Assembly (NCBI GenBank): GCA_030646565.1
Contig: JAUSLA010000024.1
Coordinates: forward strand, 1 to 42,827
Direction of reading: 5' to 3'
Length of the DNA stretch: 42,827 nucleotides
Origin: a bacterium
Lineage (GTDB): Bacteria > Patescibacteriota > Minisyncoccia > Minisyncoccales > RBG-13-42-11
The position numbers and the translations under genes were made by a program. Positions 1-42,827 of this stretch are shown piece after piece. The notes below the pieces were generated by a model, which did no database searches, was not told where the DNA came from, and worked only from the letters and a program-made list of their open reading frames with translations. Positions within the stretch are counted from its first letter, which is position 1; every line of letters begins with the position of its first letter.

Positions 1-1
1 C

Positions 2-133
2 GGACCTTTTAAGGACTTTGACGGAAAAGTTTCAGACGTTGACCAAGAACGAGGAAAGATAAAAGTGCTTGTTAATATGTTTGGCAGAGACACGCCCGTA
101 GAATTGGATTCTCTGCAGATTAAAAAGATATAA
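2..133 (+). CDS. nusG: NusG C-terminal (KOW) fragment, 5' end off-window
   Basis: Frame 2 is open from the window edge: GPFKDFDGKVSDVDQERGKIKVLVNMFGRDTPVELDSLQIKKI*. KOW-like tail and the conserved nusG-rplK order. Confidence 0.7.
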   Translation, partial: GPFKDFDGKVSDVDQERGKIKVLVNMFGRDTPVELDSLQIKKI

Positions 134-173
134 ATCGCTCGACAAAGATAATTTTCGCTATTAACCGTTATAG

Positions 174-370
174 CTCGGCCATCTTGCCTCGGGGAGCACG
201 CCGTCGGCTCGAGTGGTTAAAAAAAATAATTTTCAGCCGCGGCTATTTCTCGCCCCGCCGTCCCAAGCCGCAGCGAAGGGTGGCGATGAGGACTGCGTCC
301 TCATCTTCACCTCGTCCCGCTTCGCGAGACTCGGTCTGCGAAGTGCACCCCTTAGCAAGACGCCCTCGCT
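174..370. repeat. GC-rich mosaic hairpin repeat locus (R1)
   Basis: Contains GATGAGGAC-TGC-GTCCTCATC (285-305), GTCCCGC-TTC-GCGAGAC and a cgtcggctcgag unit. The same units recur at about 17 other loci. Confidence 0.8.
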
Positions 371-452
371 AAAGATAAATATATGGCAGGCGGTCGATGA
401 AATCTTATTTCATCTTCCTTCATCCATATTCATTCCGTAAAACGGAATTCAT

Positions 453-875
453 ATGTCTAAAAAAATAAAATCAATCGTAAAACTTCAAATTTCAGCAGGC
501 CAGGCAACTCCAGCTCCCCCGGTTGGGCCTTCTTTGGCTCCTCACGGATTAAATATTTCTGAATTCTGTCAGAAATTTAATGAACTTACAAAATCCCAAA
601 TCGGCTGGAAGCTGCCGGTTGAAATTACGGTTTTTGAGGATAGAACTTATACTCTTAACATAAAACAGCCGCCGGCTTCAGAATTGTTAAAGAAAGCGGC
701 CGGGATTGAAAAGGGTTCCGGAACTCCCAACAAGACCAAAGTTGCCAAAATCACCAAAGCCCAGCTTCGTGAAATAGCGGAAAGAAAAATGCCTGATTTA
801 AACGCCGAGGACATTGAATCAGCTATGAGAATAATTGAGGGAACGGCCCGCAATATGGGGATTGAAGTGGAATAA
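453..875 (+). CDS. rplK: 50S ribosomal protein L11
   Basis: [43 protein letters not shown] is the classic L11 N-terminus. It follows nusG. Confidence 0.95.
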
Positions 876-888
876 TCCATTTATTATT

Positions 889-1725
889 ATGGAGGGTAAA
901 AATCTTGTTATCCATATTCCCGTAATTCACCGCGGATATTTAGATTTTTTTAAAGAAAATAGAGACAGGGTCTCCGGCATTTATCTCATAGATGAAAAGC
1001 TTCTGGAAGAACTCTCGGAATTTAAACCAGATATTGCTTCTCTAAATACAATAGAAGCGATGGGCTTGCTGGAAAAACTCGGTTTCCAAAACATATCCGT
1101 TCTGTCCTTGAATAATATTGATGAAATTAAAAAGAGAAACCTCATTCTCATTCAGGACGAAATATCCCGCAACTTATATAATAAATATTTACCGGGTGAA
1201 AACGTGGAGTGGGCTTCAGTTTTTCTTCGCTGGGATAAAAGCAAAATTTTATCCACACAGCCTCTTTCAAATATTCCCATTTCCAAAGATACTTTTGATA
1301 TTGATATAATGAAAGAAGCTTATAAAGAATCGGAAAAGAGCAGCGATTGGTGGCGTCATATTGGGGCGGTATTGGTAAAAGATGAAAAAATTATTCTTTA
1401 TGGTAATAATAAAGATATTCCCAGCGACCACACGCCTTATCAGGTGGGGGAAGTGAGGGATTTTTTTATGCCCGGAGAAAGACAGGATTTGGCAAGCGCA
1501 ATTCATGCTGAACAAAAAATCATTGCCGAGGCTGCTAAAAATGGAATTTCCGTCAAAGGATTGTCGCTTTACGCTACAACTTTTCCTTGTCCTGTTTGCG
1601 CTAAACTTATTGCCTGTTCGGGTATCAAAAATCTTTTTTTTGCAGAGGGCGGTTCAAACTTTGACGCAAAAAAAGTTTTAGAATCAGCCGGAGTAAAAAT
1701 TATCTATGTACCGGTAGAAAAGTAA
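889..1725 (+). CDS. dCMP/CMP deaminase-family protein with a ~140-aa N-terminal extension
   Basis: HAEQKII...PCPVCAKLI zinc-binding deaminase motifs in the C-terminal half. The ATG at 889 (MEGKNLV) avoids overlap with rplK; the track ORF starts at 835. Confidence 0.8.
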
Positions 1726-1741
1726 GGTTCTAAGCAAAACC

Positions 1742-2563
1742 ATGCGGCAATATTTAGATTTATTAAAATATGTCTTGGAAAATGGGGAAAGAAAGGGAGA
1801 TCCCCAGGGAGTGGGGAATGTCGCTGTTTGCGGCTATCAAATGCGTTTTAATATGCAAGACGGATTTCCCTTGCTGACCACAAAAAAAATGCCGTTAAAA
1901 GCAATTATTTATGAATTGCTTTGGTTTTTACGCGGAGATACTAATGTGAAATATTTGCAGGAACACGGCGTCACAATTTGGGATGAGTGGGCGACCCCCG
2001 AGGCCTGCGCCAAATATAACCTTCCTCCGGGAGAACTGGGCCCGATTTACGGCGAAAAATGGCGGCATTGGAAAACGCGAGATGGAAAGATAATTGACCA
2101 GATTTCTATTGCCATAGATGAAATTAAAAAAAATCCCGATTCAAGGCGCTTGGTTGTAACCAGCTGGGACCCGGAAGATGTTGATAAAGTTTTTGTCGCG
2201 CCTTGCCATTGTTTTTTTAAATTTTTTCACAGTCAAGGAAAGTTATCTTTGCATCTTTTTCAGCGGAGCTGCGATGTCTTTCTCGGCGTCCCTTTTAATA
2301 TCGCTTCTTATTCGTTGTTATTAATGATGGCGGCCCATGCCACAGGTCTAAAAGCCCACGAATTTATCCATACTCTATCTGACACTCATTTGTATCTTAA
2401 TCATATAGAGCAGGCGAAACTTCAATTAACCAGGATGCCAAAATCCTTGCCTCGGATGATTCTTAATTCTAAAATAAAAAACATCTTCGATTTTGATTAC
2501 GAAGATTTTCAACTCGAAGGATACGACCCTCACCCGGCCATAAAGGCAGACATAGGCATTTAG
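1742..2563 (+). CDS. thyA: thymidylate synthase (ThyA type)
   Basis: [15 protein letters not shown]..., [29 protein letters not shown] and [21 protein letters not shown] are ThyA signature blocks. Confidence 0.95.
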
Positions 2564-2581
2564 TTGCCAATTTATAGTGGA

Positions 2582-2603
2582 GGATGAGGCAAAGCCTCAT
2601 GCC
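2582..2603. terminator. hairpin between convergent thyA and the HIT gene
   Basis: GGATGAGGC-AAA-GCCTCATGCC. It belongs to the GATGAGG..CCTCATC hairpin type and has no clear T-tract. Confidence 0.4.
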
Positions 2604-3046
2604 TAACCTATAGGGAAATTAACTTTCCTTGTTTTTTTCGTTTTTTGATTCCTTTCAGGAGAAATTAAATGAAAATGGAGGTGGCTAACCGAGGCTCCGG
2701 TAAAATCTGTATCGCCAAACCTAACGGCTAATCCTCCCCCTTTTATTTTATATTTTTTTATTGCCCATTGCGCCAAAAAGAATATAGCTTCAAAGCTCTC
2801 TTTTTTTAAGTCAGAGATGTTTTCTTTGTGTTTTTCTCCTAAAATCATAAAGTGGCAGCGGGCGTTTTTATACGGCCAGCTGGCTTCTGTCAGGAACCAA
2901 TCATTTTTTCTTTTGAGGATGGGTTTTTTGTGATACTTAAAATTCTCTTTGCAAAAAGGACATTTACCGGTTAGAGCTATTTTCTTTATCACTTCTTCGT
3001 ATTCTCCTTTTCTGGCATTTTTTATATTAACAAATTTTTTCTCCAT
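2603..3046 (-). CDS. HIT-superfamily nucleotide hydrolase/transferase
   Basis: Histidine triad SHLHFHLI near the C-terminus and an N-terminal CPFC motif. Confidence 0.8.
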   Translation of the reverse strand: MEKKFVNIKNARKGEYEEVIKKIALTGKCPFCKENFKYHKKPILKRKNDWFLTEASWPYKNARCHFMILGEKHKENISDLKKESFEAIFFLAQWAIKKYKIKGGGLAVRFGDTDFTGASVSHLHFHLISPERNQKTKKTRKVNFPIG

Positions 3047-3050
3047 TTAT

Positions 3051-3148
3051 CGAGTCCGCTAGAGGCGGACGAGTCGAAGAACTTCGTTCTTCTCCACCCT
3101 TCGCCTACGGCTCGGGTAGCTGAAGATGAAGACGCAGTCTTCATCGCC
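3051..3148. repeat. mosaic hairpin repeat locus (R2)
   Basis: GTCCGC-TAGAG-GCGGAC, GAAGAAC-TTC-GTTCTTC, the cacccttcgcctacggctcggg unit, and GATGAAGAC-GCA-GTCTTCATC. Confidence 0.8.
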
Positions 3149-3157
3149 TACTTTTTG

Positions 3158-3709
3158 CTAACTTTTCTTTGTAAAATGAGCAAACATTGCTTCAAGATGT
3201 TTTTTTATCATTCTTTCAATAATTTCCGTTGTAGAGGTATTTTCCGCCTGTCTTGGAAAAACCAAAACATCATCAGCATAAAGTTTAATATCTTTAATTT
3301 GCTCTTCGGAATAACTGTCAGTAGTCGCCACAAATAAATGCGGTTTGATTGTCTTTAATAGTTCATATTGCCATTTTCCAGAATCATCTATATCATCTAT
3401 CGAGATAATATAATCAACGCATTCCTGGTATTTTAGCATTTCCATTCTTTCTTCTTGGGGTATGACGGGTCTAAGCTCGTTTTTTTTATATAATTTTATC
3501 CCTCGGTCGCTGTCCACCCCCACAATCAAAATATCTCCCTGCTCTTTTGCTTTCATTAAGTAGCGCAGGTGTCCTATATGAAGCATATCCCAGGAGCCGG
3601 CTGTACAGACAATTTTGTGCCCCAAAGTTTTATGGGCGTTAATAATTTTTTCCAGCTCGGAATAATCTAAAACTATAGAATTTTTTTGCACTTTCATAAA
3701 TATTATCAT
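3158..3709 (-). CDS. cytidylyl/adenylyltransferase-family protein (RfaE domain II / TagD-like)
   Basis: CTAGSWDMLHIGHLRYL carries the HxGH nucleotidyltransferase motif. Size ~180 aa. Confidence 0.75.
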   Translation of the reverse strand: MIIFMKVQKNSIVLDYSELEKIINAHKTLGHKIVCTAGSWDMLHIGHLRYLMKAKEQGDILIVGVDSDRGIKLYKKNELRPVIPQEERMEMLKYQECVDYIISIDDIDDSGKWQYELLKTIKPHLFVATTDSYSEEQIKDIKLYADDVLVFPRQAENTSTTEIIERMIKKHLEAMFAHFTKKS

Positions 3710-3742
3710 ATAATAGCATATACATAACGCGATGCCAAATTT

Positions 3743-4240
3743 ATGTTAATATCAATCATAGTCGCTATAGGCAATAATCAAGTTATTGGAATTAAAAATT
3801 CTCTGCCTTGGAATTTACCGGCAGATATGGAGCATTTTCGCTCGTTAACCGTGGGAAAACCGATAATTATGGGACAAAAGACATTTGAATCAATCGGCAA
3901 GGCCTTGCCTTTGAGAACAAATATCATTTTAACCTTAGATAAGAGTTTCCATGCGCCAAATTGTATCACAGCCTATTCAATAGATGAGGCGCTTCAGATT
4001 GCTCAAAATACCGGAGCAAAAGAAGTGATGATATGCGGAGGGGTGTCTATATATAAACAATTTTTACCTTTGGCCGGCCGTTTATATTTAACTTTCATTG
4101 ACGGTAATTTTGAAGGAGACGCCTATTTCCCGGAATTTGATTATAATGAATGGGAAGAAGTGGAGCGGGTTTCAAATGAGCCGGACAAAAATAACGCTTA
4201 TCGCTATAGTTTCGTTGTATTGCAAAAAAAGAAAAATTAA
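3743..4240 (+). CDS. folA: dihydrofolate reductase
   Basis: MLISIIVAIGNNQVIGIKNSLPWNLPADMEHFRSLTVGKPIIMGQKTFESIG is the DHFR signature. Confidence 0.9.
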   Translation: MLISIIVAIGNNQVIGIKNSLPWNLPADMEHFRSLTVGKPIIMGQKTFESIGKALPLRTNIILTLDKSFHAPNCITAYSIDEALQIAQNTGAKEVMICGGVSIYKQFLPLAGRLYLTFIDGNFEGDAYFPEFDYNEWEEVERVSNEPDKNNAYRYSFVVLQKKKN

Positions 4241-4243
4241 GAC

Positions 4244-4783
4244 ATGGTTTTAGGTGTAAAAAAACTTTTAGAGTTGGTAAAAACAAAAAAATTGGTGGAA
4301 AATCTTTCAGAAAGAGAATTAAATAATCCTGAAGGAGCCGGCTTTGATATTAGAATAGGGGAGTTATATAAAGTTAAAGGGAAGGGATTTTTGGGCGTAG
4401 AGGAAAGAGAAACGCCGGGGATGGAACTAATAGCAAAATACGAAGAGGGAAAAATCCAAAAAGTGGCGCTTTCGCCCCGCACTTATTATGCTTTAAAAAC
4501 GATTGAAACTCTGAATATGCCAGACGATCTTTTGGCGATAACGACTCCAAGGTCAACTTTGTTTCGTTCGGGCGTCTACATTTTTGGCGGTCAAACTCCG
4601 CCGGGATACAAAGGAGGCCTGGTGATGGGCATTTATAATTTCAGAGACGAAGCGTTTGACTTGGAAATGGGAGCCAGGGTTTTGCACATAATGTTTTTTC
4701 AAGTTGAAGGCGAATCAAATCTTTACCGCGGCCAATGGCAGGGAGGCAGGGTTACTACTAGCGAAAAAGAAAAACAAGTATGA
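4244..4783 (+). CDS. dCTP deaminase/dUTPase-superfamily protein
   Basis: PRSTLFRSGVYIFGGQTPPGYKGGLVMGIYNF resembles the RSSxxRxG...PGxxG...N core of the dcd/dut fold. The stop overlaps the glyA start. Confidence 0.65.
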   Translation: MVLGVKKLLELVKTKKLVENLSERELNNPEGAGFDIRIGELYKVKGKGFLGVEERETPGMELIAKYEEGKIQKVALSPRTYYALKTIETLNMPDDLLAITTPRSTLFRSGVYIFGGQTPPGYKGGLVMGIYNFRDEAFDLEMGARVLHIMFFQVEGESNLYRGQWQGGRVTTSEKEKQV

Positions 4784-6009
4784 CTAAATTAGCGAAAAAC
4801 GATCCGCAAGTTTATAAACTGATCAAAAAAGAAACCAAAAGACAGCAAGAAGGAATGGAATTAATAGCTTCGGAGAATTATGTTTCTAAAGCGGTACTAG
4901 AGGCTCTGGCTTCGGTTTTTACGAATAAATATTCGGAAGGGTATCCCGGGAAAAGATATTACGGAGGCCAGCCTTATACTGACGCCGTTGAAATTTTAGC
5001 CATTGAGCGAGCCAAAAAACTTTTTTCAGCCGAGCACGCTAATGTTCAGCCACATTCGGGCGCTCCGGCTAATATGATTGTTTATAGCGCCGTTTTAAAG
5101 CCGGGAGATAAAGTTTTAGGAATGGATTTTTCTCACGGGGGACATTTGACTCACGGGCATCCGGTTACGCTATCGGCAAAAATTTATAATTTTATCCGGT
5201 ATAAAACAAAAGCGGATGGACTGATTGATTATGAGGAGCTTGAGCAAATCGCCTTAAGGGAAAAACCGAAATTAATGCTGGCTGGATTTTCGTCTTATAC
5301 CAGGCAAATTGACTATAAAAAATTTTTAGATATTGCCAAAAAAGTCGGAGCTATCACTATGTTTGATATGGCCCATATCGCCGGTCTTATTGCGGGGAAA
5401 GCTCTTCCCAATCCTATTCCGCATTTTGATATTGTTACGACAACTACTCACAAGACATTAAGGGGTCCGAGAGGCGGAATGATTTTATGTAAAAAAGAAT
5501 TTGCCCAAGTTATTGATAAAGCGTGTTTTCCCGGATTTCAAGGCGGGCCCCATATGAATAATATCGCCGCAAAAGCCGTAGCATTTAAAGAGGCTTTGGG
5601 TCCCTCATTCAAGGTTTATGCCGGGCAAATTTTAAAAAATGCAAAAGTCTTGGAAAATGAATTAAGAAATTATGGTTTTAAATTAATGTTCGGAGGAACG
5701 GATAATCATATGATTTTAGTCGATGTTTTCGGATCAAAAGGGGTTACCGGCAAGGAAGCAGAAACAGCTTTGGATGAAATTGGCATTACGATTAATAAAA
5801 ATATGATACCAGACGATCCGAGGAGCCCGATGGATCCATCCGGAATCCGAATTGGGGTTCCGGCAATTACAACCAGAGGAATGAAGAAAAAAGAAGTGAA
5901 ACAAATCGCCCAATGGATAAACAGCGCGATTGAGAATCGCAATAATGAAATAATCTTAAATAAGATTCACAAAGAAGTGATAAAAATGTGTAAAAGATTT
6001 CCCATATAA
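4780..6009 (+). CDS. glyA: serine hydroxymethyltransferase
   Basis: ELIASENYVSKAVLEA, YSEGYPGKRYYGG and TTTTHKTLRGPRGG (PLP lysine block). Confidence 0.95.
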   Translation: MTKLAKNDPQVYKLIKKETKRQQEGMELIASENYVSKAVLEALASVFTNKYSEGYPGKRYYGGQPYTDAVEILAIERAKKLFSAEHANVQPHSGAPANMIVYSAVLKPGDKVLGMDFSHGGHLTHGHPVTLSAKIYNFIRYKTKADGLIDYEELEQIALREKPKLMLAGFSSYTRQIDYKKFLDIAKKVGAITMFDMAHIAGLIAGKALPNPIPHFDIVTTTTHKTLRGPRGGMILCKKEFAQVIDKACFPGFQGGPHMNNIAAKAVAFKEALGPSFKVYAGQILKNAKVLENELRNYGFKLMFGGTDNHMILVDVFGSKGVTGKEAETALDEIGITINKNMIPDDPRSPMDPSGIRIGVPAITTRGMKKKEVKQIAQWINSAIENRNNEIILNKIHKEVIKMCKRFPI

Positions 6010-6031
6010 GTTCTGTGAAACAGGATGAGAC

Positions 6032-6107
6032 AGTCAAAGAGAGCTTAGTTCTCTTTGACTGCCCGAGCGAAGCGAAGGGTGAAGATGAGGCGAAGTCCTC
6101 ATCGCCA
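6032..6107. repeat. glyA 3' hairpin plus mosaic repeat units (R3)
   Basis: AGTCAAAGAGA..TCTCTTTGACT stem, then gcccgagcgaagcgaagggtgaa and GATGAGG-CGAAGT-CCTCATC-gcc. Confidence 0.75.
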
Positions 6108-6179
6108 CCAATTATAGTTTATTATATTAAATTTTTCTTCGCAGCGCAACTATGTTTGTTAACTCTCATCTGATTATCA

Positions 6180-6209
6180 AAAGCCGAAGTAAGTTTTATA
6201 CTCCGGCTC
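6180..6209 (-). terminator. intrinsic terminator after the M23 peptidase gene
   Basis: Minus strand: GCCGGAGTA-TAAAACT-TACTTCGGC followed by TTTTGAT. Confidence 0.6.
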
Positions 6210-6213
6210 AATT

Positions 6214-7827
6214 TTATGAAAGAATTGTTGGTACAAATACCCATGTGGGACTGATGCCCTCCACTAATTTCTTTGGTTCACCCCTGCCATCAGCGCTGAT
6301 TATCCAGATTTCATTCTGAATGTAGCTACGGAGAAAGGCAATTTTCTTTCCATCTGGCGACCAAGCTATCTTACCCATTGTCGCCCGGGTTAGCTCCCTT
6401 AAGTTCCGGCCATCAGCGTCAATTGTGAAGAGTTTACCCTCATTTAAAAAAGTAATTTTTTTACCGTCAGGAGAGAAAGCTGGATAAAACCATTGGTAAT
6501 GCGCCGGGTCGCGGCCAGCTAGACGAGGCAACCTATAATTACAGTACTCTGCAGTATTCCCAAAGACTTTTTGTTTATTTTTACCTTGATTATCAGCAAC
6601 AATCAAGGTTCTTTCCGTACGAATACAAACAATAATAAAGGATCCGTATTTGTCTTGGCCCCTCTCTATCTCTTTAGTTACTGCCGATTGGCCGGTCTCA
6701 AAGACTATTGCTCCGTTTCCTCTGACAATATCAAAATCAGTTATGAAAATATCGAGTGGTAACTTTCCCTTCTTAGAAGTGGAAAAATCTATGTAGTTAA
6801 GGCTAGTATCTCCGGGCCACAAAAGATAGAATATTCGATTACCATCGGAGTTCCATCTAAATCGTTGAATCTGCGTCCCAATGTTAGCCTCGGATCGCTC
6901 ATTGATTAATTCTTGGTCGCCAGAACCATCATAATTAGCCGTTCTTATCTGAAGCCAATCGCTAATATAGGCAATTCTTCTGCCGTCAGGAGACCAGCTC
7001 GGTTCCCTTCCTTTTGTTATCAGGAGTTGCTTCTCACGGCCATCTTCAGTAATTGTCCAAATTCCCCCTTTATCTTCATAGACGAGTTTGCCGAGAGAGG
7101 GGAGAGGAGTTGACGTTGGGGTCGATGAAGGAGTTGCCGTTGCAGTAGCTGTTGGTGTCGGTGTTAAAGTTGGTATTACTGTAGCTGTCGGGGTTGGTGT
7201 TGCTGGGGCCGTCGGCGAAGGAGTTGGAGTTGGTGGATAATTATCCGAGATATAACTTTTTCTTTCCTTTGGAATTCCATCTGGCTCTTGCCTCAAAACA
7301 TCGGCATCAGAAAAAGAAATTTGAATTGATTGGGTGTACCAATGAGCCTTATCTTTTGGCGTTTCTTGAACTTGGAAATGGAGATGGGCACCACAAGCCC
7401 AACCCGTTGTATCTGCTTTAGCAATAATTTGGCCTTGCTTAACATCTTCACCTTCTCTAACTGTTGCTGAATTGTATTGTAGATGAAGATAAAGGGCAGA
7501 AGTGCCGTCTCTATGGTCAATAACGACATAGTTGGGTTCATTCTTATATTTAGGATCACAGCCGCCCTTATTTGAAACATCTTTTACGGCTAAAACCTTG
7601 CCTGCGCGACTAACAGCAACAGGAGCGCCATCAGCTAAATTAAAATCGAAAGCAAAAGTAGCCTTTCCTTTATGGGAATAATCGCCGTAATTTCCTTGTT
7701 TTACTGTATATTCTCTTCCTGCCGAATAGGGAAGTTTGTAGGGACTTTCTTCTGATGAAAAAACTGATGGAGAGTTCGTTTTAATAAGAAAAATTAATAA
7801 AAATCCGACTATGATCCATCGCCACAT
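6214..7827 (-). CDS. secreted M23 peptidase fused by a Pro/Thr linker to a TolB/PD40-like beta-propeller
   Basis: Signal-like N-terminus; DHRDG and AHLHFQV (M23 metal ligands); PPTPTPSPTAPATPTPTAT linker; repeated WSPDG/FSPDGKK motifs. Confidence 0.8.
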   Translation of the reverse strand: MWRWIIVGFLLIFLIKTNSPSVFSSEESPYKLPYSAGREYTVKQGNYGDYSHKGKATFAFDFNLADGAPVAVSRAGKVLAVKDVSNKGGCDPKYKNEPNYVVIDHRDGTSALYLHLQYNSATVREGEDVKQGQIIAKADTTGWACGAHLHFQVQETPKDKAHWYTQSIQISFSDADVLRQEPDGIPKERKSYISDNYPPTPTPSPTAPATPTPTATVIPTLTPTPTATATATPSSTPTSTPLPSLGKLVYEDKGGIWTITEDGREKQLLITKGREPSWSPDGRRIAYISDWLQIRTANYDGSGDQELINERSEANIGTQIQRFRWNSDGNRIFYLLWPGDTSLNYIDFSTSKKGKLPLDIFITDFDIVRGNGAIVFETGQSAVTKEIERGQDKYGSFIIVCIRTERTLIVADNQGKNKQKVFGNTAEYCNYRLPRLAGRDPAHYQWFYPAFSPDGKKITFLNEGKLFTIDADGRNLRELTRATMGKIAWSPDGKKIAFLRSYIQNEIWIISADGRGEPKKLVEGISPTWVFVPTILS

Positions 7828-7858
7828 TGCTCACCATACCCCCTTTCTTCTTTTCTTA

Positions 7859-8383
7859 CTATTCACAAAGCATTTTATCGAATTCTTTTTCTTCTGGCGA
7901 AAGCAAAGTATCGGGTACCAGTTGAAACCATTGACAATATTTTTCATTCGCTGATAAGGCAGAAAAATGAGCTATCTCCCAGTGTTGATTAATTTTGCGC
8001 CCTAGTATGCCCATTCCTTCTGTTGGCATAAATTCTCCAGTTTCTTTATATTTAGCGGCGTATCCTAATATTACCCAATCCCTTTCTATTTCAAGGGTTT
8101 CGACACTTATAAATTCGCCTTTTTTCTCTAGATCTTTGCCCAAAGAAATAAAATATCTATCTTCATAAACTGCCTTTTTAATCTCTCCTTCAGTTTCAGG
8201 ATTGACGTCACCTACCGGTACATTCCAGATAATTCCTTCAGGAGAAGTGATTTTTTTTTCTGGAGTTACAACCTCTGAAATTTTTCCTTCTCTCGGCCAA
8301 GCTAAAAAAACAGCTAAACCAACTGCCAACAAAAGAAAAGCAATCACCGGAATCCAGATTTTTGGAGAAATCTTTCGCATCAT
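7859..8383 (-). CDS. membrane-anchored hypothetical protein
   Basis: N-terminal TM segment (IWIPVIAFLLLAVGLAVFLAW) and a strong SD (AAAGGAGGTAG) upstream. No motif recognised. Confidence 0.5.
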   Translation of the reverse strand: MMRKISPKIWIPVIAFLLLAVGLAVFLAWPREGKISEVVTPEKKITSPEGIIWNVPVGDVNPETEGEIKKAVYEDRYFISLGKDLEKKGEFISVETLEIERDWVILGYAAKYKETGEFMPTEGMGILGRKINQHWEIAHFSALSANEKYCQWFQLVPDTLLSPEEKEFDKMLCE

Positions 8384-8511
8384 TTTCTTATTCTACCTCC
8401 TTTTTGGATTTTTGGACATCCATATTTAATTGTTAAATTACTACCATTGACTATTTTTATTGTAATATTTTTCCGATTATTACTATTGCGTTAGGGATTT
8501 CTATTTTTCCT

Positions 8512-8556
8512 GTCGAAGAGCTTTCGCTCCTCTTCACCCTTCGCTTCGCTCGGGTA
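8512..8556. repeat. mosaic hairpin repeat locus (R4) overlapping the receiver gene's 3' end
   Basis: GAAGAGC..GCTCCTCTTC hairpin plus the cacccttcgcttcgctcgggt unit. The last six codons (LPERSEG*) of the receiver gene are repeat-encoded. Confidence 0.7.
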
Positions 8557-8914
8557 AATAACTTTTAATTTTTTTAATTATTTCCTGAGGAGTATAGTCT
8601 GTTTTAATCAAATAATCTTTAACTCCGAGAGCAAACGCTTCTTTTTTTGTCTCGGGGCTGTCGTAATTTGAAAAAGCCACGACCGGAATGGAAGACAGAT
8701 TCGGGTCTTTTTTTATTTTGCCCAGAAAGCTGATTCCGTTTGTTTTTGGCAGCAAAATATCAAGCAAAATCAAATCCGGCTTTTCTGTTTTCAAAATTTC
8801 CAAAGCATCTTCAGCTGAAGGCGCTAAAGTAATTCCAAATCCCTCTTGAACAAATTTATCGCGATACATTTCCCCTAAAATTTTTTCGTCCTCTACTATT
8901 AAAATTTTTTTCAT
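8534..8914 (-). CDS. single-domain response regulator (CheY-like receiver)
   Basis: MKKILIVEDE...PDLILLDILLP...DYLIK: receiver acidic pocket, phospho-Asp and the conserved Lys. Confidence 0.85.
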   Translation of the reverse strand: MKKILIVEDEKILGEMYRDKFVQEGFGITLAPSAEDALEILKTEKPDLILLDILLPKTNGISFLGKIKKDPNLSSIPVVAFSNYDSPETKKEAFALGVKDYLIKTDYTPQEIIKKIKSYLPERSEG

Positions 8915-9072
8915 AAAAAATTTAATTAAAAGAATCTTGAACGAAGTGAAAGATCCTTACTATTAAAATTTTCTGCATAAATTTCCGTTAATGATTAAGG
9001 CAAAGATATTTTTTCCAAAATATCTTTTTCAAATGTTTCAAAGTTCAACCTTGAAACATTTTTCATCGACTT

Positions 9073-11292
9073 TTATCTAATCGGCAGTTCAATGTAAAAA
9101 GTGGAGCCTTTGCCCTTGCCTTTTGACTCTGCCCAGATTTTTCCCTTATGCATATCAACGAATTTTTTAGCCACATAAAGGCCAAGTCCCATTCCTTCTG
9201 TCCAAAATCTTGTTCCCGCTTCCCCCCTCGCAAAGCTTTCAAAGAGCCGGGAAATTTCTTCCTTTGTCATCCCTTCGCCGGTATCTGATATTTTAATCTG
9301 GACTTTTAATTTTTGGCTTTTGACTTTTATCGTAACGCCGCCCTGGCTCGTGTAGTGAATAGCGTTATCAATTATATTCATAATAACTTGCCTTATCGTA
9401 TCCTTGTCAATTGATATTTTTGAAATGGGTTTTGCCGGCTTCTCAAATTTTAAATAAACGCCTTTTTCTTTTGCCACATTTTTTAACTCTTCAACGATAC
9501 TTACAATGAGTTCTTCAACCGACGCTTCTTCAAGCTTTATTTCCAGTCTGCCGGATTCAATACGGGATATATTCAATAAATCGTTAACTAATTTTAGCAG
9601 TCTTTCGTTGGAAATGTAAATGTTTTTTAGGGGTTTTTCCATTTTTTCCGGCGGCGTTCCGTATGTGTTTTCCAGCATCATTGAAATATAGCCCTTAATC
9701 GCGGTCAAAGGCGTTCTCAATTGATGAGAAGCGATTGAAATAAACTCGGATTTAGCTTTATCAAGTTTTTTTAAGTCATCATACGCCTCTTTTAACTCTT
9801 TTGTTCTTTCCGCCACTTCTTTTTCAAGTTTTGCGCCAAATTTCATTGTTTCAGAATAAAGGAGGGCGTTCTGAAGAGAAATTGAAACCTGATTGGAAAG
9901 AGTTATCAACAAACCAACGTCCTGCTCTGAATACGGGTCTTTAGAAATTTTGTTTCCCAAAAGAATCAAGCCGATAATTTTTCTTTCCATAAACAAAGGC
10001 AGGCAAAAAGCGGCTCCCATTTTTTTCATATCGTCTCTTAAGGCCTCTAATTTTTTTCTCTCTTCACCTTTTTCTCCATCTTTTCGAGTATCCCTAATCA
10101 GTAAAGAAAGCTCTTCATACACTAACGGTTTTTGAGTTCTCTCCATCCATTTGGTCAAAAATTCATCGTTCACCAAAGCAATGCCGTTTTCTTCTTTGAA
10201 GCCGATATTTGTCTGGATTTGATATTCCCCTGTTTTTTCCTCCCGCAATAGAATTGCCGTTCTCTCCAGTTTCATTGTATTTATCAGGGTGCTTACAACC
10301 AAAAAAGAAAATCTGTCCAAATCCAAGACTCTTGTCAATTTTCTTCCTAAATCCGTTAGAACCGTCTGGTAAGAATAAAAAGTGTAATAAAAATATCTTG
10401 AAGCGAACTTTTCAAAAAATCTGAACACCGGCTGAAAAAACAAAATACTGATAATTAAAATAACAGGCCCGGTAACATTAAAAGAAAGGTCGCTGAAAAA
10501 TCGACCATTCAAAAACATCATGAAAAACGCCAAACCAACAACTGTAACCAGAGAAAGAAGATACACCGCCCCCCTACCCAGCACAAACCGAATATCCATT
10601 AGACGATATCTTATGATTGCATAGGCAATTGATATAAGATAAACTATTATTAAAATATTACCGTACGGAAGAATAGGAATATCGTACCAAAGAAAATAAT
10701 TTGTTGAACCACCAAGAAAACCAATCAATGTTCCAATAAAAACATATTTAATTTGCTCTCGCCGAATGCCTGTAGATTTATAGTAAGCCCTAATAAGTAA
10801 ATACCAGCTATAAATCGCATAAGTAAAGAACATTGCAAGAAATGGATGAAAAGCAATGCCCGGTTCTGGCCAATAAGAAAAATTTAACTTCGGGACAACT
10901 CTTACGACAAATAATGAAGTGAAATTTAACAAAAAGAAAATGAAACTGAGAAGAATTCCAAAGACAAGAATTTTTCTTTTTTCATTTACAATATTTAAAA
11001 AAGAAATCACGAAATAAAAATAACAAATAGGAATAAAAATAGCCCCGACCATTAATGCCCGGGCCCAAAAAAGAGCACTTTTTGGCTCTGTCACAATTTG
11101 CCACACAGAATAACTAAAACTCCAAACAGTTACAGAAAATGCGAATAAGACGAAACTTTGATTTAATCGAGACCCCCGGTTTTTTAAATAAACCAAAGCC
11201 CCCAGAAAAAAACTAATAACTGCATTAACAAAAGCTGTGAGTGGAAAAAGCCACATAAAAAACCCCTGAAAGATACTACTTAATTGTATCAT
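9073..11292 (-). CDS. multi-TM sensor histidine kinase (GAF + HisKA + HATPase_c)
   Basis: About 8 hydrophobic segments; H-box SIASHQLRTPLT; N/G boxes IIDNAIHY, DTGEGM and GLGLYVAKK. The start at 11292 (MIQLSS) was chosen to avoid overlapping the upstream gene; 11256 is an alternative. Confidence 0.8.
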   Translation of the reverse strand: MIQLSSIFQGFFMWLFPLTAFVNAVISFFLGALVYLKNRGSRLNQSFVLFAFSVTVWSFSYSVWQIVTEPKSALFWARALMVGAIFIPICYFYFVISFLNIVNEKRKILVFGILLSFIFFLLNFTSLFVVRVVPKLNFSYWPEPGIAFHPFLAMFFTYAIYSWYLLIRAYYKSTGIRREQIKYVFIGTLIGFLGGSTNYFLWYDIPILPYGNILIIVYLISIAYAIIRYRLMDIRFVLGRGAVYLLSLVTVVGLAFFMMFLNGRFFSDLSFNVTGPVILIISILFFQPVFRFFEKFASRYFYYTFYSYQTVLTDLGRKLTRVLDLDRFSFLVVSTLINTMKLERTAILLREEKTGEYQIQTNIGFKEENGIALVNDEFLTKWMERTQKPLVYEELSLLIRDTRKDGEKGEERKKLEALRDDMKKMGAAFCLPLFMERKIIGLILLGNKISKDPYSEQDVGLLITLSNQVSISLQNALLYSETMKFGAKLEKEVAERTKELKEAYDDLKKLDKAKSEFISIASHQLRTPLTAIKGYISMMLENTYGTPPEKMEKPLKNIYISNERLLKLVNDLLNISRIESGRLEIKLEEASVEELIVSIVEELKNVAKEKGVYLKFEKPAKPISKISIDKDTIRQVIMNIIDNAIHYTSQGGVTIKVKSQKLKVQIKISDTGEGMTKEEISRLFESFARGEAGTRFWTEGMGLGLYVAKKFVDMHKGKIWAESKGKGKGSTFYIELPIR

Positions 11293-11303
11293 CTTTTCAG
11301 GGG

Positions 11304-12263
11304 TTAAACAAATTTTCGGCAAACTGCTACAGCATGAATGCCAAGCGGCTCGCAAAAGATACGGCAATCCTGGGCTAAAAATCCCGCTTTGGTGATTATA
11401 TCACCCAAGACCTTGGGTTTTCGATAAATCATTGACCAGTTGATAACCCACCTTAAGAAATGCTGTTCTAAATTCGGACAGGTATTTCCTGTAAGAAAAA
11501 TCCCATTCGGCAAAAGGGATTTGTGAATTTGACTCACAAGTCGCACTGCTTTTGCGTCTGGGCGATAATCAAGAAAACCAACCATCTCAATAATATGAGG
11601 CCGTGCTCCGTTGGTGACCTTCTCTACATTTGAAACACCGCCCACAATAAAAGTAATCTTATCTTCAATACCATATTGTTTGGCCAAAGTTCGCGCATAA
11701 TCAATCGCTGTTGGATCCAAATCGACGACCGTTGCGCGAATATCCAGTTCTTTCATTTCAGCCATGATTTCAATTACGGCTTGAGCCGAACCACACGCAA
11801 GAGACAGTAATCGAATCTGCTGGTTGGTTCTAGCAACATGTTCTATCGCGCTCATTAATTCACGCTTCACGATCTTGAGGCGATTACGAACGGCTTGGGC
11901 ATTCATCATTCCAAACCAGTAATCCCCTACTTTGCTTTCGCGTCCAAAAGGGAAATTATAGATAACATCTAGAGCGTGCCAAGAAGCAGCCCCCTCTTTT
12001 ACCTGTCGACAAGATTTACTCAAGCCGTCAAACCAAAGAGTATTTGTTTCAAGATTATTCCTAAAAATTTTCTTTTTAAGAATTACCCAAAATGTTAATA
12101 CCCACATTATAGGCAAAGTCGCACAATACAACCACCAGTTGTTTTCGTATGAGATGTTTATATCTCGATCGATTACGACTGGTATTTTTTCAACAATCTG
12201 TAGCTGTGGTACAGATTTCACTCTCACAGCTACATTTAAAACGCTTTGAAGATGCATTTGCAT
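11304..12263 (-). CDS. class I SAM-dependent methyltransferase with an N-terminal TM segment
   Basis: LLSLACGSAQAV (motif I-like) and VVDLDP (acidic loop). SD AAAGGAGG lies 8 nt before the ATG at 12263. Confidence 0.7.
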   Translation of the reverse strand: MQMHLQSVLNVAVRVKSVPQLQIVEKIPVVIDRDINISYENNWWLYCATLPIMWVLTFWVILKKKIFRNNLETNTLWFDGLSKSCRQVKEGAASWHALDVIYNFPFGRESKVGDYWFGMMNAQAVRNRLKIVKRELMSAIEHVARTNQQIRLLSLACGSAQAVIEIMAEMKELDIRATVVDLDPTAIDYARTLAKQYGIEDKITFIVGGVSNVEKVTNGARPHIIEMVGFLDYRPDAKAVRLVSQIHKSLLPNGIFLTGNTCPNLEQHFLRWVINWSMIYRKPKVLGDIITKAGFLAQDCRIFCEPLGIHAVAVCRKFV

Positions 12264-12346
12264 TTTCCTTGCCTCCTTTCTTGGCTGGATTTTTCTCTGA
12301 ATATTCAGTTGTTTGCCGGGATGTAGATTTCCCGACTGCTGATTTT

Positions 12347-12375
12347 ATAATATCTTGAGCAAAGAGTTCTGTCAA
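12347..12375 (-). promoter_or_regulatory. sigma70-type promoter for the methyltransferase gene
   Basis: Minus strand: TTGACA, 17 nt, TATTAT. Confidence 0.6.
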
Positions 12376-12382
12376 GTTTTCC

Positions 12383-12404
12383 TGACAAAACTTATCCACA
12401 AGCC
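12383..12404. promoter_or_regulatory. conserved 22-nt promoter-proximal motif with a perfect DnaA-box 9-mer (empty-site copy)
   Basis: TGACAAAACTTATCCACAAGCC is identical at 25119 and 26317. TTATCCACA lies at 12392-12400, just upstream of the -35. Confidence 0.5.
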
Positions 12405-12422
12405 GTTTTTTCTTCATTTTAT

Positions 12423-12471
12423 AAGCTAAAACCCCATTTTCACTTTGTAATGTAAAGTCTGACAAAAAGAA
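12423..12471. repeat. ~49-nt dispersed repeat
   Basis: aagctaaaaCcccattttcactttgtaatgtaaagtcTgacaaaaagaa matches 24014-24062 apart from 2 substitutions. Confidence 0.75.
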
Positions 12472-12506
12472 GAAATTAGTTAATATTTAATTAATTCTTC
12501 TTGCAA

Positions 12507-13457
12507 TCATTTGATTAAAAGGCGGGAGTAAATTTTACCCATATTAGATAATCCTTGTTTTTTATAAAATCGAGCCGCAGGCGAATTTGATATATTTTGA
12601 ACAAGAGTATATTTAACGCCTTTTTGATAAGCGAAATTCATGGCGGCTTTCCATAATTTTTTCCCTATACCCATTCTCCGCATTTTGTCAGCTACGCCAA
12701 AGTATGGCGGAAGTAAAAACGGTACGCCCCAAGCATCGTTTAATATATCTAAGGGACCTATGGCTCCAACAATTCTTTTTTTTGACGTAGCGCAGATAAT
12801 TGGGTTTAGTTTTTTGTTTTTAATAATAAATTCTTTCCATAAAAAGTCGAACCCCTCAAGTTCAGACCCTTTCCCAAGATTGCTGAAGGTCGATTGGGTT
12901 TTGCTTGATAGTTCATTATAATAATGAATTTCTTTGGAGGATTTGACGAGATTATCACTTGGGGTAATATTCTTCAAATAAATATTGTGGCAAATGAATT
13001 CTGTTTTAATCTTCGGTTTTTTAAAACATTGAAGGCGTAAATTATCAACCCTTTGAGCGTTTTTTATTTTTATATAAATTTTTTTTACTTTCGTTAATGT
13101 TGTATTATTTAGAGATTTTTTTGAATAATAAAAAATTTTTAAAACATTTTTAAAGCTATCTTTTACTGGTATGTAAATCTCTTTATCATTAGCGACAATA
13201 GCGGACAAAATTATTTTCTCTGTTTTTTTTTGAAACCATCTCTTATTCCCATCGTAGGGTAAAAATCTATTCGTTTCAGAATTTTTCAACACATCAATTA
13301 AAAACTTTTTAACAGAATTATCCGAAGGATAAACAAATCCTAGGGCGGGAACATAAAACACCTCATCATTAAAAAAACTGGTCCAAACGGCGACAATTTT
13401 ATCTATACTCTTATATCTACCTAAATGGTTCATAATAAAAATTGTTCTTTTAAACAT
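12507..13457 (-). CDS. GNAT acetyltransferase domain fused to an unknown ~190-aa N-terminal domain
   Basis: The C-terminus VADKMRRMGIGKKLWKAAMNFAYQKG...ARFYKKQGL carries the GNAT motif A (R/QxxGxG/A). Confidence 0.7.
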   Translation of the reverse strand: MFKRTIFIMNHLGRYKSIDKIVAVWTSFFNDEVFYVPALGFVYPSDNSVKKFLIDVLKNSETNRFLPYDGNKRWFQKKTEKIILSAIVANDKEIYIPVKDSFKNVLKIFYYSKKSLNNTTLTKVKKIYIKIKNAQRVDNLRLQCFKKPKIKTEFICHNIYLKNITPSDNLVKSSKEIHYYNELSSKTQSTFSNLGKGSELEGFDFLWKEFIIKNKKLNPIICATSKKRIVGAIGPLDILNDAWGVPFLLPPYFGVADKMRRMGIGKKLWKAAMNFAYQKGVKYTLVQNISNSPAARFYKKQGLSNMGKIYSRLLIK

Positions 13458-13497
13458 AACAAAAAAGGGGGCTTATAGCAATAATGCTACAAGCCCT
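13458..13497 (-). terminator. intrinsic terminator after the peptide gene
   Basis: Minus strand: GGGCTTGTAGCA-TTAT-TGCTATAAGCCC (one G-U pair), CC, then TTTTTTGTT. Confidence 0.75.
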
Positions 13498-13505
13498 TGC
13501 CCGTG

Positions 13506-13607
13506 TTATGGCCACGGGAGATCGTCACCGGCCTTACAAGCGCACAGCGTGGCTTTCTCTAGTTCGTCCAGGTCGATGACTTCAACATCTTTAAGTTTCT
13601 GATTCAT
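13506..13607 (-). CDS. 33-aa precursor-like peptide MNQKLKDVEVIDLDELEKATLCACKAGDDLPWP (not in the ORF track)
   Basis: SD AAAGGAGGTGA lies 8 nt upstream. The ATG is 17 nt inside the radical SAM gene's 3' end and a terminator follows 9 nt after the TAA. Acidic leader with a Cys/Asp/Trp core whose DNA is GC-richer than its surroundings. Confidence 0.65.
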   Translation of the reverse strand: MNQKLKDVEVIDLDELEKATLCACKAGDDLPWP

Positions 13608-14649
13608 TCTTTTCACCTCCTTTCGAATAATATTTTCTACACACAAATGAAGGGACTAATCCACTCTGTAAGTACAATTTTAATATTAGTGGGCAAGTGG
13701 TACAGCTTTTTCTTGAATCACAAGAGCTGCATAATGACGGTGAATTTAGTAATTCTTTTGAAAACTGAAAAAGCTTATGGAAACCAATCCCGCCCTCATA
13801 AAGTAGACTGACGCTTGACTCCCTGGCAGTTTTGCAAATACTCATATTCCCCACAGAATTAACATGAAAAGAAATTTGACCTGCCCTACATGACGTATAG
13901 CAATCTTCTTTCGGGATAAATTTATTACGTTTTTTTATACTCTCGCAATCTTGAGCCATTAATTCAATTGGAGCAGAGTTCCCGCTAATAGTTGGGGAAA
14001 TCGTTGAAAAAACATAATATTCAAAACCAAAATTCTTTGCCAAGTCCGTCATTTCATCTATTTCACCTTGATTATATTTAGTAGTAATTATATTCAATCT
14101 TGTTCTAATTGCTGTTTTCTTGGCCCAATTAATACCATTCATAAATTTTTGAAATGATCCAGATGTTTGCGTTAACGCTTCATAAGAATCTGCTGTTGCT
14201 CCGTAAACGCTTATAGTCAATCTATATGGTGGATATGCTTTAAGTATATCAGTAATTTGGTATTCACTAAGCAATGAACCATTTGTAGATATTGTGACTA
14301 AAAACCCCAGAGAATATGCGTATGAATAAACTTCAATAAAATCTTTATCTAAGAGCGGCTCTCCGCCCGTGATTTGTAACCAAATACAACCTGATATCTC
14401 GATTAATTCTATAATTTTTTTCTTATCTAAAACAGAAAGATTATTCTTCGTTTTGTGGCCTAAATAGCAATGGCTGCACCTATAGTTACAAACTTCGGTT
14501 ATTTCGTAAGAAGCTCTGCCAAAACTAAATTGTGTTGGTTCTCTCACTAAAATTATACCGTTTACTTTTTGCTTAGATTCTACGCTAGCCCCTAATTTAG
14601 CTAATAATTCAACGACTAATGGAGTAATCTCTGAATCAGCTTTCGACAA
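13591..14649 (-). CDS. radical SAM enzyme with a C-terminal SPASM-type domain
   Basis: CNYRCSHC (CX3CX2C); C-terminal CRAGQISFHVNSVGNMSIC (CX12GX4C), CSSCDSRKSCTTC and a final C. The start is uncertain: TTG at 14649, and the frame stays open upstream to 14769. Confidence 0.85.
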   Translation of the reverse strand: MSKADSEITPLVVELLAKLGASVESKQKVNGIILVREPTQFSFGRASYEITEVCNYRCSHCYLGHKTKNNLSVLDKKKIIELIEISGCIWLQITGGEPLLDKDFIEVYSYAYSLGFLVTISTNGSLLSEYQITDILKAYPPYRLTISVYGATADSYEALTQTSGSFQKFMNGINWAKKTAIRTRLNIITTKYNQGEIDEMTDLAKNFGFEYYVFSTISPTISGNSAPIELMAQDCESIKKRNKFIPKEDCYTSCRAGQISFHVNSVGNMSICKTARESSVSLLYEGGIGFHKLFQFSKELLNSPSLCSSCDSRKSCTTCPLILKLYLQSGLVPSFVCRKYYSKGGEKNESET

Positions 14650-14758
14650 CTCTAAAAGCTTATAGTATATTTTATCGCTTATTACTACGCCAATTCTACT
14701 AAAACGGCTAGCGATTAAATATCTATCAATAAACTTTAAGCTGTTTTTTCTTAATTTA

Positions 14759-14865
14759 TCGAGTCCCTCCTACGTCGGAACGAGTCGAAGAACACATTCG
14801 TGTTCTTCTTCACCCTTCGCCTATCGGCTCGAGTTTGTAATGTAAACCCCGACAAAAAGAAGAAA
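14759..14865. repeat. mosaic hairpin repeat locus (R5)
   Basis: gagtccctcctacgtcggaacgagtc, GAAGAACAC-ATTC-GTGTTCTTC, cacccttcgcctatcggctcgag, gtttgtaatgtaaac and ccccgacaaaaagaag. Confidence 0.8.
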
Positions 14866-15037
14866 AATCTTTAGATGTTTAATGTTTCTTAAACAAAAAA
14901 CCAGTGGCGCTTAACGCCGCAATGAAAATGCAAAATAGATTTTATTAATTTTTTTAAATTTTTCTATATAAAAAAATTTGACTTTTGCTTCTAGGTATCG
15001 CAATAGTTTTTATGGGTTGCCAAAATTTCTTCGGAAT

Positions 15038-15466
15038 TCATTCTTTCTCTCCTTCTAAAAACTCGGATAGCTTTTTAAGGCCTTCTTTGTTGCCGGGCCA
15101 CTTTAGATATTGATTTAAGGCTTCTTCTTTGGTGACCCACCTGAATTCAATGTGTTCGCGAGAAAGAACAATAGAAGTATCTTCCCCTACTTCCGCACCA
15201 AACACTCGTTCATATTGCCACCGGTTATCATCGAAAAAGTCAAAAGAATAGCCGGTATCAATTAAGCTTAGTGTTTGAGTTATTCCCGTCTCTTCTTGAA
15301 TTTCGCGCCGGGCTGCTTCTTCAAAAGTTTCTCCCTCTTTTACGTTTCCTGTAATGGGTTGCCAGAATCCACCTTTCTCCGGACTTCTTTTCAATACCAG
15401 AAAAAGGACTCCTCGAGAAGGAGACTTTCTAAAAAGAAAGGCTTCGACCTGATTATTTGTTTTCAT
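15038..15466 (-). CDS. NUDIX hydrolase
   Basis: Nudix box GNVKEGETFEEAARREIQEETG. The start at 15466 (MKTNNQ) is preceded by AAAGGGAGGAAATC; the track ORF extends to 15595. Confidence 0.85.
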   Translation of the reverse strand: MKTNNQVEAFLFRKSPSRGVLFLVLKRSPEKGGFWQPITGNVKEGETFEEAARREIQEETGITQTLSLIDTGYSFDFFDDNRWQYERVFGAEVGEDTSIVLSREHIEFRWVTKEEALNQYLKWPGNKEGLKKLSEFLEGEKE

Positions 15467-15795
15467 GATTTCCTCCCTTTTGGCTTGTTGAAATCCGCTG
15501 CAATTAACATCATTGTCCCATATTAATGATTCGTCCGGAAAGAAGATTGCATATTCTCGCAACAAATCTTGAGGTGTGTCCGGACAGTGAGCCAATGTAT
15601 AAAAATCGTCTGTGCAATATTCCCTTCTTATTTCCTGTTTGACTTTTATGATTATGTTGTATTCACGTGGCGAGAGTTAGTGCGTCAACTGGTTCAATTA
15701 AGATAGAGGGATCGTTCTGTGGAATATTTGGTGGGTTTACTATTAAATAATTGATATTGTTAGCCATGAATTCTAGAGAGATGTTTTAGACAATG

Positions 15796-16215
15796 TTAAA
15801 ACTTATTTTGTACAGATTTAAAAAAATCTTCTAATATCTCTTTTGTATAATCCGCCATCTTCAGATTTTTTATTTTTTCGTAAGCAAAGAGTGCTAAATT
15901 ATTGCCTTCTTTTTGTTGTTTCTTTAATCTTTCAAGAGGGTAATTAAGCGAAGCAGTAAAAACGAATTGTTCATAAATTCCCTTTTTTCTTTGAAATTCA
16001 TACTTTTTAAAGAATTTCAAATCTACCAACTCTACTCCAAGCTCTTCTTTTAATTCTCTTTTAACTGTCTCTTCTGGCGTTTCGCCTTCTTCTATCTGAC
16101 CACCAAACTCACTCCAAGAATCTTGGTTCCATCTATTATCTTTATCCCTATACTGAAGAAGAATCATTCCATTATTAGCTATTAAAATAATACCCGCTCC
16201 CTTTCCTATAATCAT
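15796..16215 (-). CDS. NUDIX hydrolase
   Basis: Nudix box GGQIEEGETPEETVKRELKEELG. Confidence 0.85.
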   Translation of the reverse strand: MIIGKGAGIILIANNGMILLQYRDKDNRWNQDSWSEFGGQIEEGETPEETVKRELKEELGVELVDLKFFKKYEFQRKKGIYEQFVFTASLNYPLERLKKQQKEGNNLALFAYEKIKNLKMADYTKEILEDFFKSVQNKF

Positions 16216-16440
16216 AAGTTGATTCTACTAAAAAAGCCTAATTGGCGATTTTATGATTTCCCCGCCAGCCCGTTTCTTTCAAGTCTTATATTATTTTAAT
16301 TTTAACACAAAATAAGACAAACGGGCTACAGAAAAGAAGCATTTTGAACCGTCTCGTTTTGACGAAAATTTAAAAGGGGGAATCTTCAACAAAAACCACC
16401 CCATGTGATATTGTTAATTATTTTAAATTGGACGAGAAAC

Positions 16441-16483
16441 TAATAATAAAGAGCCCTATAAGGTTGGCTTACCTAATAGGGCT
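16441..16483 (-). terminator. intrinsic terminator closing the 23.9-16.5 kb minus-strand gene block
   Basis: AGCCCTATTAGGT-AAGCCA-ACCTTATAGGGCT (one mismatch) followed by CTTTATTATT on the minus strand. Confidence 0.55.
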
Positions 16484-16505
16484 TTCGTTAAAATTTCTGT
16501 GAGAG

Positions 16506-17405
16506 TTATCTCACCAGAAATCTTTCTTTTGGCTTCTTCCGTTGAAAGTTGATCTGCGAGGTCATCCTCTGAATAATCTGAGCTAATTCCGAATTACTCA
16601 GATCCTGCAATCGTTTGTTTAGTATGGCGACGTCAATGCCAACATCCCTAATCGTGATCACCTCTTCAATTCTCTTATATTTTCTTGCGTTCATATTAAG
16701 AAGATCTAAAACCTGATTCACAACAAATTTAGTATTGATCTCCCGGTGATTGACATAGAAATTCGCTAAACTTCTCAAGACAGGATTAGGTCTCTTATTA
16801 ATGGTCAGAGTCATAACTACAGACTTTCCTCCTGACAGCGGATAAAAGCACTCTTTGTTGATTTCCATGACCAGTGCTGAATCAAATTTCGCTTGTGTCA
16901 TAAGCGCGGATTTATTAAAGCTCCGGCTTCCTGGTTTCTGGATAGCGTTATCATAATACCTTCTGCCGACGATCATTGAGATTAACTCTATTTCTCTTCG
17001 GGCATAAAGAATCTCCAGAAGAGGTTCAAGTATGCTGAATGGCGGATTCATAACTATCTTGTTTACATCAACGGGCCACTCAACTTCCAAAGCCGAACCC
17101 CAAATCACGTCAAACCTACTCGCATATCTTGTCTTGATATCAGCGATTATATCGCGGAATCTAGTGTCAATCTCAATTGAAACAAGTTTCGCCCCTTTTT
17201 GAAGAATCGCTTCAGTAATCTGACCGATACCGGGACCTATCTCAAGGACATAGTCTTCATTTGAAATGTGCGCTGCATCGACTAACTTATCCACTACATC
17301 CTTGCAAACAATGAAATGCTGATCCTTGCGGTCGCTGTCCGGATTTATTCCATATTTCTCCATCTTTCCAAGCAGATTTTCTGTATAATCATCTGCCACC
17401 ATCAT
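16506..17405 (-). CDS. KsgA/Erm-like (rRNA adenine dimethylase family) SAM methyltransferase
   Basis: DQHFIVCKDVVDKLV...YVLEIGPGIGQITEAIL...LVSIEIDTRF, with MNPPFS in place of NLPY. SD AAAGGAGGT at the start. Confidence 0.7.
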   Translation of the reverse strand: MMVADDYTENLLGKMEKYGINPDSDRKDQHFIVCKDVVDKLVDAAHISNEDYVLEIGPGIGQITEAILQKGAKLVSIEIDTRFRDIIADIKTRYASRFDVIWGSALEVEWPVDVNKIVMNPPFSILEPLLEILYARREIELISMIVGRRYYDNAIQKPGSRSFNKSALMTQAKFDSALVMEINKECFYPLSGGKSVVMTLTINKRPNPVLRSLANFYVNHREINTKFVVNQVLDLLNMNARKYKRIEEVITIRDVGIDVAILNKRLQDLSNSELAQIIQRMTSQINFQRKKPKERFLVR

Positions 17406-18234
17406 ACCTCCTTTTCAATATTTCTTCGTAGAAACCGAGATGGAAGACGATCTTCCAGAGAAGGAAATAATTCACGAGAACAGGACCACCATGCTTATAG
17501 GCAAGCCTAAACTGCCTCTTCTGATCCTTTAAAATGTGCCTAAGGTCTGCAGTGAGAGCATCTTTTATAGAGACGCCGTTTTTCCTGTTTTTTATTCCGC
17601 TTCCCTTACCAATCTTATAGGCAATTTTTAAATCATGGATCATTCCTTCTTTTCCGTGATCGACATTCTGTTTAAGAATCATGATTTTTAGGGAAGAAGA
17701 TTTTATCCTATTGGAAAGTTCTCCGTCTTCTCCCCATCCCATCCTCTCGTCAAAAAAATACCCTCCGATCATGTTTAATATGCTCTTTTTGAAAGATAAC
17801 CCTGGGCCATACAAATTTTTTCCCCCATCAAAAATATGATGGAAAAGGTATCTGCATTGCGACACCAGATATTGAGAGTATTTTTCGTAATCAAACACGA
17901 CCCTTGCCTTAACAACATCATAGAAATCAAGTTGCCGACTGGCTTCCCTGATTAATCCCGGTTGAAACGTACAATCGGAGTTCATCAGCATTATTTTGTC
18001 GTGTGTCGCTGATTTTATCCCTTCGTTAAATACCCTGGCCAAATTACAACCTTTTTCATTTATGATTATGATTTTGCAACGTCTGCTGATCCTGACAATA
18101 TCCACAACCTCCGTCGTGGGATTATTGTTCAGAACCACAACGATCTCAGCGTTTTCATCAACACTATCTATACATTTCCCTATCCTTTTGTCATTCGAAA
18201 CAGGCACCACAACGGTTATTGGCAATCTTTCCAT
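17389..18234 (-). CDS. family-2-like (GT-A) glycosyltransferase
   Basis: ITVVVPVSND...VVVLNNN...ARVFNEGIKSAT...LMNSDCTF layout typical of GT2. SD AAGAGGTG. Confidence 0.65.
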   Translation of the reverse strand: MERLPITVVVPVSNDKRIGKCIDSVDENAEIVVVLNNNPTTEVVDIVRISRRCKIIIINEKGCNLARVFNEGIKSATHDKIMLMNSDCTFQPGLIREASRQLDFYDVVKARVVFDYEKYSQYLVSQCRYLFHHIFDGGKNLYGPGLSFKKSILNMIGGYFFDERMGWGEDGELSNRIKSSSLKIMILKQNVDHGKEGMIHDLKIAYKIGKGSGIKNRKNGVSIKDALTADLRHILKDQKRQFRLAYKHGGPVLVNYFLLWKIVFHLGFYEEILKRRYDGGR

Positions 18235-18263
18235 TACACACCTCTTATATCGAGCTTCTGTAA

Positions 18264-18303
18264 GGAGGCGAAGATGAAGAAGAAAACGCAGTTCTCTTCG
18301 ACT
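18264..18303. repeat. mosaic hairpin unit (R6)
   Basis: ggaggcgaagatgaAGAAGAAAAC-GCA-GTTCTCTTCgac lies between the PIG-L and GT2 genes. Confidence 0.6.
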
Positions 18304-18972
18304 CTACGGCAATTTGTCAATCTTGATCACCTGAAACACTTCGGCATAAGAACAATTACCGGCGATTACTCCCCTGTAAGCATTAAGTCCAAGAGATGCC
18401 CTGACCCAATCTTTGACTTTTAATTGGGATTTATATTTCTCAAGCGCGCTCTTCTTTATACTTATAACATCAGATATGTCTTTGAAATATTGGTAGCTTT
18501 GGAGTGGTTTCCATACCTCGTAACCAAGAACAACCCTAACAGCATCTATTTTCTTGCCAAGATCTGGAAAGTAATCGCTCGATGACATCCATAGAGCTTC
18601 TATGGAGATTTCGCTCACGAATCTGTGTTCTCGATCTCCATCATTCGGATGAGGTATGTATACTATTTCCGGACCAATATCCCTTAATACTTTCACGAGA
18701 GAACCTGTTGCGTCTTCACTTGGATAGCAAGCTCTATCTCCAAAAAAAAGTTCTATTATATTTGAAACTCCCAAATCTTCGCAAGCTTCTCTTGCTTCGT
18801 TCTGGATAATAAGGGCTGCCTCTTTCTTATTGGTAACATCTGGGACGGCCGACCATCCAGCAAAAATAAAAGCAACAGCAACCTCATCTCCTTTAGATGT
18901 GTGGAGGCATATACTGCCTCCACACCCTATCGTTTCATCATCGTGATGCGGCGAAAAAACCAGAATCTTCAT
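18304..18972 (-). CDS. PIG-L/LmbE-family N-acetylglucosaminyl deacetylase
   Basis: KILVFSPHHDDETIGCGGSI and HPNDGDREH are the zinc-ligand motifs of the LmbE family. The start is coupled to the upstream stop. Confidence 0.85.
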   Translation of the reverse strand: MKILVFSPHHDDETIGCGGSICLHTSKGDEVAVAFIFAGWSAVPDVTNKKEAALIIQNEAREACEDLGVSNIIELFFGDRACYPSEDATGSLVKVLRDIGPEIVYIPHPNDGDREHRFVSEISIEALWMSSSDYFPDLGKKIDAVRVVLGYEVWKPLQSYQYFKDISDVISIKKSALEKYKSQLKVKDWVRASLGLNAYRGVIAGNCSYAEVFQVIKIDKLP

Positions 18973-18975
18973 GAT

Positions 18976-20667
18976 TCACCTCCATTTCTTAACAAGGAAG
19001 GGACCCAATGCTAATAGATCCATCCCTGTTTCGTAAAAAGTTTTCAATGCATCTGGTGGGCTACAGACTATCGGCTCCTTCTCGCTATTGAATGAGGTGT
19101 TCAGTAAAACTGGAACACCAGTTAACGACTGGAAAGAGCTTAAAAGTTCGTAGTAGCAAGGGTTAAAACTCTTGCTAACGGTTTGCAGTCTTGAGGAATA
19201 GTCAACATGAACTACAGCTGGTATCTGAGACGCTTTCTCGGCCCTTACGTAATCTCTAATAAGCATATATGGCGACTTCCTGCCAGAAGAGAAAAAATCA
19301 CCAGCTCCCCCTTCTAGTACAGAAGGAGCTAGGGGCCTCCATAATTCTCTTGTTTTTATGTTATTGACTATGGAGTGCATGTCTCTTCTTCTTGGATCTG
19401 CCAAAATACTTCTTCCGCCTAAAGCTCTCGGACCAAATTCCATTCTCCCATTAAACCAACCTACCACTTCTCCGCCTTCTAACGCCTTCGCTGATTCCAG
19501 ATAAATATCTTTCGGTTCAACGAAATTAGCCTTTACTTTCTTTAATAATGAGAACATCTCATCTCTGCTAAACTGAGGACCAAGATAGGGGGTCCTAAGC
19601 AATCCGGGAGTAATCTCGCCAAGCATTAGAACTGCTGCACCAATAGCCACCCCAGGATCGTTTGAGGCGGGTTGGATACATATGCTTTCAGCAAAACCGC
19701 AATCTAGCAACATTCCATTGGCCGAACAGTTTAGGGCCACACCTCCTGCTAAGGCGATATTCCTATGACCGGTAATTCTTACGGCTTCACTTACATACCA
19801 GCCATATACTCTCTCAAGCTCCGATTGTATAGATGCTGCAATATTCTTTTCTCTAATTCCCGGTTCAAGAACTGGTCTGAACGAACCACTAGACGTTAAG
19901 AAAGAATAGGAAGGATTTTTCTTACTCCCCCATTCTTTTTCAAATCTGCTCATCCATATATCCACTATCTCTTCTTCCCAATCCAAGGTGTTGTTCGCTA
20001 CAAGCTTGAGACTGGATAATGGAGCGATAACTCCGCCACCGTTCACTAATTCGAAAAAGTTCACGAGGGCAGGCTCTCCATAACACGCAAGTCCCATCAA
20101 TTTCCCTGCTTGCCAAGTTGTAAATCCTAAATATTTACAACCAGCCTCATAGAAAAAGCCGGGAGAAACCTGCACTGGATATTCCCTAACTTTCTCTATC
20201 TTCCCTTCTCTGCCTAAAAAGATTGAGACGGAACAATCTTCTGATTCTCCATCCACTACAATTATAGGCAGTGGCTCATCATTCTCTCTAGCGCAGTATA
20301 CGCTTGCAGCGTGAGCCAGATGATGCGAAATGAATTCCACAGGGATCATCCTCTCTTTTCTCGGATAGTATTTCTTCGGAAACAAAAGCCCGTTAAGAGC
20401 GTTTGTATCATAAGGAAATTCCCTTCCGTGAAGCTTATAAACGAGCGGAAAATCCCAACCCCATGCAATAACGTCAATATCATCAGGCCTTATCTTTCCT
20501 TCTTGAACACAATAGGCTATGGCGTTCAAAGGAAGTCTATCAAAAGAGTTCTTTTGTCTTATAAACCTCTCTTCTTCTGCCATAGCAATGATCTGATTGT
20601 CTATGACGAGGCAAGCAGCCGCATCATGACTTCTTTCCATCCACCCATTAACTCCTAAAATTATCAT
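18976..20667 (-). CDS. NodU/CmcH/TobZ-family carbamoyltransferase
   Basis: MIILGVNGWMERSHDAAACLV..EEERFIRQKN and C-terminal LLNTSFNSEKEPIVCSPPDA. The start at 20667 follows AAGGAGGTGCAAC; the track ORF extends to 20763. Confidence 0.85.
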   Translation of the reverse strand: MIILGVNGWMERSHDAAACLVIDNQIIAMAEEERFIRQKNSFDRLPLNAIAYCVQEGKIRPDDIDVIAWGWDFPLVYKLHGREFPYDTNALNGLLFPKKYYPRKERMIPVEFISHHLAHAASVYCARENDEPLPIIVVDGESEDCSVSIFLGREGKIEKVREYPVQVSPGFFYEAGCKYLGFTTWQAGKLMGLACYGEPALVNFFELVNGGGVIAPLSSLKLVANNTLDWEEEIVDIWMSRFEKEWGSKKNPSYSFLTSSGSFRPVLEPGIREKNIAASIQSELERVYGWYVSEAVRITGHRNIALAGGVALNCSANGMLLDCGFAESICIQPASNDPGVAIGAAVLMLGEITPGLLRTPYLGPQFSRDEMFSLLKKVKANFVEPKDIYLESAKALEGGEVVGWFNGRMEFGPRALGGRSILADPRRRDMHSIVNNIKTRELWRPLAPSVLEGGAGDFFSSGRKSPYMLIRDYVRAEKASQIPAVVHVDYSSRLQTVSKSFNPCYYELLSSFQSLTGVPVLLNTSFNSEKEPIVCSPPDALKTFYETGMDLLALGPFLVKKWR

Positions 20668-20772
20668 GTTGCACCTCCTTCTGTATTTTTTAATTCCTTT
20701 AATTCCCTGTATCAAGCTGAGCATCACATTAAAACATAACCAAAATAAGCCATAGTTTTTCAATGAACTCTT

Positions 20773-20809
20773 CTAAAAATCAAGCTACCATTTTATGGTT
20801 TTTCTTGAT
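20773..20809 (-). terminator. terminator-like hairpin inside the carbamoyltransferase leader
   Basis: Minus strand: ATCAAG-(ACCAT-AAA-ATGGT)-CTTGAT followed by TTTTTAG. It lies downstream of the 20826-20854 promoter. Confidence 0.4.
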
Positions 20810-20825
20810 TATTAGGCAACGTTAA

Positions 20826-20854
20826 ATTGTATAATAAGTGAAGATAAAAGTCAA
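20826..20854 (-). promoter_or_regulatory. sigma70-type promoter upstream of the carbamoyltransferase block
   Basis: Minus strand: TTGACT, 17 nt, TACAAT, beginning 20 nt after the queE stop. Confidence 0.55.
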
Positions 20855-20874
20855 GATAATCGTCGTATTTAAAA

Positions 20875-21540
20875 TCAATCCTTACATATGTTTAATTCTT
20901 CTCTTTCAGATTTCCATATGACTTTGTGAATCTGCAATCCAATTCTTACCTCAAAACCATCTATTAAAATCCATTCAACTAATTTTTTTGCCTTGATTCC
21001 ATCAACTGGAGTAAAAATGATGTTTGTTTTTTTTATTAATTTGTATCTTTCTACTATTTTTTTAGAAAAAATATAATCGTTTCTATTCCCTATTATAAAT
21101 TTTACCTGATCTTTTTTTGCTAAATACTTTAAATTATCTAATTTCATTTTTTCCGACATTCCAGATGAAGGACATTTAACGTCAAGAGAATAAAGTATTT
21201 TTGAGGAATTATTAAACTCATTTATTAAAATTGACCCATTCGTTTCAATATCAATATTATAGCCAAGATCAACCAACTTATTTATTAAAATCTTTGTTCC
21301 TGGTTGAAGAAGGGGTTCACCTCCAGTAAGACAAACTAATTTAAATTTTTGCCTTGCGATATCATTCAAGATATCTTTAATTTTTTTTTCTTCTCCTCCA
21401 CTATATGAATATTTAGTATCACAATAATAACATCTGAGGTTACACCCAGACAACCTAACAAAATAAGTTGGTAACCCGGAGTGGATTCCTTCCCCTTGAA
21501 CTGACGAAAATGACTCAATTATTTTTAATTTATTCTCCAT
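20875..21540 (-). CDS. queE: 7-carboxy-7-deazaguanine synthase (radical SAM)
   Basis: FSSVQGEGIHSGLPTYFVRLSGCNLRCYYCDTKY. The start at 21540 (MENKLKI) overlaps the queD stop by 11 nt. Confidence 0.85.
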   Translation of the reverse strand: MENKLKIIESFSSVQGEGIHSGLPTYFVRLSGCNLRCYYCDTKYSYSGGEEKKIKDILNDIARQKFKLVCLTGGEPLLQPGTKILINKLVDLGYNIDIETNGSILINEFNNSSKILYSLDVKCPSSGMSEKMKLDNLKYLAKKDQVKFIIGNRNDYIFSKKIVERYKLIKKTNIIFTPVDGIKAKKLVEWILIDGFEVRIGLQIHKVIWKSEREELNICKD

Positions 21541-21874
21541 AATAAGTTGCAAAGCTATCAGGAGTTTCCCAAAGCTCAATTTTATAAACTTTTAAATATT
21601 TTTCTATTTGGCTCCAAGCCCAGACTGATATATTTTCTGCTGTGGGTTGTTTTATAATCTTGTTTATATAATTATGATCAAGAATACTGATTATTTTTTT
21701 CTCTACAACTTTATTGATTTCGGAAAAATCTATGACCATTCCTGATTTTTTATCAATATTGCCACTTACAGTAACGTATAGAACATATGTATGGCCATGC
21801 AAATTCCTACATTTGCCTTTATAATTTTTTAATTTATGAGCGGAATCAAATGTAAATTTTTTAGTAACTAACAT
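21530..21874 (-). CDS. queD: 6-carboxy-5,6,7,8-tetrahydropterin synthase
   Basis: FTFDSAHKLKNYKGKCRNLHGHTYVLYVTV is the QueD/PTPS His-triad block. 114 aa. Confidence 0.85.
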   Translation of the reverse strand: MLVTKKFTFDSAHKLKNYKGKCRNLHGHTYVLYVTVSGNIDKKSGMVIDFSEINKVVEKKIISILDHNYINKIIKQPTAENISVWAWSQIEKYLKVYKIELWETPDSFATYYGE

Positions 21875-22650
21875 TTATATTCTTCGTTAATTATTATTGC
21901 ATATGCATTGTGAGTGTGGACTGATTCGTAACTTTTACACGTAACTATAAAGTCTGTTATTCTTTTATCATTCATAACCCAAGATGCAATGCCCCTCACG
22001 ACATCTTCAACAAATTTTGGATTATTATACATTTTTTCAGTAACATGTTTTTCATCAACTCTTTTCAGTATGGAAAATAGCTCTCCGCTTGATTCATTTT
22101 CAATTTTTTTAATAATTTCGCTTATTTTTAAATAATGTTTCGTTTTTATTTTTAATAGAACCTCTGCTCTTTGATTATGGGCGCCATATTTGCTTATCTC
22201 TTTACTGCAGGGACATAACGTGGACACAGGAACTATTATCTCAAAATAATTCCATCTCGTGTTGTCTTCCCCCGATTCCCCTATAATTTTACATTCATAG
22301 GATACCGTGCAAGTTTTCATTGATACCGGAGTTTTTTTAGTCAAAAAATAAGTAAAGGACATTTCTACCCTTGAATAATTGACATTTAATCTATTTTTAA
22401 TTTCTTTTAAAATTTTAGTTATCATTCCATCGCTGATTTCTGAATTTTTTACTTTTTCTGCAATTTCTATAAATCTGCTCATATGAATCCCCTTGATATT
22501 AGCAAATAAATCCACCCCCATCTTTATGTATGCAATTACCTGCTGGCGCACTCTTCCACTTTTTATGAATAATGGAATTCTAAGATCGGATATTCCAACT
22601 TCATTTATTTTTATTCCCCTATTGTCTTTAAGATTTTGCACATCTTTCAT
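21868..22650 (-). CDS. folE2: GTP cyclohydrolase I type 2 (FolE2/MptA family)
   Basis: MKDVQNLKDNRGIKINEVGISDLRIP..., CPCSKEISKYGAHNQR; ~260 aa. Confidence 0.8.
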   Translation of the reverse strand: MKDVQNLKDNRGIKINEVGISDLRIPLFIKSGRVRQQVIAYIKMGVDLFANIKGIHMSRFIEIAEKVKNSEISDGMITKILKEIKNRLNVNYSRVEMSFTYFLTKKTPVSMKTCTVSYECKIIGESGEDNTRWNYFEIIVPVSTLCPCSKEISKYGAHNQRAEVLLKIKTKHYLKISEIIKKIENESSGELFSILKRVDEKHVTEKMYNNPKFVEDVVRGIASWVMNDKRITDFIVTCKSYESVHTHNAYAIIINEEYKC

Positions 22651-22662
22651 GCTTTTTTATAA

Positions 22663-23097
22663 CTAATTCATATCAAATGATAAAAATATGGCAATTTCTT
22701 TTGCGCTATTAGAATAATATCTGTCGTTAAATCCGCAGACACGGAATCCATTTTTGATATATACCGCCAAGACATTGTTCAAGGATGGAGCCTCGGCGAT
22801 AATCGTTCTAGCTTTAAATTTTTTCGCTTCTGCCTTTATTCTGTTTATAAATCGGCTCGCGTAACCCTTTCCCCGATGATTTGGATGGACAAAGATATCG
22901 ATGATCTGGGATGTATTATTCCATTTAAAAAAACGGATTCCGCTAAATCCTATTATCTTATTTCCTTCTTCCGCGACAAGAAAACAATTATTTTTATTTT
23001 CAATAGTTTCCCCAAAATCCCTTTCTTCATGAAAATATTTGTTATTCAGATCTTCTATCGCTTTCAGATCGTTAAATTTTGCTTTTCTTATATTCAT
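22663..23097 (-). CDS. GNAT N-acetyltransferase
   Basis: HPNHRGKGYASRFINRIKAEAK (motif A) and IKNGF; 144 aa. It sits between queC and folE2. Confidence 0.8.
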   Translation of the reverse strand: MNIRKAKFNDLKAIEDLNNKYFHEERDFGETIENKNNCFLVAEEGNKIIGFSGIRFFKWNNTSQIIDIFVHPNHRGKGYASRFINRIKAEAKKFKARTIIAEAPSLNNVLAVYIKNGFRVCGFNDRYYSNSAKEIAIFLSFDMN

Positions 23098-23147
23098 GTT
23101 TTTTATATTTAAATTTTATACCTTTTACCCTTTAATAAATAATTTTA

Positions 23148-23849
23148 TTATATTTTTATGTATTTCTTCAAGGCTAGAAATGTCTCTTCTGTCCTTTCCT
23201 TATCGTATAATCCGGCCTTCATTTTTTTAATATATTCTTTCGCTCCTTCCCATTCCCATGGAGGTGAGTCGTATTCTTCTTTTATGCCGTTGTTTTCCAG
23301 CGCCACCCATCTCCTGAAACAACAATTGCACTGTCCACATTGATTTATTGTTTTTTTACTATAACAAGATATTGTTTTCAATAAGTCTTCAATTGGCAAC
23401 TTATTATCAATATACCATTTTACCAAATTGCTCTTACTCATTTTATAAAATGGACTAGTTACTTCAACACTCTTATTATCATTAAAATTCAATAAAAATT
23501 TTGACATTAACCTACTAGCATTTGGATTGTTATCATCAACGCGGTCGCCTTTTATTCCGACTAAGTATACCTTTGGAGCATATAGACTAGCGATCATCAC
23601 GAAAAAAATGTTTCTATATGGAATGTAAAAGTTCCCTTCTTCCCATCTTGAAAGATCTAAAGAATTATCAATATAAAGTTTCATCTTTCTGTATTTTCTA
23701 GAAAAAAATTTTACTGCTTCTATTTCTTTTTTAATATAAGACTGCCCAGCATTAAAAAATAAAGCTGGTGGATATTTAAGATAATGCCAAGCAATAAACG
23801 AATCCAATCCGCCAGAAAAGAGCAGTATTGAGTTATGTTTTGGGATCAT
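23148..23849 (-). CDS. queC: QueC-family PP-loop ATPase (7-cyano-7-deazaguanine synthase-like)
   Basis: LLFSGGLDS (SGGxDS), YIPYRNIFFVMIASLYA, and the C-terminal SCYS...CGQCNCCFRRW cysteine cluster. Confidence 0.8.
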   Translation of the reverse strand: MIPKHNSILLFSGGLDSFIAWHYLKYPPALFFNAGQSYIKKEIEAVKFFSRKYRKMKLYIDNSLDLSRWEEGNFYIPYRNIFFVMIASLYAPKVYLVGIKGDRVDDNNPNASRLMSKFLLNFNDNKSVEVTSPFYKMSKSNLVKWYIDNKLPIEDLLKTISCYSKKTINQCGQCNCCFRRWVALENNGIKEEYDSPPWEWEGAKEYIKKMKAGLYDKERTEETFLALKKYIKI

Positions 23850-23888
23850 CTTTTTATCTTAAGATTAAAGTTTTTGTTATTTTATTTT

Positions 23889-23917
23889 ATTATACTAATT
23901 AAAGATCTCTTCTTCAA
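23889..23917 (-). promoter_or_regulatory. sigma70-type promoter upstream of queC
   Basis: Minus strand: TTGAAG, 17 nt, TATAAT. Confidence 0.65.
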
Positions 23918-24013
23918 GAATAGCTCCGATTTACGAAAATTTCAAGATAACAAAACTGCACAGCAACGGGCGGTTTTCCAATTTTCCCACTGACACCTCT
24001 TGACCGTGTTTTC

Positions 24014-24062
24014 AAGCTAAAATCCCATTTTCACTTTGTAATGTAAAGTCCGACAAAAAGAA
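24014..24062. repeat. ~49-nt dispersed repeat (second copy)
   Basis: Matches 12423-12471. Related shorter gtttgtaa(tg/ag)(t/c)aaac-c(c/t)cgacaaaa tails lie at 14831, 25325 and 25955. Confidence 0.75.
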
Positions 24063-24254
24063 TAAAATCTCTAAAATTTAAAGAAATTTCCTCAATAAAA
24101 AAACTCGGACACATGGCCGAGAATATCATTTGCTTTATTAAAAATTTAAATTAAATCTTTGCCGGAACAAGATTTCGCATCAAAACCTCATTGACTCTTT
24201 CCTTTATATAGAATTTAAAATTATTTAATAAATTTTGGTTTTTCTCTGCTTTAC

Positions 24255-24917
24255 TTAAATAAACGCTTTTTGGCCTAACTTTTTTGCAATTTTCAAATAA
24301 AATTGCTGCCACTTTTTATCGTCTATTTTCTTAATTAGTTTCGGATAATCTCTTATGCTAAGCGACTTCATCAATTGTGTTCCAAGATTAATTGAATCAA
24401 TATGCCAATCGAATTTTATCCGAGCTTTTTTCAAAAGATCAAAAAAATTAAAATTTTCCCGCTTAATTATAAAATATAAATCAAGGAAATCGCGCGTCCT
24501 TGGATTTTGAGAGATAGTAAAAGTTTTATTAACGGCAATATCTAGAATACTGTCTAATTTTATTCCGTTAACTATCTTTGCCTTAATCAGCGGAGAAAAG
24601 GGATAATATGTAAATTCCACCTTTAAGATTTTGCTGCCGATGTATAAAAAATATAAATTCCTATTGAAGCTTTTCTGAAAATCAAATTTTTTGTATCCTA
24701 TTTCTTTTTTAAACTTCTTCAAAAAGACAGAAATTGTTAACGGATTAAATTCTTTTTCTGAAAAAAAATCTAAATCTTGTGAGAATCTGTACGGAATATA
24801 GTAAGCTGTTAGGGCCGTTCCGCCGGATAAATAAAAATTCTGGGCAATTTCTTTGTCTTTAGAAAATACGCCCAGAAATTTCAATTGCTCCGTGTTCAGT
24901 AATTTTTTTTGTTCCAT
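24255..24917 (-). CDS. AbiEii/AbiGii-family nucleotidyltransferase toxin
   Basis: FYLSGGTALTAYYIPYRFSQDLDFF is the N-terminal NTase motif of the AbiEii family. 220 aa. Confidence 0.75.
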   Translation of the reverse strand: MEQKKLLNTEQLKFLGVFSKDKEIAQNFYLSGGTALTAYYIPYRFSQDLDFFSEKEFNPLTISVFLKKFKKEIGYKKFDFQKSFNRNLYFLYIGSKILKVEFTYYPFSPLIKAKIVNGIKLDSILDIAVNKTFTISQNPRTRDFLDLYFIIKRENFNFFDLLKKARIKFDWHIDSINLGTQLMKSLSIRDYPKLIKKIDDKKWQQFYLKIAKKLGQKAFI

Positions 24918-25099
24918 AGGAGGAAAGCTAAAAATTTTCTCCGGTCAGGATCTAGTTTCAATTTAAACCAATATCTTTTTAGTAAATTTCTGCTGATTTT
25001 TGTTTTGCCCAACCCAAAATTAATCATTTGCTCTAGTTTCCAAATGGTTTTTTCTTCCCCTGATTTCATTTTTGAAATATCGGTTGACCAATTATACAT
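24896..25099 (-). CDS. small protein upstream of AbiEii (putative cognate partner)
   Basis: 67 aa from MYNWSTD. It overlaps the toxin start by 22 nt. An extended -10 TGGTATAAT ends 6 nt from the ATG, so the mRNA may be leaderless. Confidence 0.45.
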   Translation of the reverse strand: MYNWSTDISKMKSGEEKTIWKLEQMINFGLGKTKISRNLLKRYWFKLKLDPDRRKFLAFLLWNKKNY

Positions 25100-25118
25100 A
25101 TTTATATTATACCATTTT

Positions 25119-25140
25119 TGACAAAACTTATCCACAAGCC
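25119..25140. promoter_or_regulatory. 22-nt DnaA-box-containing motif (copy 2)
   Basis: TGACAAAACTTATCCACAAGCC, immediately upstream of and overlapping the promoter of the 24896..25099 ORF. Confidence 0.5.
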
Positions 25141-25165
25141 CCCACACCTAATGTAGGTGTGGGGG
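25139..25165. repeat. 27-nt perfect palindrome (12-bp stem, 3-nt loop)
   Basis: CCCCCACACCTA-ATG-TAGGTGTGGGGG flanked by a duplicated CAAGCC. It is absent from the paralogous site at 12397. Confidence 0.85.
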
Positions 25166-25356
25166 CAAGCCGTTTTTTCTTAGTTTACCAAGTCCTGCCT
25201 TGCAGGACGCAGGTGGAAAAGAAGATTTATCTTCTTTGACCGAGTCCCTCCTGCGTCGGGACGAAGATTAAGAAGAGTCGAAGAACACATTCGCGCTCTT
25301 CTTCACCCTTCGCCTATCGGCTCGAGTTTGTAAAGCAAACCCCGACAAAAAGAAAA
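25166..25356. repeat. mosaic hairpin repeat locus (R7)
   Basis: GTCCTGC-CT-TGCAGGAC, AAGAAGAT-TT-ATCTTCTT, gagtccctcctgcgtcgggacgaag, gaagaacacattcgcgctcttc, and the cacccttcgcctatcggctcgag tail. Confidence 0.8.
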
Positions 25357-25412
25357 AAATACTATATTATTTATTTAATCTTCACTCTAAACATTTTGCA
25401 CAGACTGGTTTT

Positions 25413-25446
25413 AACAGAAAGCCCGCCGAAGCTAAGTTTGGCGGGC
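25413..25446 (-). terminator. intrinsic terminator after the hicB/hicA remnant
   Basis: Minus strand: GCCCGCC-AAACTTAGCTTC-GGCGGGC followed by TTTCTGTT. Confidence 0.6.
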
Positions 25447-25458
25447 CTGGCAGGACAC

Positions 25459-25588
25459 CTAAATTCTGTTTAAAAATTCTTCTATATCTACTTCTGCCAA
25501 ATCTAACACTCCTTTTAAGGTACCGAGAGCTAATTCTTTATGGAGAGGAACTTATGACTTCTTTTGCAGAGCACGTCCTTTTAGACAT
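25459..25588 (-). pseudogene. decayed hicA-like toxin gene
   Basis: An ATG overlapping the hicB stop gives MSKRTCSAKEVISSSP*. A different frame gives ELALGTLKGVLDLAEVDIEEFLNRI*. These are HicA-like termini; the central GSH/beta-sheet region is missing. Confidence 0.5.
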
Positions 25589-25799
25589 GCTCTAATTCAA
25601 GACTGGTAATCAAAGGCGCCTTTTTCGAAAGATATTTCTTAGTTTTAGGTTGGCCATCTAAATAAAGCTCAACGGCTTCCTTAAGATTTTTCTGCGCTTG
25701 TTCTATGGTTTTTCCTTGGCTAACTACGCCTAATTCTAAACAACGAGCCACAAACCATTTATCATCTTGGTTTATAATTGTAGTAAATTTATAAGTCAT
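25581..25799 (-). CDS. hicB: HicB-family (UPF0150) antitoxin
   Basis: MTYKFTTIINQDDKWFVARCLELGVVSQGKTIEQAQKNLKEAVELYL. Confidence 0.8.
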   Translation of the reverse strand: MTYKFTTIINQDDKWFVARCLELGVVSQGKTIEQAQKNLKEAVELYLDGQPKTKKYLSKKAPLITSLELEHV

Positions 25800-25844
25800 A
25801 CAATATTAGCATAACAAATAGACACATTGTGTCAACCTCATTTT

Positions 25845-25980
25845 CACGTCGAAGAACACATCCGTGTTCTTCTACCGAACTTTCGCGTAGCGAAAGTGAA
25901 GGTTCAAGAAGAGAACACAGTTCTCTTCGCCCCCACCCTTCGCCTGTGGGCTCGAGTTTGTAAAGCAAACCCCGACAAAA
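25845..25980. repeat. mosaic hairpin repeat locus (R8)
   Basis: GAAGAACAC-ATCC-GTGTTCTTC, CTTTCGC-GTA-GCGAAAG, GAAGAGAAC-ACA-GTTCTCTTC, and the cacccttcgcctgtgggctcgag tail. Confidence 0.8.
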
Positions 25981-26059
25981 TTACATTAAACGGGAAACTA
26001 AAAAACCTCGAAGAAAATCCGAGGGAGAAATCCGAATTGTTTTATCGTTTAAATTAAGT

Positions 26060-26269
26060 TTATTTTATAGCCAAGGCTTCTTCAAGACGATGTATGCGTT
26101 TTTCCAAAAACTCTATTTTCTGGGCATGTTGTTTCAAGATAAAATTTTCTATTCTATCAAGACGAATATTAACCCCTTTAAAACCTTTCTCAATTTTTTT
26201 ATCAGTGCCATCAAATCCTTTTTCTACCATTATCGCCAAATCTTCAATTGTGATATTATTTTTTTTCAT
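26060..26269 (-). CDS. small coiled-coil hypothetical protein
   Basis: 69 aa. A TTGACA-16-TAAAAT promoter lies upstream. No motif recognised. Confidence 0.45.
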   Translation of the reverse strand: MKKNNITIEDLAIMVEKGFDGTDKKIEKGFKGVNIRLDRIENFILKQHAQKIEFLEKRIHRLEEALAIK

Positions 26270-26316
26270 AGTTTTTCTAATTATATTTTAACTTTTCTAA
26301 AAACCTTGTCAAATCC

Positions 26317-26338
26317 TGACAAAACTTATCCACAAGCC
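26317..26338. promoter_or_regulatory. 22-nt DnaA-box-containing motif (copy 3)
   Basis: TGACAAAACTTATCCACAAGCC, adjacent to the -35 of the 26060..26269 promoter. Confidence 0.5.
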
Positions 26339-26363
26339 CCCACACCTACATTAGGTGTGGGGG
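26337..26363. repeat. 27-nt perfect palindrome, flipped copy
   Basis: CCCCCACACCTA-CAT-TAGGTGTGGGGG is the exact reverse complement of 25139-25165, within identically oriented flanks. Confidence 0.85.
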
Positions 26364-26500
26364 CAAGCCGTTTTTGCATTTCTCATAATTCTAAAAGCAT
26401 TATTATTTCATCGATTGAATAAATTTTTGCTAAATTTTACTTAAAACTTAGTATTTAGTACAATTAAAACAGATTAAGAGTTGCTGTTTTTGAAAGTTTT

Positions 26501-27058
26501 ATGAAATTAAAAGTCGGTATAATCGGGCCAACAAATATAAAAAAATTAAGCAAGCTTACAAAAAAGCCGACGGGTTTTTTTCTTCAGAAAACCAAAGAAA
26601 TAGGCAATCTTCTCGCAGAAATTGGATGCGAATTATGGATTAACAGCGATAAAGGCATGGCAAGCAGAATCGGAAATGCCTATAAAAAAAATGGGGGCGA
26701 AAAATTGGTTGTCCTTTATCCCGTCAAAGGTGAACCATGGCCTAACGCGCACGCAAAGCCCTATATAAAATATGCCGATGAAATTAGAAAAGAACCAAAC
26801 TGGTTTTGGACAAATTATAATGTAACCGCCTTACCGGATATATGTATTTGCGTGGGATTAAGCGCCGGAACCCTAAGTGAATTGGCATATATTAAATGGA
26901 ATTATAAATTAAAACGAGGCAATTTAAAGAAGTTAATTGCCATAAAAGAACTGTTAAGGGGCAGGAAAATCCCGCCGGAAATCGAAGTGGAGATTAAAAA
27001 AATTTTGGTATATGTCGATAACGTTAGGGAATTAAGACAATTTTTTAAAAATCGGTAG
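26501..27058 (+). CDS. LOG/TIGR00725-like (SLOG Rossmann) protein
   Basis: KVGIIGPTN..., LWINSDKGMASRIGNAY and VGLSAGTLSELAY resemble the GGxGxM...PGGxGTxxE layout of LOG-like proteins. Confidence 0.5.
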   Translation: MKLKVGIIGPTNIKKLSKLTKKPTGFFLQKTKEIGNLLAEIGCELWINSDKGMASRIGNAYKKNGGEKLVVLYPVKGEPWPNAHAKPYIKYADEIRKEPNWFWTNYNVTALPDICICVGLSAGTLSELAYIKWNYKLKRGNLKKLIAIKELLRGRKIPPEIEVEIKKILVYVDNVRELRQFFKNR

Positions 27059-27211
27059 CGATGAGGACTTCGCCTCATCTTCACTCTTCGCTTCGCTTGG
27101 GTAGGGGACGAGGACTGCGTCCTCGTCTTCAGCTACCCGAGTCTCGTGAAACGAGACGAAGGGTGGAGAAGAACGAAGTTCTTCGACTCGTCCCGCTTTG
27201 CGGGACTCGGT
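27057..27211. repeat. mosaic hairpin repeat locus (R9)
   Basis: GATGAGG-ACTTCG-CCTCATC, cactcttcgcttcgcttggg, GACGAGGAC-TGC-GTCCTCGTC, GTCTCG-TGAAA-CGAGAC, GAAGAAC-GAA-GTTCTTC and GTCCCGC-TTT-GCGGGAC. Confidence 0.85.
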
Positions 27212-27213
27212 AT

Positions 27214-27423
27214 ATGAAAAGTATTCTCAAATTTTTAATAGAAGCTGGGCGACTAAAAAACGTCAAAAGAAAAGGGATAACTTTTTATGGCGTAAAGAAT
27301 CCCCACTCTGCCTTGGTGGGAACACGCCGACGAAGTTATAGACGACCCATTATTGCTGAAATTTTTAAAAGAAATCGAAAAAGAGGAGTTAAAAAAATAG
27401 GGGGAATGCAAGTGATATTATAA
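27214..27423 (+). pseudogene. HD-domain (HD_3/YfbR-like phosphohydrolase) remnant with an internal deletion
   Basis: MKSILKFLIEAGRLKNVKRKGITFYGVKNP matches the HD_3 N-terminus. After a frame change, WWEHADEVIDDPLLLKFLKEIEKEELKK* looks like the C-terminus. The catalytic HD core is absent. Confidence 0.5.
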
Positions 27424-27430
27424 TTTTGAT

Positions 27431-27946
27431 ATGTATTTCTTAATCCCTATCTTAATTTTAATAATTTTAACATTCACAGGCGCTTTTTTCGCGGCAGTTT
27501 GGCTACCCACAAAAAAAGAGGACTTTGATCGAATAACGAAATTAGCGGGATTACGACCCGGTATGTTATTTTATGATCTAGGCAGCGGCGATGGAGAATT
27601 ATTATTTTATTTATCAAAAAAGTATAACGTAAACTGTGTGGGAATAGAAATTTCTCCGCTTTTATTTTTATATTCAAAAATCAAGTCTTTATTTTATAAA
27701 AATGTAAAAATTTATTACGGCGATTTCTACAAATACGACCTCTCAAAAGCCGATATAGTCTATATCTTTTTATTGCCGAAAAGTTACGCGAGATTAAGAA
27801 AAAAACTTGAGACAGAATTAAGAAAAGACGTAAAAATAATATTGTCCTCTTGGCCCTTTGAAGATTGCGAACCAAATCAAATAGACAAAAAAGAAAAAGC
27901 ATTTACTTATTATTCATATATCACAAAAGAAAATGGTTACCTATGA
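27431..27946 (+). CDS. small class I SAM-dependent methyltransferase with an N-terminal TM segment
   Basis: FYDLGSGDGELLFYL (motif I) and CVGIEISP. Confidence 0.7.
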   Translation: MYFLIPILILIILTFTGAFFAAVWLPTKKEDFDRITKLAGLRPGMLFYDLGSGDGELLFYLSKKYNVNCVGIEISPLLFLYSKIKSLFYKNVKIYYGDFYKYDLSKADIVYIFLLPKSYARLRKKLETELRKDVKIILSSWPFEDCEPNQIDKKEKAFTYYSYITKENGYL

Positions 27947-27982
27947 ATTTGGCAGCTGTTTTTTAAAGAAACTGAATTCCTT

Positions 27983-29311
27983 TTATAAATATCGCTTCAG
28001 CCATTTTACGGTCTGTTGAATCAATTTTTCCTGTGATTGAAAATCCTCAAATTTGTGATTCGTTTTTGATAAAACAATCAAAGATATGTTTCTGTAGCGT
28101 TTTTTTAACTCATAAGACAATTCCAAAGGAACATCTTTGTCTTCTTTGCCGTGGATTATTAAAATCGGCGATCTTAATTTGGAAAGAATGCGAGAATAGT
28201 CTTTATTTTTATTTTCGAGATAATAATCCCTGCCAATTTCTTTTCCTCCTTTATATATTACGCCATTAGAGTTAATCTCTTTTCTATCTTCCATGGTATA
28301 CCATTTTTTTAACAATTCTTTTTGATTAAATGCCTGACTCCAAAAAACCAATGTTTTGACCGGTATTTTATATTGACTTAAAAACTGGCTTACCGCTACG
28401 CTTCCCAAGCTTGCAGCCACAAAAGCTAATCTTGTTAAATCTACATCAACCTCTTTTTGAATGGCTTTGAACGCCGAATTTAAATCGGCGGCTTCATTTT
28501 TCACCGTTATCTCGCTTGGTTCGCCTTCGGAATCGCCGCACCCTTCAAAATCAAATCTGAAAGCGCAGATTCCTTCTCTCTGAAGAACTCTGGCCAGTTT
28601 TACAAACTTTCTGTCTGTTTTACTGTTTTGAAAACCGTGGCAGATTATTACTAGAGGCGGTTTTTGTTTTTCCGGTAGATGCAGAACTCCCGCCAACTCT
28701 TTTCCCCTCTCATTTTTAAAAGTGATTGGGATTTCTCTTCTTGGTTTTTCATTTTTTCTCTCAATTTCTTCAATAACTCTTTCCACCAGCTTTTTGGGAT
28801 TTTTATCTTTTACAATAATGGCTTTGATTTCTTTACCGGTTCCGCCCTTTAAATCGGCTTCAATTTTTAAAATTTTCTCTACGATGCTCCCCAGTCCTTC
28901 CAGTATTCCAATTACTTTATCTTCATGATAAGCGATTGAAAATTCATTTAATGCGCCTATGCCGCCGCCAATAAAGATTGCCCCATCGCATTCCGTAATT
29001 GACAAGGCGTTGCGGCCAATTTTCCCTTGGCCTGTAAAAATCAACTCTGTATCGTTAGGGGGGTAAGGATAAGAAATGGGAGGTTCCAAATGTTCTCTTA
29101 AATTTTTAGCGGGTGAATAGCCAAAAACAAAACCGCCTTGTTTTGAAGCGGCTTTAGCGGCAATATCTGCCACGCCCATGCAAGCGCCGGTTACTAAAAT
29201 ACAATTTTTTTTAGCGATTTCTTTGCCAATAATTTCCGCGGCTTTCATTATTTTATCTGGCAATCCCCTGCTCCGGCCGGCTTTTCCCATTACTCCGATT
29301 TTATATCTCAT
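27983..29311 (-). CDS. TIGR00725/LOG-like domain fused to an alpha/beta hydrolase
   Basis: N-terminus: IGVMGKAGRS...ILVTGACMGVADIAAKAA...FIGGGIGALNEF. C-terminus: VIICHGFQ, AASLGS (nucleophile elbow), IIHGKEDKDVP and NHKF. Confidence 0.7.
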   Translation of the reverse strand: MRYKIGVMGKAGRSRGLPDKIMKAAEIIGKEIAKKNCILVTGACMGVADIAAKAASKQGGFVFGYSPAKNLREHLEPPISYPYPPNDTELIFTGQGKIGRNALSITECDGAIFIGGGIGALNEFSIAYHEDKVIGILEGLGSIVEKILKIEADLKGGTGKEIKAIIVKDKNPKKLVERVIEEIERKNEKPRREIPITFKNERGKELAGVLHLPEKQKPPLVIICHGFQNSKTDRKFVKLARVLQREGICAFRFDFEGCGDSEGEPSEITVKNEAADLNSAFKAIQKEVDVDLTRLAFVAASLGSVAVSQFLSQYKIPVKTLVFWSQAFNQKELLKKWYTMEDRKEINSNGVIYKGGKEIGRDYYLENKNKDYSRILSKLRSPILIIHGKEDKDVPLELSYELKKRYRNISLIVLSKTNHKFEDFQSQEKLIQQTVKWLKRYL

Positions 29312-29340
29312 TCTTATTTTACTTAATTTAAAATTTTTTT

Positions 29341-29973
29341 CTAAAGAGAAAGAAATTGAGCCAAATTTTTATTATCTCTGATCGCTTCGATTACATCGTC
29401 AATTGTTTCCCTTCCGACGTCAAATCCTACAAAAAAATTTGTTTCATTCGCTATGGGTAAATTGACTACTGTCGCTCTTCCAATTCCCATTATTTTTTCT
29501 TTTACCAAGCTATATTCAATTATTTTTTCTTTTAAAATTTCAGCTTTTACAAACCGGTCAACTTTTTTCTTCAATCTGCCGCTCGCTATATTATTTTGAA
29601 ACTCCAAATGGCTGCCTTCGGCAAAATCAAACCCTAAAATCTCTTTTGAAATATCCATCATAAATTGAGGATCTGAACTTAAAACGCCTATCAGAAAACC
29701 TTGGCTTTTTAACTCCAATAGAAACTCCTTCATTCCTTTTATTATGTTCTTTCGGCAATATTCAAAAGCAGCTCCTTTTAGTTCGTCTTCGGAAAACCCC
29801 TGATATAATTCGGCTAATTCTTCCAACCCAAAAGGACCAAGAAGTTTTCTTATTTGATATTCTCTATCTATTTTTCTTACTTCGTTTTCTCTGCCCAAAA
29901 AAACCAGCAAATCTTTAATACCTCCCATTTCGCTGTTAAACAATGAGGTAAAAACTACTAACTTTTGCGCCAT
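29341..29973 (-). CDS. HAD-fold-like protein with degenerate motif I
   Basis: Length and GFLIGVLSSDP / GIGRATV blocks look HAD-like, but VVFTSLFNS replaces DxDxT. Confidence 0.35.
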   Translation of the reverse strand: MAQKLVVFTSLFNSEMGGIKDLLVFLGRENEVRKIDREYQIRKLLGPFGLEELAELYQGFSEDELKGAAFEYCRKNIIKGMKEFLLELKSQGFLIGVLSSDPQFMMDISKEILGFDFAEGSHLEFQNNIASGRLKKKVDRFVKAEILKEKIIEYSLVKEKIMGIGRATVVNLPIANETNFFVGFDVGRETIDDVIEAIRDNKNLAQFLSL

Positions 29974-30067
29974 AAATTAATACTTGATAAGTATTTTTAG
30001 CCTACCATTTTAAGACTCCCTGTCAATTTATGATTTTTTACAATAAAAAAAGCAAATCATTTAAAGC

Positions 30068-30739
30068 TTATATTATAATATCTAACAGTTTTTTTAATTC
30101 TGAAATATCTTTAATAACGTAATCGGCTACTCCTGTTTTATTTCTCCTATTTATTAGTATTGTTTTTATACCGATTTTTTTGGCCGGAATAATATCCGTC
30201 TCTTCCTGGTCTCCAATCGCGATACAATATTCTGGTTTTATGTTTAATACCTTGATAATTTTATTGAATGCATTGCCAAATTCTTTACGGATATTTCCTT
30301 CGCCTGAAAATATATTATTATCGGTAAAAATATTTTCTATTTTTAATTCTTTTAATACATTCTTTATCCATACTCTTGGCGCATCAGAAACCAACGCCAG
30401 ATCAAAATTATTTTTAATCTTAAGAAGTTTGGTTCTTAACCCAAGATTAATTTTGATGTATTTTTGGGCTGAAATATTCCAAGTCGCGTTAAAATAAGCA
30501 TATCGGTCAATCTTAAACTTTTCTTCTAAACCAATACTTATACTCTCGTCATATTCCTTTATTATCTTTTTTAATATTAACTTTGCCTCTCTTTTAGTTT
30601 TATTTAATTTATCTATAATGTATTGTTCGGTATTTTTCAAAACCTCTTTATAAATTCCGGAGCGCTTAAAAGAGCCTCCTTTAAGCTTATATAACGTCCC
30701 GTCTAAATCAAAAATAATTAATTTTTTACGGTTTTCCAT
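30068..30739 (-). CDS. HAD-superfamily phosphatase (nucleotidase-like)
   Basis: LIIFDLDGTLY (motif I), LVSDAP and AIGDQEETDIIPAKKIG (motif IV). Confidence 0.8.
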   Translation of the reverse strand: MENRKKLIIFDLDGTLYKLKGGSFKRSGIYKEVLKNTEQYIIDKLNKTKREAKLILKKIIKEYDESISIGLEEKFKIDRYAYFNATWNISAQKYIKINLGLRTKLLKIKNNFDLALVSDAPRVWIKNVLKELKIENIFTDNNIFSGEGNIRKEFGNAFNKIIKVLNIKPEYCIAIGDQEETDIIPAKKIGIKTILINRRNKTGVADYVIKDISELKKLLDIII

Positions 30740-30767
30740 ACTCTGGCGGCTTCAATATTTTTAAAAA

Positions 30768-30795
30768 GGCGATGAGAACGAAGTCCTTATCGCCC
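30768..30795. repeat. single hairpin unit (R10, degenerate)
   Basis: GGCGATGAGAAC-GAA-GTCCTTATCGCC. It overlaps the BtpA stop codon. Confidence 0.55.
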
Positions 30796-31611
30796 TATTC
30801 GGTCAATAAAATTTTTAACTTTTTCTTTACTAATTCTCTGCTTCCAAGTTTTTATATTAACTTCATTGTTTTTAGATGCGCCCTCTTTAAGAGAAGTGCT
30901 TACTATCGCGCCGTTCGCGTATTTTAATAATTCGCTGATATTTTCTTTATCAGCGCCGCTTCCAACCAGTAATGGAAAATCAGCCACAGCTTTTCTGACT
31001 GCAACCAGATTTCTTAAATCCGGAGCGTCACCCGTCCATTTTCCGGTTAGAATTAGGGAATCGGCGCCGCTTTTAATCGCTTCAAGCGCAGATTTCTCAA
31101 TTGGTCTCTTATTTAAAAGCTGGGCATGCTTAACTTGAATATCGACTAATAAAATAATATTTCCAGCTTTTATTTTTTCTTGAAACTCCTTAACTTTTTC
31201 TGGATTGCCATTTATAATACCGTAATTAGTTTTTACTCTATCAACAAACACCGGTATCCTAATAAACCTTGCTCCTATTGTTTTAGCTATAGATAAAGCG
31301 GCTCTAAAATCATTCCATAGAACGCTTACGCCAATAGGCAGGTTAGTTTCTTTTTTGATTTTTTCACCCAAAAAAGTCATAATTGCGACCGTTTCAGGAC
31401 CGACTTTTTCTGTATGGGGAATATCGTAATTATTCTCAAAAATTATTCCGTCCACTCCCCCGCTTTCAAAAGCCTTTAAATCTTTTAAAGCGTTATTTAA
31501 TGAAACCTTAAAACCGGGAAATTCAGGGTATCCCAAAAGCGGCGGAAAATGAATTGCGCCAATAATAATTCCGCTTTTTTTCTTAAAAATTTTATAAAAT
31601 TTATTTTGCAT
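30787..31611 (-). CDS. BtpA/SgcQ-family TIM-barrel protein
   Basis: IIGAIHFPPLLGYP, GGVDGIIFENNYD, IGARFIRI, VDIQVKHA and VGSGA...NGAIVSTSLK track BtpA-family blocks. Confidence 0.8.
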   Translation of the reverse strand: MQNKFYKIFKKKSGIIIGAIHFPPLLGYPEFPGFKVSLNNALKDLKAFESGGVDGIIFENNYDIPHTEKVGPETVAIMTFLGEKIKKETNLPIGVSVLWNDFRAALSIAKTIGARFIRIPVFVDRVKTNYGIINGNPEKVKEFQEKIKAGNIILLVDIQVKHAQLLNKRPIEKSALEAIKSGADSLILTGKWTGDAPDLRNLVAVRKAVADFPLLVGSGADKENISELLKYANGAIVSTSLKEGASKNNEVNIKTWKQRISKEKVKNFIDRIGR

Positions 31612-32308
31612 GCTGTGTTAAAAAATTCGCGGCCTCATTGGTAGCGGTTTTTCCGGCTATTTCAATATCTCCGTTAGTTCTAATAAAACTTAAAACAAAG
31701 TTAGCAAAAAAAGTATCCCCTACTCCGATTGTATTATGAACCTTAACTATTTTCGCAGGCTTAAAAACAAATTTTTTATTTTTATAGTAAATTATCGAAC
31801 CGCTTCTCCCCTTGGTTATTATCAAACATTTCTTCTTTTGTTTTTTCATCATATCTCTGGGAATATATTTTAGTTCTTCTTTAGTTCCTTTAAGGCAGAA
31901 AAGTGAGGATATTATTTCTTTAGATGGTTTCCATTGTTTTTTCTTGCCAAACTTTTTTATATCGCGGACATAGCCCTGAATATCCAAAAATATTTTTCCT
32001 TGAAATTTAAAAATACCGCTTAAGTCAAATTCTTTATAGATTGTGGATATTAAAAGAAAATGTGTTTTAATTTTTTCGAAATTTGTTTTTTTTGGTTTTG
32101 GAATTTTTCTAACGCGGCCGATTTCACCTTTTTTAGTCAGTAAAATTTCTACTTTCACGCTTGGACCAGAAATAAGTTTAAATAAGACATTTTCTTTTCT
32201 AAAAACATTTGTAAGATATAAAGCCGGCCCGCCCTTTTGAATGGAAATAATCTTTCCTTTCTCGTTCAATATTTTATCTGTACTAAAAGAGGAGCAAACG
32301 GTAATCAT
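31601..32308 (-). CDS. short PfkB-family sugar/nucleoside kinase
   Basis: C-terminal NTIGVGDTFFANF (DTxGAGD-type motif). 235 aa. Confidence 0.7.
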   Translation of the reverse strand: MITVCSSFSTDKILNEKGKIISIQKGGPALYLTNVFRKENVLFKLISGPSVKVEILLTKKGEIGRVRKIPKPKKTNFEKIKTHFLLISTIYKEFDLSGIFKFQGKIFLDIQGYVRDIKKFGKKKQWKPSKEIISSLFCLKGTKEELKYIPRDMMKKQKKKCLIITKGRSGSIIYYKNKKFVFKPAKIVKVHNTIGVGDTFFANFVLSFIRTNGDIEIAGKTATNEAANFLTQHAK

Positions 32309-33447
32309 AGTTTTTCATTAATGCTCTTTACGATTGCTTTTAATAGTTTTGAGTACCTTTTAATATCTCTAATTTTAATTATTTCTTTTTTAGGATCCAT
32401 GTGAGATAATTTGGGATTTCCAGGTCCTAATATTATAGTGGGGATATTTTTCATATTCATCAAAGAAGTTTCGGTAAAAAATGTGGTGGTTGATTCTTTA
32501 TATTTAATATTTGCATCCTTGAACGATTTTTTAATTATCTTTTTAATCTCTTGGGGAACGTTTGATTTAGTCGGATTAAAACCAAAGGATTTAATTTTTA
32601 TGCCCTCTTCTTTATGAATTTTCGAAGAAACTATTTTATTAAAAAGTTTTTTGTATATCATGTTCGGTTTTACTGTTCGCAAATTAAAACTCATTCTGAA
32701 AAATTCCGGCATCTGATTATCCTTAACGCCAGAATTTATTGTAGTTATAGCTCCGATTGTTTGACCTAAATTTTTATCTTTAATTTTTCTTGATTTATCC
32801 AAAAACTCAATAATAAACTGGATAACCGGAGCCATTTCTTCGATAAGTAAATTTTTTCCGGGATAGGCGCTATGTTTTTCTTCTCCCTTTTTCTCTAAGA
32901 CATACCCCAAAACTCCTCGAAAAAAAGTCTGAACTTCGAAATTGCTTGGTTCTCCGTTTATGGCTAACAAAACTGGAAATTTAGCATTAAGCTTTAAAAA
33001 ATTTTTTATTCCCGCAAAAGAATTGGCCTCTTCATCACCGGTTATCAAAAGAGCGGGAGGATATTTCAAAACGCTTGAATCTTTATAAAGAGAGATAAAA
33101 GCATTTATCATGCCGGCCAAAGCTCCTTTCATATCTACCGCCCCTCTGCCACTTATCGTTTTTGAATTTATTTTCGGCTTGGAGAAATTTGCGCTAGGCA
33201 CTGTATCAATATGCCCCTGGAATAAAACAAAAGGTCCTTTTAATTTAGGATTAAACGCTATTAAATTGGCGTGATTATTTTTTTTTACAACAGGATAAAT
33301 TTGTAATATATGATTAATGCCTCTCTTTCGCAAGAACAAAGAAACCTCCTTTAGGCAGGGAATAATATTTTGACTGGGTTTTTCATCAGTATTATCCGTA
33401 AGGTATTTGAATAGTATATTTAGTAATTTTATAACGTTATTTCGCAT
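32305..33447 (-). CDS. M20-family metallohydrolase (ArgE/DapE-like)
   Basis: FQGHIDTVP, GRGAVDMKGALAGMI and ITGDEEANSF. Confidence 0.8.
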   Translation of the reverse strand: MRNNVIKLLNILFKYLTDNTDEKPSQNIIPCLKEVSLFLRKRGINHILQIYPVVKKNNHANLIAFNPKLKGPFVLFQGHIDTVPSANFSKPKINSKTISGRGAVDMKGALAGMINAFISLYKDSSVLKYPPALLITGDEEANSFAGIKNFLKLNAKFPVLLAINGEPSNFEVQTFFRGVLGYVLEKKGEEKHSAYPGKNLLIEEMAPVIQFIIEFLDKSRKIKDKNLGQTIGAITTINSGVKDNQMPEFFRMSFNLRTVKPNMIYKKLFNKIVSSKIHKEEGIKIKSFGFNPTKSNVPQEIKKIIKKSFKDANIKYKESTTTFFTETSLMNMKNIPTIILGPGNPKLSHMDPKKEIIKIRDIKRYSKLLKAIVKSINEKL

Positions 33448-33457
33448 AATTTGCTTT

Positions 33458-33492
33458 ATAAAAAATGAGGGGCCTTCTGTTCAAAGGCCCCC
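33458..33492 (-). terminator. intrinsic terminator between the HAD and M20 genes
   Basis: Minus strand: GGGGCCTT-TGAACAG-AAGGCCCC followed by TCATTTTTTAT. Confidence 0.65.
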
Positions 33493-33588
33493 TTTTGACG
33501 GCTTTATATCGGGTCTTCGCCCAATAACAGATATTACTATTTCAGATTATCAATGGTTTTCAATCTCATATCTGCTTTAATTCCGCCT

Positions 33589-34218
33589 TCAGATACGGCT
33601 TCTGCTATTGACGAAGGTGAAGGGGAAGATGAGAATAAGATTCTCATCGCCTACAGCTATTGTTTTGAAGCCTAAATTTTTAGCAGTAATCAAGTTGGCT
33701 TCCTCGTTATCAGCATACCATCGCACCTTATAAGAAGAAACAGCTAGTTGCAAATTCTGAAAGGCGCGTGGGTCTGGTTTTTGGTAGCCATTATTTTCGA
33801 ACATGCCAAAGATTTGTACAAAAAGATCTTCTATTCCTATACATTCAAAAATATTCTTGGCAAAAGCTGATGGATTGTTGGTATGAACATAAAGCGGCGC
33901 ATCTAATCGTAAAAGAGCTTCGCGAAGTCGGTCATTCCTTCTGACGCCGTAAAATAAGGGATCTATCGCAAGATAAGTTTTCTTAATAAAGTCTTCTGTA
34001 TCTTGAATTATTCCCTCGCGCCAAAAAACCAATAAAGTGCTATGGATATTATGGCGCTTGAACAGCTCCCGCCGTTTTTCCAAAATTTGCTCTGCGCTAA
34101 TTGAGGCCATTCGAGCCAGAAGCGTAATCATTCTTTCGGTTATCGCTCTTTCAAACTCCGGCAGGCAATTATATAACGTACCATCATTATCGAACACATA
34201 GGCAATCTGTTGCGCCAC
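33589..34218 (-). CDS. HAD-superfamily phosphatase
   Basis: YVFDNDGTLY motif I. The GTG at 34218 follows AAGGAGGGCAAAA; the track ORF starts at a TTG at 34272. The C-terminal 19 aa are repeat-encoded. Confidence 0.75.
   Translation of the reverse strand: MAQQIAYVFDNDGTLYNCLPEFERAITERMITLLARMASISAEQILEKRRELFKRHNIHSTLLVFWREGIIQDTEDFIKKTYLAIDPLFYGVRRNDRLREALLRLDAPLYVHTNNPSAFAKNIFECIGIEDLFVQIFGMFENNGYQKPDPRAFQNLQLAVSSYKVRWYADNEEANLITAKNLGFKTIAVGDENLILIFPFTFVNSRSRI
33610..33652. repeat. mosaic hairpin unit (R11) inside the HAD gene's 3' end
   Basis: gacgaaggtgaaggggaa-GATGAGAAT-AAG-ATTCTCATC-gcc. Confidence 0.7.
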
Positions 34219-34248
34219 TTTTGCCCTCCTTATTTTAGAATATACAAA

Positions 34249-34285
34249 GGGGCGGCAGCGATAATTAATCAATCATGCCACCCCT
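34249..34285. terminator. GC-rich hairpin between the TrpD-like and HAD genes
   Basis: GGGGCGGCA...TGCCACCCC (9 bp, one G-U pair) flanked by AAA and TTT. Confidence 0.4.
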
Positions 34286-34290
34286 TTAGT

Positions 34291-35667
34291 TTAAATAATC
34301 GAGGGCTTTCCTCCGCTTAACTCTACGTAATGGGAAAGCGTTTGCCAAGCTCTTCCAGAGACAATAGCCCGACGACACTCCTGAAAACATTCGCAAAGAT
34401 ACTTTTTGTTAAGACCATCATTGCCGACAGCATCCGGACGGCTCAAGTAGTTATGGGCAAACAATCCTAAGGCTGCATTCATTGCCAAGAAATCAAGCTG
34501 ACACCCGCAACCATCTTGAAGCGCTTGACTATTGGCTTGCTGAAGAACAGCCCTTTCATTCTCTAATAGAATAGAAGCTGGGTTAATCGTTGTCCCAAAA
34601 TCACTAGGTCTAAGCAAAAATGTACCTAAAAATTTACCTTGATGAGCCATAGCTACTACTGAAGCATATGGAGAAACTTCATCCAAAACGGCATGTTTTT
34701 TAACCTGCTGAAAACTATTCGGATTTATTGACATACCTGCCTCGTTTAAGCCGCAGACAACTGCAATGCCACCTATTTCTTGCAACTCTTTCTGGTGCAA
34801 AAGAACGTAAGCTTTGGCGATCACTGAAGGATGAACTTTTTCGTTTACCCCCATAATCCGGCTAATTTTCGTTCTTGGACTAATTGGCGGACTCATTGGC
34901 CCGGTAATATGATTAATCGTTTCCATCATGATTAAATGAGAAGCGTCATGAACGGTTTTTACCAAATGAGCGTCAAGGTAACAAAATTTGTTCTGCTGCC
35001 AAATATTAATGATTTCTTCTTCAGTCGTATAATTCGTTCTGGCTCCAAAAAGTTCAATCGCTTCGGTGCTTCCGACAGCCGAAGTATTGGCGTAAGACCC
35101 GTGTTTAATTACAGGTAAGCCAAGGCTTGCCAATATCACGGCACTCAACGTGGAAACATTGATTGTTTTTTTTCGTGTTCCGTTCACCGAAAAACCGACA
35201 TCTGCTCCCATTCCGCAAGTATCAATAACTTCTCCCAAATCTAACTGAATTACAGTGTCCATTAATGTCGCGGCAACGATTCCGGCTACTTCTTCTGACG
35301 TTAATCCTTTAAAGGATTCTTTACCGGCCATTAATTGCAGGAAAGCGATGCCCTGACCAAGAGCTCTGCTTTCTGTAAAACCGTTCTGCAAATTTGCCGG
35401 TAGCAAGTCCTTGCAGATCGAAAAAATATCATTATTCGTAGCGGCTAACGTATAGAACATTCCGCAAAAGGCTTCCTCAAAGCTAAGGCTTAGACCATGC
35501 TTTACCTTTCGGTCCAAGGACTCCAAATGAATTTTGGCCAATTGCGAAACTATTTTTTTATTTCCGTCCAATCTAGCCGACACATTATATCCCCGGGCTA
35601 AACTCTCTCGCGCTTCTTGTTTAGCTCGCTTTTCTCCGTTAAGCAGAATCCGTGAAATACCTGTCAT
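34291..35667 (-). CDS. divergent glycosyltransferase family 3 protein (TrpD / nucleoside phosphorylase-like), 458 aa
   Basis: DTCGMGADVGF..TINVSTLSAVILASLGLPVIKHGSYANTSAVGSTEAIELFG parallels the TrpD block DTCGTGGDG..NISTxxA..A..G.PV.KHGNRxxSS..GSAD.LEALG, but with altered catalytic-loop residues. Confidence 0.7.
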   Translation of the reverse strand: MTGISRILLNGEKRAKQEARESLARGYNVSARLDGNKKIVSQLAKIHLESLDRKVKHGLSLSFEEAFCGMFYTLAATNNDIFSICKDLLPANLQNGFTESRALGQGIAFLQLMAGKESFKGLTSEEVAGIVAATLMDTVIQLDLGEVIDTCGMGADVGFSVNGTRKKTINVSTLSAVILASLGLPVIKHGSYANTSAVGSTEAIELFGARTNYTTEEEIINIWQQNKFCYLDAHLVKTVHDASHLIMMETINHITGPMSPPISPRTKISRIMGVNEKVHPSVIAKAYVLLHQKELQEIGGIAVVCGLNEAGMSINPNSFQQVKKHAVLDEVSPYASVVAMAHQGKFLGTFLLRPSDFGTTINPASILLENERAVLQQANSQALQDGCGCQLDFLAMNAALGLFAHNYLSRPDAVGNDGLNKKYLCECFQECRRAIVSGRAWQTLSHYVELSGGKPSII

Positions 35668-35712
35668 TTCTCCCCTCCCCTTTTTATTTTCAAAGAGCTA
35701 CCGAGAAGTCTT

Positions 35713-35980
35713 AAAAACAAAAAACTCCTCGTCTCTGCCGCATAAATAAATTATGCTTCAGGGACGAGAAGTCATCTCGCGGTGCCACCCCGATTTCTCT
35801 AATCAAATTTCAAAACGAAATTTGACGAGCTCTTCATCGACTTTGGTTTTACCAGTATCGATTATCCTATGGTTACGGAGGAAGCCGGGTTTCTACTGTT
35901 GCAGAAGCCACCTTGTCCCATTTACAGGACGAATCGGGCCCAATCCCCTTTTAAAAATTTCAGGGGACCCAATTCATAGG
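35713..35980 (-). promoter_or_regulatory. T-box leader (tRNA-sensing riboswitch) with an antiterminator/terminator switch
   Basis: Minus strand: AAATCGGGGTGGCACCGCGAGA (T-box core at 35791-35778). Antiterminator: GGG / bulge GUGGCACC / GCGAGA-UGACU-UCUCGU / CCC. The competing terminator ACTTCTCGTC...GACGAGGAGT is followed by TTTTTTGTTTTT. Confidence 0.8.
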
Positions 35981-36011
35981 TTTTAAATTATTATCATAAA
36001 AGCTATTTTTA

Positions 36012-36039
36012 ATAATAGCAGACCAAGCAACTTTGTCAA
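36012..36039 (-). promoter_or_regulatory. sigma70-type promoter driving the T-box leader
   Basis: Minus strand: TTGACA, 16 nt, TATTAT. Confidence 0.6.
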
Positions 36040-36040
36040 T

Positions 36041-36407
36041 AGCCCGAGCTTTTGCGTAGCAAATCAAAGAAGATAAATCTTCTTTTCTATCTTCGTTCGC
36101 CACAGGCGAACTCGATAAGCGAAGGGTGAAGATGAAGACTGCGTCTTCATCGCCGACCGAGTCTCACTTGTGAGACGAGGCGGAAGAAGAGGCTGAAGGC
36201 CTCTTCGCCGACCGAGTCCCACTGCAAGCGAGGCGCAGGTGGAAAAAAATTTATTTCTTCACTTAATAAAAAAGCCCGAAACTATAATTTTCCGGGCTCT
36301 TTAGGGCGACGAGAACTGCGTCCTCATCTTCACTCTTCGCTTCGCTTGAGTGGGCGACGAGGACTGCGTCCTCATCTTGACCTTCGTCCCGCTTCGCGGG
36401 ACTCGGT
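36041..36407. repeat. densest array of mosaic hairpin units (R12)
   Basis: At least 9 consecutive hairpins, including AAGAAGAT-AA-ATCTTCTT, GATGAAGAC-TGC-GTCTTCATC, GTCTCAC-TTG-TGAGAC, GAAGAGGC-TGAAG-GCCTCTTC and GACGAGGAC-TGC-GTCCTCATC, plus cgaagggtgaa/cactcttcgcttcgc linkers. Confidence 0.85.
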
Positions 36408-36866
36408 AGGTGAAAGTACCCACCGATTGGCAACTCTTAGATATTTAGACTCATTGCCTTCGATTGAAAGTTTATGCATTAAAACAACATCGCTATTTGG
36501 CAGTTCTTTTACCGGCTGAACACAAAGATATTCCTTCAATCGGTCTTGTTCGTAAACTTTGACTACGCTTGGATAGCCAGGAATACGATAAACGCGGTCT
36601 GGAAAGATTGAGCTTCCTACTTCAATGAAACCTTTTTGGCTAAGCTGTTCTCTCTCCTTTTCTGTTAGAATACTTTGAAGCAGCTGGTCTGCTCGTTTTT
36701 CTGCTTTCTCAAAGTCTATATTTGAATTTGGAACAGGTGAATTTGAAACAGGAACGGTCCCACGTTTGAGACTGCGATTGAGACTGCAAATAGTCATTAT
36801 GAAGCACATTACAAGTGGCAAAAGAATAAACAAAATTTGTCCCAAATATGCAAATATAAAATCCAC
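36372..36866 (-). CDS. hypothetical membrane-anchored protein coupled to the upstream GG-tailed ORF
   Basis: GTG start 4 nt after GGGAGGT. N-terminal TM segment. The C-terminal SPTESREAGRRSR* is encoded by repeat R12. Confidence 0.5.
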   Translation of the reverse strand: MDFIFAYLGQILFILLPLVMCFIMTICSLNRSLKRGTVPVSNSPVPNSNIDFEKAEKRADQLLQSILTEKEREQLSQKGFIEVGSSIFPDRVYRIPGYPSVVKVYEQDRLKEYLCVQPVKELPNSDVVLMHKLSIEGNESKYLRVANRWVLSPTESREAGRRSR

Positions 36867-36881
36867 GACTACCTCCCTGAA

Positions 36882-37127
36882 TTACCCTCCTGCGATTCGG
36901 GGCACAATAATTGTTTCTTTGGCATCCTGCTCAAAGACATCAATCCGCTCGGCCGGTATTCCGGGCTCAACCCTGAAAGCCACTGCGCCGCGTGAGCGTT
37001 CTTGAGCAAAAATGCGTTCTGCTTCCAGAACCGCGGCAAGGGCTTCGGGATCACCGCTCTCAACTTTTGCCGGGTCCCAACAAATGGTCTTGTCTCCTGC
37101 CGAGGAAAGCACTCTTAGAACTGCCAT
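36882..37127 (-). CDS. 81-aa putative beta-grasp (ThiS/MoaD/ubiquitin-like) protein ending in Gly-Gly
   Basis: SD AAGGAG lies 6 nt upstream. The sequence ends ...ETIIVPRIAGG*. The predicted strand/helix order fits a beta-grasp fold. The gene is clearly GC-richer than its neighbours. Confidence 0.45.
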   Translation of the reverse strand: MAVLRVLSSAGDKTICWDPAKVESGDPEALAAVLEAERIFAQERSRGAVAFRVEPGIPAERIDVFEQDAKETIIVPRIAGG

Positions 37128-37255
37128 TAGCTTCTCCTTCTGCCATTTTAAGGCATTTTTTTAGGTGCTAACTTAAACATACCAAACTTCAATTTTTTGT
37201 CAATGTGGAGAGGTCGGGTCTTTATTTTTCCGTAAAATTATGGTATTTTTAAAAA

Positions 37256-37852
37256 ATGATAAAAAACTTGCCTATCGAATTAGAATTGAGAAAATTAGAC
37301 CTTACAGAAAAGGAAGTAAAAGTATATTTAGCCGGTTTAGAGTTGGGACCGAGTTCGGTTCAAAAAATTGCCGAGCTTGTCAACATTGCAAGGCCCACAA
37401 CTTATGAAATTATCAAGCGCTTGGAAAAAAAAGGACTTTTTGAGGAGGTTAAAGAAAAAAGGAAAAGATTATTTTCCGCCAGATCTCCAGAAAACATTTT
37501 AGGATTATTGAGAACAAAAAAAAGAGAAATTGAAGAAAAAGAAAGAGAATTTATCAGGATTATTTCTGCTTTAGAGCCAAAATATTCTAAAGAAGGAATT
37601 AAGGTATTCAAAGGAAAGGAGGGATTGAGGGCATTAGGAGAAATCATTTCTTTCAGCCGGGTTCCGGAAATTATTATTGTTAACCGGGAAAATAATCCAA
37701 TAAATTATAAGAGAATATATCGGGATATCAAAAAAAGATTAGGCGAGGTTAAAGTTAAAGAAATAAACAGCGGACTTGATGGAACTTTGATTATTTTTGA
37801 CAGAGTGGCATATTTCCCCAAGAAAAAACAAATTGGTTTTCTGCTCGGCTGA
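37256..37852 (+). CDS. TrmB-family transcriptional regulator
   Basis: LDLTEKEVKVYLAGLELGPSSVQKIAELVNIARPTTYEIIKRLEKKGL is the TrmB N-terminal wHTH. Confidence 0.8.
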   Translation: MIKNLPIELELRKLDLTEKEVKVYLAGLELGPSSVQKIAELVNIARPTTYEIIKRLEKKGLFEEVKEKRKRLFSARSPENILGLLRTKKREIEEKEREFIRIISALEPKYSKEGIKVFKGKEGLRALGEIISFSRVPEIIIVNRENNPINYKRIYRDIKKRLGEVKVKEINSGLDGTLIIFDRVAYFPKKKQIGFLLG

Positions 37853-37908
37853 ATAAAAAAACGATTCCGTCCTGAAGGGCGGAGTCGTTTTTTTAATAGC
37901 TAAATTTT

Positions 37909-38181
37909 CTACATTCCCGAACCCGGGTTGGCTGGCGGAGGAGGAGAAGTTGGAGGCGGAGGCGGGGTTGGGTCTATAGGTGGAGGGGGCGGCGATAAAG
38001 GAGGGGAAGGTTGCATTGGAAGAGTCGGCCCTTGCGATTTCTGGGGAAGGTACGAAGAAGATTCCTTCTTCGCCACCTCAGTTAAAACTTCGGTATTCGA
38101 AACGTTTGGCTTTCCTCTTTTTGAATAATAAATAAAAAGGATCACTGCCACAACGATAACAATAAGTATAAAAAGCGTCAT
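37909..38181 (-). CDS. membrane-anchored proline-rich protein
   Basis: N-terminal TM segment (LFILIVIVVAVILFIYY) and a C-terminal PPLSPPPPPIDPTPPPPPTSPPPP tract. Confidence 0.5.
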   Translation of the reverse strand: MTLFILIVIVVAVILFIYYSKRGKPNVSNTEVLTEVAKKESSSYLPQKSQGPTLPMQPSPPLSPPPPPIDPTPPPPPTSPPPPANPGSGM

Positions 38182-38186
38182 ATAAT

Positions 38187-38290
38187 GAGTCCTTCTTGGA
38201 CGGACGAAATTGAAGACGAGGACGCAGTCCTCGTCGCCTATGAGTCCAGCTTTGCTGGACGAAAGTGGAGATGAAATTTATTTCATCGAC
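38187..38290. repeat. mosaic hairpin repeat locus (R13)
   Basis: GTCC-TTCTTG-GAC, GACGAGGAC-GCA-GTCCTCGTC, GTCCAGC-TTT-GCTGGAC and GATGAAAT-TT-ATTTCATC. Confidence 0.8.
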
Positions 38291-38380
38291 CAAGTAATTT
38301 CTAATATTTATAAAGCTTCGACTTTGCGTTGCTCTATCTTTATTTTCTTTCTTTATCACTCCCCTGTCAAGAGAAGATTT

Positions 38381-39772
38381 TTAGAAATTAGAGATTAACT
38401 TATATATATCCCCTGCCCCCATTATTATTAAAACATCAAATGGCGAAGAGATAAATCTCTTCTTCACCTTCGCCCCGCAATAGCGGGGCTCGGTCTCTGA
38501 AAGATTTTTTTTAAGATAATCTAAAATTTTTTCCTTTGGGAGATACATTATATCTTTCCTTTTTATTGCCTTCACTAATTTTTCAGAATTTACTTTCTCT
38601 TTTATTTTCCCTTCTTCCCTGCCGGCCACGTCATAAATATCGGTTATGATAATTTTATTTATGCATAAAGCCTGCTTAAAAACATTCACAAAATCTTTAA
38701 ATAAATAATGCGTTCTTTGATATTGATGCGGCTGAAAAACGCACCAGATTCTTTGCTTTGGATATTTTTCCCGGGCGGCCTTAAAGGTAACTTTTACTTC
38801 CGTGGGATGATGGCCGTAGTCAGAAATAATTGTTTTTCTCGCAGAACCTCCTTTTACTGCGAGGACGGGCCTCGTAATTTCAAAACGGCGCCAAGAACCG
38901 CGATATTCTGACAAAGCCTTAAAGGATATTTTATCAGGGATTTTCAAAGCGCGGGCCGCTGTCAAAGCCGCTAAAGCGTTGGAAATATTATGGTCTCCCG
39001 GCACCTTTAAAATCTGTTTTAATTTTTTTGCTTCTTTTTGTTTCAAGCTATACAAAGAGATCAGATCTCCTCGGGAGATCCGATCTCCAATAATTTCTTG
39101 AATATTTCTCTCATCTTTGTTTGCCACCAGAACTCCGTCTTCCGGCAAATGCCCGATATATTTTTTGAATACCTTTAAAATATTACCCAAATTTTTATAA
39201 TAGTCCAAGTGGTCAGCTTCAATTGTTGTTAAAATAATAATTTTCGGCCAGTAATTTAAAAAAGAGGCAAAATGCTCGTCTGCCTCAATGACTAAATATT
39301 CACTCTTCCCTACCCTGCAGTTATTGTCGTTAAATTCTTTGACTTTTGTGCCGACGATTACCGTCGGGTCAAGCCCGGCCTTAACCAGCAAAATGCCGAG
39401 CATTGCTGTTGTTGTGCTTTTTCCGTGCGTTCCCGAAACCGCAATGGTAAAATATTGTTTTGTTAATTCGCCTAATGCTTCCGGATAACTCTGGCATTTT
39501 ATCCCCAATTTCCTTGCAAATTTTAGCTCAGAATTATCTTTTTTGACAGCCGGACTATAAATTACCAAATCTATATCTTTTGGTAAATTTTCTGGCTTGT
39601 GCGGACCGATAATAATTTTTGCCCCAAGCTTTCCCAAGACATCCGTGATTTCGGAAGAAACCAAATCAGAGCCGCTAACCTCGCAGCCTTTTTCCAGATA
39701 ATATTTCGCCAAAGCCGAAACACCAATGCCTCCAATGCCAATAAAATGAATTTTTAGTTTTTTAATTGGCAT
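38381..39772 (-). CDS. murC: UDP-N-acetylmuramate--L-alanine ligase
   Basis: IHFIGIGGIGVSALAKYY, AVSGTHGKSTTTAM and C-terminal IIMGAGDI. It carries an in-frame repeat-derived insertion near the C-terminus. Confidence 0.9.
   Translation of the reverse strand: MPIKKLKIHFIGIGGIGVSALAKYYLEKGCEVSGSDLVSSEITDVLGKLGAKIIIGPHKPENLPKDIDLVIYSPAVKKDNSELKFARKLGIKCQSYPEALGELTKQYFTIAVSGTHGKSTTTAMLGILLVKAGLDPTVIVGTKVKEFNDNNCRVGKSEYLVIEADEHFASFLNYWPKIIILTTIEADHLDYYKNLGNILKVFKKYIGHLPEDGVLVANKDERNIQEIIGDRISRGDLISLYSLKQKEAKKLKQILKVPGDHNISNALAALTAARALKIPDKISFKALSEYRGSWRRFEITRPVLAVKGGSARKTIISDYGHHPTEVKVTFKAAREKYPKQRIWCVFQPHQYQRTHYLFKDFVNVFKQALCINKIIITDIYDVAGREEGKIKEKVNSEKLVKAIKRKDIMYLPKEKILDYLKKNLSETEPRYCGAKVKKRFISSPFDVLIIMGAGDIYKLISNF
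38441..38495. repeat. mosaic hairpin units (R14) inserted in-frame in murC
   Basis: GAAGAGAT-AA-ATCTCTTC, ttcaccttcgc, CCCCGC-AATA-GCGGGG, ctcggt. Translated as ETEPRYCGAKVKKRFISS within MurC. Confidence 0.8.
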
Positions 39773-40323
39773 GATTCTAAAATAGTATATTCCGGACCTT
39801 CTCTTTTCAGCTTGCTCTCCATTACCTCAATTGAATTTACCGGAAAGCTTAAATCGATTTCTTCGTTGACATCAGGTTTCTCTTCTTCCTCAATTCTCCT
39901 TAATTCCCAAGTTTTTATTCTACCCAACGTAATATGAGAGGCATACGGTTTAACATCGGGATTTAAACTTTCTGGAGAAGTTGTCAAAAGAGAATTTTCC
40001 AACTCGCTTTGCAATGCTCCCAATTCTTTTGATTTTTCTCCTTCTATCCATACCATCCGGGGAGGAAATTTTTTTGGCGGGCCGTAAATAATTTTTTCAA
40101 GTTTGATAAAAAATGGAGAATGCCGGGAAGCTATTTCTTTCGCAGTTTTGCAAACCTCCAAAACCTCCTCGTCTGAAAGAGCCCCGATAAAAATCAAGGT
40201 AATATGCAAATTCTCTTTTTTCGTCCAACGGCAGGGCAGCTCCGGCCATTTTGTTTTATAATCTGCAAGTTTCTTTTTTATATCATCCGGCAGATTAATA
40301 GCAATAAAAACTCTGTGTTGCAT
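39754..40323 (-). CDS. 2H phosphoesterase (LigT/ThpR 2'-5' RNA ligase family)
   Basis: Two HxT motifs (LHITLIF and SHITLGR). The start at 40323 is MQHRVFIAINLP. Confidence 0.8.
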   Translation of the reverse strand: MQHRVFIAINLPDDIKKKLADYKTKWPELPCRWTKKENLHITLIFIGALSDEEVLEVCKTAKEIASRHSPFFIKLEKIIYGPPKKFPPRMVWIEGEKSKELGALQSELENSLLTTSPESLNPDVKPYASHITLGRIKTWELRRIEEEEKPDVNEEIDLSFPVNSIEVMESKLKREGPEYTILESCQLKN

Positions 40324-40339
40324 GTTAAAATATCGCTTA

Positions 40340-40473
40340 CCCAAGCCACGTCAAAGAGAACTGCGTTCTCTTCTCCATCTGCGTTCCGCAAAGCGGAACT
40401 TAATCAGCGAAGGGTGGAGGCAAAGAGAACTATGTTCTCTTCTTAAACCCTCATCCCGCAAGCGGGATTCAGT
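40340..40473. repeat. mosaic hairpin repeat locus (R15)
   Basis: AAGAGAAC-TGC-GTTCTCTT, GTTCCGC-AAA-GCGGAAC, cgaagggtgga, AAGAGAAC-TAT-GTTCTCTT and ATCCCGC-AA-GCGGGAT. Confidence 0.8.
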
Positions 40474-40554
40474 AGATGAATGAAAGTTCTTCGATTGTAT
40501 TTTAACATAAAAAGCCGTAGAATTAAAGAACGAGTTTTTTGAATAAAAAACGAA

Positions 40555-40586
40555 GTTAAAGATGAAGCGAAGCTTCATCGCCCGAC
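40555..40586. repeat. single hairpin unit (R16)
   Basis: GATGAAGC-GA-AGCTTCATC-gccc. Confidence 0.6.
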
Positions 40587-40589
40587 TAT

Positions 40590-40883
40590 ATGCATTTCAA
40601 ATTTAAAGGACCATTAAAAGAAAGCATTTATAACTTAATGCGGCAGGCCGGCTATTTTTTTCAAGGCAAAGATGAAGAAACAGGAGAACTTAATTTTGTT
40701 CGACCGCCCCGCGGCTACCCAAGATTTCATTTATTTATTAAAGTTCAAGACGAAAATTTAACTTTCAGCCTGCATTTGGACCAAAAGCGACCGATTTATC
40801 GTGGCGTTCCTGCTCATGCCGGCGAATACAACAACGAAATGATTGAAAAAGAAATGGAGAGAATAAAAGGAATCTTAAAATAA
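40590..40883 (+). CDS. hypothetical protein (97 aa)
   Basis: Long ORF with coherent composition. No motif recognised. Confidence 0.45.
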   Translation: MHFKFKGPLKESIYNLMRQAGYFFQGKDEETGELNFVRPPRGYPRFHLFIKVQDENLTFSLHLDQKRPIYRGVPAHAGEYNNEMIEKEMERIKGILK

Positions 40884-40890
40884 ATATTTC

Positions 40891-41568
40891 ATGGATAAAA
40901 ATATTGAAGTAGAATTTAAATTTCAAATTTTTGATAACGACGAAATAAAAGAGTTCGCAAAGACGCTTAAATTTATGGATGAGAAAAGAATAATTGACGT
41001 ATATCTGGACACAAAAGAAGGAAATTTGTACAAAAGGGGCATTTTTATAAGAATCAGGAATAATAAAAAATTAGATTTCAAATTCAATTTAGATGCCGTC
41101 AAGAATCAAAATGGAGTAAACAAACACGAACATTGCGACGAGTTATCATTTCCCCTCCCCTTGCCGCAAAATTCGGTCGAGCCGATTAATAAAATATGCA
41201 GAACTTTAAACCTTGAGGAAATTAGCGCTCCGGTCACAGAAGACTTAAAAAATAAAAACAATTTAATAGATTCTGTTGTTATAGATAAAATCAGAAAAGA
41301 CTATACAGATGAAAAGTTCAATTATTCCTTAGACAATGTAGACAAACTGGGAGAATTTATTGAGATTGAATTTATGGCATCAAAAGATGATGATATTGAA
41401 AAAACTAAAGACGAAATGCGAAAAAAACTAAAAAATTTAAAATTAAAATTGATTACCGCTGGTTATAACGAAGTTTATTGGCGTAAATTTAATTTTGACT
41501 TATACTTGCAAGGCCGATATTTATTTGAAGAAGATTACGCAAAATACCGACCGAATATCGAAAATTAA
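40891..41568 (+). CDS. CYTH-domain protein (CyaB/triphosphatase family)
   Basis: N-terminal IEVEFKF (ExExK motif) and later IRIR / EIEF acidic strands. Confidence 0.7.
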   Translation: MDKNIEVEFKFQIFDNDEIKEFAKTLKFMDEKRIIDVYLDTKEGNLYKRGIFIRIRNNKKLDFKFNLDAVKNQNGVNKHEHCDELSFPLPLPQNSVEPINKICRTLNLEEISAPVTEDLKNKNNLIDSVVIDKIRKDYTDEKFNYSLDNVDKLGEFIEIEFMASKDDDIEKTKDEMRKKLKNLKLKLITAGYNEVYWRKFNFDLYLQGRYLFEEDYAKYRPNIEN

Positions 41569-41580
41569 CGCGGCGAATTT

Positions 41581-41691
41581 ATGAAAAATTCTGTAAAAAA
41601 TACAAAAATAGACAATATAACATTAATTGGTATGCCGGGTTCGGGAAAAATCATTAAAAGATTAACGATTTGCACTAAAAATTTATGCTGA
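41581..41691 (+). pseudogene. truncated P-loop kinase N-terminus (shikimate/nucleotide kinase-like)
   Basis: MKNSVKNTKIDNITLIGMPGSGKIIKRLTICTKNLC*. A Walker A motif is followed by an early stop that overlaps the next gene's start. Confidence 0.4.
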
Positions 41692-42353
41692 ATCAAACGA
41701 TAGCAAAAATTTTAAATGAGATAGCGGAATTGCTGGAAATAAAAGGAACTCCTTTTAAGCCCTCGGCTTACCGGAAAGCGGCAGTGGCTTTGGAAAATTT
41801 AAAAGAAGACATTTCTTTAATTTACAAAGAAAAGGGCGCTAAAGGATTGAAAGAAATTCCGGGTATCGGCAAAAGCATCTCGGAAAAAATTGAGGAATAT
41901 TTGAAAAAAGGCAAGCTGAAATACCATAAAGAATTGAAAGATGAGACCGCCGTGCGTCAGCTGATAACTCACTTTTTTGAAACCAAGGGCCTTTCTCTGG
42001 AAGAATTAAAAAGAAGCGCTAAAAAAAGAAAAATTATTTATTCCCGTTTTACGCGGCCGGCAAAACAGCTTTTAGAATTGGCGGGGTCTGTTGAAAAATC
42101 AGGGGAAGCCATTGATAAAGTGGCTGAATGGGCAAAATCAAGAAATCTGGATTACTCCATTGAAACAGTTTTCAAAAAGTGGCTGGAACTGGACAGATTA
42201 AAACCAAAAGAAGTTGTTAAAAAACCCTATTTTCGGGGAGACCCGATGGTCTGGTCGGAGACAAAAAGAAAGTGGTATGTAATTTCGCCCGATGGCGAGT
42301 GGCTAGAATTCGCCGGTAAGGAAGGAGAAATAGAGTGGAGGATTATGAAATAA
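41685..42353 (+). CDS. PolX-like N-terminal helix-hairpin-helix domain protein with an unknown C-terminal half
   Basis: IAKILNEIAELLEIKGTPFKPSAYRKAAVALENL...LKEIPGIGKSISEKIEEYL resembles the 8-kDa/HhH N-terminus of family X polymerases. No polymerase domain. Confidence 0.6.
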   Translation: MLNQTIAKILNEIAELLEIKGTPFKPSAYRKAAVALENLKEDISLIYKEKGAKGLKEIPGIGKSISEKIEEYLKKGKLKYHKELKDETAVRQLITHFFETKGLSLEELKRSAKKRKIIYSRFTRPAKQLLELAGSVEKSGEAIDKVAEWAKSRNLDYSIETVFKKWLELDRLKPKEVVKKPYFRGDPMVWSETKRKWYVISPDGEWLEFAGKEGEIEWRIMK

Positions 42354-42356
42354 TCG

Positions 42357-42393
42357 TAGGCGATGAGGACTGCGTCCTCATCTTCAACTTCGT
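42357..42393. repeat. single hairpin unit (R17)
   Basis: GGCGATGAGGAC-TGC-GTCCTCATC-ttcaacttcg. The stem and loop are identical to 285-305. Confidence 0.75.
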
Positions 42394-42414
42394 TTTTTAT
42401 TCTAAAAAACTCGT

Positions 42415-42445
42415 TAAATAAAAAAGGTTCGTAAAAACGAACCTT
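42415..42445 (-). terminator. intrinsic terminator after the 42444..42749 gene
   Basis: Minus strand: AAGGTTCG-TTTTTA-CGAACCTT followed by TTTTTATTT. The stem overlaps the stop codon. Confidence 0.6.
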
Positions 42446-42749
42446 ATATAGAGAAAATTCTTCTTTCACTTACTTGCTTTCTCCACCTATAATCATTGGT
42501 CAGCTCTCGCGGCATTCTAAGACAAAATCCTATTCCGCTATTTTTTACTGAAACAATGGACCAAAGCGTTCCGACTAGTCCGACAGCGCCAAATAAAAAA
42601 TTAATCGCTAAGAAATCTTCATCATGTTCGTCGTAGCCTCCGGCATATTCAAATTTTTCGTAAGAACATTTCAAATCATTTTTAAGAATACCGTAAGCTG
42701 AAAAACCGCAAAAAAACCAGAAAATTCCTGCCGCAATTATAATTGTCAA
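42444..42749 (-). CDS. small integral membrane protein (hypothetical)
   Basis: Two hydrophobic segments (IIIAAGIFWFFCGFSAYGIL and FLFGAVGLVGTLWSIV). Confidence 0.45.
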   Translation of the reverse strand: MTIIIAAGIFWFFCGFSAYGILKNDLKCSYEKFEYAGGYDEHDEDFLAINFLFGAVGLVGTLWSIVSVKNSGIGFCLRMPRELTNDYRWRKQVSERRIFSI

Positions 42750-42827
42750 GGTGCGCCTCCTCCTATCTTTCTTTTAATTTTATAATAACATATGCCGAAA
42801 ATTATTCAAGAACAAAAAATTAAGCCA

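Follow-up and report, generated by a model that had tools for sequence, protein, structure and literature searches.

Positions 35713-36005 (minus strand) of a 42,827-nt stretch of CPR (Patescibacteria) DNA (GenBank assembly GCA_030646565.1, contig JAUSLA010000024.1, positions 1 to 42,827; here called the window) carry a transcriptional T-box leader that is genuine but unusually built. Very probably it is a Trp-specific, transcription-attenuating T-box whose operon belongs to the CPR tryptophan regulon, the first and fifth genes of that operon encoding a long TrpD-like protein and a BtpA-family protein that would act as TrpD and TrpF. A sequence-only reading had proposed a T-box riboswitch, probably for tRNA-Trp, in control of a divergent TrpD-like gene with a HAD phosphatase gene after it, and the comparative data support this proposal; the promoter, T-box core, antiterminator, terminator, U6GU5 run, Shine-Dalgarno sequence and start at 35667 are all present where they had been placed. 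The same reading regarded the genome type as not expected to make tryptophan, which is too strong, since some CPR genomes have complete trpEGDCFBA operons, under a Trp T-box or a TrpR-like gene. Rather than being an oddity, the TrpD-like gene probably belongs to a variant pathway for tryptophan.

Leader RNA and Rfam match

The elements of the leader are listed below with the evidence on which each was placed.

36012..36039, minus strand: sigma-70-type promoter, TTGACA 36039-36034, 16 nt, TG-extended TATTAT 36017-36012 (position only)
35713..36005, minus strand: T-box leader RNA; begins at about the transcription start and ends with the terminator U-run (RF00230, fold, covariation)
35978..35981 with 35910..35913, minus strand: outer helix P0, ACCU with AGGU (covariation)
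35968..35974 with 35932..35938, minus strand: Stem I basal helix, AAUUGGG with CCCGAUU (covariation)
35944..35967, minus strand: Stem I upper helix, UCCCCU/AGGGGA, capped by an apical loop that varies (covariation)
35939..35943, minus strand: specifier bulge UUGGG, UGG at 35942-35940 followed by G35939 (invariance)
35915..35930, minus strand: extra hairpin 2, GUCC-UGUAAAUG-GGAC, inserted after Stem I and before the 3' strand of P0 (covariation)
35888..35909, minus strand: Stem II, GGCUUC/GAAACC (covariation; aligns to Rfam Stem II)
35865..35887, minus strand: Stem IIA/B pseudoknot, a CGG/CCG hairpin whose loop UCCU pairs with downstream AGGA (covariation)
35797..35832, minus strand: Stem III, with purine flanks AAGAG 5' and AA 3' (RF00230 alignment, folding)
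35791-35778, minus strand: T-box core GGGGUGGCACCGCG (sequence)
35760..35791, minus strand: antiterminator, composed of A1, T-box bulge and A2 (covariation, antiterminator model)
35713..35772, minus strand: intrinsic terminator 35772-35724, then U6GU5 35724-35713 (folding)
35665..35680, minus strand: Shine-Dalgarno sequence GGGGAGGGGAG 35680-35670 and ATG 35667-35665 (sequence)

RF00230 gave no match to the window leader at the gathering score (93 bits); under permissive filters the leader was matched over the full length of the model (positions 1-219) with 37.5 bits and an E-value of 7.4e-7, 59 nt being aligned in the Stem I region where the model has 86. The assignment to RF00230 proposed in the sequence-only reading thus falls short by gathering score (37.5 vs 93) and holds by E-value (7e-7) and by its recurrence in dozens of genomes at the place orthologous to this one. 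Orthologous CPR leaders range from 30 to 95 bits against this model, with one set of matches upstream of orthologues at 30-40 bits and another at 53-95 bits; two lie above the gathering score (L042, 94.8 bits; L032, 94.3 bits) and one just under it (L038, 90 bits). The whole leader folds far better than shuffled sequences (z = -6.2). The promoter scan found 11/12 consensus matches and a TG upstream of TATTAT, but shuffled sequence yields a mean of 1.0 such matches, so that one is expected by chance in the region and the promoter match by itself proves nothing. A weak plus-strand match to RsaE (E 0.055) falls on the C-rich complement of the Shine-Dalgarno sequence and was taken as chance.

Structure of the leader

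Across the 5' domain of 12 leaders, 96.5% of cells are paired, 24 of the 34 pairs change on both sides and 0 of 500 shuffles compare, where, as in the antiterminator test below, the leaders are related sequences and the shuffle controls are not probabilities. All four P0 pairs change on both sides, with 100% of cells paired (12 leaders). The conserved UGA (35976-35974) after the 5' strand of P0 would be the 5' half of a possible K-turn/GA motif; the place of its 3' side is taken by the inserted hairpin, flanked by UC and A. Changes on both sides occur in 6/7 pairs of the Stem I basal helix and 4/6 of the upper helix. The apical loop is short and varies in length and sequence among the 12 leaders (e.g., GAAA in L006), and the distal platform of Stem I (AG bulge plus distal loop) is absent from the window leader. 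Hairpin 2 has a covarying helix (3/4 pairs) and a loop whose sequence is not conserved. Stem II changes on both sides in 6/6 pairs and has the conserved loop UGCNNNAGUR (S-turn-like AGUA). In the pseudoknot, IIA is paired in 97% of cells and IIB in 92%, with one compensatory pair; the covariation is seen in L010, which reads GUCUU/AAGAC, and L019. The flanks of Stem III agree with the RRRxG-Stem III-AA motif (PMC7583486).

The antiterminator consists of the A1 helix GGGG/CCCU (35791-35788 with 35763-35760), the 7-nt T-box bulge UGGCACC (35787-35781) and the A2 helix GCGAGA/UCUCGU (35780-35764), which has a UGACU loop and a G-U pair at its base. The pairing predicted from the single sequence is borne out by 28 homologous leaders: 90.9% of cells are paired, both sides change in 8/11 pairs, none of 500 shuffles scores as high and slid controls are at most 58% paired. 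A purpose-built antiterminator model (R1) scores the window leader at 34.7 bits (E 3.5e-6) and matches upstream of the TrpD-like gene at 41/67 loci, and at about 46/80 metagenome loci. The terminator helix, ACUUCUCGUC...GACGAGGAGU (35772-35724), overlaps with its 5' strand the 3' strands of A2 and A1 (common strand 35772-35760), and the two structures are mutually exclusive, with free energies of -28.6 (terminator) versus -15.0 kcal/mol (antiterminator). The apical part of the window terminator is long, and for this reason the simple consensus scan for terminators did not report it.

Specifier and cognate tRNA

From comparison of leaders, the specifier is assigned to UGG (Trp) at 35942-35940. 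The UUGGG bulge that contains it is invariant in 12/12 class A leaders, the class of the window leader, and sits between two covarying helices; UGG is the sole triplet common to all leader classes. At the homologous place the other classes read AAUGGG, AUUGGA, CAUGGG and UAGUGGU, and in every other architecture UGG plus one base directly precedes the 3' strand of the Stem I helix. Stem I, which had not been folded with confidence from the single sequence, is placed through the covariation of 12 leaders, and the specifier left unassigned at that time can be named. The UGG tentatively pointed to then (AAAUGGG, 35920-35918) is displaced, as it lies in the variable hairpin 2, where a UGG occurs in just 4 of some 15 class A leaders.

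Two other routes to the specifier were rejected. A codon-neutral test (triplet, 1 nt, then a helix of at least 4 bp) was too permissive and did not single out UGG, which occurred in 26 of 28 leaders next to GGG in 25 and GAA in 24. When the K-turn UGA was used to delimit the Stem I helix, the result was confounded by an alternative class A register (UCC with bulge GGG); covariation favours the bulged register over this one.

The variable base of the T-box bulge is C or U (UGGC or UGGU), complementary to G73, and G73 is found in 24/28 linked tRNA-Trp genes; the window contains no tRNA gene, so that the comparison rests on tRNA-Trp genes linked in other loci. Class A leaders also stand upstream of canonical trpE-trpG-trpD in sister CPR lineages (L079, L083, L091).

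That the leader is a T-box for another tRNA, with UUG (Leu) or GGG (Gly) read in the UUGGG bulge or with the UGG of hairpin 2 as specifier, is very improbable. A bulge of 5 nt offers three reading frames, the codon-neutral counts show no preference for UGG, and four class A leaders have UGG in the hairpin 2 loop as well; yet only UGG is common to the leader classes at the homologous place, the hairpin 2 loop is not conserved, canonical trp operons carry the same leader type, and the UGGC/UGGU bulge matches the G73 of tRNA-Trp and not the A73 of Leu or the U73 of Gly in the bacterial identity rules. Hardly any weight can be given to a decayed, non-functional T-box remnant or a terminator with chance resemblance: the score under the Rfam gathering score, the truncated Stem I and the silent consensus terminator scan would fit such a view, but all functional elements are intact and show compensatory changes across many genomes, the specifier and T-box bulges are invariant, and the architecture recurs upstream of trpE operons.

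Specifiers in a terminal loop were seen in other CPR leaders (L024, L031, L047, L049 and valS leaders).

Comparison with known T-boxes

With canonical RF00230 T-boxes, including the Firmicutes Trp T-boxes of trp operons and trpS, the window leader shares the 7-nt UGGNACC bulge between A1 and A2, the competition with a terminator, Stem II, the IIA/B pseudoknot and the purine flanks of Stem III, as well as a codon-like specifier followed by one base, a bulge base matching the discriminator and a putative amino-acid-supply target. It differs from them in the short Stem I, without the AG bulge/distal-loop platform for the tRNA elbow, in the plain 5-nt specifier bulge with nothing unpaired opposite (canonical: an S-turn-containing internal loop), in the extra hairpin at the usual site of the 3' half of the K-turn, in its score (37.5 bits vs gathering score 93) and in its CPR host. 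The elbow platform is likewise absent from the actinobacterial ileS T-boxes with truncated Stem I, in which Stem II and the IIA/B pseudoknot, both present in the window leader, are essential for tRNA binding (PMC7583486). The ileS T-boxes are translational, sequester the Shine-Dalgarno sequence and have a terminal-loop specifier (PMC7583486), whereas the window leader has an intrinsic terminator with U-run, a free Shine-Dalgarno sequence 33 nt beyond it and a bulge specifier; sequestration of the Shine-Dalgarno sequence after the ileS type was not found in the window.

CPR/Patescibacteria use T-box riboswitches, in several architectures; we found no paper on T-boxes in this group, and TBDB does not discuss CPR. 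The leader described here, a transcriptional T-box with truncated Stem I and bulge specifier, is of a kind missed by standard Rfam annotation, and it bears on models in which Stem II replaces the elbow contact.

Genes of the operon

The six genes of the predicted operon are as follows.

34291..35667, minus strand: long TrpD-like protein, 458 aa, family-3 glycosyltransferase fold (PF00591; TIGR01245)
33589..34272, minus strand: HAD phosphatase, pyrimidine-5'-nucleotidase-like (TIGR01993, 59.9 bits, under cutoff)
32305..33447, minus strand: M20 (ArgE/DapE-type) deacylase (profile match; with the module in 7/67 loci)
31601..32308, minus strand: short PfkB-like sugar kinase, 235 aa (profile match; with the module in 13/67 loci)
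30787..31611, minus strand: BtpA/SgcQ-family TIM barrel, candidate TrpF analogue (TIGR00259, PF03437)
30068..30739, minus strand: second HAD hydrolase, probably the last gene of the operon (profile match; same strand, 47-nt gap)

Against TIGR01245 (equivalog cutoff 199 bits), the TrpD-like protein scores 106.5 bits and its orthologue in L175 113.8 bits, compared with 398 and 382 bits for canonical CPR TrpD. Its AF2 model has a pLDDT of 91.6, the top 50 Foldseek matches are all TrpD (PDB 1gxb, 1zyk, 5noe; TM about 0.8 on the target), and hhalign identified its catalytic domain as homologous to that of CPR TrpD with a probability of 99.5%. It departs from TrpD in being extended at the N-terminus by about 120 residues and in carrying a 7-8-residue insertion that follows GGD, KHGSY in place of KHGNR, and His in place of the Arg that contacts the carboxylate of anthranilate. 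The GxGGD, NxST, KHG and DE motifs are kept across the TrpD-like family, of which the window protein reads GMGAD where the family has GMGGD. Ser, Tyr and His occupy the positions aligned to the anthranilate-binding residues of TrpD, which we take to be N109, R110 and R164 in the S. solfataricus enzyme. Membership of TrpD2/YbiB, thymidine phosphorylase or AMP phosphorylase was rejected (NCBIfam scores of at most 25 bits or absent; top structural matches all TrpD).

The BtpA protein scores 218.7 bits against PF03437 (cutoff 30) and 221.1 bits against TIGR00259 (cutoff 153.4). In annotation, members of this family are described as biogenesis factors of photosystem I or of membrane complexes; we know of no demonstrated enzymatic activity in the family. 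The best PDB match in Foldseek is TrpF (4aaj, E 3.5e-10), followed by TrpA; a fold match of this sort is generic for phosphate-binding barrels, and the (beta/alpha)8 barrel with the standard phosphate-binding site is common to BtpA, TrpF and the ribulose-phosphate-binding barrels. BtpA is about 70 residues longer than TrpF, shows no significant sequence similarity to TrpF, TrpA or TrpC, and aligns to verified CPR TrpF with an hhalign probability of 1.6%. It may function like TrpF, yet it is not a member of the TrpF family.

Occurrence of the module in CPR genomes

The gene for BtpA is located downstream of the long TrpD-like gene in 58 of 67 loci. TrpRS is linked to the module in 43/67 loci (TIGR00233, 254.8 bits, cutoff 176.75) and a tRNA-Trp gene in 27/60 loci, or 15/41 in another set. 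As to control, 41 of the 67 loci have a Trp T-box and 10 a TrpR-like gene, the latter mostly where the T-box is missing. The linkage of the module to the Trp regulon was replicated in further searches. The module occurs mostly in genomes in which no canonical trp operon was detected and is absent from CPR genomes with canonical trp operons, with the exception of L062, where the gene order is trpE-trpG-TrpRS-TrpD-like-HAD-BtpA; a metagenome scan with the L062 TrpD-like protein as query gave no match. In L175, a single metagenome contig, T-box-LMWPc-TrpD-like adjoins trpC-trpB-trpA-BtpA-HAD, so that BtpA takes the position of trpF, and neither trpD nor trpF was found on the contig. A hidden trpF was rejected there: an unannotated ORF encodes an LMW-phosphatase-fold protein, and the one ORF in a 460-nt gap is small and Cys-rich. 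A tblastn search of module loci totalling about 794 kb, with verified CPR proteins as queries, found no trpF, trpB or trpA. Some loci have HAD and nucleoside hydrolase genes in place of BtpA.

Trp-dioxygenase-like genes adjoin the module in L022, L034 and L186, and a PLP decarboxylase-like gene and a CM_2-methyltransferase fusion adjoin TrpRS. Accessory genes comprise HAD nucleotidase, nucleoside hydrolase, PfkB-like kinase, M20 and AstE/AspA deacylases, GNAT and putative transporters.

Proposed mechanism and function of the module

Transcription would start from the promoter at 36039-36012, and the leader would be about 340 nt long. In the default state, the terminator (35772-35724) and U-run would form and the transcript would stop short of the genes. 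Uncharged tRNA-Trp would pair through its CCA anticodon with the UGG at 35942-35940, a contact that Stem II and the IIA/B pseudoknot may assist in the short Stem I, and through its free 3' end G73-C-C-A with UGGC at 35787-35784; the tRNA-bound antiterminator, although the weaker structure, would be stabilised and RNA polymerase would continue into the operon. The TrpD-like protein may then transfer phosphoribosyl from PRPP onto anthranilate or a close analogue, and BtpA may act in place of TrpF (phosphoribosylanthranilate isomerase), while the kinase, phosphatase and nucleoside-hydrolase genes probably supply ribose phosphate or PRPP.

In the best reading, the TrpD-like protein would be a variant anthranilate phosphoribosyltransferase and BtpA a TrpF analogue. 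It draws on the genomic contexts of L175 (trpC-trpB-trpA with no trpD or trpF) and L062 (trpE-trpG), on the homology of the TrpD-like protein to TrpD, on TrpF as the best PDB fold match of BtpA and on the absence of the module, L062 excepted, from CPR genomes with canonical trp operons; the replaced anthranilate-binding residues, the GMGAD of the window protein, the generic nature of the BtpA fold match with its missing sequence similarity to TrpF, and the negative search for trpF, trpB and trpA in about 794 kb of loci speak against it, and the TrpF-analogue idea leaves the loci with HAD and nucleoside hydrolase in place of BtpA unexplained. In its full form, namely an unrecognised, non-orthologous, CPR-wide replacement of TrpD/TrpF that serves tryptophan biosynthesis or anthranilate salvage under Trp T-box or TrpR-like control, we put it forward tentatively, at somewhat less than even odds. 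It is doubtful, though to be reckoned with, that the Trp T-box instead controls salvage, in which tryptophan or an aromatic precursor would be freed from a ribosylated, glycated or acylated conjugate that the cell scavenges, the TrpD-like protein serving as a phosphorylase or pyrophosphorylase and BtpA, kinase, phosphatases and deacylases handling the sugar or acyl part. Such a role would suit the altered anthranilate-binding residues, the accessory genes of salvage type, the apparent interchange of BtpA with HAD plus nucleoside hydrolase and the lack of trpC, trpB or trpA near the module in most genomes. However, no candidate conjugate is known, an enzyme for cleaving amino-acid glycosylamines seems unnecessary as these hydrolyse spontaneously, the PRPP-binding motifs (GxGGD, NxST, DE) are retained, and the L175 and L062 contexts favour the anthranilate branch.

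The module could also serve tRNA-Trp/TrpRS, e.g., through a tRNA- or nucleotide-linked reaction, or a different aromatic pathway co-regulated with tryptophan, such as pyridine nucleotide or kynurenine metabolism. The unusually tight linkage to TrpRS and the tRNA-Trp gene (27/60 and 15/41 loci), the Trp-dioxygenase-like neighbours, the genes beside TrpRS named above and the resemblance of the HAD protein to nucleotidases would suit a role of this kind. Either is unlikely: T-box and TrpR-like repressor both signal tryptophan shortage, to which known systems respond by inducing supply genes, the operon structure of L175 fits neither, and the core pair has no domain of known tRNA-modifying function.

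The T-box serves as a regulatory label that marks an unannotated, CPR-wide pair of TrpD-like and BtpA proteins as tryptophan-related, and together with the L175 and L062 contexts it makes the function of BtpA directly testable; a literature search for BtpA with TrpD or tryptophan found nothing. If the TrpD/TrpF replacement is true, it would be the first enzymatic function for the BtpA/SgcQ family, and many CPR bacteria that are taken for tryptophan auxotrophs would keep at least part of the pathway. Among CPR lineages, some have the full set of trp and shikimate genes, and others have only the variant module, beside TrpRS/tRNA-Trp.

Leader RNA of the window

The open reading frame for the TrpD-like protein is preceded by a leader RNA with the following features, in forward-strand coordinates.

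36039-36012, minus strand: sigma-70-like promoter TTGACA-16-TATTAT with TG upstream, by consensus match
3′ of the promoter, minus strand: leader of about 340 nt, by its position between promoter and reading frame
Within the leader, minus strand: antiterminator helix A1, GGGG/CCCU, by sequence and fold
35787-35781, minus strand: T-box bulge UGGCACC, 7 nt, by sequence
Within the leader, minus strand: antiterminator helix A2, GCGAGA/UCUCGU, with loop UGACU, by sequence and fold
35772-35724, minus strand: terminator, then U6GU5; its 5′ part reuses the 3′ strands of A2 and A1
35680-35670, minus strand: strong Shine-Dalgarno sequence
35667-34291, minus strand: 458-codon TrpD-like reading frame, after the Shine-Dalgarno sequence

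The T-box elements named in the sequence-only reading, namely A1, the 7-nt bulge, A2 with its loop and the strand-sharing terminator with U6GU5, were all found. The terminator is the more stable of the two alternative structures (-28.6 versus -15.0 kcal/mol for the antiterminator), and the leader folds more stably than its dinucleotide shuffles (z = -6.2). Two hallmarks of the discriminator, a G-U pair at the base of A2 and purines around Stem III (PMC7583486), are present as G35780-U35764 and as flanks of AAGAG (5′) and AA (3′).

The entire 42.8-kb window yielded no Rfam hits at gathering thresholds. Regarding the T-box model RF00230, a match to which had been predicted, a permissive scan aligned it at full length to the leader (model 1-219, window 35986-35757, E 7.4e-7), but the score of 37.5 bits lies below the gathering score of 93. 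At the orthologous position of other collected loci (L numbers) the model scored 30.4 (L002), 31.3 (L003), 40.3 (L001), 52.8 (L049), 59.5 (L024), 65.8 (L029), 73.9 (L039), 90 (L038), 94.3 (L032) and 94.8 bits (L042); because these scores range from weak to strong, some passing the Rfam threshold, the leader of the window represents the divergent end of a series. A weak RsaE/RoxS match on the opposite strand (35652-35734, plus; 25 bits, E 0.055) rests on the complements of the Shine-Dalgarno sequence (C-rich) and of the terminator and is probably due to chance.

Conservation of the antiterminator

Relatives of the TrpD-like protein are confined to CPR/Patescibacteria-type MAGs, a few of them binned under other names. 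The loci gathered comprised 61 from genomes and 7 from long contigs, to which 80 metagenome loci were added later. The succession of A1, a UGGNA(C/U)C bulge, A2 and an overlapping terminator holds in 28 leaders. In a MAFFT alignment with the structure specified by hand, 90.9% of the cells are paired, with changes on both sides in 8 of 11 pairs; pairing falls to 42-58% when the 3′ partners are slid as a control. The covariation score was reached by 0 of 500 shuffles, where the leaders compared are related sequences and shuffle figures, here and below, are not probabilities. The compensatory pair types include AAGG/CCUU, GAGG/CCUC, AGGG/CCCU, GCGG/CCGC and GCCU/AGGC, and so many independent types would be hard to explain otherwise than by a conserved antiterminator.

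R1, a covariance model of the antiterminator domain, was searched against the regions upstream of the TrpD-like gene. It matched at 41 of 67 loci, the window among them (34.7 bits, E 3.5e-6), and at about 46 of 80 loci in the metagenome set. The leader of L018 (4668-4990) has a terminator and the full 5′ domain of the window's type, with UUGGG bulge, Stem II and pseudoknot; the R1 search found no T-box core there, and the expression platform may be different or degenerate.

5′ domain and specifier

Leaders built like that of the window (class A, 12 leaders) share one 5′ architecture, given here with window coordinates.

Minus strand: outer helix P0, ACCU/AGGU, with a conserved UGA, covarying in 12 leaders
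35974-35968 with 35938-35932, minus strand: basal helix of Stem I, by covariation
35967-35962 with 35949-35944, minus strand: upper helix of Stem I, by covariation
35943-35939, minus strand: 5-nt bulge UUGGG on the 3′ side between basal and upper helix, invariant in 12/12
35930-35915, minus strand: second hairpin (hairpin 2), variable, by class A alignment
35909-35888, minus strand: Stem II with loop UGCNNNAGUR, by class A alignment
35887-35865, minus strand: Stem IIA/B pseudoknot, by class A alignment

In these 12 leaders 96.5% of the cells are paired and 24 of 34 pairs change on both sides; the covariation was matched by 0 of 500 shuffles and the slid controls were at most 58% paired. Above the upper helix the apical loop differs among leaders in both length and sequence (in L006 it is a GAAA tetraloop), so class A lacks the elbow-binding platform of a canonical Stem I. 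Other CPR leaders of the TrpD-like gene have a long canonical Stem I with AGUA S-turn, AG bulge and distal loop (L032, L038, L039, L040, L042, L175) or ultrashort Stem I hairpins (L024, L031, L047, L049), and two further designs occur in WWE3 and Microgenomates leaders.

Across these designs, UGG plus one base (G or A; U in WWE3) abuts the 3′ strand of the helix closing the specifier loop, with two bases (AA/AG) in between in Microgenomates-type leaders. This placement holds in all leaders read (GAAAU-UGG-A, GAACA-UGG-G, AGAA-UGG-G, UAG-UGG-U, GGGU-UGG-AA); UUG and GGG, which the class A bulge offers in its other two frames, are not common to all of them. At its variable position the T-box bulge has mostly C, otherwise U; both pair with G73, and G73 is present in 24 of 28 tRNA-Trp genes found at these loci. 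Leu (A73) or Gly (U73) discriminators would call for U or A in the bulge.

The UGG at 35920-35918, tentatively singled out in the sequence-only reading, had to be given up as specifier: it falls within hairpin 2, across the loop and the 3′ strand, where the sequence is not conserved. This second UGG (context AAAUGGG; hairpin at 35915-35930, minus strand) also occurs in L005, L011 and L012, is missing from the remaining class A leaders, and could be a chance or lineage-specific feature.

The same leaders at tryptophan operons

CPR bacteria are usually assumed to be unable to make aromatic amino acids. A search with the TrpE-like protein of L062 identified 15 CPR genomes with trpE, several of which have canonical trpE-G-D-C-F-B-A operons (e.g., L082 at 9013-15658, L088, L084 and L081); proteins of L082 score above the NCBIfam cutoffs (trpD 398, trpB 597, trpA 234 bits), and L079 (428-6383) has trpE-G-D beside aroA-aroK-aroC. 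The MAGs with the complete set are Levy-, Roizman-, Davies- and Kaiserbacteria, which contradicts the usual view.

Seven of these loci have an R1 T-box directly before trpE. In L079, L083 and L091 it belongs to a class A leader that shares the UCCCC/GGGGA helix and the UUGGG bulge, so true tryptophan operons of sister lineages are under the control of the window's leader type, and its predicted tryptophan specificity is settled to the extent that sequence analysis allows. The other trpE leaders read CUGG-...U-UGG-A-...CCAG, and trpE loci without a T-box have a small TrpR-like gene 5′ of trpE.

Operon and neighboring genes

The operon of the window comprises six genes.

34291-35667, minus strand: TrpD-like, first gene
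33589-34272, minus strand: HAD
32305-33447, minus strand: M20 deacylase
31601-32308, minus strand: short PfkB-like kinase
30787-31611, minus strand: BtpA
30068-30739, minus strand: second HAD

No TrpRS, TrpR or tRNA genes were found within the window. A SLOG/LDcluster4-alpha/beta hydrolase fusion (27983-29311, minus) directly downstream of the operon and a TrmB-family regulator (37256-37852, plus) on the opposite strand, upstream of the promoter region, do not recur with the module.

Genes near the TrpD-like gene in 67 loci
BtpA: 58
TrpRS (TIGR00233, 254.8 bits, cutoff 176.75): 43
Unannotated multi-pass membrane protein: 16
AstE/AspA-type deacylase: 14
PfkB-like kinase: 13
HAD: 13
Nucleoside hydrolase: 10
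TrpR-like (PF01371): 10
CM_2-methyltransferase fusion: 9
PLP decarboxylase-like, usually directly after TrpRS: 8
M20: 7

In 27 of 60 genome loci a tRNA-Trp(CCA) gene is found no more than a few kb from the module, far above chance (about 1% for one particular tRNA). Its position varies and it occurs on either strand (e.g., L006 1332-1405; L007 1282-1355 and 1552-1624; L014 4503-4578; L033 2067-2142); copies are sometimes tandem duplicates, and most have G73, several with A1-U72 or G1-U72. T-box and TrpR-like control rarely coincide (T-box only 39, TrpR only 8, both 2, neither detected 18 of the 67 loci). The metagenome loci, some of whose contigs share their source organism with the genome set, reproduce the links to BtpA (34/44 loci of at least 8 kb), TrpRS (36/44) and tRNA-Trp (15 of the 41 scanned for tRNAs).

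A variant without BtpA occurs in L020, L025, L026, L048, L057, L061, L070, L187, L226, L228, L229 and L233; there the TrpD-like gene is immediately followed by genes for a HAD, an inosine-uridine-type nucleoside hydrolase, or both, and in L017 the HAD is fused to it.

Proteins and function of the module

The TrpD-like protein matches PF00591 and reaches 106.5 bits on the trpD equivalog model, whose cutoff is 199. By sequence profile, TrpD structures are the closest among those solved (5noe, 9e-25; 1gxb, 4e-24), and all top matches of its AlphaFold model (pLDDT 91.6; TM about 0.8 on the target) are TrpD as well. Alignment to verified CPR TrpD (hhalign, probability 99.5%, 28% identity) starts only at residue 121, so the N-terminal domain differs. 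The family retains GxGGD, NxST, KHG and DE; KHGNR has become KHGSY, 7-8 residues are inserted after GGD, and a His aligns with the anthranilate-binding Arg. BtpA is a confident member of PF03437/TIGR00259. The best structural match of its model (pLDDT 88.8) is TrpF of P. furiosus (4aaj, E 3.5e-10), followed by TrpA, ThiE and HisF; no significant sequence similarity to CPR TrpF, TrpA or TrpC was found.

Two loci bear on the pathway. L062 encodes on one strand CM_2, TrpE-like, TrpG, TrpRS, TrpD-like, HAD, BtpA, PfkB-like and GNAT proteins; the best NCBIfam hits of the TrpE-like protein are TrpE models (387 bits, below cutoff), and TrpG scores 174.8 (cutoff 121). In L175 a Trp T-box with canonical Stem I (GAA-UGG-A) precedes an LMW-phosphatase-fold gene and a long TrpD-like gene, after which terminator-like hairpins and a small reading frame are followed by tightly packed trpC-trpB-trpA-BtpA-HAD (bits/cutoff: trpC 283/260, trpB 627/392, trpA 294/102, BtpA 208/153). 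Within 7 kb no trpD, trpF, trpE or trpG was found, and a TrpD homologue together with a TrpF-like barrel could provide exactly the two steps that are missing. CPR genomes with canonical trp operons are absent from the 61 module genomes, L062 excepted. L062, L175 and this distribution point to the anthranilate branch.

The TrpD-like protein and BtpA may thus be a variant anthranilate phosphoribosyltransferase and an analogue of TrpF (phosphoribosylanthranilate isomerase). Against this stand about 794 kb of module loci in which no trpF, trpB or trpA was found (only a weak trpC-like fragment in L069), the altered anthranilate-binding residues, and the loci with HAD and nucleoside hydrolase in place of BtpA, a variant that a TrpF analogue does not explain; because of these three points the assignment is tentative, at close to even confidence. 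A salvage function is rather unlikely, and a tRNA-related role or another aromatic pathway is given smaller weight still. A plausible task of the accessory kinase, phosphatase and nucleoside hydrolase would be the supply of ribose phosphate or PRPP. The main value of the T-box is that it labels a conserved, uncharacterized enzyme pair, TrpD-like and BtpA, as tryptophan-related, by which the function of BtpA becomes testable.

Comparison with known T-boxes

The T-box of the window is real. It shows most defining features of class I (transcriptional) T-boxes, but falls short of the Rfam gathering score and lacks the Stem I platform. Like the truncated-Stem-I ileS T-boxes of Actinobacteria (PMC7583486), it relies on Stem II and the pseudoknot; unlike them, it acts by termination and presents its specifier in a bulge. 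A literature search found no publications on CPR T-boxes or on the TrpD-like/BtpA pair.

In Microgenomates-type loci, T-boxes also occur upstream of a ValRS-like gene (MDKNFDPK...PPPNANDPLHIGHA), which indicates that CPR bacteria use them on aminoacyl-tRNA synthetase genes too. These leaders have an ultrashort Stem I, GUCUGA-CCAGUCA-UCAGAC, whose terminal loop displays GUC (Val) followed by A.

L046 1306-1342, L051 1377-1411, L053 297-350, L055 723-774, minus strand: ValRS-like T-box
L223 1335-1369, L234 2297-2350, minus strand: ValRS-like T-box, typed by strand and position only

Further genes near the module

The LMW-phosphatase-fold protein (PF01451, CxGNIHRS, 173-182 aa) is encoded directly after a Trp T-box in three loci (L175 6451-6972, L158 6445-6978, L153 7346-7894), and in two of these it comes before the TrpD-like gene. 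Domains related to chorismate are found repeatedly in genomes without a detected shikimate pathway: CM_2 (chorismate-mutase type II) stands alone at L062 1186-1578 and is fused to a SAM-methyltransferase beside TrpRS in L005, L012, L019, L043, L066, L067, L069 and others, where the fusion may be a prephenate-using enzyme like CmoA, or have another function. A Trp 2,3-dioxygenase-like gene (PF03301, weak, N-terminal only) lies beside the module in L022 (3729-4853), L034 (5149-6036, minus) and L186, and a HisC-like aminotransferase gene near it in L008 and L023.

Follow-up and report, generated by a model that had tools for sequence, protein, structure and literature searches.

At positions 36041-36407 of the 42,827-nt metagenome contig analysed here (the whole stretch, hereafter the window), 10-11 hairpin units form an array, in agreement with the at least nine counted in the first-pass annotation. 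They are built from a module of ~55-60 nt, GTAG-GC-hp1-TTCACC(C)TTCG-hp2-CTCGGTA, in which hp1 has a purine-rich 7-9-bp stem (GAnGAnnnn/loop/nnnnTCnTC) and hp2 a 6-8-bp stem of nearly free sequence, each closed by a 3-4-nt loop. The left half (36041..36265; covariance-model matches of 35.4, 29.4, 42.6 and 20.4 bits) adjoins the -35 box of a promoter on the minus strand (36039-36012), and contains an F module at 36060-36119, followed by the connector CGAAGGGTGAA and an hp1 at 36131-36151, and modules in the R orientation at 36153-36212 and, in degenerate form, 36210-36268. The right half (36302..36412, plus strand; 33.0 and 76.7 bits) consists of a module with reduced hp2 (36302-36348) and an F module (36350-36410) with the top covariance-model score in the window, and encodes the last 12 amino acids and the stop codon of an ORF on the minus strand (36372-36866). 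The middle (about 36268-36302), earlier taken as part of the array, is not a family member but an ordinary bidirectional intrinsic terminator with A-tract, GC hairpin and T-tract.

Modules occur singly, head-to-tail with a common ..GGTA/GGC.. junction (slash at the boundary), inverted, or with hp2 reduced or deleted, and this variety of arrangement gives the family the mosaic look that the first-pass annotation had correctly described. Its three unit types are all parts of the one two-hairpin module, the third (CACCCTTCGCC..GGCTCGAG) being the hp1-hp2 connector with a shrunken hp2. The tag 5' of hp1 has the consensus G-T-A-G-G-C (column frequencies for the first four positions: G 52%, T 44%, A 60% and G 90%), with exact GTAG in about one-third of copies and variants ATAG, GTGG, GTCG and GGTG; a CGTC tag for hp2 was considered and rejected, the TC of 'CGTC' being paired and co-varying. 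The linkers (TTCACCCTTCG and GCC(G/T)ACCGAG) are conserved, and the hp1-hp2 connector occurs about 10 times in 43 kb and is absent from many copies. Head-to-tail is the dominant arrangement and inversions are only occasional. Both orientations are used, as had been proposed, with about 14 modules on the plus and 11 on the minus strand and thus without strand bias, so that a lagging-strand template preference (as in IS608) is not evident on the contig.

The family occupies 19 loci totalling 1,952 nt, which is 4.6% of the whole contig and 24% of the part that is non-coding, and a covariance model of the module finds 31 matches at E<1e-3 in the window. With two weaker ones at 8509 and 30757 (E of about 0.002-0.008) added, the matches fall in 17 of the 18 loci listed in the first-pass annotation, whose quoted hairpins were all found in place; the remaining one, 2582, holds only a lone hp1 seen by eye, and a locus listed at 174 has only degenerate pieces (GGCTCGAG) there, the true modules lying at 259-456. 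This first cluster, upstream of rplK (259..456, degenerate pieces reaching back to about 174), includes a full F module at 279-338 (GGTGGC-GATGAGGAC-TGC-GTCCTCATC-TTCACCTCG-TCCCGC-TTC-GCGAGA-CTCGGT; 72.0 bits, E=4.6e-21), a match on the minus strand at 259-311 (21.7 bits) and a weaker module at 390-456 (19.5 bits). Between the convergent thyA and HIT genes, 2584..2606 is a lone hp1-type hairpin, (G)ATGAGGC-AAA-GCCTCAT followed by GCCTAAC, without a full-module covariance-model match. The HIT/cytidylyltransferase intergenic space is filled by a ~106-nt composite (3046..3151; 39.9 and 22.7 bits; single-stranded DNA fold -22.7 kcal/mol, z = -3.55), and 27101-27214 repeats it in reverse complement (inverted repeats I2 and I6, 86-88%). 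A module at 6030..6109 (31.5 bits), with a 12-bp hairpin at 6031-6061 and hp1 at 6084-6103, lies between the convergent SHMT and M23 peptidase genes. At 8509..8557 (plus strand; families D6 and D8), a module with reduced hp2 (TTCACCCTTCG-CTTCG-CTCGGGTA), matched more weakly (E=0.008), overlaps the 3' end and stop codon of a response-regulator ORF that is five amino acids longer than its orthologue.

Farther along, 14750..14836, between radical-SAM and NUDIX genes, carries hp2, hp1 (GAAGAACAC-ATTC-GTGTTCTTC), connector and reduced hp2 (26.1 bits; family D2, 92 nt, three copies), and a single module on the minus strand (18246..18305; 49.6 bits, E=5e-14) takes up the whole space between the GT2 and PIG-L genes and reaches the PIG-L stop codon. 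A cluster of three modules (25161..25329; 48.0, 18.5 and 16.0 bits) is followed at 25845..25950 by hp1, hp2 (ACTTTCGC-GTA-GCGAAAGT), hp1 and connector, in that order (68.0 and 21.4 bits), and at 27054..27214, between two plus-strand genes, by an array of four hp1 and two hp2 (44.6, 44.2, 25.0 and 21.9 bits; fold -31.6 kcal/mol, z = -5.7). The 3' end of the BtpA gene has a lone hp1 (30757..30805; GGC-GATGAGAAC-GAA-GTCCTTATC-GCC), again a weaker match (E=0.002), and the 3' end of a HAD-hydrolase ORF a module on the minus strand (33608..33666; 31.2 bits). Beyond the focal array, two head-to-tail modules on the minus strand lie downstream of murC (38181..38293; 55.7 and 28.7 bits), and a single one on the plus strand (38439..38497; 46.6 bits) is in-frame inside murC, itself on the minus strand. 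The divergent LigT/CYTH intergenic region holds two head-to-tail plus-strand modules joined by CGAAGGGTGGA (40337..40498; 63.1 and 58.4 bits). Two last modules have all-A-T hp2 stems: 40527..40585 on the minus strand (GTTTTTT-GAAT-AAAAAAC; 38.5 bits), which forms inverted repeat I16 with 42378-42408 (94%), and 42342..42417 on the plus strand (GTTTTTTA-TTC-TAAAAAAC; 71.0 bits, fold z = -5.4), which separates the HHH_8 stop codon from a canonical terminator (42424-42445).

Perfect hairpins (stem of at least 7 bp, loop of 3-7 nt, arm GC of at least 0.4) number 39, compared to 5.1 +/- 2.1 in 100 dinucleotide shuffles run as control, and those with stems of at least 9 bp number 15, compared to 0.68. 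The 19 loci contain 39 perfect hairpins with stems of at least 7 bp, or 20 per kb, whereas the rest of the contig has 1.0 per kb. A chance effect of composition or an assembly artefact can practically be dismissed: shuffling does not reproduce the hairpins, the same modules appear on independent contigs from several studies, and the window is recovered at about 50x in the source run's Logan contigs, with peaks of depth specific to the repeats, so that nothing speaks for an artefact beyond the window being a metagenome contig. Searched against Rfam, the whole window gave no match at the gathering score and the array only chance-level matches at a relaxed threshold, and tRNA and tmRNA searches found none. 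With no Rfam match and no transposase in the window (a Pfam scan of 47 ORFs, essentially all the long ones, found none, as the first-pass annotation had stated), the units are not fragments of an IS element or intron. The modules lack T-tracts, a terminator scan flagging only three family hairpins through weak T-rich tails, and canonical T-tract terminators stand apart from them (36268-36302, 42424-42445 and 33468-33492), which bears out the earlier remark that the units mostly lack such tracts. Intrinsic (Rho-independent) terminators, in which a T-tract directly follows a GC-rich hairpin, were accordingly rejected as the identity of the family, and attC sites, CRISPR and group II intron fragments were dropped on anatomy. 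TIGR-Tas arrays, which have constant repeats with unique spacers, were likewise rejected, the variable parts here being self-complementary stems.

That both stem arms change together, as had been claimed, is statistically supported. In 50 modules from the window and metagenomes, 96.5% of cells pair, compared to 82.2% in shuffles (none of 500 reaching the observed value) and 41-65% in slid controls; double-change cells number 110, compared to 32.3 in shuffles, and 12 of 15 pairs show compensatory changes. One-sided changes of the G-U type make up only 8 of 635 cells, and even all-AT stems such as GTTTTTTA/TAAAAAAC keep perfect pairing. The constraint looks to act on DNA, or on both strands, rather than on RNA: pairing is confined to Watson-Crick pairs, modules run either with or against transcription, and some copies occupy coding sequence or a divergent promoter region. 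Perfect pairing could alternatively be maintained through repair within the hairpins and not through selection.

Tabulated against gene ends, most loci fall in 3' UTRs or intergenic DNA, after the stop codon but ahead of the true terminator: 10 of the 19 are between unidirectional, four between convergent and two between divergent genes, two are intragenic and one is at the contig start without a left-hand gene, and 11 overlap an ORF as called, mostly at its 3' end or stop codon. Such positions, directly after stop codons and upstream of real terminators, where the modules are probably transcribed, would suit functional RNA elements under RNA-structure selection, be they 3'-UTR stem-loops against 3'-to-5' exonucleases, terminators without T-tracts or RNase processing sites. 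So would the strongly conserved structure, the stability of the hairpins (single-stranded fold z-scores of -3.5 to -5.7 in six of seven cases, -1.6 in the seventh) and the established stabilisation of upstream mRNA by E. coli REPs (discussed in PMC3733652). We nevertheless consider RNA elements an unlikely explanation, since modules face either way with respect to the gene upstream (roughly 11 in sense, 7 in antisense), hardly any G-U pairs occur, some copies sit within coding sequence (38439-38497 and 33608-33666) or in the divergent promoter region (40337-40585), the nearest relatives are almost without modules, and the identical tandem arrays described below resemble amplification, not function.

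An essential gene has received at least one copy in-frame, as an insertion specific to the lineage: the murC module adds 54 nt, or 18 amino acids (PRYCGAKVKKRFISSPFD), which are absent from 23 orthologues as judged from a 24-sequence alignment, the BLASTP gap and codon-level comparison. Different relatives carry at least four different hairpin inserts in murC. Elsewhere, the TAG stop codon of ORF 26501-27058 (TAG at 27056-27058) is supplied by the GTAG at 27055-27058, and the HAD-hydrolase C-terminus (..VGDENLILIFPFTFV..) is encoded by the module at 33608..33666, the ORF stopping six codons later. The source-run contigs, examined for insertion/excision polymorphism, showed none, the 'joints' in them being other genomic copies and not alleles.

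Copies extend far beyond the contig, and the family had rightly been called genome-pervasive. In the source metagenome run, where flanking depth is 53, the summed hp1-core depth for one hp1 subtype (that at the 42342..42417 locus) is about 8,200, that is, ~155 times the flanking single-copy depth or ~155 genome equivalents, and the same subtype was found with other flanks on 103 contigs of the run. Its 6-7 copies in 43 kb extrapolate to roughly 150 per genome if a genome size of ~1 Mb is assumed. The same modules with the same flanks are also present in other groundwater CPR material, namely 12 AT-rich CPR-type metagenome contigs and one Berkelbacteria MAG (L001, JAUSEP01), the latter being the only real match in an exact-pattern scan of 185k species genomes. 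Carriers also include the Hainich 0.1-um fraction. The other 19 of 20 matches in that scan were chance coding matches in GC-rich genomes, 35 of 47 matches in the metagenome scan were chance matches in GC-rich DNA, and viral contigs scanned for the pattern gave no match. Some metagenome contigs carry identical tandem arrays with periods of 37, 39, 57 and 64 nt, among them amplified arrays without hp2 (L039, period 39 nt; L063, period 37 nt). The family is dense in the source genome and sparse in its nearest relatives, the closest of which (about 70% amino acid identity) have about 6 modules per 96 kb, compared to about 30 per 43 kb here.

In layout, the module matches a known class of bacterial repeats. 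GTAG-tagged REPs are described as small palindromic units with a 6-13-bp stem, a 2-4-nt loop and, in most copies, an unpaired GTAG (or GYAG/GTRG) motif at one end, which lie between unidirectional or convergent ORFs near 3' ends, donate TAG stops, are in some cases intragenic and flank a RAYT (Y1 HUH transposase) gene to form a REPtron (Di Nocera et al. 2013, PMC3733652). Those of the GTAG REP/BIME type (E. coli REP/PU, Pseudomonas GTAG-1 REPs/REPINs and Stenotrophomonas SMAG, with RAYT, i.e. TnpA_REP) are, like hp1, small palindromes with 7-9-bp stems, and GTAG-1 and GTAG-2 have the same layout as the module, in which a GTAG-like unpaired tag and a two-nucleotide spacer precede the stem and a conserved tail of 3 nt follows it (PMC3733652). 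The likeness extends to unit size (20-40 nt, with a 7-9-bp stem and 3-nt loop) and high copy number (hundreds per genome), to subfamilies whose stems differ by complementary changes and clusters joined by conserved linkers, and to a position at the 3' ends of genes, where TAG stops are donated, with a few copies inside genes. Differences are that the host is here a CPR bacterium with a small AT-rich genome, that a second hairpin of variable sequence (hp2) is part of the unit, and that the tag is much less strict, most published families keeping GTAG in >90% of copies. Moreover, the modules here are mostly head-to-tail, although described GTAG/CGTC families seldom form HT dimers, and they rarely contain the G-T pairs that are 'often observed' in known GTAG REPs (PMC3733652). 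E. coli-type BIMEs bind IHF, gyrase or Pol I and have conserved linkers, as are found here too, and a regularly alternating orientation, which the present modules do not show. Overall, we think it probable that the family is a GTAG-tagged, REP/BIME-like, non-autonomous palindromic DNA repeat in a groundwater CPR (Paceibacteria/Nealsonbacteria-like) bacterium.

Several other elements resemble the family in part. Rickettsia palindromic elements (RPE, including the CGTC-type REPs RPE-4 and RPE-6) also inhabit the reduced AT-rich genome of a host-dependent bacterium, and insert in-frame in housekeeping genes, adding about 18-30 amino acids with the ORF intact (PMC3733652), as does the 18-residue murC insert. 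They have no sequence relationship to the family, however, and the likeness is one of behaviour only: RPE-1, at 100-150 bp, is longer, the elements of Rickettsia carry a CGTC tag or none, and only one or two of the 19 loci here are intragenic. Classical DDE-transposon-derived MITEs were rejected: no terminal inverted repeats were found, the ends (GTAGGCGA.. and ..CTCGGTA) not being inverted repeats of each other, and no target-site duplication is evident at the murC insertion, the one site examined. BOX elements of Streptococcus pneumoniae are likewise modular, with a few box types in variable number; they differ in having modules of 45-59 nt each, in folding as one structure over the whole element and in lacking a GTAG tag. 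A further comparison is with hairpin elements of mitochondria. Yeast mitochondrial GC clusters, Allomyces double-hairpin elements and the repetitive hairpin-forming elements of sponges (PMC2800124) are, like the present family, small GC-rich hairpins or double hairpins in AT-rich compact genomes, intergenic and occasionally coding, with no known transposase encoded nearby, but they belong to organellar genomes and are unrelated in sequence.

The ends of the module bear on whether it is instead a minimal MITE derived from IS200/IS605 ('PATE'), with hp1 as the subterminal hairpin of the left end and hp2 as the hairpin of the right end. TnpA would then insert the element 3' of a short target (..GTA), which its own right end (..CTCGGTA) would regenerate, and this would account for head-to-tail arrays. 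PATEs have, as here, two subterminal hairpins, no terminal inverted repeats or target duplication, and a conserved sequence 5' of the insertion. Agreeing with this reading, the unit has two different hairpins and conserved unpaired flanks, its 5' boundary is nearly always (G)TA/GGC, even beside unrelated host DNA, the tandem-array junction is CTCGGTA/GGC, and the constraint is Watson-Crick only. However, hp2 is dispensable, the L039 and L063 arrays having amplified without it, which would be odd for a required end; neither a full-length parent IS nor a TnpA was seen, strand bias is absent from the contig, and the insertion sites resolved amount to one. A PATE origin is in our view doubtful.

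No RAYT, IS200-type or other transposase is encoded in the 43-kb window, nor did inspection by eye of the ORFs on the 12 short contigs that carry the family reveal one, so that the spreading enzyme is purely hypothetical. Copying probably occurs at the DNA level by a trans-acting enzyme that would recognise the hairpins in single-stranded DNA together with the conserved unpaired flanks GTAG-GC, TTCACC and CTCGGT, the likeliest candidate being an HUH/Y1 RAYT or a TnpA of the IS200/IS605 type whose gene would lie elsewhere in the genome. Fresh insertions would tend to land next to existing copies or next to hairpins at gene ends, and selection would then clear all but the harmless ones; whatever influence there is on the stability of mRNA 3' ends would come as a side effect. 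It is conceivable, if improbable, that CPR/Patescibacteria of this clade host several unrelated small palindromic families, routinely in-frame in essential genes, which spread without a RAYT or IS200-type enzyme. A new mechanism, such as hairpin-primed or template-switch copying in replication or repair, or an unrecognised nuclease, could then be at work in hosts with minimal repair systems, and the elements, if so, would be the equivalent in bacteria of the GC clusters and double-hairpin elements of mitochondria.

The conserved 9-11-mers (CGAAGGGTGAA and CACCCTTCG) could also be host DNA sites, either DNA-uptake sequences or sites for nucleoid or topology proteins, given that the connector occurs so often in the window, that CPR bacteria depend on DNA uptake and that uptake sequences of Neisseria are often inverted pairs at gene ends; BIMEs, for comparison, bind IHF and gyrase. 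We regard this as very unlikely, because the strongest constraint is on stems of variable sequence and not on a fixed word, many copies lack the connector, close relatives lack such density and no protein partner was identified.

Altogether, the family is probably a REP/BIME-type repeat, a known kind of selfish repeat, here in a lineage for which we found no relevant report in the literature on REP, MITE or palindromic repeats in CPR, Patescibacteria or Parcubacteria; the 2013 REP survey covers eight phyla (PMC3733652). If a RAYT is found, it would extend the REP-RAYT partnership to a new part of the bacterial tree; if it is absent, the mechanism of spread is worth pursuing. The C-termini, stop codons and short inserts annotated in CPR genomes can be repeat-derived, as in murC, the HAD hydrolase and the response regulator, and call for caution, and because Logan contigs break at these repeats, such genomes assemble in fragments. 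The genomes of CPR bacteria are among the smallest and most streamlined that are known. REP-like repeats account for nearly 5% of this contig and for one-quarter of the non-coding portion, and the nearest sampled relatives are almost without the family, which indicates that selfish DNA has recently undergone a burst in a reduced genome and provides a marker for strain-level dynamics in groundwater CPR populations.

As a complete metagenome contig (42,827 bp, ~37% GC), the window carries the usual CPR housekeeping genes (rplK, thyA, DHFR, SHMT, queuosine genes, murC, a two-component system and toxin-antitoxin genes); the best matches to the histidine kinase and MurC, at only 69-71% identity, are proteins labelled Candidatus Pacebacteria, Nealsonbacteria or Patescibacteria, and the sequence is carried at ~50x depth by a groundwater metagenome run. 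Every hairpin quoted in the first-pass annotation was found in the sequence, and the hairpin family is real. With stems of at least 7 bp and arm GC of at least 0.4, 39 perfect hairpins were observed in the window, compared to 5.1 +/- 2.1 in dinucleotide shuffles, and 15 stems of at least 9 bp, compared to 0.68. The 19 loci that hold modules or pieces of them sum to 1,952 nt (4.6% of the contig, 24% of non-coding DNA) and have a perfect-hairpin density of 20 per kb, compared to 1.0 per kb in the rest of the window; in a repeat search they match one another in both orientations at 75-97% identity.

Ordering the pieces shows that the three unit types distinguished earlier are parts of one two-hairpin module, GTAG-GC-hp1-TTCACC(C)TTCG-hp2-CTCGGTA, whose reverse complement is TACCGAG-hp2-CGAAGGGTGAA-hp1-GCCTAC. 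The first hairpin, hp1, is GAnGA-footed; the second, hp2, is of the GTCCCGC type, with an almost free stem sequence that is all A-T in some copies. What had been read as a separate linker, CACCCTTCGCC..GGCTCGAG, is the connector between the hairpins plus a shrunken hp2; when the module is folded as single-stranded DNA, hp2 is lengthened by pairing between the connector's ACC and the tail's GGT. Modules join head-to-tail via ..CTCGGTA|GGC.., at times inverted. Modules do cluster at 36041-36407, as described before, not as one array but as two clusters flanking an ordinary bidirectional terminator (~36268-36302), and the region adjoins a strong minus-strand promoter (36039-36012). The hp1 copy at 36125-36154, in the context GGTGAA-hp1-GCC, has the loop TGC, compared to GCA in other copies in that context; the loop appears to be flipped inside its stem, a hint of inversion within the hairpin or of conversion between its arms.

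The window has other elements of note. Directly downstream of the same promoter, which is near-consensus (TTGACA-16-TATTAT), is a T-box-leader-like match to RF00230 (35757-35986, minus strand; 37.5 bits against a gathering score of 93, E=1.3e-6, model positions 1-219), upstream of a Glycos_transf_3 gene (34291-35667, assigned by Pfam at family level only) that we take to be TrpD-like; the match may correspond to a divergent CPR T-box riboswitch. A ~45-nt conserved motif, TTTGTAATGTAAA(C/G)nC(C/T)GACAAAAAGAA, has five copies in the window (12447-12480, 14830-14873, 24038-24070, 25323-25366 and 25953-25990; repeat families D2 and D7). All five precede a minus-strand gene by ~150-180 nt, and three of them adjoin REP-like modules; the motif may act as a promoter or operator, or represent another repeat family. 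A 59-nt repeat (25119-25177 and 26317-26375, 95% identical, with a partial copy at 12380-12404; D13 and D17) includes a perfect DnaA-box-like TTATCCACA, after which come a 13-bp GC hairpin (GCCCCCACACCTA..TAGGTGTGGGGGC) and a T-tract. REP-like clusters are interleaved in a toxin-antitoxin neighbourhood (24255-25799) with genes for an AbiEii nucleotidyltransferase toxin (24255-24917, a small ORF upstream) and a HicB/UPF0150-like antitoxin (25581-25799). The M23-peptidase/PD40 gene contains a degenerate tandem repeat of 12-nt period, GGAGTTGNCGTT-like (7106-7232, D3), probably a low-complexity linker.

With 15 clean modules as its seed, a covariance model gave 31 window matches at E<1e-3; when related contigs were added to the window, 50 matches passed E<1e-5. 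In the 50-module alignment, 96.5% of cells are paired compared to 82.2% in shuffles (0/500 as high), a margin that is large even though fitting to the model biases the alignment towards pairing. The compensatory stem changes proposed earlier are borne out by both-sided changes in 12 of 15 pairs, with 110 such cells against 32 in shuffles, and pairing drops to 41-65% in slid controls. Each hairpin has at least 15 different stems. The pairing excess, the few G-U-type cells (8/635), the occurrence of modules both along and against the direction of transcription (roughly 11 sense, 7 antisense) and the still perfect pairing of AT-only stems together argue that the constraint acts on hairpins in DNA, or on both strands, and not on a single RNA. 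Protection of mRNA 3' ends at the RNA level may be a side effect, but leaves orientation, distribution and Watson-Crick-only pairing unexplained.

Modules also enter genes. In murC, a complete 54-nt module (38439-38497) is inserted in-frame; it encodes PRYCGAKVKKRFISSPFD and splits residues that are neighbours in each of the 23 aligned orthologues. At least one insertion is new. The C-terminal end of a HAD hydrolase ORF is module-encoded (..VGDENLILIFPFTFV..), the last residues and stop codon of ORF 36372-36866 and of the response regulator come from modules, and ORF 26501-27058 uses the TAG of the GTAG tag as its stop codon. Because murC orthologues in related CPR carry, also in-frame, palindromic inserts of other, unrelated kinds (13-15-bp stems; contigs L070, 3143-3180, 3586-3619 and 4002-4103; L071, 2167-2204 and 2852-2886), several palindromic families seem to colonise coding DNA in the clade. 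One such insert, TCAACACCCGGTGTT..AACACCGGGTGTTGA, encodes QHPVLLNQH and another, ACGAGGCCCGGCCTCGT.., encodes TRPGLVVRPGLV, of which residues ~299-313 of the window MurC are a decayed version (TRPVLAVKGGSARK).

The family extends beyond the contig, as the first-pass annotation had held. Summed contig depth in the source run is 53 over the flank and ~8,200 over the hp1 core at 42356-42388, and 103 contigs carry this core with other flanks; copies of this one hp1 subtype are of the order of 100-150, a figure that may include double counting of the palindrome and a contribution from related populations. Its 6-7 window copies in 43 kb would scale up to roughly 150 if the genome is ~1 Mb, a size that is an assumption. 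By exact-pattern scan, the same modules and flanks turned up elsewhere in one Berkelbacteria MAG and in 12 AT-rich metagenome contigs, from groundwater among other sources. Four of the 12 contain identical tandem arrays (periods 37-64 nt); in other populations the modules have undergone tandem amplification. The nearest relatives available (~70% amino acid identity, LigT-murC syntenic) have only ~6 modules in 96 kb, mostly AT-rich. Two of these (31-33% GC) occupy the same place in two relatives, just upstream of and overlapping the murD start (L068, 13687-13753; L072, 17003-17118), and their stems still pair; the insertion is old and shared by descent. Repeat density is lineage-specific. Given this distribution, the family has long been present in the clade and has undergone strong expansion in this genome.

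The GTAG- and CGTC-tagged REP super-families defined by Di Nocera et al. (PMC3733652) have a 6-13-bp stem, a 2-4-nt loop and an unpaired tag, with a dinucleotide spacer and 3-nt tail in GTAG-1 and GTAG-2; they form complementary-stem subfamilies, occur as singles, dimers and clusters near 3' ends, between unidirectional and convergent ORFs, donate TAG stop codons and have intragenic copies, Rickettsia RPEs among them, and in the GTAG type RAYT genes are flanked by the repeats. The CPR family shares the stem and loop, spacer and tail, subfamilies, occurrence as singles, dimers and clusters, 3'-end context, TAG donation and intragenic copies; however, its tag is only a consensus, and the head-to-tail arrangement, rare in known REP families, is dominant. 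The REP/BIME-like reading made at first pass is supported, and the family has an unusual two-hairpin, head-to-tail grammar. A classical MITE was ruled out, as modules are without terminal inverted repeats and no target duplication is evident at the one insertion site compared, in murC, and so was a terminator family, since they are without T-tracts (mostly so in the earlier description, with which a terminator scan agrees); no known RNA family in Rfam matched the repeats. We found no report of such repeats in the literature on CPR with REP, MITE or palindromic repeats.

A Pfam scan of 47 window ORFs, nearly all of the long ones, found no transposase, in agreement with the earlier reading. For repeats that are real, paired and multi-copy, copying is probably by a trans-acting HUH/Y1 enzyme (RAYT or IS200-type as candidates) that would read single-stranded DNA hairpins and conserved flanks. 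Landing would be favoured beside copies already present, where the ..GGTA end would restore the GTA(G) context, and purifying selection would leave copies in 3' UTRs and tolerated protein loops. The finding would gain in importance if complete carrier genomes prove to be without any Y1 transposase, or if it turns out to be general for several palindromic families to colonise essential CPR genes in-frame.
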